Assembly (NCBI GenBank): GCA_963792175.1
Contig: CAWBVG010000034.1
Location: forward strand, 85,830-149,829
DNA: 64,000 bases
Direction of reading: 5' to 3'
Source of the DNA: an uncultured Acidobacteriota bacterium
GTDB taxonomy: Bacteria; Acidobacteriota; Vicinamibacteria; Vicinamibacterales; CAVVIG01
Shown: positions 1 to 64,000 of the stretch, piece after piece
How positions within the stretch are numbered: the stretch's first letter is position 1
Layout of the letters: each line of letters begins with the position of its first letter
Position numbers and translations under genes: made by a program
The notes under the pieces: model-generated
Seen by the model: only the letters and a program-made list of their open reading frames with translations
The model's database searches: none
What the model was told of the DNA's origin: nothing

Positions 1-2
1 AT

Positions 3-785
3 AGCCCGGATCGTCTGTCGCCGGCCACGATTGCGACGCAGCCGGGCCTGCTGATCGGCACGCCGGCGTACATGTCGCCCGAACAGATCAACGGCCAGCC
101 GGTGGACACTCGCGCCGATGTCTTCGCCTTCGGCGTGCTGCTGTACGAATACGCGTGCGGCGTGCACCCGTTTCTCGGATCGACGACGCTGGCGACGGTG
201 GCGCGAGTGCTCGAGAGCGATGCCCGCCCGATTGCCGCGCACTGCCCCGACATCTCGAGCGGCTTGGCGGACGTCATCTCCCGATGCCTCCGCAAGGCGC
301 CGGCCGAGCGGTATGGGTCGGCCGCCGAGATTGCCGCCGCGCTCGCAGCCATTGGCGAGGGCGCACCGGTGCACTCGGGCGCGACCATGTGGTGGCGCAC
401 CCATCAGATCGTCATCGCCGTCCTGTACATCGCGGCCGCGGTGCTGGCGTGGCAGATCAAGGAATGGATGGAGACGCCGGTGACGGTCTCGATTTTTCTC
501 GCGCTCGGCGCGTGTGCCACCATCGGCGGCGTGCTGCGCGGACACCTGGCGTTCACCGACTGGATGAACCGCGCGCACCTGGTGGCCGAGCGCAAGCGGA
601 CCGCCCACGCCACCCGATTGGTCGATCTGACGACGAGCGTCCTGCTCTTCGCGGACGCCGTGTTGATCGCGCAGCAGCAGGCGTTGCCGGCCGTTTTCTC
701 GCTCAGCCTGGCGCTCGGCATCGCGCTGGCCGCGCTGCTGCTGGAACCGGCGACCAACCGCGCGGCATTTGGGGACCAGGCATGA
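3..785 (+). CDS. Ser/Thr protein kinase, C-terminal part with membrane-spanning tail (5' truncated by window)
   Basis: Frame open from base 3: LIGTPAYMSPEQ...DTRADVFAFGVLLYE...RCLRKAPAERY (Hanks kinase subdomains VIII-XI), followed by about 4 hydrophobic helices. Confidence 0.9.
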   Translation, partial: SPDRLSPATIATQPGLLIGTPAYMSPEQINGQPVDTRADVFAFGVLLYEYACGVHPFLGSTTLATVARVLESDARPIAAHCPDISSGLADVISRCLRKAPAERYGSAAEIAAALAAIGEGAPVHSGATMWWRTHQIVIAVLYIAAAVLAWQIKEWMETPVTVSIFLALGACATIGGVLRGHLAFTDWMNRAHLVAERKRTAHATRLVDLTTSVLLFADAVLIAQQQALPAVFSLSLALGIALAALLLEPATNRAAFGDQA

Positions 786-1762
786 TCGCAATCGAGATTC
801 GTGAACCGGGCGGACCGGAAGTCCTCGTCCCCGTCGAGCGGCAGACGCCGGTCCCGGCGGCGGGGGAAGTGCTGATCAAAGTGGCAGCGGCCGGGGTCAA
901 CCGGCCCGATGTCTTTCAGCGGCTGGGACGGTATCCTCCGCCGCCAGGCGTCACCGACATTCCAGGTCTCGAGGTCTCGGGGATCATCACGGAAGTGGCG
1001 GGCGGCGCGGGAAGCTTCCGCGTCGGCGACGCCGTCTGCGCGCTGGTCGCCGGCGGCGGTTACGCGGAGTACTGCGTCGCGCCGGCGCCGCAGTGTCTGC
1101 CCGCGCCGCGCGGCCTCGAGCTGGTCGACGCGGCGGCGATTCCCGAAACATTCCTGACCGTCTGGACCAACGTGTTCGAGCGTGGCCGGCTGCAGGCTGG
1201 CGAGTCGATCCTGGTCCACGGCGGCTCCAGCGGGATCGGCACCACGGCGATTCAACTCGCGCGGTCGTTCGGGGCGCGTGTGTTCGCCACCGCCGGTTCG
1301 GCCGACAAGTGCGCCGCCTGCGAGCGGCTCGGGGCCGAACGCTGCATCAATTACCGCGACGCCGATTTCGTGGCGGTGGTCCGCGAGCTGACCGCGGGGC
1401 GTGGCGTGGATGTCGTTCTCGACATGGTTGGCGGCGCCTACTTCGCGCGCAACGTCGACGTGCTGGCCCCGGAAGGACGGCTCGTGGAGATCGCGACGCT
1501 CCAGGGCGCCAAGGCTGAACTGAACATCCAGACGATCATGCAGCGGCGCCTCACCATCACCGGCTCGACGCTGCGGGCGAGGCCGATCGCGGACAAAGGC
1601 GCCATCGCCGCGTCCGTGCATCGTCACGTCTGGCCGCTGATCGAGTCCGGTGCGGTCAAGCCGATCGTTTACGCCACGTTTCCTTTACGAGACGCGTCCG
1701 CAGCCCATCGGGTGATGGAATCGAGCGCGCACATCGGCAAGCTCGTGCTGCTGATCACGTAG
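782..1762 (+). CDS. NAD(P)H-quinone oxidoreductase, PIG3/zeta-crystallin (MDR) family
   Basis: ATG at 782 overlaps the kinase stop (ATGA); MIAIEIREPGGPEVL, AAGVNRPD, PGLEVSG, LVHGGSSGIG, HIGKLVL. Confidence 0.92.
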   Translation: MIAIEIREPGGPEVLVPVERQTPVPAAGEVLIKVAAAGVNRPDVFQRLGRYPPPPGVTDIPGLEVSGIITEVAGGAGSFRVGDAVCALVAGGGYAEYCVAPAPQCLPAPRGLELVDAAAIPETFLTVWTNVFERGRLQAGESILVHGGSSGIGTTAIQLARSFGARVFATAGSADKCAACERLGAERCINYRDADFVAVVRELTAGRGVDVVLDMVGGAYFARNVDVLAPEGRLVEIATLQGAKAELNIQTIMQRRLTITGSTLRARPIADKGAIAASVHRHVWPLIESGAVKPIVYATFPLRDASAAHRVMESSAHIGKLVLLIT

Positions 1763-1885
1763 AACGCAGAGTCCGCAGGGCACGCAGAGCAAACAAGAAT
1801 CTCGGGCTCGCTCGGCGTGGTCGTCCACAGGTCCGCCGAGCACACTGGAAAACCGGTCTCTGCGAGCTCTGCGAGCTCCGCGTTC
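1762..1885. repeat. Inverted nonamer-array element (CGCAGAG / CTCTGCG type)
   Basis: aacgcagag-tccgcaggg-cacgcagag at 1763-1789 is complementary to ctctgcgag-ctctgcgag-ctccgcgtt at 1858-1884; internal hairpin gctcggcg...cgccgagc. Confidence 0.75.
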
Positions 1886-1906
1886 CTTGTGTACAATCAG
1901 TCGGTT

Positions 1907-2263
1907 ATGGACAACATCACGAGCCTGCAGATCACCGACAGCAAGGTCGGCACCGGCGCGGAGGCGAAGAGCGGCCGTCAAGTCACCGTGCACTACACCG
2001 GGTGGCTGTACGACGCGAAGGCCGCCGATAAACACGGCAAGAAGTTCGACAGCTCGAAGGACCATGGCGAGCCGTTCTCGTTCAAGCTGGGGGGCGGGCA
2101 GGTCATTCGCGGCTGGGACCAGGGCGTGGCCGGGATGAAAGTCGGCGGCACGCGCACGCTCGTCATTCCGTCCGAGCTCGGATACGGCCAGCGCGGCGCC
2201 GGCGGCGCGATTCCGCCCAACGCGACGCTGCTGTTCGACGTCGAGCTGCTCGAAGTGAAGTAA
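1907..2263 (+). CDS. FKBP-type peptidyl-prolyl cis-trans isomerase
   Basis: VTVHYTGWL, KFDSS, VIRGWDQGVAGMKVGGTRTLVIPSELGYG, IPPNATLLFDVELL; ATG 1907 follows TACAAT at 1892-1897. Confidence 0.95.
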   Translation: MDNITSLQITDSKVGTGAEAKSGRQVTVHYTGWLYDAKAADKHGKKFDSSKDHGEPFSFKLGGGQVIRGWDQGVAGMKVGGTRTLVIPSELGYGQRGAGGAIPPNATLLFDVELLEVK

Positions 2264-2270
2264 GGCGATG

Positions 2271-2324
2271 GACACAGAGGTCGTCAGAGGTCACAAAGTG
2301 TTCGGTCGTCTGCGACTCTGCGTC
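2271..2324. repeat. Degenerate inverted nonamer element
   Basis: gacacagag (2271) ... ctctgcgtc (2316-2324) with further cagag/ctgcg units between. Confidence 0.5.
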
Positions 2325-2334
2325 AGCGTTGCTT

Positions 2335-3312
2335 ATGGAATACGTTCGCCTCGGCAACACCGGTCTGAAGGTCTCGCGCATCTGTCTCGGGACGATGACC
2401 TATGGCACGCCGGAGTGGCGGCCGTGGATCCTCGACGAGGCCGCCAGCCGCCCGTTCTTCGTGCGTGCGCTCGAGCACGGCATCAACTTCTTCGACACCG
2501 CTGACATGTACTCGCGCGGCGTCAGCGAAGAGGTCGTCGGGCGAGCGCTCCACGAGCTGGCCGGCCGCGATCAGGTGGTCATCGCCACGAAGGCGTTCTA
2601 TCCGCTGCGCGACGGCCCCAACCAGCGCGGTCTGTCGCGCAAGCATCTCTTCACCGCCATCGACGACTCGCTGCGCCGGCTCGGCACCGATTACGTGGAC
2701 CTCTACCAGATCCATCGCTTCGATGACGACACGCCAATCGAAGAAACCCTCGAAGCGCTTCACGACATCGTCAAGGCGGGCAAGGCCCGCTATATCGGCG
2801 CGTCGAGCATGCACGCCTGGCAGTTTGCGACGATGCTGCACGTGGCCGAGGCGCGCGGGTGGACGCGGTTCGTGTCGATGCAGAACCACTACAACCTGGT
2901 CTACCGGGAGGAAGAGCGCGAGATGATGCCGCTGTGCCGCGCGGAGGGGATCGGCGTCATTCCGTGGAGCCCGCTGGCCCGCGGCTTTCTGGCGGGCAAC
3001 CGGCGTTCCGCCCGCGGCGGCGACACGGTGCGCGCGAAGACCGACGACATCGCCCACGAGTACTATGGCGAGTCGGACGTCGCGATCGCCGATCGGACGG
3101 CCGACCTCGCGAAGCGCCGCGGCGTCACGCCGGCGCAGGTGGCGCTGGCCTGGCTGCTCGCCAAGCCGGGCGTCACCGCGCCGATCGTCGGCGCGTCGAA
3201 GCTGACGCAGCTCGACGAGGCGGTGGCGGCGATCGAGCTCCGCCTCGACGCCGGCGAGATGACGTTCCTCGAGGAGCTCTACCAGCCGCACCGGATCATC
3301 GGCCACTCGTGA
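2335..3312 (+). CDS. Aldo/keto reductase (YajO-like)
   Basis: LGNTGLKVSRICLGTMT, FFDTADMYSRG, DYVDLYQIHRFD, MQNHYNL, PWSPLARG. Confidence 0.93.
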   Translation: MEYVRLGNTGLKVSRICLGTMTYGTPEWRPWILDEAASRPFFVRALEHGINFFDTADMYSRGVSEEVVGRALHELAGRDQVVIATKAFYPLRDGPNQRGLSRKHLFTAIDDSLRRLGTDYVDLYQIHRFDDDTPIEETLEALHDIVKAGKARYIGASSMHAWQFATMLHVAEARGWTRFVSMQNHYNLVYREEEREMMPLCRAEGIGVIPWSPLARGFLAGNRRSARGGDTVRAKTDDIAHEYYGESDVAIADRTADLAKRRGVTPAQVALAWLLAKPGVTAPIVGASKLTQLDEAVAAIELRLDAGEMTFLEELYQPHRIIGHS

Positions 3313-4977
3313 TCTCGCGCGCCTCCTTCGTCGCGCTTCAGCATCGCAATTTCCGGCTGATCTGGATCGGGCTGATGGTGTCGTTCACCGGCTCGATGAT
3401 GCAGAACGCGGCGCTGCTCTGGCACGTCTCGCTGCTGGTGCCGCCGGAACGGAAAGGGCTCGCGCTGGGGACGGTCGGGCCTGGTGCGATTCGTGCCGAT
3501 CGTCGTGTTCTCGCTGATCAGCGGCGTCGTCGCCGATGCGTGGGATCGCCGGCGTCTGATGCTGTTCACGCAGGTCGCGGCGACCATCGTCGCGGCGGCG
3601 CTGGCCGTGCTGGCGTTCCAGGGTGTGACGAACGTGCTGCCGATCTATGCCCTGGCGGCGCTCGGCGCCGCGGTCGGCGCGTTCGACCTGCCGGCGCGCA
3701 ACGCGCTGGTGCCGTCGCTGGTGCCGCGCGAGCACCTGCCCAACGCGATCAGCCTCAACACGATCATGTTCCAGACCGCGTCGGTGGTCGGCCCGTCGCT
3801 CGGCGGAATCCTGATCGCTGCCGCAGGAGTCGGCTGGGTGTACGTCGCCAACGCGATCTCGTTTGCCTTCGTCATCGTCGCGCTGCTGATGATGCGCGAC
3901 GTGCCGGCGCGCCAGCCGTCGGCGCCGGGCGTGAGAGACGATGTGTCGCTGCACGCCGCGCTCGAAGGCCTGCGCTTCGTCTTCCGATCGCCGCTGATCC
4001 GATCGACGATGCTGCTCGATTTCTTCGCGACGTTCTTTTCGTCGGCCACCGCGCTGCTGCCGATCTTCGCGCAGGACATCCTCCAGGTCGGCGCGAAGGG
4101 CTACGGGTGGCTGTACGCGGCGCCGGCGACCGGCGCGCTCCTGACCAGCGGCGTCATGGTGCCGATGATCGATCGCATCGAGCGGCGCGGCGTGGTGCTG
4201 CTGTGGGCGGTGGCCGGCTACGGGCTGGCCACGGTCGTCTTCGGTCTGTCCCGATCGTTCTGGCTGACGTTCTTCTGCCTCGCGCTGACTGGCGCGACGG
4301 ACACGGTGAGCATGGTCATTCGCAACATCGTCCGGCAGCTGGAGACGCCGGATCGACTGCGCGGCCGGATGACCGGCGTGAACATGGTGTTCTTCAACGG
4401 CGGCCCGCAGCTTGGAGAGCTGGAGGCGGGCGCGGTGGCGAACTGGTTCGGCGCGCCGATCTCGGTGATCACCGGCGGCATCGGTTGCCTGCTTGCGACA
4501 GGCTGGATCTCAGCGACGACGCCCGCGTTGCGGCATTACAGACGGGAATCGGGTGTCGGGAGTCGGGATTCGGAAGTCGGGAATCGTGGGTCGGGCGTCG
4601 GAGTCGGGATTCGGAAGTCGGGAATCGTGGGTCGGGCGTCGGGAGTCGGGATCGGGATCGGGAGTCGGGATTCGGGAGTCGGAGTCTCGAGTCGGCCGTC
4701 GGGAATCGGGAATCGGCCGCCGGGAGCGGTGTGGGAAATACTGCCAGGCAGGCCGCCGACGAAGCGCGCAAAAAGTAGGTACAAAACCAGACAACGAGAG
4801 AGATTGGGCCAGTTTTCTGGCGGCTCATTTCGTGCGTGCCCGCGAAGGGCATGTCGAGCATCCGGAGTTATCGCGATCTCGAGGCGTGGCAGTTGGCAAT
4901 GGATCTCGCCGATCTCGTTTACACGATCACGGATAAGTTCCCGAGATCCGAGCGGTTTGGATTGGTCTTTCAGATGA
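3309..4977 (+). CDS. MFS transporter (MFS_3/EntS-like); frameshift near 3480; 3' end uncertain because the frame runs through the heptamer array
   Basis: GTG 3309 overlaps AKR stop; ALQHRNFRLIWIG, GVVADAWDRRRLM, ETPDRLRGR; transporter-like sequence ends about 4540, first in-frame stop 4977. Confidence 0.8.
4543..4727 (+). repeat. Tandem heptamer array, consensus CGGGA(G/A/T)T, about 27 units
   Basis: cgggaat cgggtgt cgggagt cgggatt cggaagt cgggaat cgtgggt cgggcgt ...; contains a duplicated six-unit block. Confidence 0.95.
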
Positions 4978-5240
4978 GAAAAGCGTGCGTCTCGATACCT
5001 TCAAACATCGCCGAAGGATCGAGACACCGCACGCCTGGCTATATCAGCCGCGTGATCATCGCGTTGGGCGAGCACGCCGAGTTAGAGACGCAAGCCCTGA
5101 TCAGTCAACGACGGAAATACATCGACGAGCGGGATATGGCAGCGTTCAATGAGCTTTCAACGAGAGTCGGTCAGGTCACTCATGGACTGTTGCGATCGCT
5201 GCAGCCAACAAGCGAAGGCCGGCTAAAGACTGACGACTGA
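4851..5240 (+). CDS. Four helix bundle protein (23S rRNA IVS-protein / Avd-like family)
   Basis: SYRDLEAWQLAMDL..VY..T..FPRSERFGLVFQMRKACVSIPSNIAEG...ELETQ family signature; more AT-rich than neighbours. Confidence 0.93.
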   Translation: MSSIRSYRDLEAWQLAMDLADLVYTITDKFPRSERFGLVFQMRKACVSIPSNIAEGSRHRTPGYISRVIIALGEHAELETQALISQRRKYIDERDMAAFNELSTRVGQVTHGLLRSLQPTSEGRLKTDD

Positions 5241-5301
5241 CGAATCTCGACTGACGATCCCGATCCGAATCCCGAATCCCGATCCCGAATCCCGAATCCC
5301 G
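5228..5301 (-). repeat. Tandem heptamer array (GACTGAC x3, then GAATCCC/GATCCC x7), complementary to the 4543-4727 array
   Basis: gaatccc-g is the reverse complement of cgggattc units upstream of the four helix bundle gene. Confidence 0.9.
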
Positions 5302-5307
5302 GCACCA

Positions 5308-6447
5308 TCACCTGAGCCGGCGATCGGCGACCAGGAAGTAGGGGAGAGCGACCGCCGACAGCATCGCCGCCGTCCCGAACGCGGTCGCGAAGCCGTAGCG
5401 CTCGATCAGCCAGCCGACCGACGTCGATCCCGTGCCGACGCCGGTGTCGAACGCCGCCAGAATCGCGCCGAACGCCGCGCCGCGGCGCGCCGCGGTGACG
5501 TCGCGCAGCACGTACGCGACGAACGCCGGGTAGGCATTGCCAAACCCCAGGCCGAAGACGATCGCCGACACGACGAGCGACGCGCGTGTCCCGACGATCG
5601 AGAGCAGCGCAAGGCCGCAGCCGATCAGCACCAGGCTGGGGATGAAGATGCGACGATAGCCGATGCGGTCGCCGAGCAGGCCGGACAGCGGTCGCGTGAA
5701 CAGGATGACGACCGCGAGCACCGTGAGATACAGGCTCTTGGGCGTGACGCCGATCGCATCGGCGTAGATCGCGCTGAAGCTGGTGATGGCGCCGTAGCCG
5801 AACGAATAGAGGAAGAGCGTCAGCGACAGGACGAGCACCCGCCACTCAATCAACGGCGTTGGTGAATGCGAGGCGTGGTGCGCGGGTGATTGGTCGGGGT
5901 CCAGGTTCCATGCGATCGCGCCCATCAGCACGTTGAGGGCGCCGCACGAGATGCAGATCCACCGCCAGCCGCCGCGCTCGAGCAGCCAGAACGCGATCGG
6001 CGGCGCCACCGCGATGGCCGCGACGCTCGACAGCCCCCAGTAGGCGATCCCTTCGGCACGGCGCCGGTCGGGCAGGAGGCCGGTCAAGTAGGCGGCGGAC
6101 GCCGAGAGCAGCGCCGACCAGAACACGCCGTGCACGACGACCAGCGCCAGCATCAGGCGATAGCTGGACGTCAGCGCGTAGGCGATGGCGCACAGGAGGA
6201 TGACGCTGCTCGCGATCACGAGCGTCCGACGGCGGCCGATGCGGTCGCTGAGGGCGCCGGTCAGCGGCGCCGAAAACGCGGACGCGTAGGTGAGAAACCC
6301 GAGAAAGAGTCCGGACGCGAAGGTGCTGCCGCCCAATTCGTGGATGCGGAAAGGCGCCGTCGGCAGCAGCTGGAACGCCGACAGGAAGACCGTGAACGTA
6401 AAGCCGCACATCACGAAGAAGCGCGGCGAGAACAGCCGGTCCGCCAT
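5308..6447 (-). CDS. MFS transporter
   Basis: About 12 hydrophobic segments; GALSDRIGRRR and GLLGDRIGYRR MFS motif A repeats. Confidence 0.9.
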   Translation of the reverse strand: MADRLFSPRFFVMCGFTFTVFLSAFQLLPTAPFRIHELGGSTFASGLFLGFLTYASAFSAPLTGALSDRIGRRRTLVIASSVILLCAIAYALTSSYRLMLALVVVHGVFWSALLSASAAYLTGLLPDRRRAEGIAYWGLSSVAAIAVAPPIAFWLLERGGWRWICISCGALNVLMGAIAWNLDPDQSPAHHASHSPTPLIEWRVLVLSLTLFLYSFGYGAITSFSAIYADAIGVTPKSLYLTVLAVVILFTRPLSGLLGDRIGYRRIFIPSLVLIGCGLALLSIVGTRASLVVSAIVFGLGFGNAYPAFVAYVLRDVTAARRGAAFGAILAAFDTGVGTGSTSVGWLIERYGFATAFGTAAMLSAVALPYFLVADRRLR

Positions 6448-6450
6448 CAA

Positions 6451-7233
6451 CTACTTCGCGGGCGTGAACTCGACGGTGATCTCCCGATCGAGGTTGATCT
6501 TGAGGCCGGCCGCGGCCCTCACGGCGGCTTTCGCCTCGTCCTGGGTGGTCGCCGCCTTCAGGCGCGCGATCAGCGTCTCGTCCTTGAGGACCTCGTCGAG
6601 GTCGACTTCGAGCAGCGTCACCCGTCCGCCGTCGACGAACGGGCTGCTGGTGCGCACCAGCGTGCCTTCGGGCTCGACGGCCAGCAGCACGCGGGCGCCG
6701 CCGAGCAGCGTCTTGATCATCGGAATCTGCGAGGCCGCGCCTTTCGCCCCCAGCGCGTCGAGGAAGTTGGGTTCCGGGACGTGGATGTGCAGCACGGTGT
6801 TGCCGTTCGGATTCTGCGTGATCGAGAACGTGACCGTCTCGGCGTCGCCTTTCAGCGCCGGCGTGTTGATCGGCAGCCCCGGCGGCGCGGCCGGTTGAGT
6901 CGACACGCGCAGCTGAGCGACGTCGCTGAACGCGTAGGTCGCGTCGCGTCCCTGACCCGCGGGCGTGCTGATCGGCGTCGATGTGACGTAGGTGACGCCC
7001 GGACCGATCGCGCTGGCGAGCGCGCGCGCCTGATCCTCGGAGGCCGGATCGATCTGCGGTCCGCGGCCGCCGCCGAGCGATCGCATCTGCGACAGCGCCC
7101 GCGGCGAATACACCATGCGGTGATCGATCGCGCCGCTGCCGTCGGCCTTGACCTTGAGGACGGTGGTCATCTGAAAACAGCCGGCGCAGGCGAACGCGCC
7201 GACCAGCGGAAGGAGCCGCCCGGGAAGCTGCAT
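6451..7233 (-). CDS. Hypothetical lipoprotein
   Basis: MQLPGRLLPLVGAFACAGC lipobox followed by TTVLKVKADGSG; abuts downstream MFS gene. Confidence 0.7.
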   Translation of the reverse strand: MQLPGRLLPLVGAFACAGCFQMTTVLKVKADGSGAIDHRMVYSPRALSQMRSLGGGRGPQIDPASEDQARALASAIGPGVTYVTSTPISTPAGQGRDATYAFSDVAQLRVSTQPAAPPGLPINTPALKGDAETVTFSITQNPNGNTVLHIHVPEPNFLDALGAKGAASQIPMIKTLLGGARVLLAVEPEGTLVRTSSPFVDGGRVTLLEVDLDEVLKDETLIARLKAATTQDEAKAAVRAAAGLKINLDREITVEFTPAK

Positions 7234-7288
7234 CGAAAGACGATGACACATCTCCCGCGGGCGGCGAAGCAATACTTCGCGACGTGCG

Positions 7289-7798
7289 TCAGCGCTTCGT
7301 GCCGACGGTTTCTCGGCCCAGCGTCTCCGCCCGATCGGGACGGTCGAAGCTCGCATCCCACCAGCCCGGATATCGGTAGTGGGCGTGCTCGTAGCGGGAC
7401 GGCGAGGCGATGTCGATCGTCGCGTCGATACAGCACACGCCGAACATCTGATCGTCCATCATCTTCAGTTCGTCTTCCGTCAGCTTCTTGAACTCGCCGC
7501 GATCGAATCCCGGAAACTCGTTCACCCGATCGCGTGTCAGGTCCGCCACGAGGCTGGTCTCGGTGGGCGCCATCCCGACGTGGCCGATCGGCAGCAGAAA
7601 GAACTTCGACTTGAACCAGCCGCCCGCATTGACCGCCACGTAGTACGGCTGCCCCGACGATTTGTCGATGATGAAGCCGTCCACTTTCCCCAGCTTCTCG
7701 GTATCAAGGCCCTTTACTTCCATGCCGTCGAAATGGAACTCCGAATTGTCGAGGTCGCTGGCGTCGACGTACCGCAACCCTGGTCTGGGATGATCCAT
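7289..7798 (-). CDS. PRC-barrel domain protein
   Basis: GGAGG RBS then MDHPRPGLRY; EKLGKVDGFIIDKSSGQPYYVAVNAGGWFKSKFFLLPIGHV PRC-barrel pattern. Confidence 0.85.
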   Translation of the reverse strand: MDHPRPGLRYVDASDLDNSEFHFDGMEVKGLDTEKLGKVDGFIIDKSSGQPYYVAVNAGGWFKSKFFLLPIGHVGMAPTETSLVADLTRDRVNEFPGFDRGEFKKLTEDELKMMDDQMFGVCCIDATIDIASPSRYEHAHYRYPGWWDASFDRPDRAETLGRETVGTKR

Positions 7799-7823
7799 AG
7801 CTACGCCTCCTGACTGCGACGGG

Positions 7824-7839
7824 AGCAAGAAACACGCCC
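7824..7839 (-). promoter_or_regulatory. Putative sigma54 (-24/-12) promoter
   Basis: Minus strand GGGCGTGTTTCTTGCT = GG-N10-GC with TTGC, 26 nt upstream of the PRC-barrel ATG. Confidence 0.65.
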
Positions 7840-7878
7840 GGCCGGCACGACGCCTTAAGCGATGAGCTGACGATCAGC

Positions 7879-7884
7879 TATGAT
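7879..7884 (+). promoter_or_regulatory. -10 box of putative leaderless promoter
   Basis: TATGAT, 6 nt, ATG 7891; no SD. Confidence 0.6.
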
Positions 7885-7890
7885 TCCCTG

Positions 7891-9750
7891 ATGGATCTGT
7901 TCGCGCCGGCCGAGGCCACGGCCGCTTTGCAGCTTCGCGAGCGTCAGGACATTCCCGACCGATTCAAGTGGAACCTCTCGCACATCTTCCCGGCCTGGCC
8001 CGAGTGGCAGGCGGCCTACGACGACCTCGAGCGGAAGATCGGCGCCTACGCCGCTCTGCAAGGCACGCTGGCCAAAGGCGCCGACCGACTGCTGGCGGCG
8101 ATGAAGCTGTCCGACGACATCGGCCAGCTCACGTATAAGGTCTGGTACTTCGCCTCGCTCAAGCACGACGAGGATCAACGGGACAACCAGATCAACGCCC
8201 GCCGTCAGCAGGTGCAGATTCTGTTCGCCAAGGCGAACCAGGCGTGCGCGTGGTTCAACCCCGAGCTCCTGCAGATTCCCCTGCCGACCGTGCAGCAGTG
8301 GCTGGACGCCAACGCCGAGCTCGCGGTCTACCGCTTTGCCATCGAGGATCTGTACCGGCAGCAGGAGCACGTGCTCGACGAAAAGGGCGAACACCTGCTC
8401 TCGCTGGCCAGCCGGTTCGCGACGACGCCGAATGACGCCTATTCCGCGCTGTCGACCGCCGACGTGAAGCACCCGGTCGTCACGCTCTCGACCGGAGAGG
8501 TCACTCTGACCTACGGACAGTACCGGGCGATCCTGGCGACGAATCGACTCCAGAGCGATCGCCGGGCCGCCTTCGAGGAATTCCACCGGCTCTTCGAGTC
8601 GAGCGTCAACACCTACGCGTCGCTCTACCACAGCGTCCTGCAGCGCGACTTGTTCTTTTCGCAGGCCCGAGGCTATCGGACGACGCTGGATGCGGTGCTG
8701 CACGGCAACAACATCCCGACGGCGGTGGTCGAGAACCTGATCGACACGACGAAGGCCGGGGCCGAGCCGCTGCGCCGCTATCACCGCCTCCGCAAACGGG
8801 TCCTGGGACTCGACACCTATCACAACTACGACACGGCGATTCCGCTGGTTGACTTCGATCGCAAGTATCCGTACGAGGACGTCCTGGAGTGGCTGCCTGC
8901 CTCGGTGAAGCCATTGGGTCAGGAGTACGAGCGCCAGATGCGGCGAGGCCTGGCGAGCGAGTGGATCGACGTTTACGAGAACCCGGGTAAACGCAGTGGG
9001 GCGTATTCGGCGCCCGTCTACGGCGTGCACCCGTACATGCTCCTGAACTACAACGACACGCTGGACGCGGTGTTCACGCTGGCGCACGAGATGGGGCATT
9101 CGATGCACACGCTCCTCTCGCACGCGCATCAGCCATTCGTGTACTCCGCGTACACGATCTTCGTCGCGGAGGTGCCCTCCACCCTCAGCGAGATGCTGTT
9201 CCTCGATTACATGCTCGAGCGCGCGACCGACGATCGCGAGCGCATCGTCCTGCTCCAGCACGCGATCGACGGCATCGTCGGCACGTTCTATACGCAGGTG
9301 CTGTTCGCGGACTACGAGCTGCAGGCGCACCGGCTCGTCGAGGAAGGACGTCCCGTCACCGCCGAGGAGCTCGGCGAGATCTATTTCAACCTGCTCAAGA
9401 GTTACTACGGCGACGCGCTCGACTACGACGAGCAGTCACGGCTGACGTGGGCGCGTATCCCGCACTTCTTCAGCACCCCGTACTACGTCTACCAGTACGC
9501 CACCTGCTTCGCCTCGAGCGCGCAGTTGATGAAACAACTCACGACCGGTTCCGAAGCCGCGCGGGCGGCGGCGATCAACCGCTACCTCACGCTGCTCAAG
9601 TCCGGCGGCAGCGACCACCCGATGACGCTCCTGCTGCGCGCCGGAGTCGATCTCAGCCAGCCGGAGACGGTCCGCGCCGTCGTCGATCAGCTCGACGATC
9701 TCGTCACGAAGCTCGAAAAAGCTATCGGAAGTCTGAAGTCTGAAGCTTGA
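7891..9750 (+). CDS. pepF: Oligoendopeptidase F (M3B)
   Basis: WNLSHIF, GKRSGAYS, TLAHEMGHSMH (HEXXH), FVAEVPSTLSE, WARIPHF, YYVYQYAT. Confidence 0.95.
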   Translation: MDLFAPAEATAALQLRERQDIPDRFKWNLSHIFPAWPEWQAAYDDLERKIGAYAALQGTLAKGADRLLAAMKLSDDIGQLTYKVWYFASLKHDEDQRDNQINARRQQVQILFAKANQACAWFNPELLQIPLPTVQQWLDANAELAVYRFAIEDLYRQQEHVLDEKGEHLLSLASRFATTPNDAYSALSTADVKHPVVTLSTGEVTLTYGQYRAILATNRLQSDRRAAFEEFHRLFESSVNTYASLYHSVLQRDLFFSQARGYRTTLDAVLHGNNIPTAVVENLIDTTKAGAEPLRRYHRLRKRVLGLDTYHNYDTAIPLVDFDRKYPYEDVLEWLPASVKPLGQEYERQMRRGLASEWIDVYENPGKRSGAYSAPVYGVHPYMLLNYNDTLDAVFTLAHEMGHSMHTLLSHAHQPFVYSAYTIFVAEVPSTLSEMLFLDYMLERATDDRERIVLLQHAIDGIVGTFYTQVLFADYELQAHRLVEEGRPVTAEELGEIYFNLLKSYYGDALDYDEQSRLTWARIPHFFSTPYYVYQYATCFASSAQLMKQLTTGSEAARAAAINRYLTLLKSGGSDHPMTLLLRAGVDLSQPETVRAVVDQLDDLVTKLEKAIGSLKSEA

Positions 9751-9793
9751 AGTCTGAAGGCTTCAGCCTTGAGACTTGACACTTGAGACTTTG
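9728..9793. repeat. Imperfect inverted heptamer arrays (GAAGTCT x4 / GACTTGA-like x4) spanning two convergent stop codons
   Basis: gaagtct gaagtct gaagctt gaagtct gaagg cttca gccttga gacttga cacttga gactttg. Confidence 0.8.
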
Positions 9794-10212
9794 CTGGCGA
9801 CGCGCAGCAGGCTATGCGTCGCTCCGATGCACGTGTCCATTACCACCATCAGCCCACCCGCCTGTGCACGGGCCGCAGCGTCCTCGCTGGCGATGCCGGT
9901 CTGCAGCCACAGCGCCTTCGCGCCAATGGTGACCGCGTCGTCTGCGATGGCCGGTGTGTCTTCGGCGCGGCGAAACACGTCGACGATATCGATCGGCTCG
10001 GGGACGTCGATGAGGGACGGATACGATCGCTGCCCGAGGATGTCGGTCTCTTTCGGGTTGACGGGAACGACGCGGTAGCCGGCGCGGAGGAGCTTCTGCA
10101 TGATGCCATACGACTCCTTGTCCGGGTTCGACGATGCCCCGACGATTGCGATGGTCGTGGCGTTAGTGAGAAGCTCTTTCAGCTCCTGATCAGACGGATT
10201 CGAGTGCGGCAT
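9763..10212 (-). CDS. CoA-binding protein (YccU-like)
   Basis: TIAIVGASSNPDKESY, VVPVNP, IDIVDVFRR, LWLQTGI, VVMDTC; TGa-TAGAAT-N6-ATG upstream. Confidence 0.92.
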   Translation of the reverse strand: MPHSNPSDQELKELLTNATTIAIVGASSNPDKESYGIMQKLLRAGYRVVPVNPKETDILGQRSYPSLIDVPEPIDIVDVFRRAEDTPAIADDAVTIGAKALWLQTGIASEDAAARAQAGGLMVVMDTCIGATHSLLRVASKVSSVKSQG

Positions 10213-11880
10213 CCGCTCATTCTATCAATCGCGCTCATCCCAGCCCTGGCGGTGGGCTGTGTGCGTCCCGCGCGCCTCGCCGCGGATCTCGTCATCACGA
10301 ATGCCAGTATCTGGACCGGCGACGCGCTTCAGCCCGACGCGAACGCCGTTGCGGTCATCGGCGATCGCATTGTCGATGTCGGCAGTTCGCGGGAGATCGA
10401 CCGCTGGCGCGGGGCCGCGACGACCGTCATCGACGCGGAAGGGCGTCGGGTGCTGCCGGGCTTCAACGACGCCCACGTCCACCTGATCGACGGCGGTACA
10501 GCGCTCGACAACGTGAACCTGAAGGACGCCGCAACGCCGGCCGAATTCACCCGCCGAATCGCCGAGCGCGCGAAGACCAAGCCGGGAGAATGGATTCTCG
10601 GCGGCGAATGGGACGACCAGCGGTGGACGCCGGCCGAGCTCCCCACCAGGCATCTCATCGACGACGTCACGAACGGCACGCCGGTGTTCGTCACCCGCTA
10701 CGACGGACACATGGCCCTCGCGAATTCGACGGCACTGGGCCGGGCGGGCGTCACCGAGATCACGCCGGATCCTCCCGGCGGCGCCATCGTCCGCGATGCG
10801 AACGGCTTTCCGACCGGCGTGCTCAAAGACGCCGCGATGGAGTTCGTCGCGCGGGTGATTCCCAAGATGACCCCGGACGCGCGGCTGGCGGTCGTCAAAC
10901 GGGCCCTTCGATACGCCGCCTCCGTGGGGGTGACGAGCCTGCAGGACATGAACCCGTCGTACGACGACATTGGGGTCTACGCGGAGCTTGCAAATCGCAA
11001 CGAGCTGACCGCGCGGATCTACGCCGCCCCGCTCGAGCTCGGTTGGTACGACCAGGCGAAGCTCGGAGTGCACCGGTCGTTCGGGTCGTCGTGGCTTCGG
11101 ATTGGCGCGGTCAAGGGCTACGCGGACGGCTCGCTCGGGTCCACCACGGCCTATTTCTTTCAGCCGTACACCGACGCTCCCCAGACGCGCGGGCTGCTCT
11201 CTGACGAAATGCAGCCGATCGACGACATGCGCATCAGGCTCATGGCCGCGGACCACGCCGGACTGCAGCTCTGCATGCACGCGATCGGGGACGCGGGCAT
11301 CTCCGCGACTCTGGATCTCTACGCCGACGTCATCCGCGCCAACGGCGGGCGCGATCGCCGCCTTCGCATCGAGCATGCGCAACACATCGCGCCAAAGGAC
11401 TTCGAACGGTTTGCGGCGATGAACGTGATTGCCTCCGTGCAGCCCTATCACGCCATCGACGATGGCCGATGGGCGGAACGGCGTATCGGCCCGGAACGGA
11501 TCAAGACGACCTACGCCTTCCGGACGTTGATCGACAAGGGCGTCCGGCTGGCGATCGGGACCGACTGGACCGTCGCGCCGCTCAACCCGATGCTGACGTT
11601 GTACGCCGCGACGACGCGGGCGACGCTGGACGGCGCACATCCGGATGGCTGGGTTCCGGAACAGAAGATCTCGATCACCGAGGCGGTGCAGGCGTATACG
11701 AGCGGATCGGCCTTCGCCGAGTTTCAGGACACCGTGAAGGGCACGATTGTCCGCGGAAAGATTGCGGATCTCATCATTCTCAGCGACGACGTGTTCTCCA
11801 TTCCGGCCGCGCGTCTGAAAGATGTCCAGGTGCTGACGACCGTCGCGGGTGGCAAGGTCGTCCATCAGCGCAGGCCCTGA
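10204..11880 (+). CDS. Amidohydrolase 3 family (YtcJ-like) lipoprotein
   Basis: GTG 10204 gives MRHPLILSIALIPALAVGC lipobox; PGFNDAHVH, KGYADGSLGS, MHAIGD, RIEHAQH, GTDW, GKIADLIIL. Confidence 0.9.
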   Translation: MRHPLILSIALIPALAVGCVRPARLAADLVITNASIWTGDALQPDANAVAVIGDRIVDVGSSREIDRWRGAATTVIDAEGRRVLPGFNDAHVHLIDGGTALDNVNLKDAATPAEFTRRIAERAKTKPGEWILGGEWDDQRWTPAELPTRHLIDDVTNGTPVFVTRYDGHMALANSTALGRAGVTEITPDPPGGAIVRDANGFPTGVLKDAAMEFVARVIPKMTPDARLAVVKRALRYAASVGVTSLQDMNPSYDDIGVYAELANRNELTARIYAAPLELGWYDQAKLGVHRSFGSSWLRIGAVKGYADGSLGSTTAYFFQPYTDAPQTRGLLSDEMQPIDDMRIRLMAADHAGLQLCMHAIGDAGISATLDLYADVIRANGGRDRRLRIEHAQHIAPKDFERFAAMNVIASVQPYHAIDDGRWAERRIGPERIKTTYAFRTLIDKGVRLAIGTDWTVAPLNPMLTLYAATTRATLDGAHPDGWVPEQKISITEAVQAYTSGSAFAEFQDTVKGTIVRGKIADLIILSDDVFSIPAARLKDVQVLTTVAGGKVVHQRRP

Positions 11881-13461
11881 TGCGGCGCCCGGCGCCGACA
11901 ACGACGGCCGCGGCGCTCCTGGCATTCACCGTCCTGTACATGTCGATCACCTTCGGGTCGACGGTTGCCGGCGGCGCCGATCAGTACAGCTATGTGACGC
12001 AGGCGGGTCTCTGGCGCACAGGGACGCTGCAGATTCACCAGGACATCGTGCGCGACTCGCCATGGCCTGGCGCGGCCGAGACGTGGACGCCAGTCGGCTT
12101 TCGGACGATCCCCGGGGATCAAGGGGCGATTGCGTCGGTGTACCCGCCCGGACTGCCGCTGTTGATGGCGCTGTTCCAGATCGTTGCCGGGTTATGCGGC
12201 GCGTTTCTGGTCGTGCCGATCTGCAGCGCGCTGACCGTCTGGCTGACGTACCTGCTGGGCCGCCGGTTGTTCGACGCGTCAAGGCTCGCGCTGATCGCGG
12301 CGGTGCTGATCGCCGCGAGTCCGGTGTTCCTCTATCAGATCATGAACGCGATGAGCGACGTGCCGGCCACGGCGGCGTGGACGCTCGCGCTGCTCCTGGT
12401 CGTGTCGGATCGGCCGCTGCTGTCTGGCCTCGCTGCCGGAGCGGCGATCCTGATCAGGCCGAATCTCGCGCCGGTGTCCGGAGTGTTCGTCCTGTGGCTG
12501 GCCGTCACCAACCGCGCCTCGGTCTGGCGTTTCGCGGCCGGCCTCGCGCCAGCGGTGGCCGCCGTGCCGTTGGTGAACTGGCGCATGTACGGATCGCCGC
12601 TGACCAGCGGATATGGGGAGCTCGGTCAGTACTACGCGTGGGGATACGCGCTCGACAACCTTCGCCGTTATCCAGTCTGGATGGTCGACACACAGACGCC
12701 GCTTGTCCTGTTGGCGCTTGGTCTGTTCGTGGCGCCGGCCTGGCTCCCGCGCCCGCGCGTCCCGCATCTCCAGATGCTCCTCGGCGGCTTCATCGGCACG
12801 CTGTTCCTGTCGTACTTGTTCTACACGCCGTTTGACGCGTGGTGGTTCCTGCGGTTCCTGCTGCCGATGTGGCCCGCGATCATGGTGCTGACGGCAGCGG
12901 CGCTGGAGGCGATCGCGCAGCGACGGACGGGCCAATGGTCATCGGTCGTCGTGTGGGCCATCGTGTTGGCTGTCGGCTGGCGCGGTATACGGCTGGCTGC
13001 CGAGCGCAGCGCCTTCGATCTGGGGTGGGGCGATCGGCGGTACGTGAACGTCGCGCGATTCGTGGCGGAGCACACGGAGCCGGATGCGGTGGTTCTCTCG
13101 AGGCAGCACAGCGGATCGATCCGTCACTATACCGGCCGTCTGACGCTTCGCTTCGACACGCTCGACCGCGCCGCCCTCGACCGCGCGATCGCGTTTCTTC
13201 AGTCCTCGGGGCGGCCGCCGTACCTCGTCCTCGACGGCGACGAGGTGCCGATGTTCCAGGCGCGGTTCGCGCGGTCGCAGCCGACTGGCGGCCCTCGACC
13301 GGGCCCCGCTTGCGACGCTGGCGGCGCCGGCCATTCTCGTTTTCGATCTGCGGGAGCCCGCGCGCACCGATGCGCCACTCGCGATCTCGACGCTCAGTTC
13401 GCGACCTGGTTGGCGATGCACGGAGCCTCCGATCTGGCCGCCGCTTCTGCGGCTCAAATAG
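11880..13461 (+). CDS. GT-C fold (PMT/ArnT-like) membrane glycosyltransferase; frameshift near 13275
   Basis: AGGADQYSYV, YPPGLPLLM, MSDVPATA, ILIRPN, RFLLP; many TM helices; shifted frame ends PPLLRLK-TAG at 13461. Confidence 0.7.
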
Positions 13462-13471
13462 CTCTGCCGCG

Positions 13472-13487
13472 TGGCAAGCGGCTTGCA
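13472..13487 (+). promoter_or_regulatory. Putative sigma54 (-24/-12) promoter
   Basis: TGGCAAGCGGCTTGCA, near-consensus TGGCAC-N5-TTGCW, in the intergenic region upstream of REC-GGDEF-EAL gene. Confidence 0.75.
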
Positions 13488-13619
13488 CTTTTTGGTCGTC
13501 ACCCCAGCAAACCGTCAGGTTTCACGACGGGTCTTGCACGCGGCTGCACGAAGCTGTTGGTTTTTCCAACAGTCACCCGCGTTGCGACGGTCCGATGTCG
13601 TGGTTCGGAGGTTTGGGGA

Positions 13620-15316
13620 ATGACGCCACTGCGATTGCTGCTGATCGAAGACTCGGAGAACGACGCGCTGCTCGTCGTTCACGAATTGACTCGCGCGGGA
13701 TTCACCGTCACGCTCGAGCGCGTGGAGAGCGCCGAAGCCCTCGCGGACGCCCTCGAGCGCGAGCACTGGGATCTCGCGATTGCCGACTACACGATGCCGC
13801 AGTTCAGCGGGACCGCCGCGCTGCAGCTGCTGCGGCAATACGACCCCGACATGCCGTTCATCTTCGTGTCAGGCACGATCGGCGAGGACATCGCTGTCGC
13901 GGCGATGAAAACCGGCGCGCACGACTACATCATCAAGGGCCATCTGAAACGCCTCGGCCCGGCGGTCCAGCGCGAGCTGCGCGAGGCCGAAGGCCGCGTG
14001 TCGCGCAAGCGCGCGGAAGCGCGGCTCGAGCACATGGCGTATCACGATTCGCTGACGGATCTGCCGAACCGCGTGCTCCTGCACGATCGACTGCAGCAGG
14101 CGATTCTCACGGCGCAGCGGGACGCGCGAGTCGCTGTCGCTGCTGGTGCTCGATCTCGACGGCTTCAAGGCCATCAACGACTCGCTCGGCCATCATGCCG
14201 GCGACGGGCGCTGCAGGAGGTCGCGTGCCGCCTCCAGGCCCGCCTGCGCGATGTGGACACGGTGGCACGGCTCGGCGGCGACGAGTTCGCGCTCCTGCTG
14301 CCGCGGACCGACGCCGACGGCGCGATGCTCGCCGCGCGGAAGATCCTGTTGGATCTGGCACGGCCGCTGGTCGTCGAAGGCCATCAGGCGTTCATCGGCG
14401 CCAGCGTCGGCATCGCCTGTTTTCCGGACCACGGCGCCAATCCGGACGCGCTGCTGCAGCGCGCCGACATCGCGATGTACGTCGCGAAGAGCGGCGGGCT
14501 CGGCTGCGCCGTCTACGCCGCGGTCCGTGACAGCGAAGCGCACCACCAGCTGGCGCGCGTCACCGATCTCCGCGACGGCATCCACCGCAACGAGTTCTTC
14601 CTCGACTACCAGCCGGTGGTGAACCTGCAATCGGGCGAAGACGATGTACGTCGAGTCGCTCGCCCGCTGGAACCACCCGCGCGAGGGGCGGCTGATGCCG
14701 GATCGGTTCATCGAGCTGGCGGAGCGCACCTGGCTGATCGAACCGCTGACGATGATCCTGCTGGAGAGGGCGCTCGCCGATTGGCGGGATCGATCCGCGC
14801 CTGGCGACGCGATCTCGATCGCGTTGAATCTGTCGCCGAAGAGCCTGCGCGATCCCGATTTTCCGACGCGGGTCGCGACGGCGCTGGACGTGCACGGCGC
14901 GTCGCCGTCCACGCTGGTGCTGGAAATCACCGAGAACGTCCTGATGTCTGATGCGCACGCAGTCGCTGACGTGTTTGAGGCAGCTGCACGAGATGGGCAT
15001 CACGCTGGCGATCGACGACTTTGGCGCCGGCTATTCGTCGCTGAGCTACCTTCGGCGGCTCCCGGTCGACGTCCTGAAGATCGATCGCTCGTTCATCACC
15101 GGGCTGAAGGTGGGCGAGGACGCCATCGTACGCTCGACGATCGATCTCGCCCACGACCTCGGGTTGACCGTGGTGGCCGAGGGTGTTGAATCGAAAATGG
15201 AACGCGACCACCTGCGCGACCTCGCCTGCGACGCGGCGCAGGGGCGTTATCTCGCCGCGCCGTGCGCGCCGCTCGAGGCGCGCCGCCTGGTCATGGCCGG
15301 CGGCATGGGGGCGTAG
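13620..15316 (+). CDS. Response regulator REC-GGDEF-EAL (c-di-GMP cyclase/phosphodiesterase); several frameshifts
   Basis: LLLIEDSENDA, DYTMPQFSG, YHDSLTDLPNR, DLDGFKAINDSLGH, ARLGGDEF, YQPVV, VESLARW, LEITE, IDDFGAGYSSL, VVAEGVE across frames. Confidence 0.9.
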
Positions 15317-15346
15317 CGCCGCCGATTCCCAATGTCTAATTCCTCA

Positions 15347-16642
15347 TTACGCAGTCTGTGTGCTCCGAATGTAATAGAACATCGACGCGACGGCGATCAC
15401 CAGCCCCTCGATCCTGAACTCCCGGAGCGTGGCGTTCGACAAGAGCCACACGATGACCATCGCCGCCAGCAGCGGAATCGCTGGTCCGCCCGGCAGCTGG
15501 AACGGCGCGCCGTCCGTCCGCACGTCCCTTCGCTGCAGCTCGTACGACGCGGCGACACACGTCAGGTACAACGTCAGCGCCGCGACGTTGGCGAGGATCG
15601 CGAGCTGCGTGAAGCTGCTGCTCACGGCCAGCGCCGCGATCAGCACGGCGTAGACCGCGATCGCCACGTGGGGCGTGTGGAAGCGAGGATGCACGCGCGC
15701 GAGCGCTGCCGGCAGGACACCGTCTCGACCGAACGCGTAGAGCGAGCGCGGACTGCCCAGCATGTCACCGGCGACGTAGCCGAACATCGAGACGATGGCG
15801 CCGCCGATGACCAGCAGCCGGCCTCCGGATCCCAGAACGCGCGACGCCGCCTCAGCCAGCGGTGCGGACGCGAAGTCCGCGATCGCCGGCCCGAGCAGGC
15901 CCTGCGCGACCCGCTGGATCAGCAGATAGAGCGTCGTCGTGGTCGCGAGCGCGAGGAACAGCGCACGCGGCACCGTGCGCGCCGGATCGCGCACTTCGCC
16001 GCTCGGCACCAGAGCGATCTCCACGCCGAGAAAGGCGAAGATCAGCACGATGGCGGTCCGGCCGAGCGCGGCGGGCGCAGGAAAGCCCGGAAACCTCACG
16101 TACTCGGGGTTGACCGACCACAGTCCGACAGCGACGAGAACGAACAGCGGCAGCAGCTTCGCGACCGTGGCTGTTTCGACGAGAAACGCACCGAACCTGA
16201 CGCCGCGGACGTTCACGGCAGCCACTACCCCCATCAGCACAACCAGCAGCACGGCGCGCCCGGCGGGCGTCGCCGCGGGCGCCCAGATAGCCGCCACCGA
16301 ACCCGCGAAGGCGCTGGCAACCGAGGCCACCGCGAACGCCGCCATCAGCTGATACAACACACCGGCGAGGAATCCGATGAACGGGCCGAAGGCGACTCCC
16401 ACGTACGCATACAACCCGCCGGTCAACGACACGCGGCTGCCGGCCGCGGCGAAGCACGAGACGATCAGGGCCATCAGCGCGGCACAGAGGACATAGGCGA
16501 GCGGCGCCGCGGCGCCAAGGCCGGCGGCGACCGCCGCCGGCAGCACGAAGATGCCCGCGCCGATCGTCGTGTTGACTATGCTCGCCGTCAGCGGGCGGAC
16601 ACCTAGCGCTTTTACCAGCGCCCCTTCAGATCGTGTCTGCAT
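15347..16642 (-). CDS. APC family amino acid permease
   Basis: TTIGAGIFVLP, GGLYAYV, IFAFLGVE, EVRDPARTVPRA, HPRFHTPH. Confidence 0.92.
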   Translation of the reverse strand: MQTRSEGALVKALGVRPLTASIVNTTIGAGIFVLPAAVAAGLGAAAPLAYVLCAALMALIVSCFAAAGSRVSLTGGLYAYVGVAFGPFIGFLAGVLYQLMAAFAVASVASAFAGSVAAIWAPAATPAGRAVLLVVLMGVVAAVNVRGVRFGAFLVETATVAKLLPLFVLVAVGLWSVNPEYVRFPGFPAPAALGRTAIVLIFAFLGVEIALVPSGEVRDPARTVPRALFLALATTTTLYLLIQRVAQGLLGPAIADFASAPLAEAASRVLGSGGRLLVIGGAIVSMFGYVAGDMLGSPRSLYAFGRDGVLPAALARVHPRFHTPHVAIAVYAVLIAALAVSSSFTQLAILANVAALTLYLTCVAASYELQRRDVRTDGAPFQLPGGPAIPLLAAMVIVWLLSNATLREFRIEGLVIAVASMFYYIRSTQTA

Positions 16643-16669
16643 AGCCTGTGTCTCGCGCGAAGTGTCCCT

Positions 16670-16751
16670 GTCCGCGAAGGGACTTCCCTCGGATCCGAGC
16701 GAAGGCGGACTTGTCCGCCGAAGCTCCGGAGATCTTCGAGCGAAGGCGGAC
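16670..16751. repeat. Two tandem REP-like palindromes (GTCCGCCGAAG...GAGCGAAGGCGGAC)
   Basis: Units at 16670-16710 and 16713-16751; same family in reverse orientation at 50403-50439. Confidence 0.75.
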
Positions 16752-16805
16752 TGTACCTCATCTTTATCGGTCGCCGCACGCCAGCGCCCGGCGCCGAATT
16801 AGTTG

Positions 16806-16820
16806 CGGAACGACGCTTGC
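16806..16820 (+). promoter_or_regulatory. Putative sigma54 (-24/-12) promoter
   Basis: CGGAACGACGCTTGC = GG-N10-GC with TTGC, upstream of GGAG RBS and ATG 16859. Confidence 0.65.
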
Positions 16821-16858
16821 GTACGCTCGATCGTCAGACCCTTTCAAGGGAGCATTCC

Positions 16859-17966
16859 ATGGCGATCGCGTCGCTGAAGGATCTCTACTTCGACGAATTG
16901 AGCGATCTGTATGACGCCGAAATGCAGATCATTCGCACGCTGCCCAGGCTTGCCGAGTCGGCGCATGCGCCCGAATTGCGAGAAGCGCTGCGCCACCACT
17001 GCGACGAGTCGCGGCTCCACCTCGAGCGGCTGGAACTGATCTTCACGCATTGGGGCGAGCGCCGCCGCGCCAAGCCGTGTGCAGGCCTCGCCGGGATTGT
17101 TCAGGAAGCCGACGATCGCCTGAATCAGGAAGCGACAGACGACGCCCGCGATGCCGGCATCATCGGCGTGGCGCAGCGCATCGAGCACTACGAAATGGCC
17201 GCGTACCGGCTGCGCCCGTGCGTACGCGCGCCGGCTCAACCGGGCTGATGAAGCGCGGCTGTTACAGGAAACCCTCGACGACGAAGGACGCGCCGATCGC
17301 CGCCTGACCGAGATGGCCGAGGCGCACATCAATGACGACGCGCGATCGGAATGGGACATGCGCGAGCCGGCCGCGACCGGGCGGCTGAAATACCTGCCGC
17401 TCGAGAATCTCGAACAGAGCCGTCACCTGCGCGACCTCGCCATCCGCAACGAATCTGACGCCGAGCTTGGACGTCTCGATGGTCTGGTCGCCGACAGCGA
17501 GTCCGGCGTCGCCCGATACGCGGTCGTCGATGGCGGCGGCCTGTTCTCGCGCCGGCGCTATCTGTTGCCGGTGACGATGATTCGCTACGACGAGTCGGCC
17601 CGCGTGCTGCGCGTCGACCTCGACGAAACGCTCGCCAGCCGCTATCCGGAGTTCGACCGCGACGAGTTCCAGGCGATGACCGAGCGCGATCGCCGCGGAT
17701 ACGAGATGCGGCTGCTGGAGTTCTTCCCGCGGACGCCGGTCGAACCCGGTCAGGGCGGCGCGGAGGCGGCGCCCCCGGAATGGCTGATGACGGGTGTCTG
17801 GGTGACGGTGCCGCCGCAGAAGGCGGAACGTCTCAGTCCGGACGCGCGAAGCTTCGCGAACGAGTTCGAGCCGGACCGCGAGCATGCGGTGGCGCGGGCC
17901 GGGGAACCGCCGCCGGTCCCTGGCGAAGAAGCCGACACGCCTCCGCCGGGCGACAAGATCAGGTAG
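16859..17966 (+). CDS. YciF/DUF892 ferritin-like domain fused to PRC-barrel domain; frameshift near 17205
   Basis: SLKDLYFDELSDLYDAEMQI, AQRIEHYEMAAY[G], LLQETLDDEGRADRRLT, then in the same frame ELGRLDGLVAD...YAVVDGGGLFSRRRYLLPV. Confidence 0.82.
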
Positions 17967-19302
17967 CGTGAACGGCGGCGATCTCGGCGGCCGCCCGGCG
18001 GCCGCTTTCGACCGCGCCGTTCATGTAGCCCTGCCACTTGATGCTGGTGTGCTCGCCGGCGAAGAACAACCGCCCGCACGGGCGCGCGAGCCACGCGCGC
18101 AGCGACGGGTCGAACGACGGGGCGAAATACGCGTACCCGCCGCGCGACAACGGTTCCTGCTCCCACACGATCTGACGCCACGCGCCGAGCTCCGCGCCGT
18201 CCGCCCCGAGCCACTCGAGCGCGCGCGCCAGTCCCTGCGGCCCTTCTTTCGCCACCATCGCCTGCGTGGCATCGCTGGCGCCGCCGCCGGCGAGCAGCGA
18301 CAGGATGCCCGGCGCGCCGCGTTGCTCCTCGTTGCCGTCCCAGACCGCGCCGAACGGGAGCGCCGATCCGAAGGCGCGCGCGCGCCCCGGTATCCGCCAG
18401 AAGCGCTTCGAGAACTGCAGCAGCGTTTTCGTCGCGCGGCCGTATTTCAGGTTGGCGATCGCGTCGTGCTGCTGCGCGGGCAGCGAGGGCATGAACGGAA
18501 TGCGCCGGAGCGTGGTGGCCGGCAGGGCGAACACGGCGTAGTCGCAGCCGATCTGCGACACGGCGCGGCCGTTCTTCACGCTGACCCGGACGTTCTGGCC
18601 GCGGTGCGACACGGCGACGACTTCCGTGTTCAGGTGGAGGCGATCGCCCAGCGGTGCCGCCAGCGCGGCGGCGAGGCGATCGTTGCCGCCGTCGATGCGA
18701 TACATCGACTGGAGCGTGGGTCCGTCGTCCGTGGCGAACTGATCGACGAGCGCGATGAGCGAGAGTTCCTCGGGGTCGGCCAGGAAGAACCCACGGAGGC
18801 CGGTGGCGGTGGCGCGCAGCTCGACGTCCGCGTTGATGCTGTCGAGCCAGGAGGCGACGGATTGGCGCGCGAGACGCGCGGCGATCGGCGAGTCCCACCG
18901 CTGTTCGCCCAGACGGTACGGGCGAGCCCAGTCGTCCAGGGCTTCTGCCAGCCGCGCCCACCCCCGCGACGCATCCCGCTCCACAATCTTCGCCTTGCCG
19001 GATCGATCGGCGCGGACGTACGAGAAGCCGCCGCGAAGGATGCGCGTCAACTTCAGGCCCAGCTCGCCCGCGAGCTCGCGGATCTCGTGCTGCGCCTCGT
19101 CGATCATGTCGCCGCCGGCTTCGGCGTGCTGCCGTTCGTCGAATCCGTCGCGGATGGTCCAGACCCGGCCGCCGACGCGGTCGCGCGCGTCGAAAACCGT
19201 CACGTCGGCGCCGAGCGCGGCGAGATCGTGCGCCGCTGAAAGCCCGGCCAGGCCGGCGCCCGCGACGACGACCGATGCCCCGCCAAGAGTTGTCGCACTC
19301 AC
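17959..19302 (-). CDS. Flavin monoamine oxidase family protein
   Basis: VVVAGAGLAGLSAA, ARDRVGGRV, EAGG, IDGGNDRL, LFFAGEHTS, GYMNGAVESGRRAA. Confidence 0.9.
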   Translation of the reverse strand: MSATTLGGASVVVAGAGLAGLSAAHDLAALGADVTVFDARDRVGGRVWTIRDGFDERQHAEAGGDMIDEAQHEIRELAGELGLKLTRILRGGFSYVRADRSGKAKIVERDASRGWARLAEALDDWARPYRLGEQRWDSPIAARLARQSVASWLDSINADVELRATATGLRGFFLADPEELSLIALVDQFATDDGPTLQSMYRIDGGNDRLAAALAAPLGDRLHLNTEVVAVSHRGQNVRVSVKNGRAVSQIGCDYAVFALPATTLRRIPFMPSLPAQQHDAIANLKYGRATKTLLQFSKRFWRIPGRARAFGSALPFGAVWDGNEEQRGAPGILSLLAGGGASDATQAMVAKEGPQGLARALEWLGADGAELGAWRQIVWEQEPLSRGGYAYFAPSFDPSLRAWLARPCGRLFFAGEHTSIKWQGYMNGAVESGRRAAAEIAAVHAT

Positions 19303-19339
19303 GCACTCACTGTACTCCCAACGCCGTTCGCGTGGAGTG

Positions 19340-19394
19340 GCTCTCAGCGGTCGGCTCAGCTATCAGCTATCAGCTGTCGGCTTTCGGCGAGAGC
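19340..19394. repeat. Tandem heptamer array GCT(A/G/T)TC(A/G) between divergent promoters
   Basis: gctctca gcggtcg gctca gctatca gctatca gctgtcg gctttcg gcgagagc. Confidence 0.75.
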
Positions 19395-19410
19395 GCGGTA
19401 AACTTTGCGG

Positions 19411-20265
19411 ATGATTCCTCTGCTCCTGGCGCTGGCGGTTGGTTACGCGCACCCTGAACAGCTGGTGGAGACGGACTGGGTCGCGGCGCACGCCGGCGAC
19501 GCGAATGTCCGGGTCGTCGACATGCGATCCGCCGCGACCGCGTATCCCGCCGGCCACGTTCCCGGCGCGGTCTATCTTTCGCCGGTCGCGATCCGTGTCG
19601 CCGATCGGCCGCCGACGTTCCTGCCGACGCCGCAGGAGTTCGAGGCGCTGATGGCGAAACTGGGCATCGGCGACGCGACGCGCGTGGTCGTCTACGACGA
19701 ACGCGGCGGCATCTATGCCGCGCGCCTCTGGTGGATTCTGAATTACTTCGGTCATCCGAACGTCGCGCTGATGAACGGCGGCTGGGTGAAATGGACGGCG
19801 GAGCAGCGGGCGGCGGAGCAGGCCGCGCCGGTGCCGGCGGCCGCGCGCTTCACGGCGCGGCCTCAGCCGCGATGGGTTGCGACGGCGGCCGACGTCGTGG
19901 GCGCCATCGACAAGCCGGGCGTGAAGATTGTGGACGCCCGAACGGCCGCGGAGATCGAGGGCAAGGATTTGCGCGGCATCAAGCGCGGCGGCTTCGTCGC
20001 GTCCTCGGTACCGGTGTACTGGGAAGACCTTCTCGATGCGCAGAAGCGAACGTTCAAGCCGGCTGACGAGTTGAAGCAAATCTACGAAGGTCGCGGCATC
20101 CTGGCGTCACACGAGGTCATCGCCTATTGCCAGGTCGGCATGCGCGCATCGGTCGACCTCTTCGCGCTGCACCTGATCGGCTACGACAAGCTTCGCAACT
20201 ACTACGGCGCATGGGAAGAGTGGGGCAATCGCGACGATCTCCCCATCGCGACTCAAAAGCAGTAG
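19411..20265 (+). CDS. Two-domain rhodanese / sulfurtransferase (SseA-like) with signal-like N-terminus
   Basis: YPAGHVPGAV, VVVYD, AARLWWIL, MNGGW, IVDAR, IAYCQVGMRAS, YYGAWEEW; TAAACT-N6-ATG. Confidence 0.92.
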   Translation: MIPLLLALAVGYAHPEQLVETDWVAAHAGDANVRVVDMRSAATAYPAGHVPGAVYLSPVAIRVADRPPTFLPTPQEFEALMAKLGIGDATRVVVYDERGGIYAARLWWILNYFGHPNVALMNGGWVKWTAEQRAAEQAAPVPAAARFTARPQPRWVATAADVVGAIDKPGVKIVDARTAAEIEGKDLRGIKRGGFVASSVPVYWEDLLDAQKRTFKPADELKQIYEGRGILASHEVIAYCQVGMRASVDLFALHLIGYDKLRNYYGAWEEWGNRDDLPIATQKQ

Positions 20266-20369
20266 GGGCTGGGGGCTAGGGGCTAGCTGTCAGGAGCCGA
20301 GGTCGGGCTGGGCTGGAGCTAGCTGCACCAGATGGAGTCTATCAGCTAGCCCCTAGCCCCGAGCCCCTA
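20263..20369. repeat. 27-bp inverted repeat built from TAGGGGC heptamers; likely bidirectional terminator-like hairpin
   Basis: 20263-20289 taggggctgggggctaggggctagctg vs reverse complement of 20343-20369, one mismatch. Confidence 0.9.
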
Positions 20370-21865
20370 CGGGGGACAGAGATACACGCCTTCCACGACC
20401 GGCTTGACGTCCCCACAAGGCCGGCGTGAAATGACGACCGCCTCGCCGAGGTGCTGGTTCACCACGCGCTCGTATTCGAGGATGCGCGGGAAGTCGTTCG
20501 CCATCACGACAATCTGTTCCTTCGTCACGAACGATATGTAGTACGCCATCCAATAGTCCGCGATCGCGTACTTGATGCCGCGCGCCTGCAAGTGACGTAC
20601 GAGGAGCAGCTTCGTGCCCGGCGGCGGGTGAGTCGCGTATTCGGCGTACAGCTTCGCGTGGCTCAGCGCGGACACGGACGCCCACGCCGCGACCAGCACG
20701 ATCCAGACTGTCCGCAGCCTCCGATCGCGTTCGATCGACAGAAACCACGCCCCCAGACCGATCGCCGCGAAAAGCGTCGGCAGCGCATACCGGACATGCC
20801 CCTGCGCGCCGCAGCGGGCGATGACGAACGCGGCCGCCCCGGTCAGGCCGACGGCTGTGAGGTAGGCCGGAAACCAGGTCTCCCGCGGCAGCTGTCTGTG
20901 CCGCGCCACCCACAGCGCGATGCGCACGGCCGCCAGGCCTATCGCGCCCGCGACCAGCACCCACGCGAACGGCAGTCCCTCGGTGACGTTGCTATCGATG
21001 GCGAACTGCCAGAGCGGCTCGACCCGTGTGCCGAAGAGCTGCGTCATGTGGACGCTGAGCAGCCGCCAGACGCCACCGCCGACGGTGCCCTGGTCGAAGC
21101 AGATGCGGGTGAACAGCTCGAGGACGTTGTTGGCCGGAGCGCGGACGTCGGCGATCGACGTGCCCGGTCCCGCCGCCGATGAGTACTGCTTGGCGAGCGT
21201 GACCACGAGCCACACTTCCGCCGCGGCGCGCAGGCCGGCGAACGCCCGTCGCAGCGCCTCGCGGGTAAAGAGGTTTCCAGTGATTGCCGGCAATCAGCGC
21301 GAGGCTCAGCAGCGAGTACAGGGTGAATTCCCGTTGCATGAACCCGACCGCGAAGATGGCGCCGCACCAGGCGGGGTGTGCGCGCGTCAGCCAGATCAGA
21401 AGCGTGTAGAGAAACGGCTCGATGTTGACGCCGCTCGCCTCCACGAGCATCGCAGCGGTCCCCGGCGGCGCCGCGATGAAGAACAGCGACGCGACACCGG
21501 CGAGCACCGGCGTCAAGCCGCGCGTCGCGCTCCAGCGTGCGCAGCAGCAGGAACGCGATGACGAGGTTGACGACGAGCAGCGGCAGCTTCAGCGCGGCGA
21601 CCGAGACGCCGAACACCGTGAACGACAGCGCGGCCATCCAGGCCTCGACGGCGAGGATGTAGTTCTGGCCGTAGAGGAACAGCGGGAAGGCGCGCAACTC
21701 GCTGAGGTGTTTGCCCATCAGCCCGATCACGGCCTGATCGGAATCGAAGTACGACTGGTCGCGGAACAGGAAGATTGCCGATCGGGCGAGGATGGCGACC
21801 GCGGCCAGCGTCATCACGATGACGCGCTGCCGCGACCACGTCCGCTCGGCGGAGGCGGCCGTCAC
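20367..21865 (-). CDS. GT-C-like polytopic membrane protein; frameshifts near 21515 and 21280
   Basis: YFDSDQAVIGLMGKH, FPLFLYGQNYILAVEAW, RYALP, AIADYWMAY; three overlapping ORF fragments join into one protein. Confidence 0.65.
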
Positions 21866-21869
21866 GCGC

Positions 21870-22144
21870 TAGGAGCCTGTCCGAGTAATCGCATGGGTCG
21901 CGCGCATGGGGCTTGCGAGGCGAGAATCGAGGCGCGAGGAGGAGGCGATGCGGCACATCGGCGACGACGAGCAACGACGAGCTCGCCCGCAACCCCCATG
22001 CGCCCTGCGGGTTCCGGCGGCGCGCCGGCATCTGCGGCGTTGCCGCTCCTCGACAATGTCCCGCATTGCCTGCGTCGCGGCGCCTTGCAGCTGCCGGTGC
22101 GGCGCTCGGAACGCGACCCATGCCATTACTCGGACAGGCTCCTA
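21870..22144. mobile_element. MITE, 275 bp, 33-bp terminal inverted repeats, TA at both ends
   Basis: Left TAGGAGCCTGTCCGAGTAATCGCATGGGTCGCG; right (rc) TAGGAGCCTGTCCGAGTAATGGCATGGGTCGCG; no transposase inside. Confidence 0.9.
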
Positions 22145-22209
22145 ATGCAGCTTCTGGTAGGTGGCGATCGCGCACACCTGTCTCATGAGATTGTCCAAGA
22201 GTCCGTATC

Positions 22210-22749
22210 TTAACGGATGGTCCACAGATAGATCATCAGGCCATTCACGTCCTGCGATTGTTCCGGCGGCCACTCGTCGCCCATGTCGAACTTGTGGGAC
22301 ACGATGCGCGTCCCGCGCGCCAGCTCGCGCCGGAACTTCGGGATCAGCTGCAGATTGAGCTTCGGCAGCAAGAAGATGGTGACGACGGTGGCCTCGTGGA
22401 TGTCGGCCTGGAACAGATCCTCGTTCAGAAACGTCACGCGGTCGCCGACGCCGGCCTTGACCATGTCGTCCCGCGCCACCCGCAGGTGGAACGGGTCGAT
22501 CTCGATGCCGACGCCGCGGGCGCCGAACAGCTTCGCGGCCGTAATCGGGATCCGGCCGTCCCCGGAGCCGAGGTCGTAGACGACGTCCGCCGGCGTGACC
22601 TTCGCGAGCGCCAGCATCGCCTCGACGACGTTCTGCGGTGTCCCGACGAACTTGACGTCGGGCGGCCGCAGCCGCGTGATCTGCAGCGGGCCAGGACTGG
22701 ACCGCACAAACCGATGGCACGAAGACGCGAGCCCCGAATCGATTCGCAT
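22210..22749 (-). CDS. Class I SAM-dependent methyltransferase
   Basis: PDVKFVGTPQNVVEAML, VYDLGSGDGRI, GVGIEID, GTRIVSHKF; start uncertain. Confidence 0.88.
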   Translation of the reverse strand: MRIDSGLASSCHRFVRSSPGPLQITRLRPPDVKFVGTPQNVVEAMLALAKVTPADVVYDLGSGDGRIPITAAKLFGARGVGIEIDPFHLRVARDDMVKAGVGDRVTFLNEDLFQADIHEATVVTIFLLPKLNLQLIPKFRRELARGTRIVSHKFDMGDEWPPEQSQDVNGLMIYLWTIR

Positions 22750-22764
22750 CTGTGTTCCCGTGCG

Positions 22765-25397
22765 TCACTCGTATCGTAGCGCGACGACCGGATCGACACG
22801 CACGGCGCGCCGCGCGGGCACGTAGCTGGCGGCGAGCCCCGCCGCGGCCAGAAGGGCAGCGACGCCCAGATACGCCACGGGATCGAACGGGCTGAGCCCG
22901 TGCAGCCGGCTGCGCAGGACGACGGACGAGGCCACGGCCCCGAACAGCCCGGCGACCAGGCCGGCCGCGACCGCTCGCGAGTGTCCGGCGAGCACCAATC
23001 GAACCACCGCGGACGGCTGCGCGCCGAGCGCCATGCGGATGCCGATCTCCCGCGTTCGCTGCCGCACCGCGTACGCGAAAACGCCGAACATGCCGACCGT
23101 TGCCAGCGCCAGCGCGAACCCGCCGAGCACGGCGCCGAGCATCGGCCCCCATTTCGATTCCGCAACGCGAGCTTCGAGGTGCGCCGACAATGGCGTCGTC
23201 TGGATGCGGACTCGAGGGTCGATGCGTGCGACGATCCGCTTCAGTTCCACCGAGGGCACGCCGTGGCGGCTACGAATCACGAGCCTGGGTACCACGCGGC
23301 CCAGGCGGAGCGGCTGATAGAAGAGCGGCGGCACACGGTCCATCGAATGCGTGTGCGCATCGCGCATGACGCCGACGACCTCGCGGCTGTCCGCGCGCCC
23401 AATCAGAAACGTCTTGCCGACGGGATTCTCGTTCGGCCAGAACTGCCGCGCCATCGTCTCGTTGATGACCGCCACAGGTCGCCCGTCGAGGACGCCTCGA
23501 AGTTGCGGCCGGCCACGATCGGAATGCGCAGCACGTTGAGATAGTCGGGCGACACGTCGACGCTCGTGATCATCTTCGCTTGCGCCGGCGTCTGATCCGG
23601 CAGGTGAATGGGTGTCTGGTAGCCGCGCCGAATGAAAATCGGCTCCCACGTCGCGAATCCGAACGCGTCGATGGCATCGGCCGGCGAGCCCGCGCAGCGC
23701 GTCGGTGAGATCCGCGAAAAACGCACGCTTTCGCGCATCGTCGTACGTGCCCGGTGGCAGCTCGAACGACACGGCGGTGACGTCGTTGACGGCAAAGCCG
23801 GGATCAAAGGCCCCCGCCCGCTGCGCGCCGCGCATCAGAAGGCCGGCGCTGACGAGAAGGACGACGCTGAGGGCGACCTGCACCGCGAGCAGCAGTCCGC
23901 GCAGCGGGAACTTCGATGCGGGCAGTCCTTCGCGTTCGTTCAGCGCGGTGGCGACGTCGGTGCGCGTGGCAAACAAGGCGGGTGCGAGCCCGAACATGGC
24001 GGCCGACACGCCGGCGAGCAGCAGGGCATAGCCGAGTACCACGCCGTCGACCGTGACTCGGAACGGAAACGCAGCGGTCGCTCCGCCAAGAAAATGGAGG
24101 AGGACGAAGGGCAGCTGGTAGGCGATGCCGATGCCGATGGCGCTTCCGCTGAGCGCGAGCACGAACCCTTCGGTGAGCAACTGCCGAATCAGACGCCGGC
24201 GGCTCGCACCGAGCGACAGGCGGATGCCGATCTCTTTGACGCGCGCCGCGGCGCGGGCGAGCAGCAGATTGCCGATGTTCGCGCACGCCACCAGCCACAC
24301 GAGCAGCAATCCCGCGGAAATGGCCGACGCCGCGGCCAACGGCCCGACCGAATCGGACCGGCCTGGGCGCGAGGCGAATGCGGTCCCGGTCACGATGACG
24401 CCGCGTGGCCTCATGCCGTCGGGCAGCACGAACTCGCGGCTCAAGAGGTCGAGTTCGGCGCGAGCCTGTTCGCGCGTGGCGCCGGCCGCCAACCGTCCGG
24501 CGACATCGACGCAGCAGGTGATCGGTGGATCGTGCGGCTTCAACTGCGACGCCGCGGTCATGGGGAGAAACAGCTGCTTGCCGTAGCGCGGGCTCCGCGC
24601 TCGAGAAGTCGCGGGACGCGACGCCGACGATCGTGAACGGCACCTCGTTGACGCGAACGTTGGCGCCGATGACGGCCGGGTCGCCGCCAAAGTGACTCTG
24701 CCAGTAGTCGTACGCCAGCACCGCGACGGGTCGCGCGCGTCCAGGTCGATCGTCGTCCGGGCCGAAGCCGCGTCCCGGCGCGACGCCGATTCCCAACACG
24801 TCGAAGAAGTTTCCGGTGACGAGGAGCGCCTCCGTGGATCGCGCGCTGTCGCCGGTTCCGACCAGCACCTCTTCGGCACGTGTCGCGACGACGCCGCTCA
24901 GCGATCGTCGCCCGCTCGGCAACCGTGCGGTAGGCCGACAGCGGAAGTCCGCCGGCGAACCCGGCGCTTCGGCCGGCGGGGCCGAGCAGATACACGGCGA
25001 CGACGCGATGGGCATCCTGCACGCCGGGCCACGGCCGCAGCACGACACCCGCGATCACGGTGACCAGCGTCGTGTGCAGTCCGATGACGGTTGCGAGCAC
25101 CGCGATCACGACGGCGGTGAAGCCCGGCTGCCGGCGGAGGTTCCGCATCGCGTACGCGGCGTCCTGCCAGATGCTTTCCAGCCACGGCCAGATCCAGACG
25201 CCGCGCGAGTCTTCGCGCGCCAGCGTCGTGTTTCCGAGCAGGCGCCGCGCCGCTCGGTCGGCGGTCGCGGTGCCCATGCCGCGCTGTTCGAGATCCCGCT
25301 GCGCCATCGCGCGATGGAACTCGATCTCTTCGGCGAGATCGCGCTCGAACTGCCGCTGACGGATGACGTACCACACACGACGAAGCAGATCTCGCAT
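22765..25397 (-). CDS. ABC transporter permease, acidobacterial duplicated orphan permease (ADOP)-type; several frameshifts
   Basis: ERDLAEEIEFH, WQDAAYAMRNLRRQPGFT, ACANIGNLLLAR, EIGIRLSLGASRRRLIRQLLTE, RTREIGIRMALGA, PARRAVRVDPVVALRYE. Confidence 0.9.
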
Positions 25398-25405
25398 GCG
25401 GACCT

Positions 25406-25750
25406 CTAGGCGGGATTGAGGACCTTGTGAATCGCGACGATCAGCCGGTCGAATTCCCGGCGTTCGACCGCCAGCTGTTTCCTGCCGGCCGCGGTCAGCG
25501 TGTAGAACCTGGCGCGGCGGTTGTTCTCGGACGCGCCCCAGGTGCCTTTGACCCAGCCTTTGAGCAGCAGTCGTTGCAGCGCCGGATAGAGCGAGCTTTC
25601 GCCGACCTGGAGCACCTCGTCGGATACGGATTTGAGGTGCTGGGCAATCCCGTAGCCGTGCATGGGATCGCCGCCGGCGAGGGTTTTGAGGATCAGCAGC
25701 TCCAGCGTGCCGGGCAGCAGATCAGGTACATACGACACGGCCTCTCCCAT
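25406..25750 (-). CDS. PadR family transcriptional regulator (acidobacterial type)
   Basis: LLPGTLELLILKTL, MHGYGIA, SLYPALQRL, SENNRRARFYTLTAAGRKQL; directly upstream of ADOP permease. Confidence 0.95.
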   Translation of the reverse strand: MGEAVSYVPDLLPGTLELLILKTLAGGDPMHGYGIAQHLKSVSDEVLQVGESSLYPALQRLLLKGWVKGTWGASENNRRARFYTLTAAGRKQLAVERREFDRLIVAIHKVLNPA

Positions 25751-25796
25751 CGTCTGTCGATGGGAGAGGATGCGATACGTGGCGGCGGGTTGTCAA
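25741..25796 (-). promoter_or_regulatory. sigma70 promoter with putative PadR operator
   Basis: TTGACA (25796-25791), 18 nt, CATCCT (25772-25767); perfect 12-bp inverted repeat CCTCTCCCATCG-N5-CGATGGGAGAGG at 25741-25769. Confidence 0.75.
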
Positions 25797-25818
25797 GGCT
25801 AGCAGCCTGTGGGGTGTG

Positions 25819-26823
25819 TTATCGGCCGAGCGTTCGCAGAAGCCGGTCGTGCGCGGTCTGCAGCGCGTCGGCGGCCGGCACTTTGAGGTCCGGCGTGACG
25901 CCGGCGCCTTCCCAGTTGCCGCCGCCGATGGCGCTCTTGATCCGCCCGTTCGGGACGTTGACGCGGAACCGGTCGTTCACCGGATAGGTTGTGCCTGGAT
26001 TCGCGGCGCCTGCCGTGACCTCGCCGACGATCTCGGCCCGATGACGCTCCTGCAGCAGAAAGGCGAGTCCCTCGCCGCCGGAGAACGTCTGCGCCGAGGT
26101 CAGGACCGCGATCGGCCGCTTGCCGTCGCGCTCGGCTGGCAGCGTCGCGTCGAGTGCGTAGCGGTCCGGCGGTTCCGGTGGACGATGGACGATCTCGAAC
26201 AGCGTCGCGCCGGGCGCATCGATCAGATAGCCCAGCAGAAACACGACCGTGCCCGGCGATCCGCCGCCGTTGCGGCGCATGTCGATGATGAGCGCGTCCG
26301 CCTTGCTGAGCAGACGCATCGCCGATCGCGATCGTGTCGCGCGCTTCTTCGGGACGGAAGAAGTTCGACAGGTCCAGGTAGCCGACGTTGCCGCGCAGGA
26401 TCTCGACTCGCCGCACGCCGGCGTTCGAGCGGCGCACGGACTCGGCACGCGCCGCCTTCGCGTCCGTGGCCGAATCCCGATGTCGGCTGCACCGGCGGCG
26501 CCGCCGGGACGACCTCGACCCAGATATGTTTGTCGTGGGTCACGTCTCGAAGGTCGCGGTTCAGCAGCGGCGACCAGCGCTTCGGGCGTTGACGCCGCGG
26601 CGTATCGGCCCTCCGCAATCCCGCGCTGAAGCGCCGCATCGGCTTTCGCGGCGACATCGACGTCGATGTATTCGCGCTTCAGGACCTCGCCGAGCGCGCG
26701 CACCGTTGCCGGCGTGTCCTGAGCAGCCGCGACACTCGGTCCAGCCGCCAGAAGCGCCGACAGGAGCCACAGCACACGGCTCTTCACGAAGAGAAAGAAT
26801 TCTTTCGTGGTCTTCGTGCTCAT
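25819..26823 (-). CDS. S41 family peptidase (IRBP-like); frameshifted
   Basis: GNVGYLDL, ALIIDMRRNGGGSP, VLTSAQTFSGGEGLAF, IVGEVTAGAANP, WEGAGVTPD. Confidence 0.85.
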   Translation of the reverse strand: MSTKTTKEFFLFVKSRVLWLLSALLAAGPSVAAAQDTPATVRALGEVLKREYIDVDVAAKADAALQRGIAEGRYAAASTPEALVAAAEPRPSRRDPRQTYLGRGRPGGAAGAADIGIRPRTRRRRVPSPCAARTPACGESRSCAATSATWTCRTSSVPKKRATRSRSAMRLLSKADALIIDMRRNGGGSPGTVVFLLGYLIDAPGATLFEIVHRPPEPPDRYALDATLPAERDGKRPIAVLTSAQTFSGGEGLAFLLQERHRAEIVGEVTAGAANPGTTYPVNDRFRVNVPNGRIKSAIGGGNWEGAGVTPDLKVPAADALQTAHDRLLRTLGR

Positions 26824-26837
26824 CGTGACTTCGTGAA
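26783..26837. repeat. Nonamer array (CACGAAG / CTTCGTG type) with inverted ends
   Basis: ttcacgaag ... tttcgtggt cttcgtgct catcgtga cttcgtgaa. Confidence 0.7.
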
Positions 26838-26853
26838 AAGCCGTTTCCCTGCG

Positions 26854-28454
26854 CTAGTGGGTCCCGCCTTTTGCAAACCGCTTGAAGAAGCTCGAGTCGT
26901 TCCACGTCGGCCGGTCCGGCCGATTCGCGACGCGCACGGCCAGATTGCCCACGACCTGCACGTAGGTGCCGGCCGCGCCGAGATCGATCGGCTTGCTTCA
27001 GGTCGTCAGACGGCGCGTGGTAGCGCTCCGCCGTCCATTTCCTGGCGATCTCGGCCTGCGGCGTGTTCTCCTCGTAGCCGACCTTCATCGCCAGCGCCGG
27101 GATCCCCGCCCGGATGAAGCTGTACTGATCGCTGCGGACGAAGCGATTGCGCTGAGGTTCCGGATCGGCCTGCACGCCGAGGCCGAGCTCCTTGGCCGTG
27201 GCGCGGATGTCACGGCCCAGATCCGATTCGTCGAGCCCGAGCACCATCAGCGTCTTCAGCGGAAAGAGCGGCAGGAACATGTCCGTGTTGATGTTGGCGA
27301 CAATGCTCGCCGCCGGCACCGTGGGATGCGCGGCGAAGTACCGCGATCCGAGGAGGCCGTTCTCTTCGCTCGTGACGGCGACGAACAGGATCGATCGCGC
27401 CGGCTTCACGCCCGACTCGTGCAGCGTGTGCGCCACTTCCAGGATGGCCGCGATTCCCGACGCGTTGTCCATCGCTCCGTTGTAGATCCGGTCGCCGTTG
27501 ATCGGCTCGCCGACGCCGAGGTGATCGAGGTGCGCCGACACGGCGACGTACTCGTTGCGCCGCGTCGCGTCCGATCCGCGGAGGATGCCGGCGACATTCT
27601 GCGACTCCACGTCCGTGCGCTCGACCGCCGTCGTCGCCTTGAGTCGCCATGGGAGCGCGAACGCCGGCACCGGTTGGCCGGCGTCGACCAGCGCCAGGAG
27701 CTCTTTGAACGTATGGCCCGAGCCGGCGAGCAGCTTGTCCGCGTGCGCCGGATTCATCGTGATCGACAGCTGCTGGCCGGCGCCGTCCTGCAGCGACGGA
27801 TCGGCCAGCGCTTTCGCCGGATGCAGACGCGCCAGCGTCGAGCGCGCCCACGGGATGTCCATGCTCTTCGGGTTCGCGATGCTGATGGTGCCGACCGCGC
27901 CGGCTGCGCGATACATCTGCCAGCGCTCGGCCGCCGACCCGAAGTGCGCTTGCAGCGGACCGGGCAGCGACTTCGGCGTCGCCGAGATGTACACGACGAT
28001 CGCGCCCTTCAGATTCAGACCCGCGAAGTCGTTGATGTTGCGCTCGGGAATGTTCAGGCCGTAGCCGACGAACACCAGCGGAGCCTCGAGCGACGGCGCC
28101 GGGTCGACTCGCATGCTGATCGTGGCGTCCTCGCCAAGCGTCAGCGGCTCAGGCTTCGCGGCGCCCTCCGCTGGACGGGACGAGGGCGAGGCTCGACTTC
28201 TCCTCGAGGATGCGCCGCGACTTGAACTTGACCGGCTGGATATAGCCGTTGACGCCAGCCGGCTCGAGACCGGCCTTCTTGAATTCCGCCGCGACGAATT
28301 CCGCGGCGCGTTTGTGGCCGGGGCTGCCGGTGTCGCGTCCCTCCATGCCGTCGTTCGCGAGCGATTCGACGAACGACCACCAGCGCTTCGCGTCCGCATG
28401 AGCGCCCGCGCCCGCCAGCGTCACGACCACTGCCGCCATCAACACTCGACGCAT
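26854..28454 (-). CDS. M28 family metallopeptidase with PA domain; frameshifted
   Basis: Signal peptide, MEGRDTGSPG, LVFVGYG, SAHLDHLG, NGAMDNASG, SEENGLLGS, NINTDM, RSDQYSF, YHAPSDD. Confidence 0.9.
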
Positions 28455-28492
28455 GAGACTACCCTCCGCAGGGCGATAGAATAGCAGCCTCA

Positions 28493-29806
28493 ATGATGCT
28501 TTGGTTCGTGTGCGCGTTGGCGGTCACCGCCGGCTCGGCCGGTCTGCAGCCGACGCCGCCCCCGCCGTCCCCGCCGTCCGCAACGGCCGACGCGTTCCGG
28601 ATCCAGGCGATGGTGCTGGAGGACGAGACCGCGCCGGTCGCGGTTCCGGAACCGAGCGAGCAGGCGATGCGGTACTACCGCTCCGGCAACGTGTTGTGGT
28701 TCGTCGAACAGGCGTGGTCGATCGCGGTGCTCGTCCTTCTGCTCGCGACCGGCCTGTCGGCTTCCCTGCGGAACGCCGCCCGGCGGATTGGCCGCAACTG
28801 GTTCTTCACCATCGTCGTCTACTTCGTGCTGTTCACGGTTGTCACCACGATCGTCGATCTGCCGCTCAGCTACTACACGGAGTACGTCCGCCAGCACGCC
28901 TACGGACTGTCGAACCAGACGTTCGGCAAGTGGTTCGGCGACACGTTGAAGTCGCTCGGCGTCGCCTGCATCGTCGGTGCGCTCGTGATGTGGGTGCCGT
29001 ACCTGCTGCTGCGCAAGAGCCCGCGGCGATGGTGGCTGTACACGGCGATCGCGCTGGTGCCCTTCATCGTCCTCGCCAACCTGGTCGCCCCGATCTGGAT
29101 TGCCCCGCTGTTCAACAAGTTCGAGCCGATGCAGGACAAGGCGCTCGAGCAGAAGATTCTGTCGCTCGCCGGCCGCGCCGGCATCGAAGGCAGCCGCGTC
29201 TATCAGGTGAACAAGAGCGTCGACACGAAGACGCTCAACGCCTACGTCGCCGGCCTGTTCGGCACGAAGCGCATCGTCCTGTGGGACACGACGCTGAAGC
29301 GGATGACGGATCGCGAGCTGCTGTTCGTGATGGGACACGAGATGGGGCACTACGTGCTCCACCACGTCTGGCAGGCGATCGCGTTTTCGGTGTTGATCCT
29401 CGCCGCGTCGCTGTACGTGGCGTACCGGACGGCGGACGCCGTCATCGCCCGATATGGCAGCCGCTGGGGATTCACGTCGCTGGCTGATGTCGCGTCGCTG
29501 CCGCTTCTCCTGCTGCTGATGTCGGCCTTCGGCCTCGTGGTGACGCCGCTCGAGCTGGCGTTCACGCGACACCTCGAGCACGAGGCCGATCGATTCGGGC
29601 TGGAGATTACGCAAACCAACCACAGCGCCGGCACGGCGTTCGTCAAGCTGCAGCAGGACGCGCTCGCCAACCCGCGTCCCGGACTGCTGTACAAGATCTT
29701 TCGCGAGAGTCATCCGCCGCTCGGGGAGCGGATTGATTTCGCCAACCAGTATCACCCGTGGACGACCGGTCAACCCCTGGAGTACGGAGGCAGATTCAAA
29801 CCATGA
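28493..29806 (+). CDS. M48 family (Ste24-like) membrane metallopeptidase
   Basis: IAPLFNKFEP, NAYVAGLFGTKRIVLWDT, GHEMGH, EHEADRFG, SHPPLGERI. Confidence 0.93.
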   Translation: MMLWFVCALAVTAGSAGLQPTPPPPSPPSATADAFRIQAMVLEDETAPVAVPEPSEQAMRYYRSGNVLWFVEQAWSIAVLVLLLATGLSASLRNAARRIGRNWFFTIVVYFVLFTVVTTIVDLPLSYYTEYVRQHAYGLSNQTFGKWFGDTLKSLGVACIVGALVMWVPYLLLRKSPRRWWLYTAIALVPFIVLANLVAPIWIAPLFNKFEPMQDKALEQKILSLAGRAGIEGSRVYQVNKSVDTKTLNAYVAGLFGTKRIVLWDTTLKRMTDRELLFVMGHEMGHYVLHHVWQAIAFSVLILAASLYVAYRTADAVIARYGSRWGFTSLADVASLPLLLLLMSAFGLVVTPLELAFTRHLEHEADRFGLEITQTNHSAGTAFVKLQQDALANPRPGLLYKIFRESHPPLGERIDFANQYHPWTTGQPLEYGGRFKP

Positions 29807-31815
29807 CCATCCGGTTTTCGATCGTCCGCGGAGCCGTGGCCGCGGGCGTGGTCGCGACGGCGTCCGCGGCCCTGGCGCAGGCCGGCGTGCAGAGCGCCGA
29901 TCTTCTCAAGCTGCGGTCGGTGTCCGGAGTCGAAGTGTCGCCGGACGCCACGCGTGTGGCCTACACCGTCGAGAACAACGACGGCGCCGGCCGTCCGTAC
30001 GGTCAGTTGTGGGTGATGACGATCGCGGACGGGAAGAGCGTGCGGTTTGGAGCGGACAAAGAGCCGTCCGGGAACCCCGTGTGGTCGCCCGACAGCCAGT
30101 GGATTGCCTATCGGGGCCGGGTCGGCGACAAGTCGGGCCTCGTCGTGGCGAAGCCTGACGGATCCGGCGCGAGGTGGCTCGCGGAACAGAGCGGCACGAA
30201 TGCGCCGCTTCCCGGATCCGGCAGCACGATCGCGTGGGCGCCGGACGGCAAGCGAATCGTGTTCGTGTCGTCCGTTGCCGGGCCCGAAACCGCGGACGCC
30301 ACCGGAGACCCCATCGTGATCACCCGGTATCTCTACAAGCCGGACGCTGCCGAAGGGATGACACGCTTCAACGACAACCGGCGGCTTCACCTGTTCATGG
30401 TGGACGTCGCGTCGGGACGCGTCGAGCAGCTGACCGACGGGGCGTTCTACGAACACTCGGTCGACTGGTCGCCGAATGGCCAGGAGATCGCCTTTCTCAC
30501 GAATCGCGACGCCGATCACGACGAGTTCTTCAACTACGACGTCTTCGTGATGAAGCTCGCGGACAAATCGATCCGGCGCGTCAGCGCGACCGAGAGCAAC
30601 GAGTATCACCCGCGCTGGTCGCCCGACGGAAAAATGCTGGCGTTCCAGGCGACGAAGCGCGGGCTCACCGATCGTGAAACGACGATGGAAGACACGCACG
30701 CGTGGGTCGTCAACGCCGACGGCGCCAGTCGTCGCGAAATCGGCACGATCGACAACCGCCAGGGCCCGCCCGAATGGACGCCGGATGGCCGCGCGCTGCT
30801 GTTCACGGTGCAGGAGCGCGGCAGCGTGCATCTGTATCGCCAGCCGATCGCGGGGGGCAAACCCGAGCTGGTGGTGGGCGATCGCGGAACGGTCAGCGGC
30901 TTCTCGATGTCCAGAACGGTGCTGGCCTACACGCTCGCGACGCCGTCCGATCTGCCGCAGTTGTACATCGCCGGCCGCAAGATGACCGATCTCAACGCGG
31001 ACGTGCTGCGCGGCAAACCGCTCGCCGACGTCGAATCGTTCACGTTCGTCTCGAATGACAACAAGTTCGAAGTCGAAGCGTTTCTCACGAAGCCGATCGG
31101 CCTCGCCGAGGGCACCAGGCATCCGCTCATCGTCAATATCCACGGCGGGCCGCACGGCCAGCAGGGACCGGCATTCAACTTCAAGAATCAGGTGTACGCG
31201 GCACGCGGCTGGGCGACGCTGATGGTGAACTATCGGGGCTCCACTGGCTACAGCCAGGCGTTCTCGGACGCGGTCTTCGCCGATCAGAACGGCAACGAAG
31301 GGCAGGACGTGCTCTACGGCGTCAGCGCGGCGCTGCGGCGCTATCCGTGGATCGATCGCGATCGCCTCGGCGTCGAGGGCACGAGCTACGGCGGTCAGCT
31401 CTCGACGTGGCTGATCACGCAGACGAACATCTTCAAGGCGGCCATCCCGACCGCGGCGATCACGAACATCATCAGCTACAACTACATGACGTACTACAAC
31501 CAGTACGAGGCGATGGAATGGGGCGTCTACCCCCATCAGGGCAACCTGATGGACACGCTGTTGCAGCGGTCGTCGATCCGCCACGTCGCCAACGCGCATA
31601 CCCCGACGATGCTGATGCACGGCGAGAACGACAACGACGTGCCGATTGCCGAAGCGGAGCAGTTCTACATCGGTCTCAAGGACGTCGGCACCGAAGCCGT
31701 GATGGTGCGCTACCCCCGCGAAGGACACGGCATCCGCGAATCAAAGCACGTCGTCGACAGCATCGATCGGAGCATCCGTTGGTACGAGAAGCACTTTTCG
31801 CGGCCCAGGTCTTAG
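29803..31815 (+). CDS. S9 family peptidase with beta-propeller
   Basis: Signal peptide, WSPDG repeats, IHGGPH, NYRGSTGY, GTSYGG nucleophile, HGENDNDV, YPREGHG. Confidence 0.93.
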   Translation: MTIRFSIVRGAVAAGVVATASAALAQAGVQSADLLKLRSVSGVEVSPDATRVAYTVENNDGAGRPYGQLWVMTIADGKSVRFGADKEPSGNPVWSPDSQWIAYRGRVGDKSGLVVAKPDGSGARWLAEQSGTNAPLPGSGSTIAWAPDGKRIVFVSSVAGPETADATGDPIVITRYLYKPDAAEGMTRFNDNRRLHLFMVDVASGRVEQLTDGAFYEHSVDWSPNGQEIAFLTNRDADHDEFFNYDVFVMKLADKSIRRVSATESNEYHPRWSPDGKMLAFQATKRGLTDRETTMEDTHAWVVNADGASRREIGTIDNRQGPPEWTPDGRALLFTVQERGSVHLYRQPIAGGKPELVVGDRGTVSGFSMSRTVLAYTLATPSDLPQLYIAGRKMTDLNADVLRGKPLADVESFTFVSNDNKFEVEAFLTKPIGLAEGTRHPLIVNIHGGPHGQQGPAFNFKNQVYAARGWATLMVNYRGSTGYSQAFSDAVFADQNGNEGQDVLYGVSAALRRYPWIDRDRLGVEGTSYGGQLSTWLITQTNIFKAAIPTAAITNIISYNYMTYYNQYEAMEWGVYPHQGNLMDTLLQRSSIRHVANAHTPTMLMHGENDNDVPIAEAEQFYIGLKDVGTEAVMVRYPREGHGIRESKHVVDSIDRSIRWYEKHFSRPRS

Positions 31816-31887
31816 CCAGCAGCCGGTTCGACGCCAGACGTTCACAACCAGCGGCCAGCCGGCGCCGCCGCCGTCACCCGTGCGCTG

Positions 31888-32355
31888 GTGTCGGGGGTGT
31901 CGATCGCCGCACCGGATCAGATGGGCGCGCTGCCGGCAGACGCCCTGAAGCGCGCCGACGTCTACCGCGAGCGCGAGCGGCAGTTCAGGAGCGGCCTGAC
32001 GCCGCCGAAGGGCGGCAGCGACGAAGAACTGCAGCTCTACGAAAGCCGCGTGCGTGTCGAGCGCGTGATCGTTTCGCTGTTCGACAGGCAGGACGCTCCG
32101 AAGGTGGCCGCTGGCTTTGCGCTCGACGTCGACCTCGATCGCGAGGCGCCGTTCATCGACGAGCTGTTGCGGAATCTGCCGGTGCCGTGGCTGGCGCCGT
32201 ACCTCAATCTCATCGCCGGCCATCGAAAGTTGTGCGCGGGAGCGACCGAGGATGGGCGCCGGCAGCTTGCCCGCGCCCGCGACGGCGGCCACCCGCTGAT
32301 TCGCGTGGCCGCGCTACATCTGCTCGACGGTGTAGCCTTTTGCCCTGAGCAGTGA
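31888..32355 (+). CDS. Hypothetical protein
   Basis: ORF with host-like codon pattern filling the gap between S9 and TraB genes; start uncertain. Confidence 0.45.
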   Translation: MSGVSIAAPDQMGALPADALKRADVYRERERQFRSGLTPPKGGSDEELQLYESRVRVERVIVSLFDRQDAPKVAAGFALDVDLDREAPFIDELLRNLPVPWLAPYLNLIAGHRKLCAGATEDGRRQLARARDGGHPLIRVAALHLLDGVAFCPEQ

Positions 32356-33204
32356 GATCAGACCGTCGGGGCCGACCAGATGCGCGGCGCCGACGACGAC
32401 GAAGGTGCGGCGCTTGCGGGCGAAGAGCGCCTCGAGCTTGGGGATCCACGCCTTGTTGCGGTCCACGAGCAGGCGCTGATACAGCTGCGGCTCCTGCCGG
32501 AGCGCCGACAGCACGATGCGCTCGACGGTGGGCGCGTCGCCCGCCTTCCAGGCTTCCATCAGCTTCGCCATGTTGGCCTGCTCGGTGTCGATTTCCTTCA
32601 GCGTCTCCGCCAGCAGATGGTCCTGCTCGGCCATCGTCATGCCGTCGAAGAGCGACATCTGGAAGTCGAGCGTCTCCAGTCCCTGAACGCTCTTGCCGGC
32701 GCCCTGCGCCAGATCGTAGAAGTGCTTGTCGAGGCCGAGCTCGGGATCGTAGCCGGCCTTCTGCCACTGCATGACCTCGAGCATCTGCGCCACCATCCAC
32801 GGCTTCAGCAGTTTCAGCGGCTCGACCGGGACGCCGATCTCGGCGGCACGTTTGGTGAGCAGGGCGTAGGTGGCCGGCGAGAGGACCTTGTCGAGCGGCG
32901 TGCTGGAGGGCAGCATGCCGCGGCTGAGAAACGCCATCTGGGCGCCGACGCCCATCTCGCCGAGATCCGCCTCTTCGACCAGCAGGTCGGATTCCTTGAA
33001 CGCGGTTTCGAGCGCCGGATTGAGCGGATAGGAGTCCTTCGCCAGGAGGTGCACCGATCCGACGAGGTACATGGTCCCGCCGGACTTCGAGGTCGCCTTC
33101 CACAGAAAATTCCGCGCGGGCGCCGCCTCGAGCGACGCCGCCACGAGCACGGCCGCAATGGCGGCGGCGGGGCGTCGCAGAGCGGAAAACCGGGTCCGAT
33201 TCAT
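32314..33204 (-). CDS. TraB/GumN family protein
   Basis: FLWKA, YLVGSVH, LKPW, GLD, GLET, LLVDRNKAW, FVVVGAAHLVG. Confidence 0.9.
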   Translation of the reverse strand: MNRTRFSALRRPAAAIAAVLVAASLEAAPARNFLWKATSKSGGTMYLVGSVHLLAKDSYPLNPALETAFKESDLLVEEADLGEMGVGAQMAFLSRGMLPSSTPLDKVLSPATYALLTKRAAEIGVPVEPLKLLKPWMVAQMLEVMQWQKAGYDPELGLDKHFYDLAQGAGKSVQGLETLDFQMSLFDGMTMAEQDHLLAETLKEIDTEQANMAKLMEAWKAGDAPTVERIVLSALRQEPQLYQRLLVDRNKAWIPKLEALFARKRRTFVVVGAAHLVGPDGLISLLRAKGYTVEQM

Positions 33205-34685
33205 CGGGAGCCTTTGGGTTTCATGAACGCCTCAATCTCCTCGATGGTCCGGGGGACGGCCGAAGACAGGCGGCGCAGGCCGGTCGATTCGAGGAGGAAG
33301 GAGTCTTCGATGCGGACGCCGATGTCTGCATACTTCGTCACGGCCGGCTGCACTTTCTCGATCAGCGCGTTGTTCTCCGGCGTCCTGGGCAGCGCGTCGA
33401 GCGCGCCCTGGCGGATGTAGATGCCAGGTTCGATCGTGAACGCCATGCCAGCCGCGAGCGGCCCCTTGCGATCGCCGACGTCGTGGACGTCGACGCCGAG
33501 GAAATGCGCCGCGCCGTGCGGATACCACATCTTGTACTGGTCGCCCTTCGTATCGGTGATGAGGCCCAGCTTCAGCAGGCCCGCCTTGATCACCTCGACC
33601 GTCTTGTTGTGCACGTCCTGCAGCGATACGCCGGGCCGCGCAGCCGCCATCGCTTCCTCCTGAGCCTGCAGCACGATGCGGTAGATGTCCTTCTGGAGCG
33701 GCGAAAACGTGCCGCTGACCGGGTAGGTACGCGTGATGTCGGCCGCCATGTAGCCGTAGTTGCAGGCGGCGTCGACCAGCAGCAGTTCGCCGCTCTGCAT
33801 CTGACGCTCGCCGCGCGGGTAGTGCAGGATGGTGGCGTTCGGCCCGCTGCCGACGATCGACGGATAGCTCCACGACACGGCGCCGCGCCCTCGCTGTACC
33901 GCCTCGATCGCCGCCAGCACTTCGTACTCGTACGCGCCGGCGTGAGCGGCGCGCATGCCGGCCATCTGCGCCTCGCCGGAAATCTCCACGCTCTTGGTCA
34001 GGATCCGCTGCTCGTACGGCGTTTTGACCGCGCGCAGCCCGGTCAGGATCGGCGACGCGTCCGCCACCTGGAATCCGACGTAGCGTTCGCGGATCTTCTG
34101 GGCGAACTCCAATTCCGGCGTCAGCGGGGCGTTCAACGGACGCGGACCGAGCGCGAGCGCGACGCGCCCGCGGCCGGCCGACAACGCCTCGTAGAACCGT
34201 GACGCGTCGATCGGATCCTCGTCGCCGCCAACCGGCAGCCGGTTCAGGAAGCCGGCGATGACTTCGTCGAACTGGCTGGCGCGGAAGACGCGGTCGACGC
34301 CGGTCTGGCTTTTCGCTTGCTCCAGTGTCAGCAGCGTCCCGGTCCATTGCTCGCGCGCCGGGTTGCGGTCCTTCACGAACAGCAGCTCGCGTTGCGTCTT
34401 GTTCCCCGGCATCAGCACGAGGATCGTGTTCTCCTGCGTCAGACCGGTCAGGTAGTACAGGTTGCTGTCCTGCCGGTACTCGTAGTCGATGTCCAGTGAG
34501 TAGCGTTGTGATGGCGCGCTCCACAGGATCAGCATCGCGTCGGGTCCGAGCTTCTCCATCACCCGCGCGCGCCGCGCCTTGACATCGTCCGTGAGCTCGC
34601 TGGCTCGCGCGGCTGCACCGGCGAACAGCAGAACGATCGCGAGTGCGGAGCACCGAATCCTGCGAGCCGAGATTCCACAAGTCAT
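33201..34685 (-). CDS. pepP: Xaa-Pro aminopeptidase (M24B)
   Basis: YRQDSNLYYLTG, YPSIVGSGPNATILHY, LVDAAC, ADITRT, HFLGVDVHD, TIEPGIY, GVRIED; TAGAAT-N7-ATG 34685. Confidence 0.9.
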   Translation of the reverse strand: MTCGISARRIRCSALAIVLLFAGAAARASELTDDVKARRARVMEKLGPDAMLILWSAPSQRYSLDIDYEYRQDSNLYYLTGLTQENTILVLMPGNKTQRELLFVKDRNPAREQWTGTLLTLEQAKSQTGVDRVFRASQFDEVIAGFLNRLPVGGDEDPIDASRFYEALSAGRGRVALALGPRPLNAPLTPELEFAQKIRERYVGFQVADASPILTGLRAVKTPYEQRILTKSVEISGEAQMAGMRAAHAGAYEYEVLAAIEAVQRGRGAVSWSYPSIVGSGPNATILHYPRGERQMQSGELLLVDAACNYGYMAADITRTYPVSGTFSPLQKDIYRIVLQAQEEAMAAARPGVSLQDVHNKTVEVIKAGLLKLGLITDTKGDQYKMWYPHGAAHFLGVDVHDVGDRKGPLAAGMAFTIEPGIYIRQGALDALPRTPENNALIEKVQPAVTKYADIGVRIEDSFLLESTGLRRLSSAVPRTIEEIEAFMKPKGSR

Positions 34686-34739
34686 GTCCAGCATTCTACC
34701 GTGCTATCCTCGCGCTCCCCCATCAGCCAGGAGCGTTGC

Positions 34740-35774
34740 ATGAGTCGTGAACAGAGTCCCGGATCCGCTGCCCTGCCGCCCCACGCCCAATTGATCCAGA
34801 TGGGGACGGGATCCTGGGTCTCCGCGATCGTCTATGCGGCGGCCAAACTGGGCCTGGCCGATCACCTGGCCGCCGGACCGAAAAGCGCCGCCGAACTCGC
34901 CGGCGCGACCGGTACGCACGCGCCGTCGCTGCATCGCTTGATGCGGACGCTGGCCAGCCTCGGCATCCTCACGGAAGGAGACGCCCAGCGGTTCGCGCTG
35001 ACGCCGCTCGGCGAGGCGCTCAGGACCGGCGCGCCCGGATCGGCGCGGGCCACGCTGCTGGCGTTCTGCAGCCAGTGGTTCGGGCGCGGTTTTGAGGAGA
35101 TGCTCTACTCGCTGCAAACCGGCAAGACCGGCTTCGAGAAGGCGGTCGGCATGCCGGTCTTCGAGTACCTGGGGCAACACCCGGAGGACGCGTCCAATTT
35201 CAGTGAAGCCATGGTTGGCTTCCACGGCGCCGAGCCGCCGGCGGTCGCCGCGGCCTACGACTTCTCCGGCGTCAAGACGGTTGTCGACGTCGGCGGCGCG
35301 ACGGGCAACATGCTGGCGGCGATCCTGTCCAGACATGCGGGACCGCGTGGTGTGCTGTTCGATCGCCCGCACGTGGTGCGCGACGCGCCCGCGCTGCTGA
35401 AGGCGCATGGTGTCGAGGAGCGCGTGACGATCGAGCCGGGCAATTTTTTCGAGTCGGTTCCTGCCGGCGGCGACGCGTATGTGCTGTCGCACATCATCCA
35501 CGACTGGACGGAAGACCAGTGTCTGACCATCCTCGGCCATTGCCGGAACGCGATGAAACCGGATGGCCGTCTCTTGATTGTCGAGATGGTGCTGCCCGCG
35601 GGCGATACGCCACATCCGGGAAAGATCCTGGACATGGTCATGCTCGTCATACCCGGAGGGCAGGAACGCACAGAGGCCGAGTACGCGTCGCTGCTCGGCA
35701 AGGCCGGTTTCCGTCTCGCTCGCGTCGTGCCGACCGCGTCCGCCGTGAGCGTCGTCGAAGCCGTAGTGGCGTGA
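34740..35774 (+). CDS. O-methyltransferase (dimerisation + Methyltransf_2)
   Basis: AGGAG RBS; LHRLMRTLASLG, YDFS, VVDVGGATG, GNFFESVP, SHIIHDW, GGQERT. Confidence 0.92.
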   Translation: MSREQSPGSAALPPHAQLIQMGTGSWVSAIVYAAAKLGLADHLAAGPKSAAELAGATGTHAPSLHRLMRTLASLGILTEGDAQRFALTPLGEALRTGAPGSARATLLAFCSQWFGRGFEEMLYSLQTGKTGFEKAVGMPVFEYLGQHPEDASNFSEAMVGFHGAEPPAVAAAYDFSGVKTVVDVGGATGNMLAAILSRHAGPRGVLFDRPHVVRDAPALLKAHGVEERVTIEPGNFFESVPAGGDAYVLSHIIHDWTEDQCLTILGHCRNAMKPDGRLLIVEMVLPAGDTPHPGKILDMVMLVIPGGQERTEAEYASLLGKAGFRLARVVPTASAVSVVEAVVA

Positions 35775-36283
35775 TGAACGTGTTCTGGGTCGAAGGACCG
35801 TGGCCCGGCCGGCTTGGCATCGTGCCGCGGCCACGCGGCGGCGCGTTGACGGACGAGGCGACAGCCTGGCGTGCCGCCTCGATCGACGTTGTCGTCTCCC
35901 TACTGGAGCCCGCGGAGGTTTCGCTGCTGGGACTGGAAGGCGAAGCCGCGGCGGCGTTGGCACACTCGGTGGTCTTCCGAGCGTGTCCAATTCCGGATGG
36001 CGGCATCCCTCCATTCCGCAACGCCGTTGCCGAACTGATCGCCGAGTTGATCGATACGCTCCAGGGCGGCAACAACGTCGCTGTTCACTGTCGCCAGAGC
36101 ATTGGACGTTCGGGGATGGTCGTGTGCGCGGTTCTTGTCGCGGCTGGCGTCGATCTCGCCGCCGCACTCCGGGTGGTCGCCGAAGCGCGCGGCGTCGAAG
36201 TTCCTGAAACGGAGGAACAGCGACAATGGCTTAGTGAGTTTGCGGCGTGGCTGGCTTTCGCATCAGCCTCAACAGAGCCGTGA
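35774..36283 (+). CDS. Dual-specificity / tyrosine protein phosphatase family
   Basis: ATG overlaps upstream TGA; PRPRGG, VVSLLE, PIPDGG, VHCRQSIGRS (CX5R), VPETEEQ. Confidence 0.88.
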   Translation: MNVFWVEGPWPGRLGIVPRPRGGALTDEATAWRAASIDVVVSLLEPAEVSLLGLEGEAAAALAHSVVFRACPIPDGGIPPFRNAVAELIAELIDTLQGGNNVAVHCRQSIGRSGMVVCAVLVAAGVDLAAALRVVAEARGVEVPETEEQRQWLSEFAAWLAFASASTEP

Positions 36284-36320
36284 CCGTCTGCTGGGGAATG
36301 GCGGCGGCACTTTTCGTCTG

Positions 36321-38876
36321 TTACTCATATTCGAGCGCCTCCACGAGCGATCCGCGCACCGCGGCTTCGGACGGCCAGAGCGCGGCCAGAAACGCCGCTC
36401 CAAGAATCGTCGACGCGACAACGAACGCGACCATCGTCGGAAACTGATAATCGAGCTGCATGCCAGCGACATCGTGCCGGACGATCTCTAGCACGTAGTA
36501 CAGATTGATCGCGCCGAGCGCGAAGCCGAGCGCGATGCCGATGCCGCTGGTTGCTAGCGCCTCCATCCAGATCGTGCGCCGGACTTGCCGCTTCCTGGCG
36601 CCGAGGGCGCGCAGCACGCCGAGCTCGCGCCGCCGGTCCGTAATCGACACCGTCAGCGTGTTCACGATCCCGAGGATGGCGACGAGCACGGCGACCGCGA
36701 TCTGCAGGTACGTGAGACCAAACCACTGATCGGTGATGCGCAGCACGTAGTTCTTCAGCTCGTCGTTGTTCAACACGAACACCTGCCGCTGGCCGGCGTA
36801 GCGCTCGAGAATCCGCCGCCTGACGTCGGCGATGCGCGCCTCCGGCGAGAGATACACGCGATAGAAGTTGACCGAGTCGTCCTGCCAATATTGCTGGAAG
36901 AGCGATCGGTCGATCAGAATCGACCCCTGCTGATCGGTGTAATCGACGATGATTCCGGCGATCGGCAATCGAATGGCGCCGCCCGGCGCGGTGAGCTCGA
37001 CGATCTCACCGGCGTGCAGCCGGTGAAGTCGCGCCAGGTTGTCCGACACGACTACCCCGCGGCCGGCCGCCGCATCCGCGAACATGTTGCGGCCTCCCGC
37101 CACGATGCGCACCGGAATGAGTTCTTCGATGCTCAACATATCAGCGGCGATGAGCATCACAGGTCTGCCCTGGAACACGACGTGCGCTTCGCGTACCGCC
37201 TGCAACCGCCGCACGCCGGCAACTCCCTCGAGCTCCTTCGTCATGCTGTCGGGGAAGCGGATCGTTCGCATGACAATGTCAGGCGACGGCGTGACGTAGA
37301 GGTCGGGATTGAGCATCGTCCGCGCCCATTCCATGATCGAGCCGTGACTAGCGCGCGCCATTCCGCCGAACACCACCGCCAATGCAATCGACAGCATCAG
37401 CGCGGCGACCGTCGCCGAGGTGCGGCGAGGGGCCTGGATGAGGCTGTCGGCGGCGAGCGCTCCTTCGACCGGACGCAGCCATGTGAGCAGTGGTCTGCTG
37501 AGACGTGCGAGACTCAGCGACAGGAGCGGGGCGACGACCAGCACGGCCGCGATGGCCAGCAGATAGCTGGTGTAGAAGATCGCCCGCGTGCTGCCAACGA
37601 GCAGACAGACAATCGAGACCACGCCCGCCGCGATCGCCGTGAGGACGCGAACGCGGTGCGCTTCACCGAGAATACTGCTGCGACTTGCCTTTCTGGAGCG
37701 CGTGCACCGGTTCAACGCGCGCAGCGGCGCGCGCCGGAATGAACGCGCCGACGAGGCTTGTGGCGAGGCCGATCGCGGCGGCGGCCAGCAGCAGAGCCGG
37801 GCTGACGAGCACCTCTCCGATTCGCGCGCTGCGCCGAACGTGTCGCTGACGAGCGCCGTGACCGAGGCAGCGATGCCTCGGGCGATGAGGAGTCCGGCCA
37901 CCACTCCGAGTGCCGATCCGATCAGACCGGTAACGACGCTCTCCCCGAGAAACAGCCACCGGATCTGTCCGCGAGTCGCGCCAAGCGCGCGAAGAATGCC
38001 GATTTCCGACCGGCGCTCCGTCACCGCAATCGCAAACGAGTTATAGATGATGAACATGCCGATGAACGAGCGCGAACAGGCTCGAAGCGCCCATCATCAG
38101 CGTGAACGCGGCGATCATCGCTTCGAACTGCTGGCCGCGTTCCGCCGGCGGATCAATCTGGAACCCTGCCCCGAGGAGTTTCTGCGAGTTCGCCCGTTCC
38201 GTCACGAATGGTGCGGCCGCCGGTCAGCGCGAGATCGATTCGATCGAAGCGTGCGGCCGCGGCCGAACATCTTCTGAGCCGCATAGATATCCATCACCGC
38301 CAGATTCCCGCCGAATGCCGTCGCCAGCCCCGTCGCTTTCATGATCCCGCGCACGGTGAAACGTTTTTCTCCACCGACGGTGCCGAGCGGTAGCGTGCTG
38401 CCGACGGACAGGCCGTTCGTCTCGGCGAACCGCTTGGAGACCATGATCGAATCGGGCTGCGCGAGAAACACCAGCGGGTCGTCGATCACCGCCTCGTCGC
38501 CGCTCTCCAGATCGTAATCACGCAGGCTGCGATCGCCGGTGAGGTCGACGCCGAGAACGAGGAGACTGCCTTCGCCGCGGATATTCGTGTTCGCCACCGC
38601 TTCGATCACGGGAACGGCGACGCGCACGAACGGCGACGACTGCACGCGCTCCAGCACCTCTTCGCGGAAAACCGGTCTCGCCGGCCGACACCTGCAGCTC
38701 GGTCCGGCCCGCGATGCGATCGACGGTTCTCGAAAATGCAAGCAGCACGCTCGCGTTCGCGCTGTTCATCCCGACGAAGACCGCGACGCCCAAGTACGAT
38801 GCCGGCCGCCGTCAGAATCGTCCTGAGGCATGTGCTTGCGGACGTACGGCCACGTGATCAGTCGGAGCAGGATCAT
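36321..38876 (-). CDS. FtsX/MacB-like ABC transporter permease; several frameshifts
   Basis: MILLRLITWPYVRKH, GVAVFVG, AVTERRSEIGILRALGATR, RRRELGVLRALGA, VEALEYE; ATGA overlap with upstream hydrolase. Confidence 0.85.
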
Positions 38877-39734
38877 CGCTGCACCCAAGAAGGGCGAATG
38901 CCGAAGCGGCTGCGCAGGAACGGAAGGACCAGAGCGCGGGTGCGATCCGGTTCGTCGATCATCGGCCAGTGGCCGGCGCCCTCGATGACGTGCACCTCGG
39001 CATCGAAGAAGCGTTTTTGCGTCTCGGCGTAGCGCACCGGAATATTCGGGTCACCGCGTCCCCACACGACGAGCGCCGGCAGGCGCGTGGCGCGAGAGCG
39101 CCTCGCCCTGCTTCACCGACGAAACCTCAGACGCGGACGTGGCGCGATAAAGCGACAGCACAGCCCTGCGCGCTCCCCGGTCCCACTGTTGGAACATCCG
39201 ATCGAGGATTCGATCAGGCAGCGGCTTCGGGTTGTCACGGTTCAGAGTCACCTTGAAGCGCGCTCGCGTTATGGTGAACATGGACAGCTCGCCGGCGAGC
39301 GGCGTCCGCCACAGCCGGGCGTACTTGTGATACCGATAGCCCGGCAAGACCCCGACGTTGATCAGCACCAAGCTCGCCACGCGCAGCGGATTGGCCGCGG
39401 CCCAGGCGAGGCCCCAGGGTCCTCCGAAGTCGTGAAGCACCAGGTGGCTCCGCGACACGCCGAAGTGCGTCATCACGGCGTCGAGGTGGCGTGCGAAACC
39501 CTCGACGGTGTACTCGAAGTGGGCCGCGCGCTCCGATCCGCCGAAACCCGGCATGTCAGGGGCGAGCGCGCGGGCGAAATCGCCGACGTAGGGCTGGAGT
39601 TCGGCGAAGTCCTCGCTCGAACCGGGGTTGCCATGCACGAACACGACGGCTTCGGACCCGTCGGGCGGTCCCGTTTGACGGACAAAGGTACGGACGCCCT
39701 GCACGAGGACGTCTGTCGCAACAACCTTTGCCAC
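38873..39734 (-). CDS. Alpha/beta hydrolase (haloalkane dehalogenase/epoxide hydrolase-like); frameshift near 39080
   Basis: VFVHGNP, APDMPGFGGS, LVLHDFGG, WGRGDP, GAGHWP. Confidence 0.88.
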
Positions 39735-39848
39735 CGATCAGACCGCCGTTTCCCGCGTCATACCCGTTATGCTAACCGCGAGACGGCCCGATGTTCTCTA
39801 TCGTCTTCTCGCGGCGCGGAAGAAACCTAGCTGCTGAAGGGCTCGCGC

Positions 39849-40835
39849 GTGACCAGGCCTCGCATCGTCATCGTGGGCGCGGGTGCGGCCGGCCTGGCGA
39901 TGGGGATGCGCCTCAAGCGCGCCGGCATCAACGACTTCGTCGTCGTCGATCGCAGCGACGGCGTCGGCGGGCACATGGCACGACAATCGCTACCCGGGTG
40001 CGGGCTGCGACGTGCCGTCGCACCTGTATTGCTTCTCGTTCGAGCCCAACGCACGGTGGAGCAACAAGTTCGGGCGGCAGGGCGAGATTGAGCGGTACCT
40101 CGTCGACTGCGTCGAGCGCCACGGGCTCGCGCCGCACCTGCGGCTCGGCGTCGAGGTGCGCGGCGCGGAGTTCGACGACGGCACGTGGCGCGTCGCCACG
40201 AGTGCCGGCGAGCTCGAGGCCGGCGTGCTCGTCAGCGGCTGCGGGCAACTGAGTCGGCCGCGCGTGCCGGCGTTGCCCGGCCTCGACCGGTTCGCCGGAG
40301 CGACGTGTCACTCGGCGCGGTGGGACACGGGCGCCGATGTCACCGGCAGGAACGTCGTGGTCATCGGCAGCGGCGCGAGCGCGGCGCAGATCGTTCCGGA
40401 GACCGCGCCGCGCGCGGCGCGGTTGACCGTGATCCAGCAAACGCCCGCTTACGTGATCCCGCGCAAGGTCCGCGCGTATCGCGGGTTCGAGCAGTGGATG
40501 TTCCGCAACGTCCACGGGTGGCGACGTCTGTATCGCTGGTGGATCTACTGGTCCCTCGAGACGCGGTTCACAGCGCTGCGTCGCGGGAGCCGCGGCGCGC
40601 GCTGGCTGGACGTGCGAGAGGAGGCGATGGCCCGGTGGAACGCGCGCCTCCAGCGCGACCTCGGCGTCACGGCATGGGCCGGCGAGTGCAGCAGCTGGTA
40701 CAAGACCGCATCGGGAAAGATCACGAACAACTGGTCGCGTCGATCGTCGGCGTACTGGTGGCAGACTCGGAAGCCCGACTTCGCGGAGTTCGAGTTCGAC
40801 CAGTTCAAGAGGCCACAAGGTCGGGACCCGGATAG
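39849..40835 (+). pseudogene. Flavin-containing (Baeyer-Villiger-type) monooxygenase with apparent large internal deletion; 3' end approximate
   Basis: IVGAGAAG, GGTWHDNRYPGAGCDVPSHLY, FAGATCHSARW, VIGSGASA and C-terminal CSSWY...ITNNW present; GCKR, ATGF and FPN/GPN blocks absent. Confidence 0.7.
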
Positions 40836-40870
40836 AATGCGCCTTGTCGTCCGTGAGAAAGTGAGATGTC

Positions 40871-42274
40871 ATGTCCCAGAAGTACAGCTTGCCAGTAGCG
40901 TCCTGGTTGACCGGACATCTGACGCACCTTCAACCGGCCAAGCTCGCATTCATGGAGCGGTGTGAGCGCGAGTTCCCGATTGGCTGCTTCCGCGTCTATC
41001 ACGTTCCGCTGTTCGTCGTGTCGGACCCTGAGCTCGTCGGCGAGGTGCTGGTTCACCGGAACGATGACTTCATCAAGACCTGGCCGCTGCGCAGCGCCGG
41101 TCGTCCGCTGTTTGGCGACGGCCTGGTGACCTCGTCCGGCGACACCTGGAAGCGGAACTCCGCGCGCATGCGCCCGCGTTTCCAGCCCCGCCAGGTCGAC
41201 CACTATGTCCCGGCGATTCACCGGCACACCGAAGCGCTCCTCGACGAGTGGAAGGCCGGCGACACGCGCGCCATTCCGCTCGACATGTCGCATCTGACGC
41301 TGCGCATCGCCTGCGATGTGCTGTTCGGCGTCAGCGAGCGTGAAATCCGTGACGCGCTGCTCTGCGCGTGCGATACGTCGCAGGCGTTTTACTCGGCCTG
41401 GGAGCGAAGCTATTTTCCGATCCCCGCGCTGATGCCGACGCGCGAGAACGTGCGCTATCGCAGCGCGATCCGCGCGCTCGACCGGCAGCTCTACGCGTTG
41501 ATCGAGCGCTGGCGGCGAACCGGCGGCGCGAGCGAGGGCAACATCGTCGCGCAGCTGCTGGAGCACCGCGACCCCGACGGCGCCCCGCTGCCCGACCTGA
41601 TGATCCGCGACGAACTCGTGACGCTGTTCCTCGCGTCCTACGAGACGACCGCGGCGGTGCTTGCGTGGACACTGTACCTGATCAGCACGCACCCGCGGGT
41701 CGAGGCCCGCATCAAAGCGGAGCTTGCATCGGTGCTGGGCGGCGCGCTGCCGGGGCCTGATGTGGCGCGCCGGCTGCCGTATCTGTACGACGTGCTGCGC
41801 GAGAGCCTGCGGCTGTACCCGTCCATCCCGCTCTTCGGCCGCTCGGCTGTTCGCGACACGCGCATCGGCGTCACCCAGGTTCCGAAGCACTCCGAGGTCT
41901 TGATCTCGCCCTGGGCGATCCAGCGCTCGAGCCGTCATTACGAAGACCCGCTTGCGTTCCGTCCCGAGCGGTGGACGCAGGAGTTCGAGCGCAGCCTGCC
42001 GCGGTATGCGTACATCCCGTTCAGCGGGGGGCCGCGCGTGTGCATGGGCCAGTACATGGCAGTACAGGAGTCGATGCAGATCCTGGCAACACTGCTGCAG
42101 TTCGCCGAGCTGCGGCCGGTCGAGGGACAGACCCCCGTGCTCGACGTGGGGATGACGGCCGTGCCGCGCCGCGGCACGCTCACGCTGCAGGTTCGCGCGC
42201 TGAGCAAGCCGCCTGCGCAGATCCCGTCGCACGTCGATCGCGGTCTCGGCGCGCCACAAGAAACGGCGAATTGA
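40871..42274 (+). CDS. Cytochrome P450
   Basis: GDGLVTSSGDTW, DELVTLFLASYETTA (I helix), ESLRLYP (EXXR), FRPERW, PFSGGPRVCMG (heme Cys). Confidence 0.95.
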   Translation: MSQKYSLPVASWLTGHLTHLQPAKLAFMERCEREFPIGCFRVYHVPLFVVSDPELVGEVLVHRNDDFIKTWPLRSAGRPLFGDGLVTSSGDTWKRNSARMRPRFQPRQVDHYVPAIHRHTEALLDEWKAGDTRAIPLDMSHLTLRIACDVLFGVSEREIRDALLCACDTSQAFYSAWERSYFPIPALMPTRENVRYRSAIRALDRQLYALIERWRRTGGASEGNIVAQLLEHRDPDGAPLPDLMIRDELVTLFLASYETTAAVLAWTLYLISTHPRVEARIKAELASVLGGALPGPDVARRLPYLYDVLRESLRLYPSIPLFGRSAVRDTRIGVTQVPKHSEVLISPWAIQRSSRHYEDPLAFRPERWTQEFERSLPRYAYIPFSGGPRVCMGQYMAVQESMQILATLLQFAELRPVEGQTPVLDVGMTAVPRRGTLTLQVRALSKPPAQIPSHVDRGLGAPQETAN

Positions 42275-42299
42275 TCGCCGGCCGTATAAAATCTGAGCC

Positions 42300-42743
42300 A
42301 TGGCGGCGAGATACCTCGACGAGCGGACTTATGAGACCGGCGACATCGTCTTCGCTGAAGGCGATCCGGGCTCGGAGATGTTCATCGTCTCCGAGGGGAA
42401 CGTCGTCATCACGAAGCAGGTCGCCGGGCGGGACGTGTTCCTGGCCGCGCAGGGACGAGGTGACTTCTTCGGCGAGATGGCGCTGCTCACCTCCAGCCCG
42501 CGTCACGGCACGTGCGTTGCGCTCGTCCCGACGCGGCTGGTGGCGATCAAGAGCGGTGAGCTGCTCATGAAGCTGCGGCGCGATCCGACGTTTGCGCTCG
42601 AGATGCTGCAGCAGATGACCCGGCGCATCGGTTATCTGGAGGATCAGATGGCGAAGCTCATGGAGCAGGAGCTGGCGTCGCGCCAGGAGCTCGCCACGAT
42701 TCTGGCGAAGTCCGAATATCGTCTCCGCGACAGCCCGGGATGA
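42300..42743 (+). CDS. Stand-alone cyclic nucleotide-binding domain protein
   Basis: IVFAEGDPGSEMFIVSEGNV, GDFFGEMALL, PRHGT; no HTH; TAAAAT-N7-ATG. Confidence 0.88.
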   Translation: MAARYLDERTYETGDIVFAEGDPGSEMFIVSEGNVVITKQVAGRDVFLAAQGRGDFFGEMALLTSSPRHGTCVALVPTRLVAIKSGELLMKLRRDPTFALEMLQQMTRRIGYLEDQMAKLMEQELASRQELATILAKSEYRLRDSPG

Positions 42744-43497
42744 TCACCGACGTCCGCGAGAATCGGCTGCTCGTGACGTCCGACCCGCATATCGGCCACC
42801 TTTTCTGCGACGCGCGCCGCGGGCTGGTTCGCTGGCTGGAATACGCCTGCGCCCACAACTACAACGTCTGTATCAACGGCGACGGTATCGAGCTTCAGTA
42901 CACGTCGCTGAGAAGGTTCACGACGGAGACGGCGGCCTGCTGCGCGACATCCGCCGGATCGCCAGCGAGATCACCATCTACTACACGATCGGCAACCACG
43001 ACATCATCCTGGAGCACTACCTCGGCGACTGGGGAGGGCTGCGGCTGGTTCCTTATCTGAACGTCAGTTCGGGCACGAAACGCATCCACATCGAACATGG
43101 CCATCTGTACGACACGTCGCTCGAGGGTCGCCCGGATCTTCGTCATGGACTGAGACGGTTCTTCTGCTTTTTGTGCCGGGTTTACCCGCCCGGCTTCCAT
43201 TGGCACCAGAAGTACGAAGTGGTGCGATACCGATATATCCGGCGGCTGCTCGGCCAGGATCGTCACCTGCTCGACTCGCCGATGACGCGCGACGTGAGCC
43301 CATCATTCCAGGAAGCGGCGGAGGACGTGGCGCAGCGAGGATTCGACGCGGTCATCTTCGGGCACACGCATTATCACGGCGTGCTGCCGTTGAACGGAAA
43401 TCGCGCACGTTACTTCAACACCGGCAGCTGGTTCGACCAGCCACACTACGTCGCGATCGACAACGGCGAGATGGAACTCAGGCCCTGGCCGCAATAG
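42740..43497 (+). CDS. Metallophosphoesterase, LpxH/PlcP-like; frameshifted
   Basis: TSDPHIG, INGDG, IGNHD, IEHGH, IFGHTH, NTGSW across three frames; ATGA coupling to cNMP gene. Confidence 0.8.
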
Positions 43498-43547
43498 CGA
43501 ACGTTGCCCTTTCCTTCCTCTCGCACAATCACAATAATGATTCCACC

Positions 43548-44143
43548 ATGCGCTCCCGATGGATCGCCGCCCTGGAAGCCGTCGCGGTGACCCTGTTCTT
43601 CGCCCTTGTGGCCCTCCTGGCGACGCGCGTAGTCCGCGACGCGCCGGAACGGGACTCGAACTCTCCTTCTGATCCTGGGGGCGACCGCCGGCTACGCGCT
43701 CGCCGACGTCGCGTCCGGCCTGACCCACTGGTTCTGCGACACGTTCTTCCGGGAAGACACGCCCTGCATCGGCCGCGTGCTGATCTTCCCTTTCCGCGAG
43801 CACCACCGCGACCCGACCGCGATGACGCGCCACGGGTTCCTGGAACTCACCGGAAACAGCTGCCTCGGCGTGTCGCCGATCCTGGGGCTGGCCGCCTGGC
43901 GGCCCTGGTCGCCGATCCTGGACGCGGGGCTGATCGCGTTCGCTCTCGCCCTGTTCGGCACCAACCTCTTCCACAAGTGGGCCCATTCCGCGGAAGTTCC
44001 CGGCATCGTCCGATGGCTTCAGAAATGCAACCTGATTCTGAACCCCGCCCGCCACCAGGTCCACCACACGCCGCCGAACAAGAAGCGCCTATTGCGTTAC
44101 GAACGGCTGGATGAACGTGCTTCTCGACCGGATCCTCCCGTGA
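43548..44143 (+). CDS. carF: CarF/TMEM189 (PEDS1) family plasmanyl desaturase; frameshifts near 43660 and 44085
   Basis: ADVASGLTHWFCDT, FREHH, TNLFHKWAH, RHQVHH, YCVTNGWMN: the His-rich signature of the family. Confidence 0.85.
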
Positions 44144-45027
44144 TGGAGACCGCGCGGATCTCACTGATCGACAACGCGAGGTGGAGCTCAGGCATAGCGC
44201 GGCCGGCGTCGAGCACACGTTGGGGCGGTTGCTTGAGGTCCCACACGAGACCGAGGAGCGACAAGAGCTTCAGGATGTAGTACGTGAGGTCGACTTCCCA
44301 CCAGAAGAATCCCATGCGGGTCGACGTAGGCGTAGTAATGATGATTGTTGTGCCAGCCTTCGCCCATCGTGAAGAGCGCCAGCACGAGGTTGTTTCGACT
44401 CGTGTCGGTCGTCGGGTAGCGAATCCTTCCAAACATGTGGCAGAAGGAGTTGATCGCAAACGTGGCATGGAACAGCAGCACCGTGCTGATGAAAAATCCC
44501 CAGACCAGCCCCTGCCAACCCATCGCGAGCAAACAGCCGACGGCGAGAAGCACGCTGGAAACCGCATACCAGTGGTTCAATAATCGGAGCTCGGGGTACT
44601 GCGCGAAGTCCTGGATGATGTCGAGTCGGGTCGCATCGTGCCTTCTGGCCAGGAGCCAACCGAGGTGCGACCACCAGAACCCCTCACGCTCGGGGGAATG
44701 CACATCCGCCTCCTGGTCGGAATGCTGGTGATGATGGCGATGATGCCCCGCCCACCAGAGGGGGCCTCTCTGCACCGCGGAGCAGGCGAGCGCCGCCAGC
44801 ACGAATTGAAAGGCGCGGCTCGTGCGATACGACCGGTGGGCAAAGTAGCGATGATAGCCGCCGGTGATGGCAAACATCCGGACCGCGTACGTCGTCGCGC
44901 ACAACACGATCGCGTTCCATGACACGCCGGTCCAGAACGCGGCGAGACACGCCACGTGCACGAGGAGAAAAGGGATGCTCTTGATCCAGTCGACCCGGTC
45001 CAGATCCGCGGTGGACGCAGTGCGCAT
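44097..45027 (-). CDS. Acyl-CoA delta-9-type fatty acid desaturase; frameshift near 44330, 3' end uncertain
   Basis: GYHRYFAHRSY, WWAGHHRHHH, DVHSP, INSFCH, GEGWHNNHH, WWEVDLTY. Confidence 0.9.
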
Positions 45028-45157
45028 GAGTCGAGCGAGTTTACCGTACGGCTTCCACTTCTTCGCCTGCGCTTCCGTGACCCACTTGCATTAGAGTAGG
45101 CCCAGAGACACTCGACCCTTTCCCTCGGGCCCCAGGCTTTGCGACGTTGGGAAAACC

Positions 45158-47452
45158 ATGAGCGAAACCTGCGGCTTTAGCTTGTCTCCGCCTTGTCCGG
45201 CCGCAGGCTCCTGTTGACGGGCGCCACCGGCTTCATCGGCAAAGTCACCCTGGCGATGCTGCTCAATCGCCACCCGTCCGTAGGACGGCTATACGTTCTT
45301 GTCCGCTCGCGCCCCGGGCGCGACGCCGAACAGCGGTTCATCGACATCCTGGGCTCTCCCGCGTTCACGCGACTGCAGCGGCGGCACGGGAAGGACCTCG
45401 AGCGCTTCGTGAGGGAGCGCGTCAAAGTCGTCGGCGGCGACGTCACCGAGCCCGGTTTTGGCATCCCGCCGCAAGCCTTATCTGCGTTGACAGGCAGGAT
45501 CGATGCGATCGTCAACATGGCGGGTCTTGTCTCCTTCAATCCCGCAATGGACGTCTCGCTGAAGATCAACACTCACGGAGCCCGCTACGCCGCAAGGCTG
45601 GCGCTTGCCCTTCGGGCGAAGCTCGTTCATGTATCCACCTGCTATGTGGCCGGCTTGCGTGCGGGCGAGGTGCGCGAGAACGAGCGGCTGTCCGGCTATT
45701 TTCCGAAGGGGCTCACGACGCCCGGTATCTTCTCGGCCGCCGCCGAGCTCGCCGAATGCGACGCATGCGTCGAACGGATCGCGCAACGCGCCAGAGCCGA
45801 GATACCCGGACGGCGCCGCGCCAGGCGCTGGAGCGAGGCGCAACTGGTCGAGGAAGGGAGCCGCCGCGCCCGCGCCTGGGGCTGGCCAAACATCTACTGT
45901 TTCACCAAGGCATTGGGCGAGCAACTGATCGCCGAGACTCCGGGCCTCGATTTTACAATCGTGAGGCCATCGGTCGTGGAGAGCTCCCTCCGCTATCCCT
46001 TCCCGGGCTGGAACGAAGACGTCACGACGAGCGCTCAGATGATCCTGACCATGTGCAGGGGCCATGTCCTCTGGCCCGCGCACCGGAAAGCGGCGTTGGA
46101 CCTCATCCCTGTCGATCTCGTGGCCGCGGGCACGATCGCCGCCACCGCCGCTCTTCTGTCCGGGCGCCAGGAGCGCGTGTATCACCTGGCCTCTTCCGAC
46201 GCGAATCCTGTGACGGTGCGCCGCTGTGGGCGGTACATCGGCCAGTATCGTCGCAGGCCACTACAAAGACCACGCCCCCGGCGCGTTGTGGGCGCATTGG
46301 GTATGGACGCGCGTGGGAGTCTTCACGGTATCGGAGCCCGTCTACCGCCGTTTCGGGGTGCCCGCTTTCCGCAAGGCGGTCGCGCGCCTCTCGAGGATGT
46401 TCGCCAAGCCGCCGCGAACACTCGCAAGGATCGAGCGGGAGCTGACCCAGGTCGAGCGCGCCGTCAATGCCTTCACGCCTTTCATCCACGACATCGACTG
46501 CGTTTTCAAGACGGACAATCTCCGGGCGCTCTACGCACAGTTGCCGGCAGCCGAGGCGGCGAGCTTTCCCTGGGATCCCGAGACCATCGATTGGCGGCAC
46601 TACTGGTCGGACGTGCACACGCAAGGGCTGCGGCAGTGGGTCTTCCCGGGCTTTCCGGGCCGCAATGGCGATACGCTGAACCCGGCCTCTGGCGCCGTCG
46701 CCAGTCGGGCAGTGCGCGCGGCATTGAACCTCGGCCAGCGCGTCGTCTACGGCGGGCTATTCCGCGCCAAGGTCGTCGGCGAAAAAAACATTCCCGAGGC
46801 TCCGGGCTTCATCGTCGCCTCGAATCATGCCAGCCATTGGACATGGGCCTCATCAAGCATGCGCTGGGGCCCTCCGGCCGCGAGCTCGCGGCGCTGGCGG
46901 CCAAGGATTATTTCTTCAAGAATCCAGCACTGAACTTTTTTTTCCGCAATTATACGAACCTGCTTGCCTATCGGCCGCACCGCCAATGTCAAGGACTCGC
47001 TGGCCGTGGCATCGCAGGCACTCAAGCGCGGCAAGAACCTGCTGATCTTCCCCGAGGCGACGCGCTCGACGACAGGGAAGATCGCACCGTTCAAGGCCAC
47101 TGTTGGCTATCTTGCCTTGCAGAATCAGGCCGATGTCCTGCCCGCCTACGTCGCAGGCACCTTCGACTCCCTGCCTAAGGGCGGTATCGTGCCGAGGAGC
47201 TTGCGAGTCGCGGCCCATCTGGGACCGATCCTACGCTACGCGCAGCTCGACGGAGCGACCAGGCACCTTGCTTCCAAAGAGGCCTCCCGCGCCGTGACGA
47301 CAATCATCGAAGAGGCCGTGCGCGCACTCGAGTGCCAGGCGGCGCGCAAAATGTGGGACGGTTCACCCGCTTTAAGCGGCGCTGTCTCCGGACACCGTTT
47401 GGCGCGGCTCGTCCGCCGCCTCCGGCTGCGTCGGCTGAGCCCAGCCGAATAG
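45158..47452 (+). CDS. Fatty acyl reductase (NAD_binding_4 + Sterile) fused to PlsC-type acyltransferase, ElbD-like without A and T domains; several frameshifts
   Basis: LLLTGATGFIGKV, HVSTCYV, GWPNIYCFTK (YxxxK), IVRPSVVES, PFPGWNE, PWDPETIDW; then in the same frame ASNHASH, and next frames DMGLIK, AAKDYFF, LLIFPEATRS. Confidence 0.85.
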
Positions 47453-49096
47453 AGGCTCGTTGCCCGGTATCAGCTTGCCAGGGTTCATGATCCCAGCCGG
47501 GTCCAAGCCCGCCTTGAGAGCCTTGAGCGCCGTGATCCCGGCCTTCGAGATTTCCTCTTCCATCCATGGCCGGTGCTCGCGGCCGACGGCATGGTGGTGG
47601 GTGAGCGTGGCTTTGTTCGCGAGAAAGGTTTCGGTAATGAGCTTCTTGAAGCTGTAATACTGTTCCAGCTCCGCGCCAGCCTGTTGTGCGCAGGCGTAGG
47701 TGAAGTAAACACAGGCCCCAGTCGTGTAAGTATGGGAGATGTGGCAGCCAATGAAGCCCGGCGTGCCATCGCGCTCGAACTTCTCCTTCATCACAGCGAT
47801 CACCTTTTTATATAAAGGCAGCACGTCGCTCCAGGTCGCAGCTGTCTCGGCCACGTCGCACATGATGCCGCGGTCCATGACGAAATCGCGTATGTAAGGG
47901 AGGTTGAACTTGTCCTTCTGCCACAGGGCTCCAACCTCATGCCCGAGATCAAGGCCATGATGGCGTTTCAGAATCCGGCGGACGTCTTTCCGTAAGGCGT
48001 TTACGCGGTCGGAGTCTCCTTCAATACCGACAATCATGATCGCGGGATGACGATAGCCGCGCGCTTTGAGGAGCTTCTTGAATTGAGCCTGGATGAAGCC
48101 CTTGACGCCGGTGGTCAATGGCTTCATGTTTGACGCCAGCTCCGTCTCGGCGTTGTCCTGCAGGCGGATGAGGCTGGGTCGACGCTCGGACTGGATGAGT
48201 TCTTGGACGGCGGCGAGCGCTTCTTCGAATTCGCGGAAGAGCACGCCGCGGTAGTCTCTGGCTGGAGGGGTTTTGTGCACGCGCATCGTGGCCTCGGTAA
48301 TGACGCCCAGGACCCCTTCCGATCCCGTCACCAGGCGATTGAGGTCGGGCCCGGCCGATGATGCGGGCGTGTTTCTCGTCGTGAGCGTTCCGGAGGGTGT
48401 AACCAGCTTCACGGAGACGAGCATGTGTTCGATCTTGCCGTAGGCATCCGACTGCATGCCGGCGGAGCGCGTGGCGAGCCAGCCGCCCAGCGTCGAGTAC
48501 CGAAAGAGTCGGGGTAGTGGCCGAGCGAAAAACCGCGGGCCTGTAGGTCTTGCTCGAGTTTGGGGCCCAGAGCACCGGCTTCGATGACAGCCGTGTTCGA
48601 TTCCGGGTCGAGCGACAACAGCCGGTTCATGCGCGTCATGTCGAGGGTGACGACCATGCGGACGGCCTCCTCCGGGTTGATGCCGCCGACGATGTTGGTG
48701 CCGCCGCCGAACGGGACGAGGCAGACGCCGTGCTCGTGGGCCAGCGCGACGACAGCCTCCACGTCCTCGTGGCCTTCGGGATAAACGACGAGGTCGGGGA
48801 CGGCGCACGATGCCTTTGCGCACGTAAAAGAGATCGGGATAGCTTTTGCCGTACGAGTGCAGCAGCCTCTCGTCTTCGGTGTCTGTGATCTGATCGGGTT
48901 TGAGCCGCGCGGCGAGAGCGCGGCAGAAGCCGTCGTTGAACAACGGGGCTTCGAGGCGAATCTCCGCGCGCCTGACCGGAGGGCTGGAGCGCGTGGTCTT
49001 CAGGCCCAGGGTTCGGACCACCCAGGGCCAGAAGTCAGGCCTGTCGGCGATCGAGAACTCGAACCCGGTGTCACCCCAGCCCCACCATTTCATCAT
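47372..49096 (-). CDS. agpS: Alkyldihydroxyacetonephosphate synthase (AGPS/ADPS), FAD-linked; two compensating frameshifts near 48800 and 48500
   Basis: MKWWGWG, GKSYPDL, PFGGGTNI, GHYPDSF-x-YSTLGGWLATRSAGMQS, GSEGVLGVIT, CHISHTYTTGACVYFT, THHHAVG, DPAGIMNPGKL. Confidence 0.88.
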   Translation of the reverse strand: MMKWWGWGDTGFEFSIADRPDFWPWVVRTLGLKTTRSSPPVRRAEIRLEAPLFNDGFCRALAARLKPDQITDTEDERLLHSYGKSYPDLFYVRKGIVRRPRPRRLSRRPRGRGGCRRAGPRARRLPRPVRRRHQHRRRHQPGGGRPHGRHPRHDAHEPAVVARPGIEHGCHRSRCSGPQTRARPTGPRFFARPLPRLFRYSTLGGWLATRSAGMQSDAYGKIEHMLVSVKLVTPSGTLTTRNTPASSAGPDLNRLVTGSEGVLGVITEATMRVHKTPPARDYRGVLFREFEEALAAVQELIQSERRPSLIRLQDNAETELASNMKPLTTGVKGFIQAQFKKLLKARGYRHPAIMIVGIEGDSDRVNALRKDVRRILKRHHGLDLGHEVGALWQKDKFNLPYIRDFVMDRGIMCDVAETAATWSDVLPLYKKVIAVMKEKFERDGTPGFIGCHISHTYTTGACVYFTYACAQQAGAELEQYYSFKKLITETFLANKATLTHHHAVGREHRPWMEEEISKAGITALKALKAGLDPAGIMNPGKLIPGNEPLFGWAQPTQPEAADEPRQTVSGDSAA

Positions 49097-49856
49097 GACG
49101 AGACTTTACTGGATTTCAATCAATGCCGGGCAGGCGCTGTTCACGGGCGTGTGGACCGGTCTCTGGGTGACCACGGCGCTGCTGATCATGGTGTTCACCC
49201 GTGACAAAAGGATTCCACTAGCGATGGCCCGCCGGATCTGGGCACCAGGGTTGATTCGGTGCGTGGGGGCGAAGCTGGATGTCCGGGGGCTCGAGAACGT
49301 AGACTTCAGCCGCCCTCACGTCTTCGTCGCGAATCATGTGTCGACGATCGATATCCCCGTCGTCTTCGCCGCGATTCCGGTGAACCTTCGATTCATCATC
49401 AAGAAAGAGCTGACATACGCGCCGTTCGTGGGACTCTTCGCCTGGGCCACCGGGATGGTTTTCGTCGATCGGAAGGAAAGCAAGGGCGCCCTTGCTGTCG
49501 TGAAGCGCGTGGGATCGCTGAGCGCCGCAGGGCAAAGTGTGATCGCGTTTCCCGAGGGGACGCGCAATCGGAGTAACACGCTCCTGCCCTTCAAGAAGGG
49601 CGTTTTTGTTGCGGCGTATCACGCAGGCGTGCCGATCGTGCCCCTGGCCATCGACGGCTCGCGCGAGGTGATGCCGCCCCCCACGTGGGCGCTGCGGCCA
49701 GGCCCTATCCGCGTGGCCATTGGCAAACCGATCCCGACGGCAGGGCTGTCGCGGGAAGACAGCGAAACCCTGCCGAAACGTGCGCACGAAGCGGTCGCCG
49801 CGCTTCGGAAGACCATCGCAAGCGGCCTTCCGCCAGTCGTTCAGTCGGGGCGCTGA
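49095..49856 (+). CDS. plsC: 1-acyl(alkyl)-glycerol-3-phosphate acyltransferase
   Basis: FVANHVSTID (NHX4D), FIIKKEL, VFVDR, FPEGTR, PFKKG, VPIVP; ATG 49095. Confidence 0.9.
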   Translation: MTRLYWISINAGQALFTGVWTGLWVTTALLIMVFTRDKRIPLAMARRIWAPGLIRCVGAKLDVRGLENVDFSRPHVFVANHVSTIDIPVVFAAIPVNLRFIIKKELTYAPFVGLFAWATGMVFVDRKESKGALAVVKRVGSLSAAGQSVIAFPEGTRNRSNTLLPFKKGVFVAAYHAGVPIVPLAIDGSREVMPPPTWALRPGPIRVAIGKPIPTAGLSREDSETLPKRAHEAVAALRKTIASGLPPVVQSGR

Positions 49857-49865
49857 CGCGCGTCC

Positions 49866-50462
49866 ATGCCGTCACTCCTCTCGAATCAGACTGTCGGTGT
49901 GATCGGTTCAGGCACCTTCGAGCACGAGCCATAGGCACGCGCCGTCGGCGAACTGCTCGCCGACCTGGGCGTCAACCTGCTCACCGGCGGCGGCCGCGGT
50001 GTCATGACCGCCGTCAGTCGTGCATTCACTCAACGTCCTCGAACTCGAGGCATTTGTATCGGCATCATTCCGTGCGAGAGCGAGACCGATCGCGCGAGGC
50101 CGAAGGCCGGCTACCCGAACGAGTTCGTCGAGTTGGCGATCCAGACGCACCTTCCGTACAGCGGTGCAGAGGGTACGCACGATCTGTCGCGCAACCACAT
50201 CAACGTGTTGTCGTGCGCGGCGATTATCGCGTTGCCGGGCGAAGCTGGAACAGTGTCTGAAATCGAGCTGGCGATCCGCTACGGCAAGCCGGTGATTGCG
50301 TATTCACCGAACCCGGCGCTGGTAGAACACTTTCCCCGGTCGGTGAGACGCGCGGACAGCATCGATGAGGTCAAAGACTTCCTGCAAGATGCAGCTAGCC
50401 CCCCGCCTTCGCTCGAGCCGACACCCGTGAGCTTCGGCGAGGCAGGCTCCGTTAGTCCCTAG
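49866..50462 (+). pseudogene. LOG/TIGR00725-like Rossmann nucleotide-binding protein with in-frame TAG at 49932
   Basis: MPSLLSNQTVGVIGSGTFEHEP*ARAVGELLADLGVNLLTGGGRGVM...SRNHINVLS...LPGEAGTVSE. Confidence 0.7.
50403..50439 (-). repeat. REP-like palindrome, same family as 16670-16751
   Basis: rc cgccgaagctc...gagcgaaggcgg. Confidence 0.7.
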
Positions 50463-50482
50463 GCCCCAGGTCCCCAGTCCCT
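50452..50482. repeat. Short degenerate heptamer array (GTCCCTA/GGCCCCA-type) over convergent stops
   Basis: ttagtccctaggccccaggtccccagtcccta. Confidence 0.55.
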
Positions 50483-51873
50483 ACGGAGATCATCTTCCCC
50501 GGATTCATCCGATTGTCGGGATCCAGCGCGCGCTTGATCGTCCGCATGATCTCGAGCGATGCCCCGTGTTCCGCTTCGAGATACTTCATCTTGCCGAGCC
50601 CGACGCCATGCTCGCCCGTGCACGTGCCGCCCATGGCGAGCGCCCGTGTCACCATCCGTTCGTTCAGACGCCCTGCCTCCGCGCGCTCCGACGCGCTCTC
50701 CGGATCCAGCACGTAGATCAGGTGGAAGTTGCCGTCGCCGGCATGACCGACCAGGCAGATCGGAAACGGCGCGCCGGCATTGTCCTTCTTGGTTTCGATG
50801 ATGCACTCGGCGAGCCGCGAGATCGGCACGCACACGTCCGTCGTCCACCCCTTGGCGCCGGGCCGCAGCGCCAATGCCGCGTACAGCGCATGATGCCGCG
50901 CCTGCCAGAGCCGCTCGCGATCCTCCAGGTGCGTGGCCCACGTGAAATCACGGCCGCCGTGCTCCAGCGCCAGCGCCTGCACGGTTTCGGCCTGATCGGC
51001 GACGTGTCGCGCGCTGTCGCTGTGAAATTCGAAGAACAGCATCGGCGCCACCGGATAGCTGGTCTTCGAATAGCGATTGACCGCCTCCATCTGCGCCTCG
51101 TCGAGCAGCTCGATGCGCGCGACGGGCACGCCCAGCTGAATCGTGGCGATCACCGTCTCGATGGCGCCCGCGATCGAATCGAACGCGCAGGTCGCCGCAG
51201 AAACCGCCTCCGGCAGCGGATGCAGCCGCACCGTCACTTCGGTGATGACGCCGAGCGTGCCCTCCGATCCGACGAACAGGCGCGTCAGGTCGTAACCGGC
51301 CGCCGATTTTCGCGCGCGCGTTCCGGTCGTGACGATCGATCCGTCGGCGAGCACGACGGTCAGGCCCAGCACGTTCTCGCGCATGGTGCCGTAGCGCACG
51401 GCGGTGGTGCCCGAGGCGCGGGTCGCTGCCATGCCGCCGATCGTCGCGTCCGCGCCAGGATCGACGGGGAAGGTGAGCCCCGTGTTGTTCAACGCCTTGT
51501 TCAGTTGGAGGCGCGTGACGCCCGCCTCGACGGTGGCGTCGAGGTCCTCGGCGCTGACCCGCACGACCCGATTCATCTCGCGAAGGTCGAGGCAGATGCC
51601 GCCGCGGATGGCGTTGACGTGCCCCTCCAGCGAAGTGCCCGCGCCGAACGGGACGACCGGAATCTGCCGCCGGGCGCTGATGGCGAGAATCGCCGCGACT
51701 TCGTCGGTGGAGTGCGGGAAGCAGACGACATCGGGCGCCGCCGGCGCGTGGTACGACTCGCCGTGGCTGTGGTGCTCGCGGACGGCTGCCGCGTCGCTGG
51801 CGCGCGAGCCGAGCAGCGCGCGAAGCTCCCGGATCGCGGATTCAACTGCCGCTTCGGTCGCTGGCGTGGCCAT
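50452..51873 (-). CDS. FAD-linked oxidase, D-lactate dehydrogenase (cytochrome)/GlcD-like
   Basis: PFGAGTSLEGH, FPVDPGADATIGGMAATRASGT, SAAGYDL, GHAGDGNFH, TGEHGVG. Confidence 0.9.
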   Translation of the reverse strand: MATPATEAAVESAIRELRALLGSRASDAAAVREHHSHGESYHAPAAPDVVCFPHSTDEVAAILAISARRQIPVVPFGAGTSLEGHVNAIRGGICLDLREMNRVVRVSAEDLDATVEAGVTRLQLNKALNNTGLTFPVDPGADATIGGMAATRASGTTAVRYGTMRENVLGLTVVLADGSIVTTGTRARKSAAGYDLTRLFVGSEGTLGVITEVTVRLHPLPEAVSAATCAFDSIAGAIETVIATIQLGVPVARIELLDEAQMEAVNRYSKTSYPVAPMLFFEFHSDSARHVADQAETVQALALEHGGRDFTWATHLEDRERLWQARHHALYAALALRPGAKGWTTDVCVPISRLAECIIETKKDNAGAPFPICLVGHAGDGNFHLIYVLDPESASERAEAGRLNERMVTRALAMGGTCTGEHGVGLGKMKYLEAEHGASLEIMRTIKRALDPDNRMNPGKMISVGTGDLGPRD

Positions 51874-53578
51874 CGGTGTTCAGTATAGGGCCGACCGGGA
51901 GCCGGACGATGAACGTCGAGCCGTGGTCCTGGCCGTCGCTCTCCACGACGATTGAGCCGCCGTGCAGGTCCACCAGGTGTTTGACGATGGCGAGACCGAG
52001 GCCGAGGCCGCCGAATCGGCGCTTGCGGCCGGCGTCTTCCTGGCGAAACCGGTCGAACACGTGCGGCAGGAATTCGCGTGAGATGCCCGCGCCGGTGTCG
52101 CGGACGATGATCGAAACGTGGCCGTCGGCGCGCTCCAGCCGCACTTCCACACGTCCGTCGTTCGGCGTGAACTTGATCGCGTTCGACAGCAGGTTCCCGA
52201 CAATCTGCTGCAGCCGATCGGGGTCGCCGGCGATGATGCCCACGGGTCCGTCGACAATCGTCTCGACGCGGATGTTCTTGGCGTCGGCAGCCGGCGTCAT
52301 CGTCTCGACCGCCTCGCGCACGACCTCCGGCAGGCTCACGTCCTTGATGTCGAGGCGGAGCGTACCGCCGTCGACCCGGGCCATGTCGAGCAGGTCCTCA
52401 ACCAGCCGTGTCTGTGCGCGCGCGTTCCGTTCGATCGATTGAATCGCGGCGGCTTGCTGCTCGCCCTGGACGGCGCCCGTCGCCAGCATCCGCGCCCAGC
52501 CGCGGATCGCCGTCAGCGGCGTCCTGAGCTCGTGCGACACCGTCATGAGGAATTCCTGTTCCAGCCGCAGCGCCTTCTCGAGGCGGTCGTTGGCTGCCCT
52601 CAGCCGATCCGCTTCCTCCCGCTGCGTCCGCGCCAGCGCGCGTTCCACCTCGTTCTTCTGATCCGTCTGGCGGAGCAGGGCCACCAGCGTACCGGCCATC
52701 ATCACCGCCAGGACCCCGAAGAACACCGCCGACTCGGCCCCCTGGATTCGCCAGTCGTGCAGCACCTCGTCGCGATCGAGCGACACCGCCACGATGATTG
52801 GCGGCTCGGCCGTCGAACGAAATGCCGTCAGTGTCGCCGGTTCGCCGAGCCGCTCGCTGGTGTCGATCGTTCCGGTCCCGTTGGACCGTTTCGCCGCGGC
52901 GAGGATCGGGTTCGAAACCGCCGATTCCCCGAGCGGCCCTCTGTCTGACGGTTCACGGAACAAGACGATGCCGTCGGGGTGAAACATCCAGATGGCGCCG
53001 CGCCGGCCGACGTCCATCGTCTGAAACAGGTTGCGCATCGAGGACGGAATCATCGCCGCGACGACGATCCCTTGAAACGCGCCGTTGTCGTCGAGCAGCG
53101 GTCGCGCAAATGGAATCACGAACGTCCTGGGCTCGACCACCGTCGGGAAGGGATTGCTGATGATCAGCCGGTCTTTCGGATCGGCGGCGAGCTGTTGGAA
53201 GGCCGCATCGTCGCGGCGCGACTGCCCGACGATGAGCGGTTGCGTCGAGTGACGGATCGTTCCGGTCGCGTCGACGATGGAAATCGAGCCGGTGTGGCGG
53301 AGGCCGGCGCGCGCGGAGGCCAGACTTGGCGCCCAATCCTTTGCCGCCGCCGCCGGGCCGCCGATGCGGCGGCTGTGCATCGCCAGCTGGCGCAACGCGC
53401 TGTCGTCTGCCGCGAGCGTTTCCCGCAGGTACTCCGAGAGGATGAACGCCAGGTTCGATGCGCGCGCCGAGGCCGACGCCAGCGTCTGGGTGCGTCCCGA
53501 CCAGAGCTCGATCCCGCGGAATGCGCCCAGCGTGAACAGCACGCCAAGCGTGAGTCCGACAAAGACAGGCTTGCGCAC
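51842..53578 (-). CDS. Membrane sensor histidine kinase (Cache-like sensor, HisKA, HATPase)
   Basis: Two TM segments; VSHELRTPL, NLLSNAIKFT, DTGAGI, VFDRF, GLGLGL. Confidence 0.93.
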   Translation of the reverse strand: MRKPVFVGLTLGVLFTLGAFRGIELWSGRTQTLASASARASNLAFILSEYLRETLAADDSALRQLAMHSRRIGGPAAAAKDWAPSLASARAGLRHTGSISIVDATGTIRHSTQPLIVGQSRRDDAAFQQLAADPKDRLIISNPFPTVVEPRTFVIPFARPLLDDNGAFQGIVVAAMIPSSMRNLFQTMDVGRRGAIWMFHPDGIVLFREPSDRGPLGESAVSNPILAAAKRSNGTGTIDTSERLGEPATLTAFRSTAEPPIIVAVSLDRDEVLHDWRIQGAESAVFFGVLAVMMAGTLVALLRQTDQKNEVERALARTQREEADRLRAANDRLEKALRLEQEFLMTVSHELRTPLTAIRGWARMLATGAVQGEQQAAAIQSIERNARAQTRLVEDLLDMARVDGGTLRLDIKDVSLPEVVREAVETMTPAADAKNIRVETIVDGPVGIIAGDPDRLQQIVGNLLSNAIKFTPNDGRVEVRLERADGHVSIIVRDTGAGISREFLPHVFDRFRQEDAGRKRRFGGLGLGLAIVKHLVDLHGGSIVVESDGQDHGSTFIVRLPVGPILNTDGHASDRSGS

Positions 53579-53593
53579 AGCGCTAGTGACGGA

Positions 53594-54151
53594 TCATTCC
53601 TGATAGGACAGCGGACGCTCGCGCCGCACGTAGCGGTCGTTGCCCGCCGGTTCGAAGACATGGCACGTGGTCATCTCGCCGCCGTACACGTGGAGCGTGA
53701 TCGACGGCGTCGACAGCGCGTTCGCGAGGATGTGATATTCGAACGGCGGAATCAGGCAGCCCGCCGAGCCGACCGAGGCCTGGACGCACCCCCTGGCCTC
53801 GAACCGGACACCGTCGCCCGATTCGTCGACGAGGTCGAACTGCGTCACGTCCATCTGACCGGACACGACCCCCTCGACGCACCAGATGCCGGCGTGATCG
53901 TGGAGCGGCGTCCGCTGCCCGGGACCCCAGGTCATCACGACGGCGGTATAGCCGAGATCGTCGTTGCGGTGCAGCAAGCGGCGCGCGTAGCCGTCGGTCC
54001 GCACGCGATGAAACCGTTCGGGGAGTCGGATGGTGTGGCCGCGGATGGCATCCTCCAGCTCCTGCTTGACCTGCCGGGTGATCGCGGCAGCATCGCGCAA
54101 CCGCACGGCCGCGTCGATTCGCGCGAGCAGCGTATCCAGGCCGTCGGACAT
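53594..54151 (-). CDS. Cysteine dioxygenase family (cupin) protein
   Basis: YARRLL, TWGPGQRTPLHDHAG, PPFEYH, TLHVYGG; TATACT-N6-ATG 54151. Confidence 0.82.
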   Translation of the reverse strand: MSDGLDTLLARIDAAVRLRDAAAITRQVKQELEDAIRGHTIRLPERFHRVRTDGYARRLLHRNDDLGYTAVVMTWGPGQRTPLHDHAGIWCVEGVVSGQMDVTQFDLVDESGDGVRFEARGCVQASVGSAGCLIPPFEYHILANALSTPSITLHVYGGEMTTCHVFEPAGNDRYVRRERPLSYQE

Positions 54152-54236
54152 CCTGACAGTATATCGAGCGCCTTCCGACAATTCTGCAATCCGGCTGTTC
54201 CGCCGCCGCGCAATTTATCTTTTCTGTATGGCGTGG

Positions 54237-54245
54237 TGATATTCT
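54237..54245 (+). promoter_or_regulatory. Extended -10 promoter of the ACP-FAAL-spt operon
   Basis: TG-a-TATTCT preceded by an AT-rich tract, 14 nt upstream of ATG 54260. Confidence 0.55.
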
Positions 54246-54259
54246 TACCCACTTCATAC

Positions 54260-54523
54260 ATGGTCCAGCCTGCCTCGGCCTCCCTCGAACATACTGTGAT
54301 AGACGTGCTGAAGAACGTGAGTCGACGGCCGATCGAGCCGACGATGGACAGCGATCTGGTCGCCGATCTCGGCTTCGATTCGCTCCAGGTCCTGGAGCTG
54401 GTTGCCGAGCTCGAAGATCGCTTCGACGTCTCGATTCCGTTGAACGATGTGCCGTCCACGCGTACGGTCGCCCAGATCGTCGCGCAGGTGGCGCGTCTCG
54501 TGGGAGAACGACCAACAGCCTGA
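54260..54523 (+). CDS. Acyl carrier protein
   Basis: LVADLGFDSLQVLELVAELEDRFDVSIP phosphopantetheine motif. Confidence 0.93.
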   Translation: MVQPASASLEHTVIDVLKNVSRRPIEPTMDSDLVADLGFDSLQVLELVAELEDRFDVSIPLNDVPSTRTVAQIVAQVARLVGERPTA

Positions 54524-56121
54524 TGGGCCGATTGCGGACGCTGCCGGACGCGCTTGCCGACGCCGCGCGCGGGGATGCTGGATATCTCTTCGCGGCCGGT
54601 CGCGCGGACACGTTTCGCTCGTTTGCCGACATCCGCATCGCGTCGATGCGGGCGGCGCGGGCGCTGCGCGAGGCGGGACTCCGCCGCGGCGACCTCGTCG
54701 CGCTCGTCATCGCGGACGCCGAAGCCTTCCTGACGATGTTGTGTGCGGCGTCGATGGCGGGCGTGATTCCGGCCTCGTTGTATCCGCCGGCGCTGATGGG
54801 CGCTGGCGATCTGTCCCGATACTTCCAGCTGACCGCCGGCATTCTGCGCGCCGCTCGCGCCAGGGCGGTCGTCACCAGTGCGGCGCTCGTGCCGGCGTTC
54901 GACGGCCTGCGGCCGCGCTGCCCGTCGCTGTCGCTGGTGATCGCGCACGAGCAGTGCGACGCGCCGCTCGTCGAGCCGGACGTTCTGCCGGCGCTCGATG
55001 ACATCGCGTTCGTCCAGTTCACGTCGGGGTCGACCTCGGCGCCGAAAGGCGTGGCGCTCACGCACGCCAACCTGTCGGCCAACATCGATGCGATCAACGG
55101 ACCCGCTGGCCTGATGACGGGCGCCGACGACGTCGGCGTGAGCTGGCTGCCGCTCAATCACGACATGGGGCTGGTCGGCATGGCGCTTGGCGCGATGTAC
55201 GCCGCGCGTCCCTGCGTGCTGCTGCCGCCGCAGACGTTCGTGAAGCGCCCGGCCGAGTGGCTGCGGGCGCTGACGCGCCATGGCGGCACCATCAGTTTTG
55301 CGCCGTCCTTTGCCTACGACTTGTGCGTGCGCCGCATCAAGGACGCCGATCTCGAAGGCCTCGACCTGTCGCGGTGGCGCGTGGCCGGCTGCGGCGCCGA
55401 GCCGATCCATCCGCCGACCCTCGCGGCCTTCGCGCGCAAGTTCGCGCCCGTCGGCTTCCGCGAGACCAGCTTCCTCCCGAGCTACGGCCTCGCGGAGCAC
55501 GTGCTGGCTGCGACGTTTGCGCCGCGGGGGCGCCCGCTCCGCACCGAGAATTCGCTCGTCAGCTGCGGTGCCCCGCTGCCCGGCCATGCAATCCGCATCG
55601 TGGACGAGGACAACCAGCCGGTGCCCGAGCGCCGCGTCGGCGAGATTCTGCTGTCGGGCCCCTCCGTGATGCTGGGCTACTATCACCAGGACGAGCCCGG
55701 TGACGCGATCGAAGATGGCTGGTTGCGCACGGGCGATCTGGGATACCTGGCCGACGGCGAGTTGTTCGTGTGCGGGAGAGCGAAGGACGTCATCATTGCG
55801 CACGGCCGCAAGTACCATCCGCAGGACCTCGAGTGGGCCGTGGACGATCTGGCCGGGGTGCGGCGCGGCCGGGTGGTCGCGTTCGGCACCGCCGGAGCCG
55901 GGCGCGCGGATCGCGTCGTGATGGTGGTAGAGCCGAACGGGACGGTGCCCGCGGCGTCGCTGACCGACATGGTGCGGCGCCGCATTGGCGATCTCTTCGG
56001 CCTGTACGTCGACGAGGTCGCGATCGTGCCAAGCGGGACGGTCGGGCGGACGACCAGCGGCAAGGTGCAGCGCGCAGCGACGCGAGAACGGTGGGCGTCG
56101 CTGGCGGAGCGCGAGAGCTGA
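54523..56121 (+). CDS. Fatty acyl-AMP ligase / acyl-ACP synthetase
   Basis: QFTSGSTSAPKGV, SWLPLNHDMGLVG, GAEPI, SYGLAE, LRTGDLG, GRAKDVII, RTTSGKVQR. Confidence 0.92.
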   Translation: MGRLRTLPDALADAARGDAGYLFAAGRADTFRSFADIRIASMRAARALREAGLRRGDLVALVIADAEAFLTMLCAASMAGVIPASLYPPALMGAGDLSRYFQLTAGILRAARARAVVTSAALVPAFDGLRPRCPSLSLVIAHEQCDAPLVEPDVLPALDDIAFVQFTSGSTSAPKGVALTHANLSANIDAINGPAGLMTGADDVGVSWLPLNHDMGLVGMALGAMYAARPCVLLPPQTFVKRPAEWLRALTRHGGTISFAPSFAYDLCVRRIKDADLEGLDLSRWRVAGCGAEPIHPPTLAAFARKFAPVGFRETSFLPSYGLAEHVLAATFAPRGRPLRTENSLVSCGAPLPGHAIRIVDEDNQPVPERRVGEILLSGPSVMLGYYHQDEPGDAIEDGWLRTGDLGYLADGELFVCGRAKDVIIAHGRKYHPQDLEWAVDDLAGVRRGRVVAFGTAGAGRADRVVMVVEPNGTVPAASLTDMVRRRIGDLFGLYVDEVAIVPSGTVGRTTSGKVQRAATRERWASLAERES

Positions 56122-56176
56122 GAGCCGAGAGCTGAGAGCCGAGAGCTGAAAGCTGAGCAGCTGAAAGCTGAAAGCT
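56113..56176 (+). repeat. Nine-unit heptamer array GA(G/A)AGC(T/C) filling the FAAL-spt intergenic space
   Basis: gagagct gagagcc gagagct gagagcc gagagct gaaagct gagcagct gaaagct gaaagct, then GTG. Confidence 0.95.
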
Positions 56177-57404
56177 GTGGATTTACTCGACAAACTCCGC
56201 GCCGTCGAACAACGTGCCGCAGCCGTGGCGGACCGATCCGCCATGCCGGGGCTGACCGTCATCGACCGCGTGCTGGGGCCCTGCGAGGTTGTCGTCCAGG
56301 GTCGGCCCACGCTGATGTTCGGCTCGAACAACTACCTGGGCCTCACGCTGCACCCTGACGTCGTCGCGGCGGCCCGCCGCGCGGTCGTGGAGTACGGCAC
56401 GGGCACCACCGGCTCGCGGACCGCGAACGGGACGCTGGCGATTCACGAACAGCTCGAGCGCCAGCTCGCCACCTGGTTCCGGAAGCGCCACGCCATCATC
56501 TTCAGCACCGGCTACCAGGCGAACCTGTCGCTGGTCGGCGGACTGTGCGGGCCGGGCGATGTCATTTTGATCGACCGCGACAGCCACGCGAGCATCTACG
56601 ACGCGACGCGCCAGACCGCGGCACAGGTGATTGGCTTCCGGCACAACTCGCCTGAGAGCCTGCGCAAGAAGCTGGAACGGCTGCCGGGCGCCGAGTCAAA
56701 CCGGCTGGTGGTCGTCGAGGGGCTCTATTCGATCCGCGGCGACGTCGCGCCGCTGCGCGACATCGTCAGTGTCTGCCGCGCGCATCACGCGTACCTGCTC
56801 GTCGACGAGGCGCATTCGCTCGGGACCTATGGCGCCACCGGTCTGGGGTGCGCCGAGGATCAGGGCGTGCTCGACGAGGTCGACTTCATCGTCGGCACCT
56901 TCTCCAAGTCGCTGGCGGGCATCGGCGGCGTGTGCGTGTCGAACCATCCCGAGCTGCGCGCGCTGCACTTCCTCGCGCGGGCCTACGTGTTCACGGCGTC
57001 AGGTTCGCCGTCGAACATCGCCAGCGTCGCCGCGGCGGTGGACGTCGTCCGCGCGCATCCGGAGCTGCGCGATCAGCTGTGGGCGAACGTCCGCCGGCTG
57101 CGCCGTGGTCTGCAGGAGCTCGGTTACGCGATCGGCAGCACCGAATCGCCGATCGTGCCGATTCTCACGGGCGACGAAGAGCGCACGATCGCGCTCTGGC
57201 AGGTACTTGCTCAACGAAGGACTGTACGTGAACCTGATCGTGCCGCCAGGCTGCCCGCGCGACGAGTGCGTGTTGCGGGCGAGCTGCTCGGCGGCGCATA
57301 GCCCCGAGCATCTGACGCGGGCGATGGAGGTGTTCGCCCGCGCCCTCTTACAGCCAGCCTTCGCGTCGATACCACGCAGCGGCCTGCGCGAGTCCTTCGT
57401 CTAG
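56177..57404 (+). CDS. spt: Serine palmitoyltransferase (alpha-oxoamine synthase family); frameshift near 57205
   Basis: FGSNNYLGLT, GTTGSRTANGT, FSTGYQANL, DSHASIYD, FRHNS, VDEAHS, GTFSKS (PLP Lys), SNHP, YVFTAS; context with ACP, ligase, GNAT and reductase. Confidence 0.85.
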
Positions 57405-58258
57405 TCCCACCTCCGCGACCACGCCGAGACGGTCGCGCAGGCGATCGACGCGGCACACGAAGCCGCGGGTGGCCAGTTCGCTGTAGCGGCGGCTGTTCAT
57501 CGGCAGCGGCTTCCCGCGGACGGCTCCGCCGACGTCACCGAGCAACGCCACGAGCTTCAGTACCGCCAACGGTACGGGGACGATCATCGCGCCGCGTCCA
57601 ACCGCCGTTGCGCACACCCTCGAGCAGCGCACGCGTGGTGACCGGATGTCGCGTGGCCGACGAAGAGCACATCGCCGCTCGCCCCTCGATCGACCGCCGC
57701 CGCGATCGCGCGCACCACATCCGTGACGTAGACGAACGTATAGGCGGCCGACGCGCGTCCGATGTTCGGCAGCACGCCACGAGACGCGAGCACGAACAGC
57801 GGCAGCAGGGCCCGGTCGCCGGGGCCGTACACGACGCCCGGTCTCAGAACCGTCCAGCGCAGACCCGTGATGGCCGCCACCACCCGCTCGCCTTCGAGCT
57901 TGCTGCGGCCGTAAGCCGTCATCGGCGCGGGCGGGTCGGCTTCGCGTCGCGGCGCCTGCGGACCGGCCGGACCCGCAGCCGCCAGGCTGGAGATGTGGAC
58001 AAGGCGCGCCTCGCACTCGCGCGCCGCTTCCGCCACCGCCGCCGTCGCGTCGACGTTGACCGCGACGTAGTCTGCGTCGCGCGACGCGGACACCACGCCG
58101 GCGAGGTGGACGACCGTCTCGGCGCCCGCGATCGCTGTGCTGATCGCCGCGCGCTGCAGCGGACGGCCCACCTCGATCACGTCGTCGCCGCGCGACCGGA
58201 GGTGCGCGACGACGTGGCGGCCGATGAATCCGGTGGCGCCGGTGACCGCGATCCGCAT
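57348..58258 (-). CDS. cerR: NAD-dependent epimerase/dehydratase, putative ceramide reductase; frameshifts near 57650-57600
   Basis: IAVTGATGFIG, VHLAG, ISSLAA, YGRSK, LRPGVVYGPGD; translationally coupled to GNAT gene; symbol assigned by context. Confidence 0.7.
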
Positions 58259-59371
58259 CAAGACAGCGCCTTCTGGTAGATGCGATAGGTCTTGTAGCGG
58301 CGTGCGCCGGCGAGTTCTGCCGGCTGGTTGATGTCGCGATTGTCCTCGAGCACCCACGAGAACTCCGCCCGCCGGTACGGTGTGCCCTTCATCTGCCGGT
58401 GCAGCTCGAACAGGAGCAGGGGGTAGAGGCCGAGCCGTCGATAGGCCGCTGAAACGCCGAGGAGCAGCAGCCTGACTTGCGTCACGTAGCGCTTGCGCCG
58501 AAGCAACCGGATCAGACCGAGCGGAAACAGCCGGCCGTTGGTCCCTTTCAGCGCCTGATTGATGTCCGGCACCGCGACCGCGCAGGCGACGGGGTGGCCG
58601 TCGACCTCGGCGCACACCGCGCAGCGCGGATCGAAAATCGGTTTCAGCTCGGTCGCGATCCGGCGGAACTCGGCGGCCGTCGGGGCGACGAAGCCCCAGT
58701 TCTGCTCCCAGGCCTCGCAGTAAATCGTGCGCAGCCGCTCGACTTCGCGCGTGAACTCCGACAGGCGCAGCGGCCGCGCGACGATCCCTTCGCGCGCGCG
58801 CAGGCGCTGCGCAAGCCTGGCGATGACCGGCGGCGGCTCGCCCGCGATGTCGTAGATCCAGGCGAACAGGTCTTTCGCCTTGCGATAGCCGGCGGACTCG
58901 AGGAACGCCGCATACTCCCGCGGGTTGTGCGGCATCATCAGCATCGGGTCGCTGTCGAACCCGTCGACGAGCAGGCCCGCGCTTTCGTTGAGCGACGGAT
59001 TGATCGGCCCGCGCAGCGCCGCCCGGCCGCGGCCCTTCGCCCATGCCTCCGCCGCTTCCATCAGCGCCTGTGTGGCGGCGGCGTCGTCCGCTTCGAAAAA
59101 CCCGAACATCGCGACGTTGTCGCCGTGGCGCTGGTTGTGAAGATGATCGTCGATCGCGGCGATGCGGCCGGCGATGCGATGGCCGCGCCACGCCAGGAAC
59201 AGCTCGACGTCGGCGTGGGCGAAGAACGGATTCTTTCGGGGCGTCAGCCGCTCGCGTTCGGCGATCCGCAGCGGCGGCACCCAGTGTGGATCCGACTGCA
59301 TTGCGATCGTAGGCGTAATCGACGAACCGACGGAACTCGCGCCGGCCCTGCACGCGCCGAACGTCAATCAC
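58258..59371 (-). CDS. bcerS: GNAT-fold N-acyltransferase, putative bacterial ceramide synthase; frameshift near 59297
   Basis: GAGGAG RBS; DPHWVPPL, NPFF, GRIAA, FGFFE, GLLVDGF, HNPREY, AWEQNWGF, PDIN, SWVLEDN, KTYRIY. Confidence 0.8.
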
Positions 59372-59401
59372 CTAGGCTCCTCAATACGTTAGCATCACGA
59401 C

Positions 59402-60181
59402 GTGCGATCGTCCGAGTGGGTGTCGTTCGTCTACTTTACCGCCCTGACCGCGATCGCCTGGCTGCGGCCGCTGCCGTCGGCGCGCCGCGCGCAGATCACC
59501 GCGATCGGCCTGCTGTCGTGCATCGCGGTCGTCGCGGTTGCCCGACTGGCGCCGCTGCTGGTCCGCGACTGGACTCCGCCGCTCGTCATCCTGGCCGGGT
59601 ATTTTCTGTCGGGCCGGTTCTTTGTAAACCCGTCGCCGTCGTTCGAGGGCTGGTTGATCGCCTGGGATCGCCGGCTGCTCGGCGATCCCGCCACGCGCTT
59701 TTCGCGCTGGCCGCGCGCCGTGCTGGCGTATCTGGAAATCGTCTACATGGGATGCGTCGTGCTCGTCCCGGCCGGATTCGCCGCGCTCGCGTGGACCGGG
59801 CGGGGCGCGCTCGCCGACTGGTACTGGACGCTCGTGACTGCCGCGGAATTCGGATCGTTTGCGTCGCTCGGCGTCGTCCAGGCGCGTCCGCCATGGATGG
59901 TCGAGCGCAAGGCCGTGCTGAGCGATCGATCGGTGCACCGTGCCGCGTCAATGATGGTGGAGCACTTGACGATTCGCGCCAACACCTTTCCGAGCGGACA
60001 CGTGGCCGGCTCGCTTGCGGCGGCCCTCGCCGTCATGCGTGCAATGCCCGAGCTCGGTCTGGTGCTGCTCTTCCTGGCGGGCAGCATCGCCGTCGCCTGC
60101 GTGGTCGGCCGTTATCACTACATCGTCGACGTGGTGACTGGCGCCCTGTTGACGATGGTCATCTGGTCCGTTGTCACATAA
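59402..60181 (+). CDS. PAP2-superfamily membrane phosphatase/phosphotransferase (Aur1/PAP2_3-like)
   Basis: DRRLLG, ARPPW, NTFPSGH, GRYHYIVDVVTG; TAGCAT-N6-GTG. Confidence 0.85.
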   Translation: MRSSEWVSFVYFTALTAIAWLRPLPSARRAQITAIGLLSCIAVVAVARLAPLLVRDWTPPLVILAGYFLSGRFFVNPSPSFEGWLIAWDRRLLGDPATRFSRWPRAVLAYLEIVYMGCVVLVPAGFAALAWTGRGALADWYWTLVTAAEFGSFASLGVVQARPPWMVERKAVLSDRSVHRAASMMVEHLTIRANTFPSGHVAGSLAAALAVMRAMPELGLVLLFLAGSIAVACVVGRYHYIVDVVTGALLTMVIWSVVT

Positions 60182-60231
60182 TCGTCACGAATTGTCACTG
60201 AATCGCCGTTACAATAGAAGCTCCCCTCAAG

Positions 60232-62687
60232 ATGACGCGAAAGCTTGCGTTTCTGGTCGTGATCCTTTTGTCTGCGACGCCGGCCGTGGCACAGGTGCGC
60301 CCGGCGCGCGCGGGGATGATCGACGGGGTGGTGACGACCCAGGGCGGCACGATTCGCCTGGGTGGGGCGCAGATCGTGGTGCAGGATGGCGGCGGACGCC
60401 AGGTCACGACGGTGTTGAGCGAAGGCGACGGCCACTTCAGCGTCGTCGCCCTGCCCGAGGGCCGCTATCGTGTGACGGCATCGCTCGCCGGATTCGAGAC
60501 GGGAACGGCTGCCGCGACCATCGTCGTCGGTACCAGCACTGAGGTCGCGATCGATCTCGCGATTGCGACGATTTCGCAGACCGTGGACGTCGTCGGATCG
60601 GCGGCCATCGTCTCGCCGGAAGGCACGCTCACGCTGGGCGACGCGATTGGCGGCCGCGAACTCGAACAGTACGCGCCGGGTGGCGGCTTTCAGGCGGCGC
60701 TTCGTCTGCTGGCCAGCATCATCGAAGTGCCGGGCGGCGTCAGCATCAAGGGGGGCGTCCCAGCCAGGCGGGTGTGCAACTCGGCGCTGGCACGCTGGTC
60801 GACCCGTCCACCGGCCTCACGCAGGTCTCACTGCCAGACGATGCCATCGATTCGGTGGCGGTGCTGCCGAATCCGTACGCCGTGGAGTACGGGCGATTCT
60901 CGTCAGGACTCGTCGTCATCCAGACTCGCCGCGCCGGCGATGTCTGGAAGACGCGCCTCAACAACCTCGATCCCACCTTCCGGCTCGGCCGCAGCGGTCA
61001 GCCGTTCGATGTCAAAGGGATCGGCTCGTTCGGCCCGCGGCTGGAGACGGGCGGCCCGATCCTGAAGGACCGGCTGTTTCTGGAACAGACCGCGCAGTTC
61101 CGCTACTCCGCGTCGGATGTCCCGAGCCGGCCCGAGGACGAGTTGCGCCGGACGAAGTGGTTCAGCTCGTTCACGCGAGTCGACGCCACGCTCGCGCCGC
61201 GCCATTCGGTCGTGGGCACCGGTGGATTCTTCCCGAGCGTGACGCAGTGGGCGACGCTGGGTACGTTCACGCCGCCCGACGCGACGGTCGACGTCCGCGC
61301 GCGCGTCAACCATGCGGGCATCACCGAGCGCTCGCTCTGGACAGACAGCCTGTTCAGCGAAACGACCGTGCAGGTGCACGAGTACCAGACCGACGTCAGC
61401 CCGCAGGGATCGGCCCCGATGACGCTGCAGCCTGACACCACGCTTGGCAATTTCTTCAACCGGCAGCACCGCGCGACGGCGACGTATCAGGTCGTCGAGG
61501 CCGTTTCGGGATCGCAGAACGCGCTTGGCGGTCTGCACTTGTTCAAAGCGGGCATCGACGTGCTGCGCAGCGAGTACGGAGGCACCAGCGACAGCCGCCC
61601 GGTGCTGATCGAGCGCGCCGACGGCACGCTGGCGCGCCGTCTCGACTTCGCGCTCCCGTCGACCGAGTCGATCGGCACCACCGACCTGGCGCTCTTCGTT
61701 CAGGATCGCTATCAGCCGACCACCCGGTGGTACCTGGAGTTCGGCGGCCGTCTCGATCGCGACGGCGTGGTGGATCGGTTCAACCTCACGCCCCGGGTTG
61801 GCACCGCGGTCCTGTTGAACGGGTCGGGCAGCGCGGTACTGCGCGGCGGATTCGGATTGTTTTACGAGCGCACGCCGTCGGCGGCGGGGACGTTCGACAC
61901 GTTCGAGAGCGCGCTCGACACGCGGTTCGCGTCCGACGGCGTCACGCCGCTCGGTCCGGCGGTGCGGTTCGCGCATCGCACGGCGCCCGACCTCGAGACG
62001 CCGGGCAGCCGGACGTGGGACCTCGCCTACGACCACCGGCTGAATTCGATGTGGTCGCTGCATTTCGGCGTCATCAATCGCGAGGGGCGCCACGAGCTGA
62101 TTCTCGATCCGGTTCAGACAGCGTCGAGCGCGGAACTGAGGCTGTCGAGCACCGGCCGATCGAGCTATCGCGAGGCGGAAGCCGGCATCCATTTCACTCA
62201 CGGCCCCGGGTTCGACCTCAACGTCTCGTACGCCCGTTCGGCGGCTCGCGGCGACCTCAATGCCTTCACGAACTACTTCGACACGGTGTTGTGGCCGGTG
62301 GTCGGCGCCAACGCCTACGGTCCGTCGGCCGCCGATGCCCCTCATCGTCTGTTCGCGCGCGGGCGCGCGATGCCGAGTCCGCGCTGGCTGCTGCTGGGCA
62401 TCGCCGACTGGCGTTCGGGTCTGCCATATTCCGCGGTGAACGAGACGCTCGATTTCGTCGGCCCCCGCAACCAGCTCCGCTTTCCAACCTATGCGCGGTT
62501 GGAGCTCGGCGTCGAGCATCGCTTCACGATCTTCAAGCTGCAGCCCTGGATCGGCATCCGCGCCTACAACGCGCTGAGCGCGTTCCTGCCGACCGACGTG
62601 CAGGCCAACACCGGCTCGCCATTGTTCGGGTCGTTCTACAACTCCGAGTACCGCCAGTTTCGGCTGCAGGTCCGCTTCGAGCGCTAG
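60232..62687 (+). CDS. TonB-dependent-receptor-like outer membrane protein with N-terminal carboxypeptidase-regulatory-like domain; frameshift near 60755
   Basis: Signal peptide, GRYRVTASLAGF, VEYGRFSSG plug motif, ALFVQDRY, FRLQVRF terminal strand. Confidence 0.82.
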
Positions 62688-62693
62688 CCGCGC

Positions 62694-62778
62694 ACGGGAG
62701 ACCGCAAAGGCCGCAAGAGCATACGCCACCAGTGAGAATGTTCTTTGCGGTCTTCCCGTTCCTGGCGTTCTTCGTGGC
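62694..62778. repeat. Inverted nonamer element (CGCAAAG / CTTTGCG type) overlapping the next start
   Basis: gggagaccgcaaag...ctttgcggtcttccc. Confidence 0.6.
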
Positions 62779-63448
62779 GGGCGCGACAGTTGCGGACGCC
62801 GGAAGCGACATGCGCAGCCTCGTCGAGATCGAGCGCGCCGTCCAGAGTGACCCCGAGAATCTCCAGCTCGCGGCCGACTATCGCCAGCTGGCCATCCCCG
62901 CGCGCGATTTCGATCGGCCGATTGGCGTGCTCGAGAAACTGGCGAAGCAGAAGGGCAGCGGGCCGAACGTCCAGATCAGCCTGGCTCTCGCCTACGTCGA
63001 CAAGGTGCCGACGTCCGGCGACATCCGGCGTCTCTACCTCGGTCGCGACGCGATCGGCGCGTTGACGCGGGCCATCGCGCAACAGCCGACGCCGCTGGCG
63101 TACTACGTGCGCGGTCTGATCAACCTGTACTACAACAACTTCATCTTTCACCGCGTGCCGCAAGGGATCGCGGACCTCGAGCAGGCGCTGGCGATGACGA
63201 CCGCCGACTCGCCGCCGGCGCTGATCCTGCGCGTGCGCACGGCGCTCGGCGACGGATATTTCAGGCTCGGCAACTCCGCCAAAGCGCGTGACGTGTGGTC
63301 GGCCGCGCACCAGCAGTTTCCGGCGGATGCCGGCTTGAAGAACCGCCTCGAGAAACAAGGCGCGGAACTCGAGGATATCGTCACGACCGCGCTCACCGCG
63401 AGCACGCGGGTCGATACCAGCCTCGCCGGTCTTCTTCCAGGCCGTTGA
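62732..63448 (+). CDS. Exported TPR-like helical protein
   Basis: Hydrophobic N-terminus; LALAYVD, AYYVRGL, ALGDGYFRLGNSAKARDVW TPR-like helices. Confidence 0.7.
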   Translation: MRMFFAVFPFLAFFVAGATVADAGSDMRSLVEIERAVQSDPENLQLAADYRQLAIPARDFDRPIGVLEKLAKQKGSGPNVQISLALAYVDKVPTSGDIRRLYLGRDAIGALTRAIAQQPTPLAYYVRGLINLYYNNFIFHRVPQGIADLEQALAMTTADSPPALILRVRTALGDGYFRLGNSAKARDVWSAAHQQFPADAGLKNRLEKQGAELEDIVTTALTASTRVDTSLAGLLPGR

Positions 63449-63461
63449 ATTCAGGCGGAAC

Positions 63462-64000
63462 GTGATCACCGCCAGCGGCGTGCCACGTCTCTCGAGCGCG
63501 CGTTCCGCGGTCGGTGATCCGTGGCTGCTGGCTGCGCTGTGGACGCTGGCGATCGTGGCGGTCGCCGCCGCGGTGCGTCTGCTCGTCTGGTACTGGCCGG
63601 GCCGGGTGTTCGACGGTGTGACCAGTCACATCTGGACGGCGCTCGCGTGGGACCTCGCGCACGGTCATTTCTACAGACCGCTGCTCGGTCCTGACGGGTA
63701 CGGCGGCACCCGTTACATGCCGCTGTTGTTCGGGATACAGGCGCTGCTGATGCGCCTCGGGTTCGATCCGATTGACGCCGGCGTGTTGCTGATGCAGGGC
63801 AGCGTTCTGGCGGCCGCGGCAGCGCTGTACGCGGCGCTGCGCGCCCATCAGGTTCCTCGACGTCTGGCCGTGCCGCTGGCCCTGACGGTCTTTGGTACGG
63901 TCATCTATCAGCAGTACTGCACCGATCTCGATCCCGACTATCTCGCCTTCGCGCTGGCGATGTCGTCGGTTCCGCTGGCGGTTCGCAGCGTTCGACATCA
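63462..64000 (+). CDS. GT-C-like membrane protein (3' truncated by window)
   Basis: Open frame from GTG 63462 to window end: WLLAALWTLAIV, IWTALAWDLAHGHFYRPL, GYGGTRYMPLLF; missing from the ORF track because it has no stop. Confidence 0.6.
   Translation, partial: MITASGVPRLSSARSAVGDPWLLAALWTLAIVAVAAAVRLLVWYWPGRVFDGVTSHIWTALAWDLAHGHFYRPLLGPDGYGGTRYMPLLFGIQALLMRLGFDPIDAGVLLMQGSVLAAAAALYAALRAHQVPRRLAVPLALTVFGTVIYQQYCTDLDPDYLAFALAMSSVPLAVRSVRH

What the first reader, a model, noticed from the sequence alone, without database searches (positions are those of the whole stretch)
43548..49856. Clustered eukaryote-style aerobic ether-lipid/plasmalogen pathway
Seen in 6.3 kb: CarF/PEDS1, acyl-CoA desaturase, FAR-acyltransferase fusion, alkyl-DHAP synthase (HHH motif and HTY-x3-AC-x-YF segment) and PlsC. 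Known animal route: FAR makes fatty alcohol, GNPAT makes acyl-DHAP, AGPS swaps acyl for alkyl, then reduction, sn-2 acylation and PEDS1 desaturation. Every step except the alkyl-DHAP reductase and head-group transfer has a candidate here. Acidobacteria make ether lipids by incompletely known routes, and I know of no description of this five-gene arrangement. Best candidate for a new system in this window.
Basis: partly seen in the sequence, partly recalled or inferred. Interest (0 to 1): 0.9.

Follow-up and report, generated by a model that had tools for sequence, protein, structure and literature searches.

The report
Acquired aerobic plasmalogen gene island
A soil bacterium, probably an acidobacterium, carries a compact, horizontally acquired set of five genes matching the oxygen-dependent ether-lipid (plasmalogen) pathway known from myxobacteria and animals, and its apparent frameshifts are most likely assembly errors.

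Summary
Window 43548-49856 encodes a CarF/PEDS1-family desaturase, an SCD-like acyl-CoA desaturase, a FAR-acyltransferase fusion (FARAT), an alkyl-DHAP synthase (AGPS) and a PlsC acyltransferase.

Four of the five genes are broken by nine frame-changing indels. Contigs from four independent soil and sediment metagenomes (about 98.5% identical) differ from the window at exactly those nine sites, and applying their indels makes every gene one full-length ORF. The assembly is frameshifted genome-wide, including its dnaE orthologue.

The cluster is an acquired island:
- No AGPS orthologue or CarF-family gene in 60 family and order relatives.
- The AGPS nests among Elusimicrobiota, Bdellovibrionota and Pseudomonadota sequences.

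The pathway is not new. Myxococcus has the AGPS-FARAT operon MXAN_1676-1674 plus carF. A 2026 survey counted 73 bacterial genomes with all four enzymes, 12 of them outside Myxococcota (PMC13012113).

What differs here:
- The compact linkage of carF with the other genes.
- The extra desaturase and PlsC.
- The missing reductase gene.
- The host lineage.

Verdict: a real, probably functional, new variant of a known kind, of moderate interest.

The parts
43548..44143 (+). carF/PEDS1-family lipid desaturase. It is 197 aa when read with the two 1-base corrections seen in metagenome contigs at 43650 and 44086.
   Evidence: PF10520 E 7e-32. NF045946 at 118.5 bits, below its cut-off of 500. Nine His plus the D and F signature residues. 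Intact 197-198 aa homologues at 75-96% identity. Indels.
44100..45027 (-). SCD/OLE1-like acyl-CoA desaturase, about 309 aa, with one 1-base error at 44329. Its 3' end overlaps the carF 3' end. The window has 51 extra bases (44142-44192) relative to the contigs.
   Evidence: PF00487 E 1e-20. Best PDB hits are acyl-CoA desaturase 1, 4ymk/4zyo. His boxes HRYFAH, HHRHH and HNNHH. Indels.
45158..47452 (+). FARAT: fatty acyl-CoA reductase domain fused to a GNPAT/AGPAT-like acyltransferase, 764 aa after correction. Window errors at 45183, 46259, 46836 and 46962.
   Evidence: NAD_binding_4 E 2e-52, Sterile E 3e-9, Acyltransferase E 9e-9. PDB fatty acyl-CoA reductase 7eoz E 6e-50. The corrected protein aligns in one piece, residues 7-724, at 53% identity with the Elusimicrobia FARAT in L001. 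Motifs GATGFIG, YCFTK, NHASHLD and FPEATR.
47372..49096 (-). Alkyl-dihydroxyacetone-phosphate synthase (AGPS), 575 aa after correction. Window errors at 48500 and 48795. Its 3' end overlaps the FARAT 3' end by about 80 bases.
   Evidence: FAD_binding_4 plus FAD-oxidase_C. Dictyostelium ADPS 2uuu E 4e-78 and guinea-pig AGPS 4bby E 1e-51, with the Tyr of HTY, the HHH loop and the IRLxD Arg aligned. 65-66% identity in one piece to Elusimicrobia AGPS. Tree.
49095..49856 (+). PlsC-type 1-acyl(alkyl)-glycerol-3-phosphate acyltransferase, 253 aa, intact. Its ATG overlaps the AGPS ATG head to head by 2 bases.
   Evidence: PF01553 E 5e-33. TIGR00530 at 120.2 bits, above its cut-off of 102.95. Motifs NHVSTID and FPEGTR. 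Start-codon overlap read from the sequence.
45028..45157 (.). 130-base divergent intergenic region between the desaturase and FARAT starts. A shared promoter region is inferred.
   Evidence: Sequence. The consensus promoter scan was uninformative: 2 sites against 1.2 expected.
38886..50487 (.). Larger segment without DNA-level matches in relatives. It may be the full extent of the variable or acquired region: alpha/beta hydrolase, FMO-like protein, P450, cNMP-binding protein, metallophosphoesterase, the five-gene cluster, and a SLOG/TIGR00725 protein.
   Evidence: blastn of window 36500-56400 against 36 relatives matched only 36500-38885 and from 50488 onward, plus weak desaturase paralogue matches. 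Pfam hits.

Best explanation
This is a horizontally acquired gene island for oxygen-dependent synthesis of sn-1 ether glycerophospholipids, probably ending in plasmalogens. It sits in a soil or sediment bacterium that is probably a member of Vicinamibacterales (Acidobacteriota).

Inferred mechanism, from the established roles of the families:
1. The FAR domain of FARAT reduces acyl-CoA to a fatty alcohol.
2. The acyltransferase domain of FARAT makes 1-acyl-DHAP.
3. AGPS, a flavoenzyme, exchanges the acyl group for the alcohol to give 1-alkyl-DHAP.
4. A ketoreductase not encoded in the cluster gives 1-alkyl-glycerol-3-phosphate.
5. PlsC acylates sn-2.
6. The host's ordinary CDP-diacylglycerol route adds the head group.
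7. The CarF/PEDS1-type di-iron desaturase introduces the 1'-vinyl ether bond using O2.
8. The SCD-like acyl-CoA desaturase probably supplies unsaturated acyl chains.

Shown here: gene identities, catalytic motifs, intactness in natural populations, and foreign origin. Inferred: every enzymatic step and the final product.

The nine frameshifts in the window are assembly errors, not gene decay.
For: Gene identities:
- Pfam, NCBIfam and PDB matches for all five genes.
- AGPS keeps the residues aligned with the catalytic Tyr, the HHH loop and the Arg of the solved enzymes (the roles of these residues are recalled).
- CarF has exactly nine His, at the eight universally conserved positions plus the ninth His. 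PMC9131029 reports the ninth His as essential and as present in functional PEDS1 proteins (myxobacteria, Leptospira, animals) but not in plant or alphaproteobacterial homologues. CarF also has the conserved Asp and Phe. The ninth-His column varies (R, Q, L, N, Y) in 5 of 15 other family members aligned.

Frameshifts as artefacts:
- Contigs of 4 runs from 4 studies differ from the window by indels at 43650, 44086, 44329, 45183, 46258/9, 46836, 46962, 48500 and 48795.
- With those indels applied, CarF (197 aa), the desaturase, FARAT (764 aa) and AGPS (575 aa) are single ORFs, colinear with homologues.
- Genome-wide there are 85 distinct frameshift events in about 218 kb aligned to ORFs of relatives, including the dnaE orthologue.

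Acquisition:
- AGPS orthologue in 0 of 60 relatives, best 29% identity.
- PF10520 in 0 of 60 relatives.
- The window AGPS pairs with an Elusimicrobia sequence (support 96/94), inside an 11-row clade (97/100) that holds none of the 12 same-phylum sequences.
- No DNA match in 36 relatives across 38.9-50.5 kb.

Precedent:
- The M. xanthus operon MXAN_1676-1674 and carF, where genetics show roles in alkyl and alkenyl lipid formation (PMC9131029 passages; PMC13012113 section 3).
Against: - No alkyl-DHAP reductase candidate. The comparable clusters in L001 (a separate SDR gene) and L012 (an AT-SDR fusion) have one. M. xanthus has MXAN_1674. The best G000 match to the L001 SDR is only 32-41% identical.
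- The CarF piece scores 118.5 bits against the NCBIfam CarF equivalog cut-off of 500. It is a 197-aa clade, shorter than that 269-position model, and no member of this clade has been tested.
- The nearest CarF homologues elsewhere (74-83% identity) stand alone between housekeeping genes. None of 80 CarF-anchored metagenome loci has AGPS, FAR or AT nearby; 34 of these loci have at least 3 kb on one side.
- In the phylum sample only 1 of the 12 other genomes with a CarF-family gene also has an AGPS-like gene.
- In M. xanthus the AGPS route is the minor one (PMC9131029).
- Indel density in the cluster (9 in 6.3 kb) exceeds my genome-wide estimate of 0.39 per kb, which came from a less sensitive method.
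- The laid contigs are about 1.5% divergent, so they are close relatives rather than proven to be the same strain. Real frameshifts private to this strain are not strictly excluded.
- The five genes alternate strands, so they are not one operon.
Confidence: 0.74

Rival explanations
1. The island makes only saturated-ether (plasmanyl or neutral alkyl-acyl-glycerol) lipids. The CarF-family protein is then a desaturase of different specificity, for example FAD4-like, so no plasmalogen is produced.
For: - PF10520 includes non-PEDS1 enzymes: plant FAD4, and an alphaproteobacterial homologue that did not complement carF (PMC9131029, PMC13012113).
- The score is far below the NCBIfam CarF equivalog cut-off.
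- Most members of the 197-aa clade are not linked to AGPS.
- 11 of 12 same-phylum CarF-family genomes lack an AGPS-like gene.
Against: - The ninth His, Asp and Phe signature of functional PEDS1 is complete.
- Physical linkage with AGPS, FARAT and PlsC here, and with FAR, AGPS and AT-SDR in L012, points to an ether-lipid substrate.
Confidence: 0.17
2. In this particular strain the cluster is a decaying remnant. The frameshifts are real mutations, and only related strains keep it functional.
For: - Nine frame-changing indels fall in four of five genes, a density above the genome-wide estimate.
- The compared contigs are about 1.5% divergent, so they are not demonstrably the same strain.
Against: - The assembly carries frameshifts in conserved genes throughout, including dnaE, and its completeness is only 82.6%.
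- There are no in-frame stops or large deletions in the corrected genes.
- Four runs from four studies agree with each other against the window at many of the listed substitution sites too, some in all four runs.
Confidence: 0.05
3. The genes serve fatty-alcohol or wax-ester production, or general phospholipid remodelling, and the AGPS-like flavoenzyme has another substrate.
For: - FAR enzymes also feed wax-ester synthesis.
- FAD-linked oxidases are a large family with many substrates. NCBIfam has no AGPS model, and the best NCBIfam hit was GlcD, far below its cut-off.
Against: - The AGPS match to the solved alkyl-DHAP synthases (E 4e-78) is about 60 orders of magnitude better than to any other FAD oxidase, and it includes the signature HHH and Tyr segments.
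- The FAR is fused to a DHAP-AT-like acyltransferase, as in the known FARAT proteins (PMC13012113).
- No wax synthase was seen in the cluster.
Confidence: 0.04

Closest known systems
Myxococcus xanthus MXAN_1676 (AGPS) - MXAN_1675 (FAR+AT, 'FARAT') - MXAN_1674 operon, together with carF (PEDS1)
   Same: The same four signature activities are present: a FAR and GNPAT-like acyltransferase fused in one protein, AGPS next to it, and a CarF-family desaturase with the nine-His signature. The logic is the same oxygen-dependent, eukaryote-like route (PMC9131029 passages; PMC13012113 sections 3, 10-12).
   Different: - Here carF lies inside the cluster. The M. xanthus operon as described has three genes, without carF.
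- There is no MXAN_1674-like NAD-dependent epimerase or SDR gene.
- An SCD-like acyl-CoA desaturase and a PlsC are added.
- The genes alternate strands instead of forming one operon.
- CarF is 197 aa and scores far below the NCBIfam CarF equivalog cut-off.
- The host is probably Acidobacteriota, and no second strong FAR-type reductase domain that could mark an ElbD was found in the genome.
Animal and protist peroxisomal ether-lipid pathway (FAR1/2, GNPAT, AGPS, PEDS1/TMEM189; FARAT in many protists)
   Same: The enzyme families are homologous. AGPS is about 45-50% identical to Dictyostelium ADPS over the aligned stretches, with the active-site segments conserved. The FAR domain matches the solved fatty acyl-CoA reductase 7eoz.
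   Different: - A bacterial setting without peroxisomes.
- Head-group attachment presumably goes through the bacterial CDP-diacylglycerol route (inferred).
- No DHRS7B/PexRAP-type reductase was identified.
Clusters in public MAGs found here: Pseudobdellovibrionaceae (L012) and Elusimicrobia (L001)
   Same: - L012 carries, in about 7 kb, a DAG-kinase-like gene, FAR, AGPS, an acyltransferase-SDR fusion and CarF.
- L001 carries FARAT and an SDR convergent with AGPS, the same FARAT / AGPS convergent layout as the window, at 53% and 65% identity.
   Different: - Both encode an SDR, the likely alkyl-DHAP reductase, which the window cluster lacks.
- Neither has the SCD-like desaturase or a separate PlsC in the fetched flanks.
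- L001 has no CarF nearby; its genome gives only a weak 30-bit PF10520 match.
Myxobacterial elbA-E (ElbD) ether-lipid cluster, and the anaerobic PlsA/PlsR (Ger) route
   Same: Both also give bacterial sn-1 ether lipids.
   Different: The enzymology is different. ElbD is a multidomain, PKS-like enzyme, and PlsAR reduces an ester anaerobically. In G000 the window FARAT is the only strong NAD_binding_4 match (181 bits; next best 63 bits). PlsAR was not searched.

Membership tests
Alkyl-DHAP synthase (AGPS/ADPS, EC 2.5.1.26) | FAD_binding_4 plus FAD-oxidase_C architecture, with the closest solved relatives being AGPS rather than other FAD oxidases | tested here: met
   Pfam. 2uuu E 4e-78 and 4bby E 1e-51, against 1e-16 for the next family, D-lactate dehydrogenase. 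The middle piece hits 2uuu at E 6e-28.
Alkyl-DHAP synthase (AGPS/ADPS, EC 2.5.1.26) | Active-site segments: Tyr in HTY...AC.YF, the HHH loop, and Arg in IR(L/V)xD. The residue roles are recalled from the structural papers, not from a call. | tested here: met
   The segments are aligned and identical. Positions in the corrected protein: HTY 456, HHH 501, IRL 311.
Alkyl-DHAP synthase (AGPS/ADPS, EC 2.5.1.26) | Acyl-for-alkyl exchange activity on acyl-DHAP | not testable with these tools
   Needs an enzyme assay.
PEDS1/CarF plasmanylethanolamine desaturase | PF10520 lipid desaturase domain with the eight universally conserved His | tested here: met
   PF10520 E 7e-32. His at 60, 85, 86, 142, 146, 169, 172 and 173.
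PEDS1/CarF plasmanylethanolamine desaturase | The ninth essential His (M. xanthus H113; absent in plant and alphaproteobacterial homologues), plus the conserved Asp and Phe (criteria from PMC9131029 passages) | tested here: met
   His95 lies 9 residues after the HH pair. The motifs are HWFCD and PFREHH. I assigned the equivalent positions from the motif spacing recalled for mouse PEDS1, not from an alignment with M. xanthus or human sequences, which I could not obtain.
PEDS1/CarF plasmanylethanolamine desaturase | Score above the NCBIfam equivalog NF045946 cut-off (500 bits) | tested here: not met
   118.5 bits for the 145-aa unbroken piece. A full-length read could not be submitted, but 197 aa cannot plausibly reach 500 bits. 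So it is filed as a CarF-family member, not a proven equivalog.
PEDS1/CarF plasmanylethanolamine desaturase | Four transmembrane helices; vinyl-ether-forming activity | tested here: inconclusive
   A crude hydropathy scan gives three to four hydrophobic stretches. Activity is not testable here.
FARAT (FAR + GNPAT-like acyltransferase fusion) | N-terminal NAD_binding_4 and Sterile (FAR) domains and a C-terminal acyltransferase domain in one polypeptide, with the HX4D and FPExTR blocks | tested here: met
   Domains on pieces. One 764-aa ORF after the read-derived corrections. Colinear with the L001 FARAT over residues 7-724. Motifs.
PlsC/AGPAT acyltransferase | PF01553 with HX4D; TIGR00530 above its cut-off | tested here: met
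   120.2 bits against a cut-off of 102.95. NHVSTID and FPEGTR motifs.
SCD/OLE1-type acyl-CoA desaturase | PF00487 with three His boxes; closest solved relatives are stearoyl-CoA desaturases | tested here: met
   Regiospecificity was not tested.
M. xanthus MXAN_1676-1674-type operon | AGPS adjacent to FARAT | tested here: met
   Convergent, with 3' ends overlapping at 47372-47452.
M. xanthus MXAN_1676-1674-type operon | A third gene for an NAD-dependent epimerase/dehydratase or SDR, the putative alkyl-DHAP reductase | tested here: not met
   None between 38.9 and 50.5 kb. The best G000 match to the L001 SDR is 32-41% identical and lies elsewhere.

The most novel reading that the evidence does not exclude
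This 6.3-kb island would be a self-contained, mobile aerobic plasmalogen module. It carries all four signature enzymes plus an sn-2 acyltransferase and an acyl-CoA desaturase, and it has moved between bacterial phyla into an abundant soil Vicinamibacterales lineage.

That would make plasmalogens a trait of aerobic Acidobacteriota. It would also provide a living example of the kind of en bloc unit that the 2026 PNAS study (PMC13012113, Discussion) proposes was transferred from bacteria to early eukaryotes and to some fungi.

The 197-aa CarF clade, widespread in soil metagenomes, would then be a minimal PEDS1.
Probability: 0.35. Interest if true: 0.6.

Novelty: new variant of a known kind. Interest (0 to 1): 0.45.

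Why it matters
Aerobic plasmalogen synthesis in bacteria has been tied almost entirely to Myxococcota. The published survey found the full enzyme set in only 12 genomes of five other phyla (PMC13012113 section 10).

A compact, evidently transferable cluster in a common soil acidobacterial lineage would do three things:
- Widen the set of likely bacterial plasmalogen producers.
- Offer a small construct for heterologous reconstitution of the whole route, including a test of a minimal 197-aa PEDS1.
- Show that carF can travel together with AGPS and FARAT, which bears on the proposed en bloc transfer to eukaryotes.

It does not address brGDGT or iso-diabolic-acid ether lipids, the main open question for Acidobacteria, because AGPS chemistry gives sn-1 monoalkyl ethers.

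There is also a practical lesson. This assembly is rich in indel errors, so gene-call-based surveys would miss or fragment these genes.

Tried and rejected
- Synteny search from the CarF side. 80 metagenome loci were kept out of 155 confirmed relatives. None had AGPS, FAR or acyltransferase by tblastn or by profiles built in the script box. Only 34 of the 80 loci have at least 3 kb on one side. So carF linkage is rare, but this is weak evidence, because these genomes may hold AGPS elsewhere.
- Synteny search from the AGPS side. Of 15 loci from species-representative genomes, tblastn found FARAT or a FAR part near AGPS in 4 (L001, L003, L004, L010) and an acyltransferase part only in 2 (L007, L011). 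Pfam also showed a FAR in L012 that tblastn missed. CarF was nearby in 1 locus (L012).
One NCBI-labelled hit (Vicinamibacterales, 85% identity) is the only basis for the taxon.
- rpoB as a frameshift control. It was not found in G000 at all, so I used the dnaE orthologue instead.
- Promoter and terminator scan. Not above chance for promoters: 2 sites against 1.2 expected.
- Placing CarF in a tree with M. xanthus, human and plant anchors. I had no tool-given anchor sequences and typed none from memory, so I used the published residue criteria instead.
- PDB search with CarF: no hit.
- Contamination or chimera as an explanation. I rejected it because the flanks match family relatives at 70-80% DNA identity, and independent metagenome contigs carry carF joined to the desaturase 3' end, and the desaturase through PlsC (records 1, 5, 8, 9, 13).
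- Supplements of PMC13012113 were not seen. Its datasets list the 12 non-Myxococcota genomes and could include this genome or lineage.

Full report
**What is there**

Stop-to-stop reading and family searches show five lipid genes in window 43548-49856.

- A PF10520 (CarF/PEDS1/FAD4 family) desaturase on the plus strand.
- A PF00487 desaturase on the minus strand. Its closest solved relatives are the mammalian stearoyl-CoA desaturases 4ymk and 4zyo, E 2e-24.
- A plus-strand gene with NAD_binding_4 (E 2e-52), the FAR C-terminal 'Sterile' domain and an acyltransferase domain. The FAR part matches the solved fatty acyl-CoA reductase 7eoz at E 6e-50.
- A minus-strand FAD-linked oxidase. Its pieces match Dictyostelium alkyl-DHAP synthase (2uuu) at E 4e-78 and 6e-28, and guinea-pig AGPS (4bby) at E 1e-51. 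The next family, D-lactate dehydrogenase, scores only 1e-16.
- An intact PlsC (TIGR00530 at 120 bits, cut-off 103).

**The frameshifts**

Homologues from other genomes align to the window in pieces that switch frame. AGPS runs -3, -1, -3. FARAT runs +1, +2, +1, +2. carF and the desaturase lose their C-termini to another frame.

Two lines of evidence say these are errors of this assembly.

First, the whole assembly is like this. ORFs of at least 300 aa, taken from 400 kb of three same-family genomes, aligned to G000 with 121 frame switches. These reduce to 85 distinct events in about 218 kb, or 0.39 per kb. They include the orthologue of DNA polymerase III alpha. G000 is 6.84 Mb in 55 contigs and only 82.6% complete.

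Second, 24 public runs from 19 studies hold part of the stretch. I laid four of them, from four studies.
- Their contigs are about 98.5% identical. One 5631-base contig shows 83 substitutions and 7 gaps over 44343-49899.
- They differ from the window by small indels at 43650, 44086, 44329, 45183, 46258/9, 46836, 46962, 48500 and 48795.
- They also lack 51 bases (44142-44192), an in-frame difference.
- One further indel was not shown in the output.

Applying the nine indels in a script gives single ORFs:

| Gene | Length (aa) |
|---|---|
| CarF | 197 |
| Desaturase | about 309 |
| FARAT | 764 |
| AGPS | 575 |
| PlsC | 253 |

The corrected FARAT and AGPS then align in one piece with the Elusimicrobia proteins, over residues 7-724 at 53% identity and 2-557 at 65%. 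Intact 197-198 aa CarF homologues at 75-96% identity are common in metagenomes.

Caveats:
- The contigs are close relatives, not proven to be the same strain.
- The indel density in the cluster is higher than my genome-wide estimate, which came from a less sensitive method.

**Is the CarF homologue a PEDS1?**

PF10520 also contains plant FAD4, and an alphaproteobacterial homologue failed to replace CarF (PMC9131029 passages; PMC13012113 sections 3 and 12). The review gives residue criteria:
- eight His conserved in all homologues;
- a ninth essential His, found only in the functional group (myxobacteria, Leptospira, animals);
- a required Asp and a required Phe.

The corrected protein has exactly nine His (positions 60, 85, 86, 95, 142, 146, 169, 172, 173). 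They sit in the pattern H-x3-D ... F-x2-HH-x8-H ... H-x3-H ... H-x2-HH. In an alignment with 15 other family members the ninth-His column is R, Q, L, N or Y in five, so it does discriminate.

Against membership, the piece scores 118.5 bits where the NCBIfam CarF equivalog asks for 500. I could not obtain M. xanthus or human sequences from a tool, so I assigned the equivalent positions from recalled motif spacing. I therefore file it as a CarF-family protein with the PEDS1 signature, not as a proven PEDS1.

**Origin**

- None of 60 genomes of the same family or order has an AGPS orthologue; the best is 29% identical. None has a PF10520 gene.
- In a 400-genome sample of the phylum, 12 have PF10520. 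55 have an AGPS-like gene at 26-44% identity; this count includes the unpublished G106.
- Only one genome, G074, has both, and on different contigs.
- The nearest AGPS sequences are in Elusimicrobia (62-66% identity to the C-terminal query), Bdellovibrionota and Burkholderiales MAGs.
- In a maximum-likelihood tree the window AGPS pairs with an Elusimicrobia sequence (support 96/94). It lies in an 11-row clade (97/100) with none of the 12 best same-phylum sequences.
- DNA of window 36500-56400 matches 36 relatives only up to 38885 and again from 50488. The exceptions are weak desaturase paralogue matches. The variable segment may therefore be about 11.6 kb, and it also holds an alpha/beta hydrolase, an FMO-like protein, a P450, a cNMP-binding protein, a metallophosphoesterase and a SLOG protein.
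- The right flank (GlcD-like, CDO-like, AMP-ligase, aminotransferase) is syntenic in several relatives.
- The GlcD-like protein is 85% identical to a protein that NCBI labels Vicinamibacterales. This is the only basis for the taxon.

**Comparison with what is known**

The route is described in M. xanthus as the operon MXAN_1676 (AGPS), MXAN_1675 (FAR + GNPAT-like AT) and MXAN_1674 (NAD-dependent epimerase/dehydratase family), plus carF. Deleting MXAN_1676 or elbD affects alkyl and alkenyl lipids, and the ElbD route dominates (PMC9131029 passages; PMC13012113 section 3).

The 2026 survey found all four enzymes in 73 GTDB genomes: 61 in Myxococcota and 12 across five other phyla (section 10). 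The list is in supplements I could not open. agps homologues in Acidobacteriota have been noted before (bioRxiv 10.64898/2026.06.23.733905, passages).

My own loci add two natural comparators.
- A Pseudobdellovibrionaceae MAG carries a DAG-kinase-like gene, FAR, AGPS, an AT-SDR fusion and CarF.
- An Elusimicrobia MAG carries FARAT and an SDR convergent with AGPS.

Both encode an SDR that would fit the alkyl-DHAP reductase step. The window cluster has none, and G000 has no close orthologue. G000 also has no second strong FAR-type reductase domain that could mark an ElbD.

The closest CarF homologues elsewhere (74-83% identity) sit alone between PilT-like ATPases and SMC. None of 80 CarF-anchored metagenome loci has AGPS, FAR or AT nearby. 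The window island therefore looks like a mosaic: an Elusimicrobia-like FARAT/AGPS pair combined with a carF of a widespread soil clade, a desaturase and a plsC.

**Anatomy**

The genes alternate strands.
- carF and the desaturase converge, with overlapping 3' ends.
- The desaturase and FARAT diverge from a 130-base spacer.
- FARAT and AGPS converge, with about 80 bases of overlap.
- The AGPS and plsC start codons overlap head to head by two bases.

This is not a single operon. Consensus promoter scans were uninformative.

**Verdict**

This is a real and, in nature, intact gene island for the known aerobic ether-lipid and plasmalogen route. It was acquired horizontally by a probable Vicinamibacterales bacterium.

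The exact five-gene arrangement and the host lineage were not found in the papers I searched. The system itself is known, so this is a new variant of a known kind, of moderate interest.

The product is inferred, not shown. I put about 0.75 on the island encoding ether-lipid synthesis with artefactual frameshifts, and about 0.55-0.6 on the end product being a vinyl-ether plasmalogen.

Noticed in passing
window 54157-58160: An AMP-binding (FAAL/DIP2-like) ligase (54157-56118, +), a class I/II aminotransferase of the alpha-oxoamine-synthase type (56165-57298, +) and an SDR with a weak NAD_binding_4 match (57707-58159, -) lie together. The GlcD-like, CDO-like, ligase and aminotransferase genes are syntenic in several family relatives. 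This may be a sphingolipid- or aminolipid-type pathway.
   Followed up: partly
whole genome G000 (e.g. C39:335270-335323; C34:81959-84013): The assembly carries frameshifts throughout: 85 distinct events in about 218 kb aligned to ORFs of relatives, including the DNA polymerase III alpha orthologue and a homoserine kinase / threonine synthase region. rpoB was not found at all. The 82.6% completeness is probably depressed by this.
   Followed up: yes
window 42740-43497: A calcineurin-like (LpxH-like) metallophosphoesterase lies directly upstream of carF and is itself split between two frames near 42.9-43.1 kb. It is preceded by a cNMP-binding protein, a P450 and an FMO-like flavoprotein. A lipid phosphatase role in the pathway is conceivable but untested.
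   Followed up: partly
L012:4697-11379 (public Pseudobdellovibrionaceae MAG): A compact cluster: DAG-kinase-like gene, FAR, AGPS, an acyltransferase fused to a short-chain dehydrogenase, and CarF. The AT-SDR fusion is a good candidate for a combined DHAP acyltransferase and alkyl-DHAP reductase.
   Followed up: partly
L069, L071, L074, L075 (metagenome contigs): The 197-aa CarF clade closest to the window's (74-83% identity) sits as a lone gene in a conserved housekeeping context, between two PilT/T2SSE-type ATPases and SMC, with NDK, EF-P and SerA nearby (Pfam run on L069 and L071). This suggests a vertically inherited carF in some unidentified high-GC soil lineage.
   Followed up: partly
window 44142-44192: The window has 51 bases that contigs of three runs lack. 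This is an in-frame 17-codon difference in the C-terminal tail of the desaturase, where it overlaps the carF end. It may be a strain difference or an assembly artefact.
   Followed up: no
window 49091-49097: The AGPS (minus strand) and plsC (plus strand) start codons overlap head to head within the sequence tCATCATGa, so each gene's promoter must lie inside the other's coding sequence, unless one start is mis-assigned.
   Followed up: no
L080 (contig of P0047, labelled Planctomycetota by NCBI): This CarF homologue, 75% identical, has Arg in place of the first conserved His (LIRWFCD), a position that the review reports as essential.
   Followed up: no
window 44268-44484: Contig depth spikes here (up to 68, against about 12 elsewhere), and many short contigs end at 44339-44384, inside the desaturase HNNHH region. 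A conserved segment shared with other organisms' desaturases breaks the short-read assemblies at this point.
   Followed up: no

Follow-up and report, generated by a model that had tools for sequence, protein, structure and literature searches.

How bacteria synthesise ether lipids aerobically is understood only in part. Genetic work in Myxococcus shows that ElbD is required, and what its reductase and acyltransferase domains catalyse has yet to be demonstrated; according to the review that describes it, neither activity could be shown in vitro (PMC9131029). A second M. xanthus protein, MXAN_1675, is described as a fusion of a fatty acyl reductase (FAR) and an acyltransferase, encoded beside the AGPS (alkyl-DHAP synthase) MXAN_1676 in an operon that also holds the NAD-epimerase MXAN_1674 (PMC9131029, PMC13012113). 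In eukaryotes, the FARAT proteins reported from Tetrahymena thermophila, Dictyostelium and others follow the same logic of fusing a reductase with the first acyltransferase (PMC13012113, PMC7375469); they are described as carrying a GNPAT domain and as grouping with the Myxococcia FARAT (PMC13012113). The same source counts 12 genomes with the full pathway outside Myxococcota, in five other phyla (PMC13012113). The first-pass annotation of the gene described here compared it with ciliate FARAT and implied that such a solution was new in a bacterium. That novelty does not stand, since the pair MXAN_1675 and MXAN_1676 had already been published in the descriptions cited above: bacterial FAR-acyltransferase fusions of this general kind are known, and the present gene is a new variant.

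The window, that is, the whole stretch of DNA analysed, comprises 64,000 nucleotides from an uncultured Acidobacteriota bacterium. Between positions 45158 and 47452 of its forward strand it carries a FAR-acyltransferase gene of a short ElbD type, which would encode about 764 amino acids if read through, and in which four indels of one base each split the reading frame into five segments. Its ATG at 45158 and its stop codon at 47450-47452 are the same ends as in an intact homologue of 764 amino acids (P0001), 95% identical to the middle piece of the window gene. Pfam searches with the window pieces returned NAD_binding_4 (2.7e-53), Sterile (2.4e-9) and Acyltransferase (2.2e-8). The reductase core (45184..46257, +) includes the nucleotide-binding motif GATGFIGK and the YxxxK motif as YCFTK; the segment at 46259..46836 (+), with boundaries taken from the ElbD alignment, covers the Sterile domain (FAR C-terminal), a linker of around 20 residues (~46655-46715) and the first part of the acyltransferase, as far as NHASH; and the remainder of the PlsC-type acyltransferase (46837..47452, +), broken at 46962, holds LDMGLIKH, the FPEATR block and the C-terminal tail. 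The YxxxK, HX4D and FPExTR motifs were invariant in an alignment of nine sequences (A1), including Y247 and K251 of the reductase and H557, D562, P632, E633, T635 and R636 of the acyltransferase. Residues 6-511 of the protein matched a solved fatty acyl-CoA reductase (7eoz, E 3.3e-52) and residues 531-676 a PlsC structure (5kym, E 4.9e-14); those are separate single-function proteins, while here both are predicted in one polypeptide. This is a real FAR-acyltransferase fusion gene, carried by a soil or sediment acidobacterium.

For the comparison with ElbD we used an Archangium ElbD-type ORF (L055:7968-12386) rather than M. xanthus ElbD itself. The Pfam order in this ORF is reductase, Sterile, AMP-binding, PP-binding and Acyltransferase. 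Residues 7-499 of P0001 aligned to its residues 12-552 with 41% identity over 541 amino acids (E 2e-115), and residues 520-724 to its residues 1241-1445 with 47% identity over 205 amino acids (E 3e-57), which bears out the earlier impression that both ends are ElbD-like; for both halves the greatest similarity was to the corresponding terminal domain of four-domain ElbD. The accompanying statement that the two central domains are missing also proved correct: neither the window pieces nor P0001 gave any Pfam hit to AMP-binding or PP-binding, and around 690 central residues of ElbD (AMP-binding, AMP-binding_C and PP-binding) have no counterpart in the two-domain protein. Trees built for each of the two domains placed the two-domain clade among the ElbD clades, and the enzyme is, as these alignments and trees predict, a cut-down form of the myxobacterial ElbD lineage. 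An attempt to root the acyltransferase tree with outgroups of the MXAN_1675 type and PlsC was unsuccessful, with branches of about 10 changes per column; on branches of this length the tree does not show whether the central domains were lost or gained. The surroundings differ as well: no elbB- or elbE-like neighbours were seen at the window locus, where Pfam searches of the ORFs between 32 and 57 kb returned neither a HAD (ElbB phosphatase) nor an NAD-epimerase (ElbE/ElbA) gene of the elb operon type.

The MXAN_1675 type shares with the window protein an N-terminal FAR and a C-terminal acyltransferase in a single polypeptide, a position next to AGPS and a presumed role in supplying both AGPS substrates. 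It was represented here by two loci (L220 and L221), equated with MXAN_1675 by the match of their operons to the published descriptions and not by the M. xanthus sequence. The two types are distant, with 32% identity over 323 amino acids in the FAR region and 23% at an E value of 0.03 in the acyltransferase; the MXAN_1675 type lacks a Pfam Sterile hit, which the window protein has, lies on a very long outgroup branch in the FAR tree, and has another gene order, the epimerase gene being absent at the window locus. Its acyltransferase is PlsB/GNPAT-like (L220, NF003441 at 5e-28), whereas that of the window protein is AGPAT-like: it matched the AGPAT family TIGR00530 at 2e-17, below the cut-off of that family, and P0001 did not match any PlsB model. 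The fused domain is accordingly classed, on these family matches, as PlsC/AGPAT type and not GNPAT/PlsB type, and the window protein and the known bacterial FARAT are not orthologues. The distinction from eukaryotic FARAT relies on its description as a GNPAT protein (PMC13012113), the acyltransferase here belonging to another subfamily, and on that description the likeness to the ciliate protein is, as had been proposed, one of analogy. Genes of the MXAN_1675 type were found in G066 and G068; beside the AGPS-like genes of G041 and G043 there was none. Across another 40 genomes from the family of G043, all strong matches to P0001 were of the ElbD type, and the other FAR-region matches were weak and N-terminal (E of about 1e-14 to 1e-15, in three genomes).

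The four indels lie after 45183, at 46258, after 46836 and at 46962, and tblastn of P0001 placed the segments in frames 2 (45158-45183), 1 (45184-46257), 2 (46259-46836), 1 (46837-46961) and 2 (46963-47449). The stretch on which the fusion had been proposed, from DWRHYW to GLRQWVFP and, through the linker, from GQRVVYGGLF to NHASH, does run in one frame (ORF 46226-46933); the gene as a whole does not. The third break falls inside the HX4D motif, where the window reads NHASH followed by W and the homologues NHASHLDMG. Intact copies of the gene are present in contigs of four public metagenome runs and in a metagenome contig of 13 kb (L106), which has the same gene order with every ORF open. The Logan contigs of the four runs span 45003-47670 or 45003-49200, are colinear with the window and about 98.5% identical to it, and show a one-base difference from it at all four break sites and at two further sites within the AGPS gene. 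These runs are perhaps not independent, either mutually or from the source of the window; two of them, X2 and X3, could be a single data set. L106 differs from the window at exactly the same four sites of the fusion gene. An assembly collapse at the domain junction, considered at the outset, is ruled out by the contigs of the four runs, which showed no insertion or joint between 46650 and 46720, no hidden domains between reductase and acyltransferase, and a single change in that interval (A>C at 46664).

The breaks could in principle be real mutations, the gene and its surrounding cluster being a decaying pseudogene island in this strain. About 10 indels in some 6.3 kb (42.9-48.8 kb), spread over five adjacent genes, are around six times the genome mean, and the flanking P450, PlsC, GlcD-like and kinase genes are unbroken; the gene is also missing in all 40 family and order relatives, as would be expected of a dispensable acquired island. 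The genome mean itself points the other way. A frame change was found in 24 of 89 conserved genes of this genome (0.27 per kb, with queries from four many-contig relatives), while the same queries applied to G006 gave none in 14 genes; biology is not a plausible source of frame changes in about 27% of the conserved genes, spread over many contigs, and since around a quarter of the conserved genes are broken likewise we read the breaks in the window as assembly errors. The substitutions also argue against decay. Relative to the 98.5% identical contigs, the 37 sites listed comprised 22 synonymous and 15 non-synonymous changes (11/3/23 by codon position), and relative to L106 the changes by codon position were 42/22/75, a pattern that points to purifying selection on the FAR-acyltransferase gene. 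In-frame nonsense changes and large deletions were lacking, and all catalytic motifs are encoded. Decay of the cluster is, with this evidence, highly unlikely. An initial frameshift estimate with G006 as the reference (41 of 131 genes, 0.38 per kb) was inflated and was replaced, because the G006 query itself changes frame: in a control with one G006 ORF the query shifted frame at residue ~386 relative to 27 of 80 other genomes, with some frame change in 29 of the 80 genomes compared. The rpoB and rpoC families, tried as yardsticks, had no match in this 82.6%-complete genome, and the stretch was absent from the RNA runs searched.

The fusion gene is convergent with an AGPS homologue (47372..49096, −) that overlaps its 3' end by 81 nt and carries Pfam FAD-oxidase_C and a partial FAD_binding_4, with two indels near 48500 and 48795. 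The intact AGPS of L106 is nearer to the solved alkyl-DHAP synthases (Dictyostelium ADPS 2uuu, 1.3e-130; mammalian 4bby, 1e-90) than to D-lactate dehydrogenase (2.4e-30), and its HHH stretch, which we take to be the catalytic motif, was aligned. This neighbourhood recurs, as does the domain architecture, so the gene is no one-off deletion and the linkage to agpS that had been pointed out is conserved. Two-domain FAR-acyltransferase proteins of 657-823 amino acids made up ten clusters (P0001 and nine others) among 23 hits, and the architecture was present in at least 18 of the best 150 cluster representatives; it seems to have arisen several times. AGPS adjoined the gene in all five testable loci of the P0001 clade (L014, L016, L106, L108 and L109) and in three loci of other two-domain lineages (L318, L319 and L404), and is the one conserved neighbour across distant two-domain members. 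By contrast, no AGPS flanked four-domain ElbD in the loci examined (0/66, 0/50, 0/24 and 0/57, in overlapping sets), and none was found within 6 kb in five Dehalococcoidia loci of another two-domain clade. P0033, P0037 and P0044 had no close relative in species-representative genomes. Acidobacterial ORFs of about 800 amino acids with a match to the reductase were considered as further fusions; the three examined of about 13 were reductases with an N-terminal extension, with no acyltransferase and no AGPS nearby.

Our preferred reading, to which we give a probability of roughly 0.7, is that the gene encodes a functional two-domain enzyme of the ElbD lineage, acting together with the neighbouring AGPS, and that the window's frame breaks are assembly indel errors. 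The reductase would form a fatty alcohol and the fused acyltransferase the acyl-DHAP that AGPS requires; AGPS would exchange the acyl group for the alcohol, giving 1-O-alkyl-DHAP, and reduction of the keto group could be followed by sn-2 acylation by a separate PlsC. Both enzyme activities, DHAP as the acyl acceptor and the order of the steps are what we infer for this enzyme. With no ligase or carrier of its own, it would have to use the acyl-CoA or acyl-ACP pool of the cell. The separate PlsC/AGPAT acyltransferase (48900..49856, +; Pfam 4.8e-33) is conserved in L106 and scores 119.5 bits with TIGR00530, above the cut-off of 102.95, which makes it a candidate for the sn-2 step and would leave the fused domain free for the first acylation. 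The cluster yielded no candidate acyl/alkyl-DHAP reductase.

Because the fused domain is AGPAT/PlsC-like and not GNPAT/PlsB-like, the assignment of DHAP as its acceptor is a guess based on the gene context. Within the same pathway it could instead be an AGPAT acting on sn-2 of 1-alkyl-glycerol-3-phosphate or lyso-phosphatidate, with acyl-DHAP coming from another enzyme. The AGPAT/PlsC-type families mentioned above (TIGR00530 and 5kym) are its sole matches, and the true DHAP acyltransferases of FARAT, as in the L220 protein, are PlsB/GNPAT-like, both of which would fit such a role. Against it, the cluster already has a PlsC above the AGPAT cut-off, the AGPS neighbourhoods of the window, L106, L016, L319 and L404 showed no further candidate for a DHAP acyltransferase, and it is AGPS that stays with the fusion across distant members. 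We consider an sn-2 role unlikely.

Elsewhere in bacteria, members of this reductase family take part in making wax esters. The fusion might similarly make wax esters or other neutral alkyl lipids independently of AGPS, its acyltransferase esterifying the alcohol formed by the reductase, and the Dehalococcoidia loci without a nearby AGPS would agree with this. Known wax synthases, however, belong to a different family, the motifs here are those of HX4D glycerolipid acyltransferases, and the constant presence of AGPS in the testable loci of the P0001 clade makes such a function hardly credible.

We suggest only tentatively that the central ligase and carrier part of ElbD was lost repeatedly, and that the resulting FAR-acyltransferases became coupled to AGPS in several phyla; besides the Acidobacteriota genome, the coupled genes come from MAGs labelled Elusimicrobia, Trueperaceae, Wenzhouxiangella and Coxiellaceae. 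On that view, the PlsC-type domain found in the ElbD lineage would represent a second, non-GNPAT class of DHAP acyltransferase alongside the GNPAT type, and in bacteria the two terminal domains of ElbD would correspond to FAR1 and GNPAT. A natural minimal form, with two domains only and tied to AGPS in unrelated phyla, argues that these domains feed fatty alcohol and acyl-DHAP to AGPS, and would offer a testable entry into the unsolved mechanism of ElbD, in a protein smaller than ElbD itself.

The question also bears on the range of aerobic ether-lipid, and perhaps plasmalogen, synthesis outside Myxococcota, as the window contains a gene of the CarF/PEDS1 family (Lipid_desat) of about 200 amino acids (43548..44143, +; PF10520, 7.4e-32). 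It lies in three frames, with breaks near 43630 and 44085, and its product is 40-44% identical to myxobacterial CarF; a piece of 151 amino acids scored 119 bits with NF045946, short of the equivalog cut-off of 500, compared with 510 for myxobacterial CarF. The gene is missing from L106 and L107, the window having an extra stretch of about 665 nt. Its product may form the vinyl ether in this genome, in which case the module and the CarF-like gene would together constitute an acquired aerobic plasmalogen pathway outside Myxococcota.

Other genes at the locus are shared with related contigs. A DesA-like membrane fatty-acid desaturase (44188..45027, −; FA_desaturase, 3.4e-20; break near 44350), divergent from the fusion gene, is conserved in L106, L107 and L108, the L106 copy matching NF049918 at 3.5e-25, below cut-off. 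Further upstream lie a calcineurin-like metallophosphoesterase (42740..43497, +) with one break near 42960-43000 and an intact orthologue in L106 (Metallophos, 2.1e-10), and, both identified by Pfam and syntenic with L106, a cNMP-binding protein (42300-42743, +) and a cytochrome P450 (40871-42274, +).

Reductase-like and acyltransferase-like coding sequence was found at 45158-47452 (+) by ORF listing and translation, with frames alternating along its length. Pfam placed NAD_binding_4 at 45193-46237 (2.7e-53), Sterile at 46226-46849 (2.4e-9) and, at 46964-47449 (2.2e-8), the Acyltransferase family PF01553 with its C-terminal half, all on the forward strand, and found no AMP-binding or PP-binding domains in the region of this fusion gene. 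The first-pass annotation had read the stretch DWRHYW...GLRQWVFP, the linker and GQRVVYGG...NHASH in one frame, and this was borne out: all of it lies in the ORF 46226-46933, so the junction between the fatty-acyl reductase (FAR) and the acyltransferase is continuous. A tblastn of P0001, an intact 764-aa homologue, on the window and a DNA alignment to L106, a 13-kb metagenome contig with the gene intact, showed the gene to be broken by four single-base indels: a base is absent after 45183 and again after 46836, where the loss splits the HX4D motif, and a surplus base stands at 46258 and at 46962. Four public sediment metagenome runs, any of which may be connected with the sample behind the window, supplied Logan contigs for comparison with positions 45000-49200. 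The identity of these contigs to the window was about 98.5% (for example, 55 differing letters in 4198 bases), and a single-base difference was present at each of the four break sites in 4/4 runs, two of which (X2 and X3) share the same longest-record length and may be one data set. The contigs also differed at two sites in the neighbouring gene for alkyl-DHAP synthase (AGPS), with +T after 48500 and +GG after 48795. The linker region 46650-46720, singled out for a check against reads, showed no insertion or joint in any contig, so the idea that an assembly collapse hides the missing domains is refuted.

The source genome assembly comprises 6.84 Mb in 55 contigs and is 82.6% complete. When 227 ORFs of a genome of the same family (G006) were used as queries, 41 of the 131 comparable genes had one or more changes of frame (64 over 169,953 nt), a figure that is inflated because one of the query ORFs is itself shifted at residue ~386 with respect to 27 of 80 other genomes (29 of the 80 show some frame change). 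This 587-aa ORF (L193:11117-12877) probably consists of two genes joined through an indel in the G006 assembly. A second estimate, based on 136 ORFs from the many-contig relatives G004, G005, G012 and G021 (89 comparable genes, 106,470 nt), gave 29 frame changes on six contigs, with 24 genes affected and 0.27 changes per kb; in a small control, the same queries yielded 0 changes in 14 genes when run on 400 kb of G006. Since breakage of around one quarter of the conserved genes is implausible as biology, the source assembly is taken to be indel-rich, and apparent pseudogenes or split genes in it need a read check. The substitution pattern points the same way. The 37 listed differences between the fusion gene and the contigs, a tally that leaves out 19 further differing sites on the compared stretch, include 22 synonymous and 15 non-synonymous changes and are distributed over the codon positions as 11, 3 and 23; with respect to L106, the corresponding counts are 42/22/75 for the fusion gene and 25/14/65 for AGPS. 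Around 10 indels are concentrated in ~6.3 kb (42900-48800), over five adjacent genes (metallophosphoesterase, CarF-like gene, desaturase, fusion and AGPS), while frames are open in the flanking P450, PlsC, GlcD-like and kinase genes. Low coverage, strain mixture or real decay are possible causes of this local density. Real decay of these genes in the source strain would be in line with an indel frequency about six times the genome mean next to unbroken genes, but the genome-wide extent of the frame changes and the predominance of synonymous differences make it very improbable, and we favor assembly errors.

A search of a 5.8-billion-protein collection with the middle piece of the protein matched 23 longer proteins, ten of them with reductase and acyltransferase Pfam domains (512-823 aa), one with the reductase only (P0009, 549 aa) and 12 of the ElbD type (1523-1584 aa), which have AMP-binding and PP-binding domains as well; P0001 showed 95% identity to the query. 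Across nine aligned two-domain proteins (alignment A1), the YxxxK residues of the reductase (Y247, K251), HX4D of the acyltransferase (H557, D562) and the FPExTR block (P632, E633, T635, R636) do not vary, and the motifs GATGFIGK, YCFTK, NHASH/LDMG and FPEATR are encoded in the window. Residues 6-511 match the fatty acyl-CoA reductase structure 7eoz (3.3e-52) and residues 531-676 the PlsC structure 5kym (4.9e-14). For the comparison with ElbD, the four-domain myxobacterial enzyme, a 1473-aa ElbD-type ORF from Archangium was used, in which Pfam domains are ordered as reductase, Sterile, AMP-binding, AMP-binding_C, PP-binding and Acyltransferase. P0001 residues 7-499 align with 12-552 of this ORF (41% identity, 2e-115) and residues 520-724 with 1241-1445 (47% identity, 3e-57). 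The fusion protein thus corresponds to ElbD minus residues ~553-1240, in agreement with the earlier proposal that both ends resemble ElbD and the central domains are missing.

The architecture is not a one-off. HMMER was run exhaustively on 1.84 billion cluster representatives, and the best 150 of 642 hits (E <= 1e-30) were parsed with domain profiles made from A1: adjacent reductase and acyltransferase domains (gap under 120 aa) were present in 18 of these 150, one being a 432-aa fragment; in six the gap was 120-400 aa, 60 were ElbD-like (gap over 400 aa), 48 had the reductase only (under 650 aa) and 18 had the reductase plus something else or were cut. In quick IQ-TREE runs, with SH-aLRT as the only support, 15 proteins of the P0001 clade formed a single group in the reductase (100) and acyltransferase (99) trees, placed among ElbD clades with a poorly resolved backbone in both. 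In a 68-row concatenated-domain tree there was a deep clade of 14, and within the ElbD part the two-domain proteins fell into three separate lineages: the P0001 clade, P0037 with P0044 beside the ElbD protein P0032 (97), and P0033 beside the ElbD protein P0045 (100); six changes of the two-domain label are needed, at least five of them forced by starred branches. The simplest reading of these trees, whose root is not established, would be repeated loss of the central domains, a direction that we infer. Reductase-acyltransferase fusions of ~770-890 aa in Dehalococcoidia/SAR202 MAGs (L309, L310, L312-L314) form a deep separate clade and may differ in role.

The fusion gene was found in 0/40 relatives of the family and order, where the best matches were generic PlsC proteins at ~30%, and a P0001-like two-domain match in 0/400 other sampled genomes of the phylum, a tally in which G131 gave an ElbD-length match. 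Within the set of species-representative genomes, the only other carriers of the P0001 clade are three MAGs labelled Elusimicrobia (L014-L016); its gene is also carried on six JGI or ENA metagenome contigs (L106-L111). This patchy spread suggests horizontal transfer.

AGPS (47372-49096, -) is the only neighbour conserved across distant members. The agpS linkage, for which the first-pass annotation had proposed a search, is conserved: the gene is convergent and adjacent in 5/5 P0001-clade loci with enough flank (L014, L016, L106, L108 and L109; the contigs end too early in L015, L107 and L111, and L110 offers <1 kb). Among other two-domain lineages, a Trueperaceae MAG (L318) and a Wenzhouxiangella MAG (L319) have it adjacent, and it lies 2 kb downstream in a Coxiellaceae-labelled MAG (L404); it was found within 6 kb in 0/5 Dehalococcoidia two-domain loci, and in none of the flanks of four-domain ElbD loci (0/66, 0/50, 0/24 and 0/57, in partly overlapping sets). 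The intact AGPS of L106 matches, HHH stretch included, the alkyl-DHAP synthase structures from Dictyostelium (1.3e-130) and mammals (1e-90). AGPS-like genes also lie no more than a few kb from some stand-alone reductases of the fusion's family (L184, 4098-11414; the identical L185; L330; L367), which suggests unfused versions of a reductase-AGPS module.

The general idea of a bacterial FAR-acyltransferase fusion next to AGPS is already published. PMC9131029 and PMC13012113 describe a three-gene operon in M. xanthus formed by MXAN_1676 (AGPS), MXAN_1675, called FARAT, with a FAR-like domain at the N-terminus and, at the C-terminus, a GNPAT-like acyltransferase, and MXAN_1674 (NAD-epimerase); the former review dates the first remark on it to as early as 2006, and the latter proposes Myxococcota as the source of eukaryotic FARAT. 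Judging by gene arrangement, we found its equivalent in two G043-family genomes (L220, 5352-10967, -, with a 636-aa AGPS, an 897-aa fusion and an epimerase; L221, 3004-8826, +, with a 677-aa AGPS, a 1066-aa fusion and an epimerase), while the operon was missing from Archangium, Cystobacter and G043, where AGPS-like genes, one or two per genome, lie elsewhere with no fusion alongside. Compared with the L220 fusion, P0001 showed 32% reductase identity over 323 aa; for the acyltransferase the value was only 23% (E 0.03), this domain falling by NCBIfam with PlsB in L220 (NF003441, 5e-28) and with AGPAT in P0001 (TIGR00530, 2e-17, under its cut-off); strong P0001 matches in 40 further G043-family genomes were of the ElbD type only. 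These results indicate that the window gene belongs to another lineage than the published bacterial FARAT, which it resembles by analogy, with a different acyltransferase subfamily, and not as a family member; the proposed analogy thus holds for a FAR-acyltransferase fusion by AGPS, but not as a solution new in bacteria. For the two-domain ElbD-type fusion paired with AGPS, no description was found in the literature searched, a set outside which lay most subscription journals, the original ElbD paper and supplements; the accessible part of a preprint on sponge symbionts (10.64898/2026.06.23.733905) goes no further than an elbD that is divided between its reductase and adenylation domains. The finding is solid and offers a hint as to the mechanism of ElbD.

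Direct observations cover the architecture of the fusion, its motifs, its homology and its linkage to AGPS. As the self-loading ligase and the carrier are gone, the fused reductase would draw acyl-CoA or acyl-ACP from the cell pool and convert it to fatty alcohol; the fused acyltransferase would form acyl-DHAP, AGPS would turn this into alkyl-DHAP, a postulated further reductase would yield alkyl-G3P, and a separate PlsC (48900-49856, +; TIGR00530, 119.5 bits, above the cut-off of 102.95) would carry out sn-2 acylation. The main rival, unlikely in our opinion, is that the fused acyltransferase domain, which falls with AGPAT at a sub-threshold score, is an ordinary AGPAT. In the source genome, vinyl ether may be formed by a CarF-like protein, encoded by a CarF/PEDS1-family Lipid_desat gene (43548-44143, +; ~200 aa, read in three frames) with 40-44% identity to myxobacterial CarF and a score under the NCBIfam equivalog cut-off. 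PF10520 was not found in G044 and G045, Elusimicrobia-labelled genomes with fusion and AGPS, and ~665 nt with the CarF-like gene are missing from L106 and L107; L106 otherwise has the gene order of the window, with every frame open. The DesA-like membrane desaturase (44188-45027, -), divergent from the fusion gene and kept in L106, L107 and L108, may modify the products' alkyl or acyl chains. Upstream are genes for a P450 (40871-42274, +), a cNMP-binding protein (42300-42743, +) and the metallophosphoesterase (42740-43497, +). About 5 kb from the ether-lipid cluster, with a histidine kinase gene between, a FAAL-like AMP-binding gene, DIP2-like in its C-terminal domain, precedes a class I/II aminotransferase gene (54157-57298, +), and the two may constitute another lipid-related pair.
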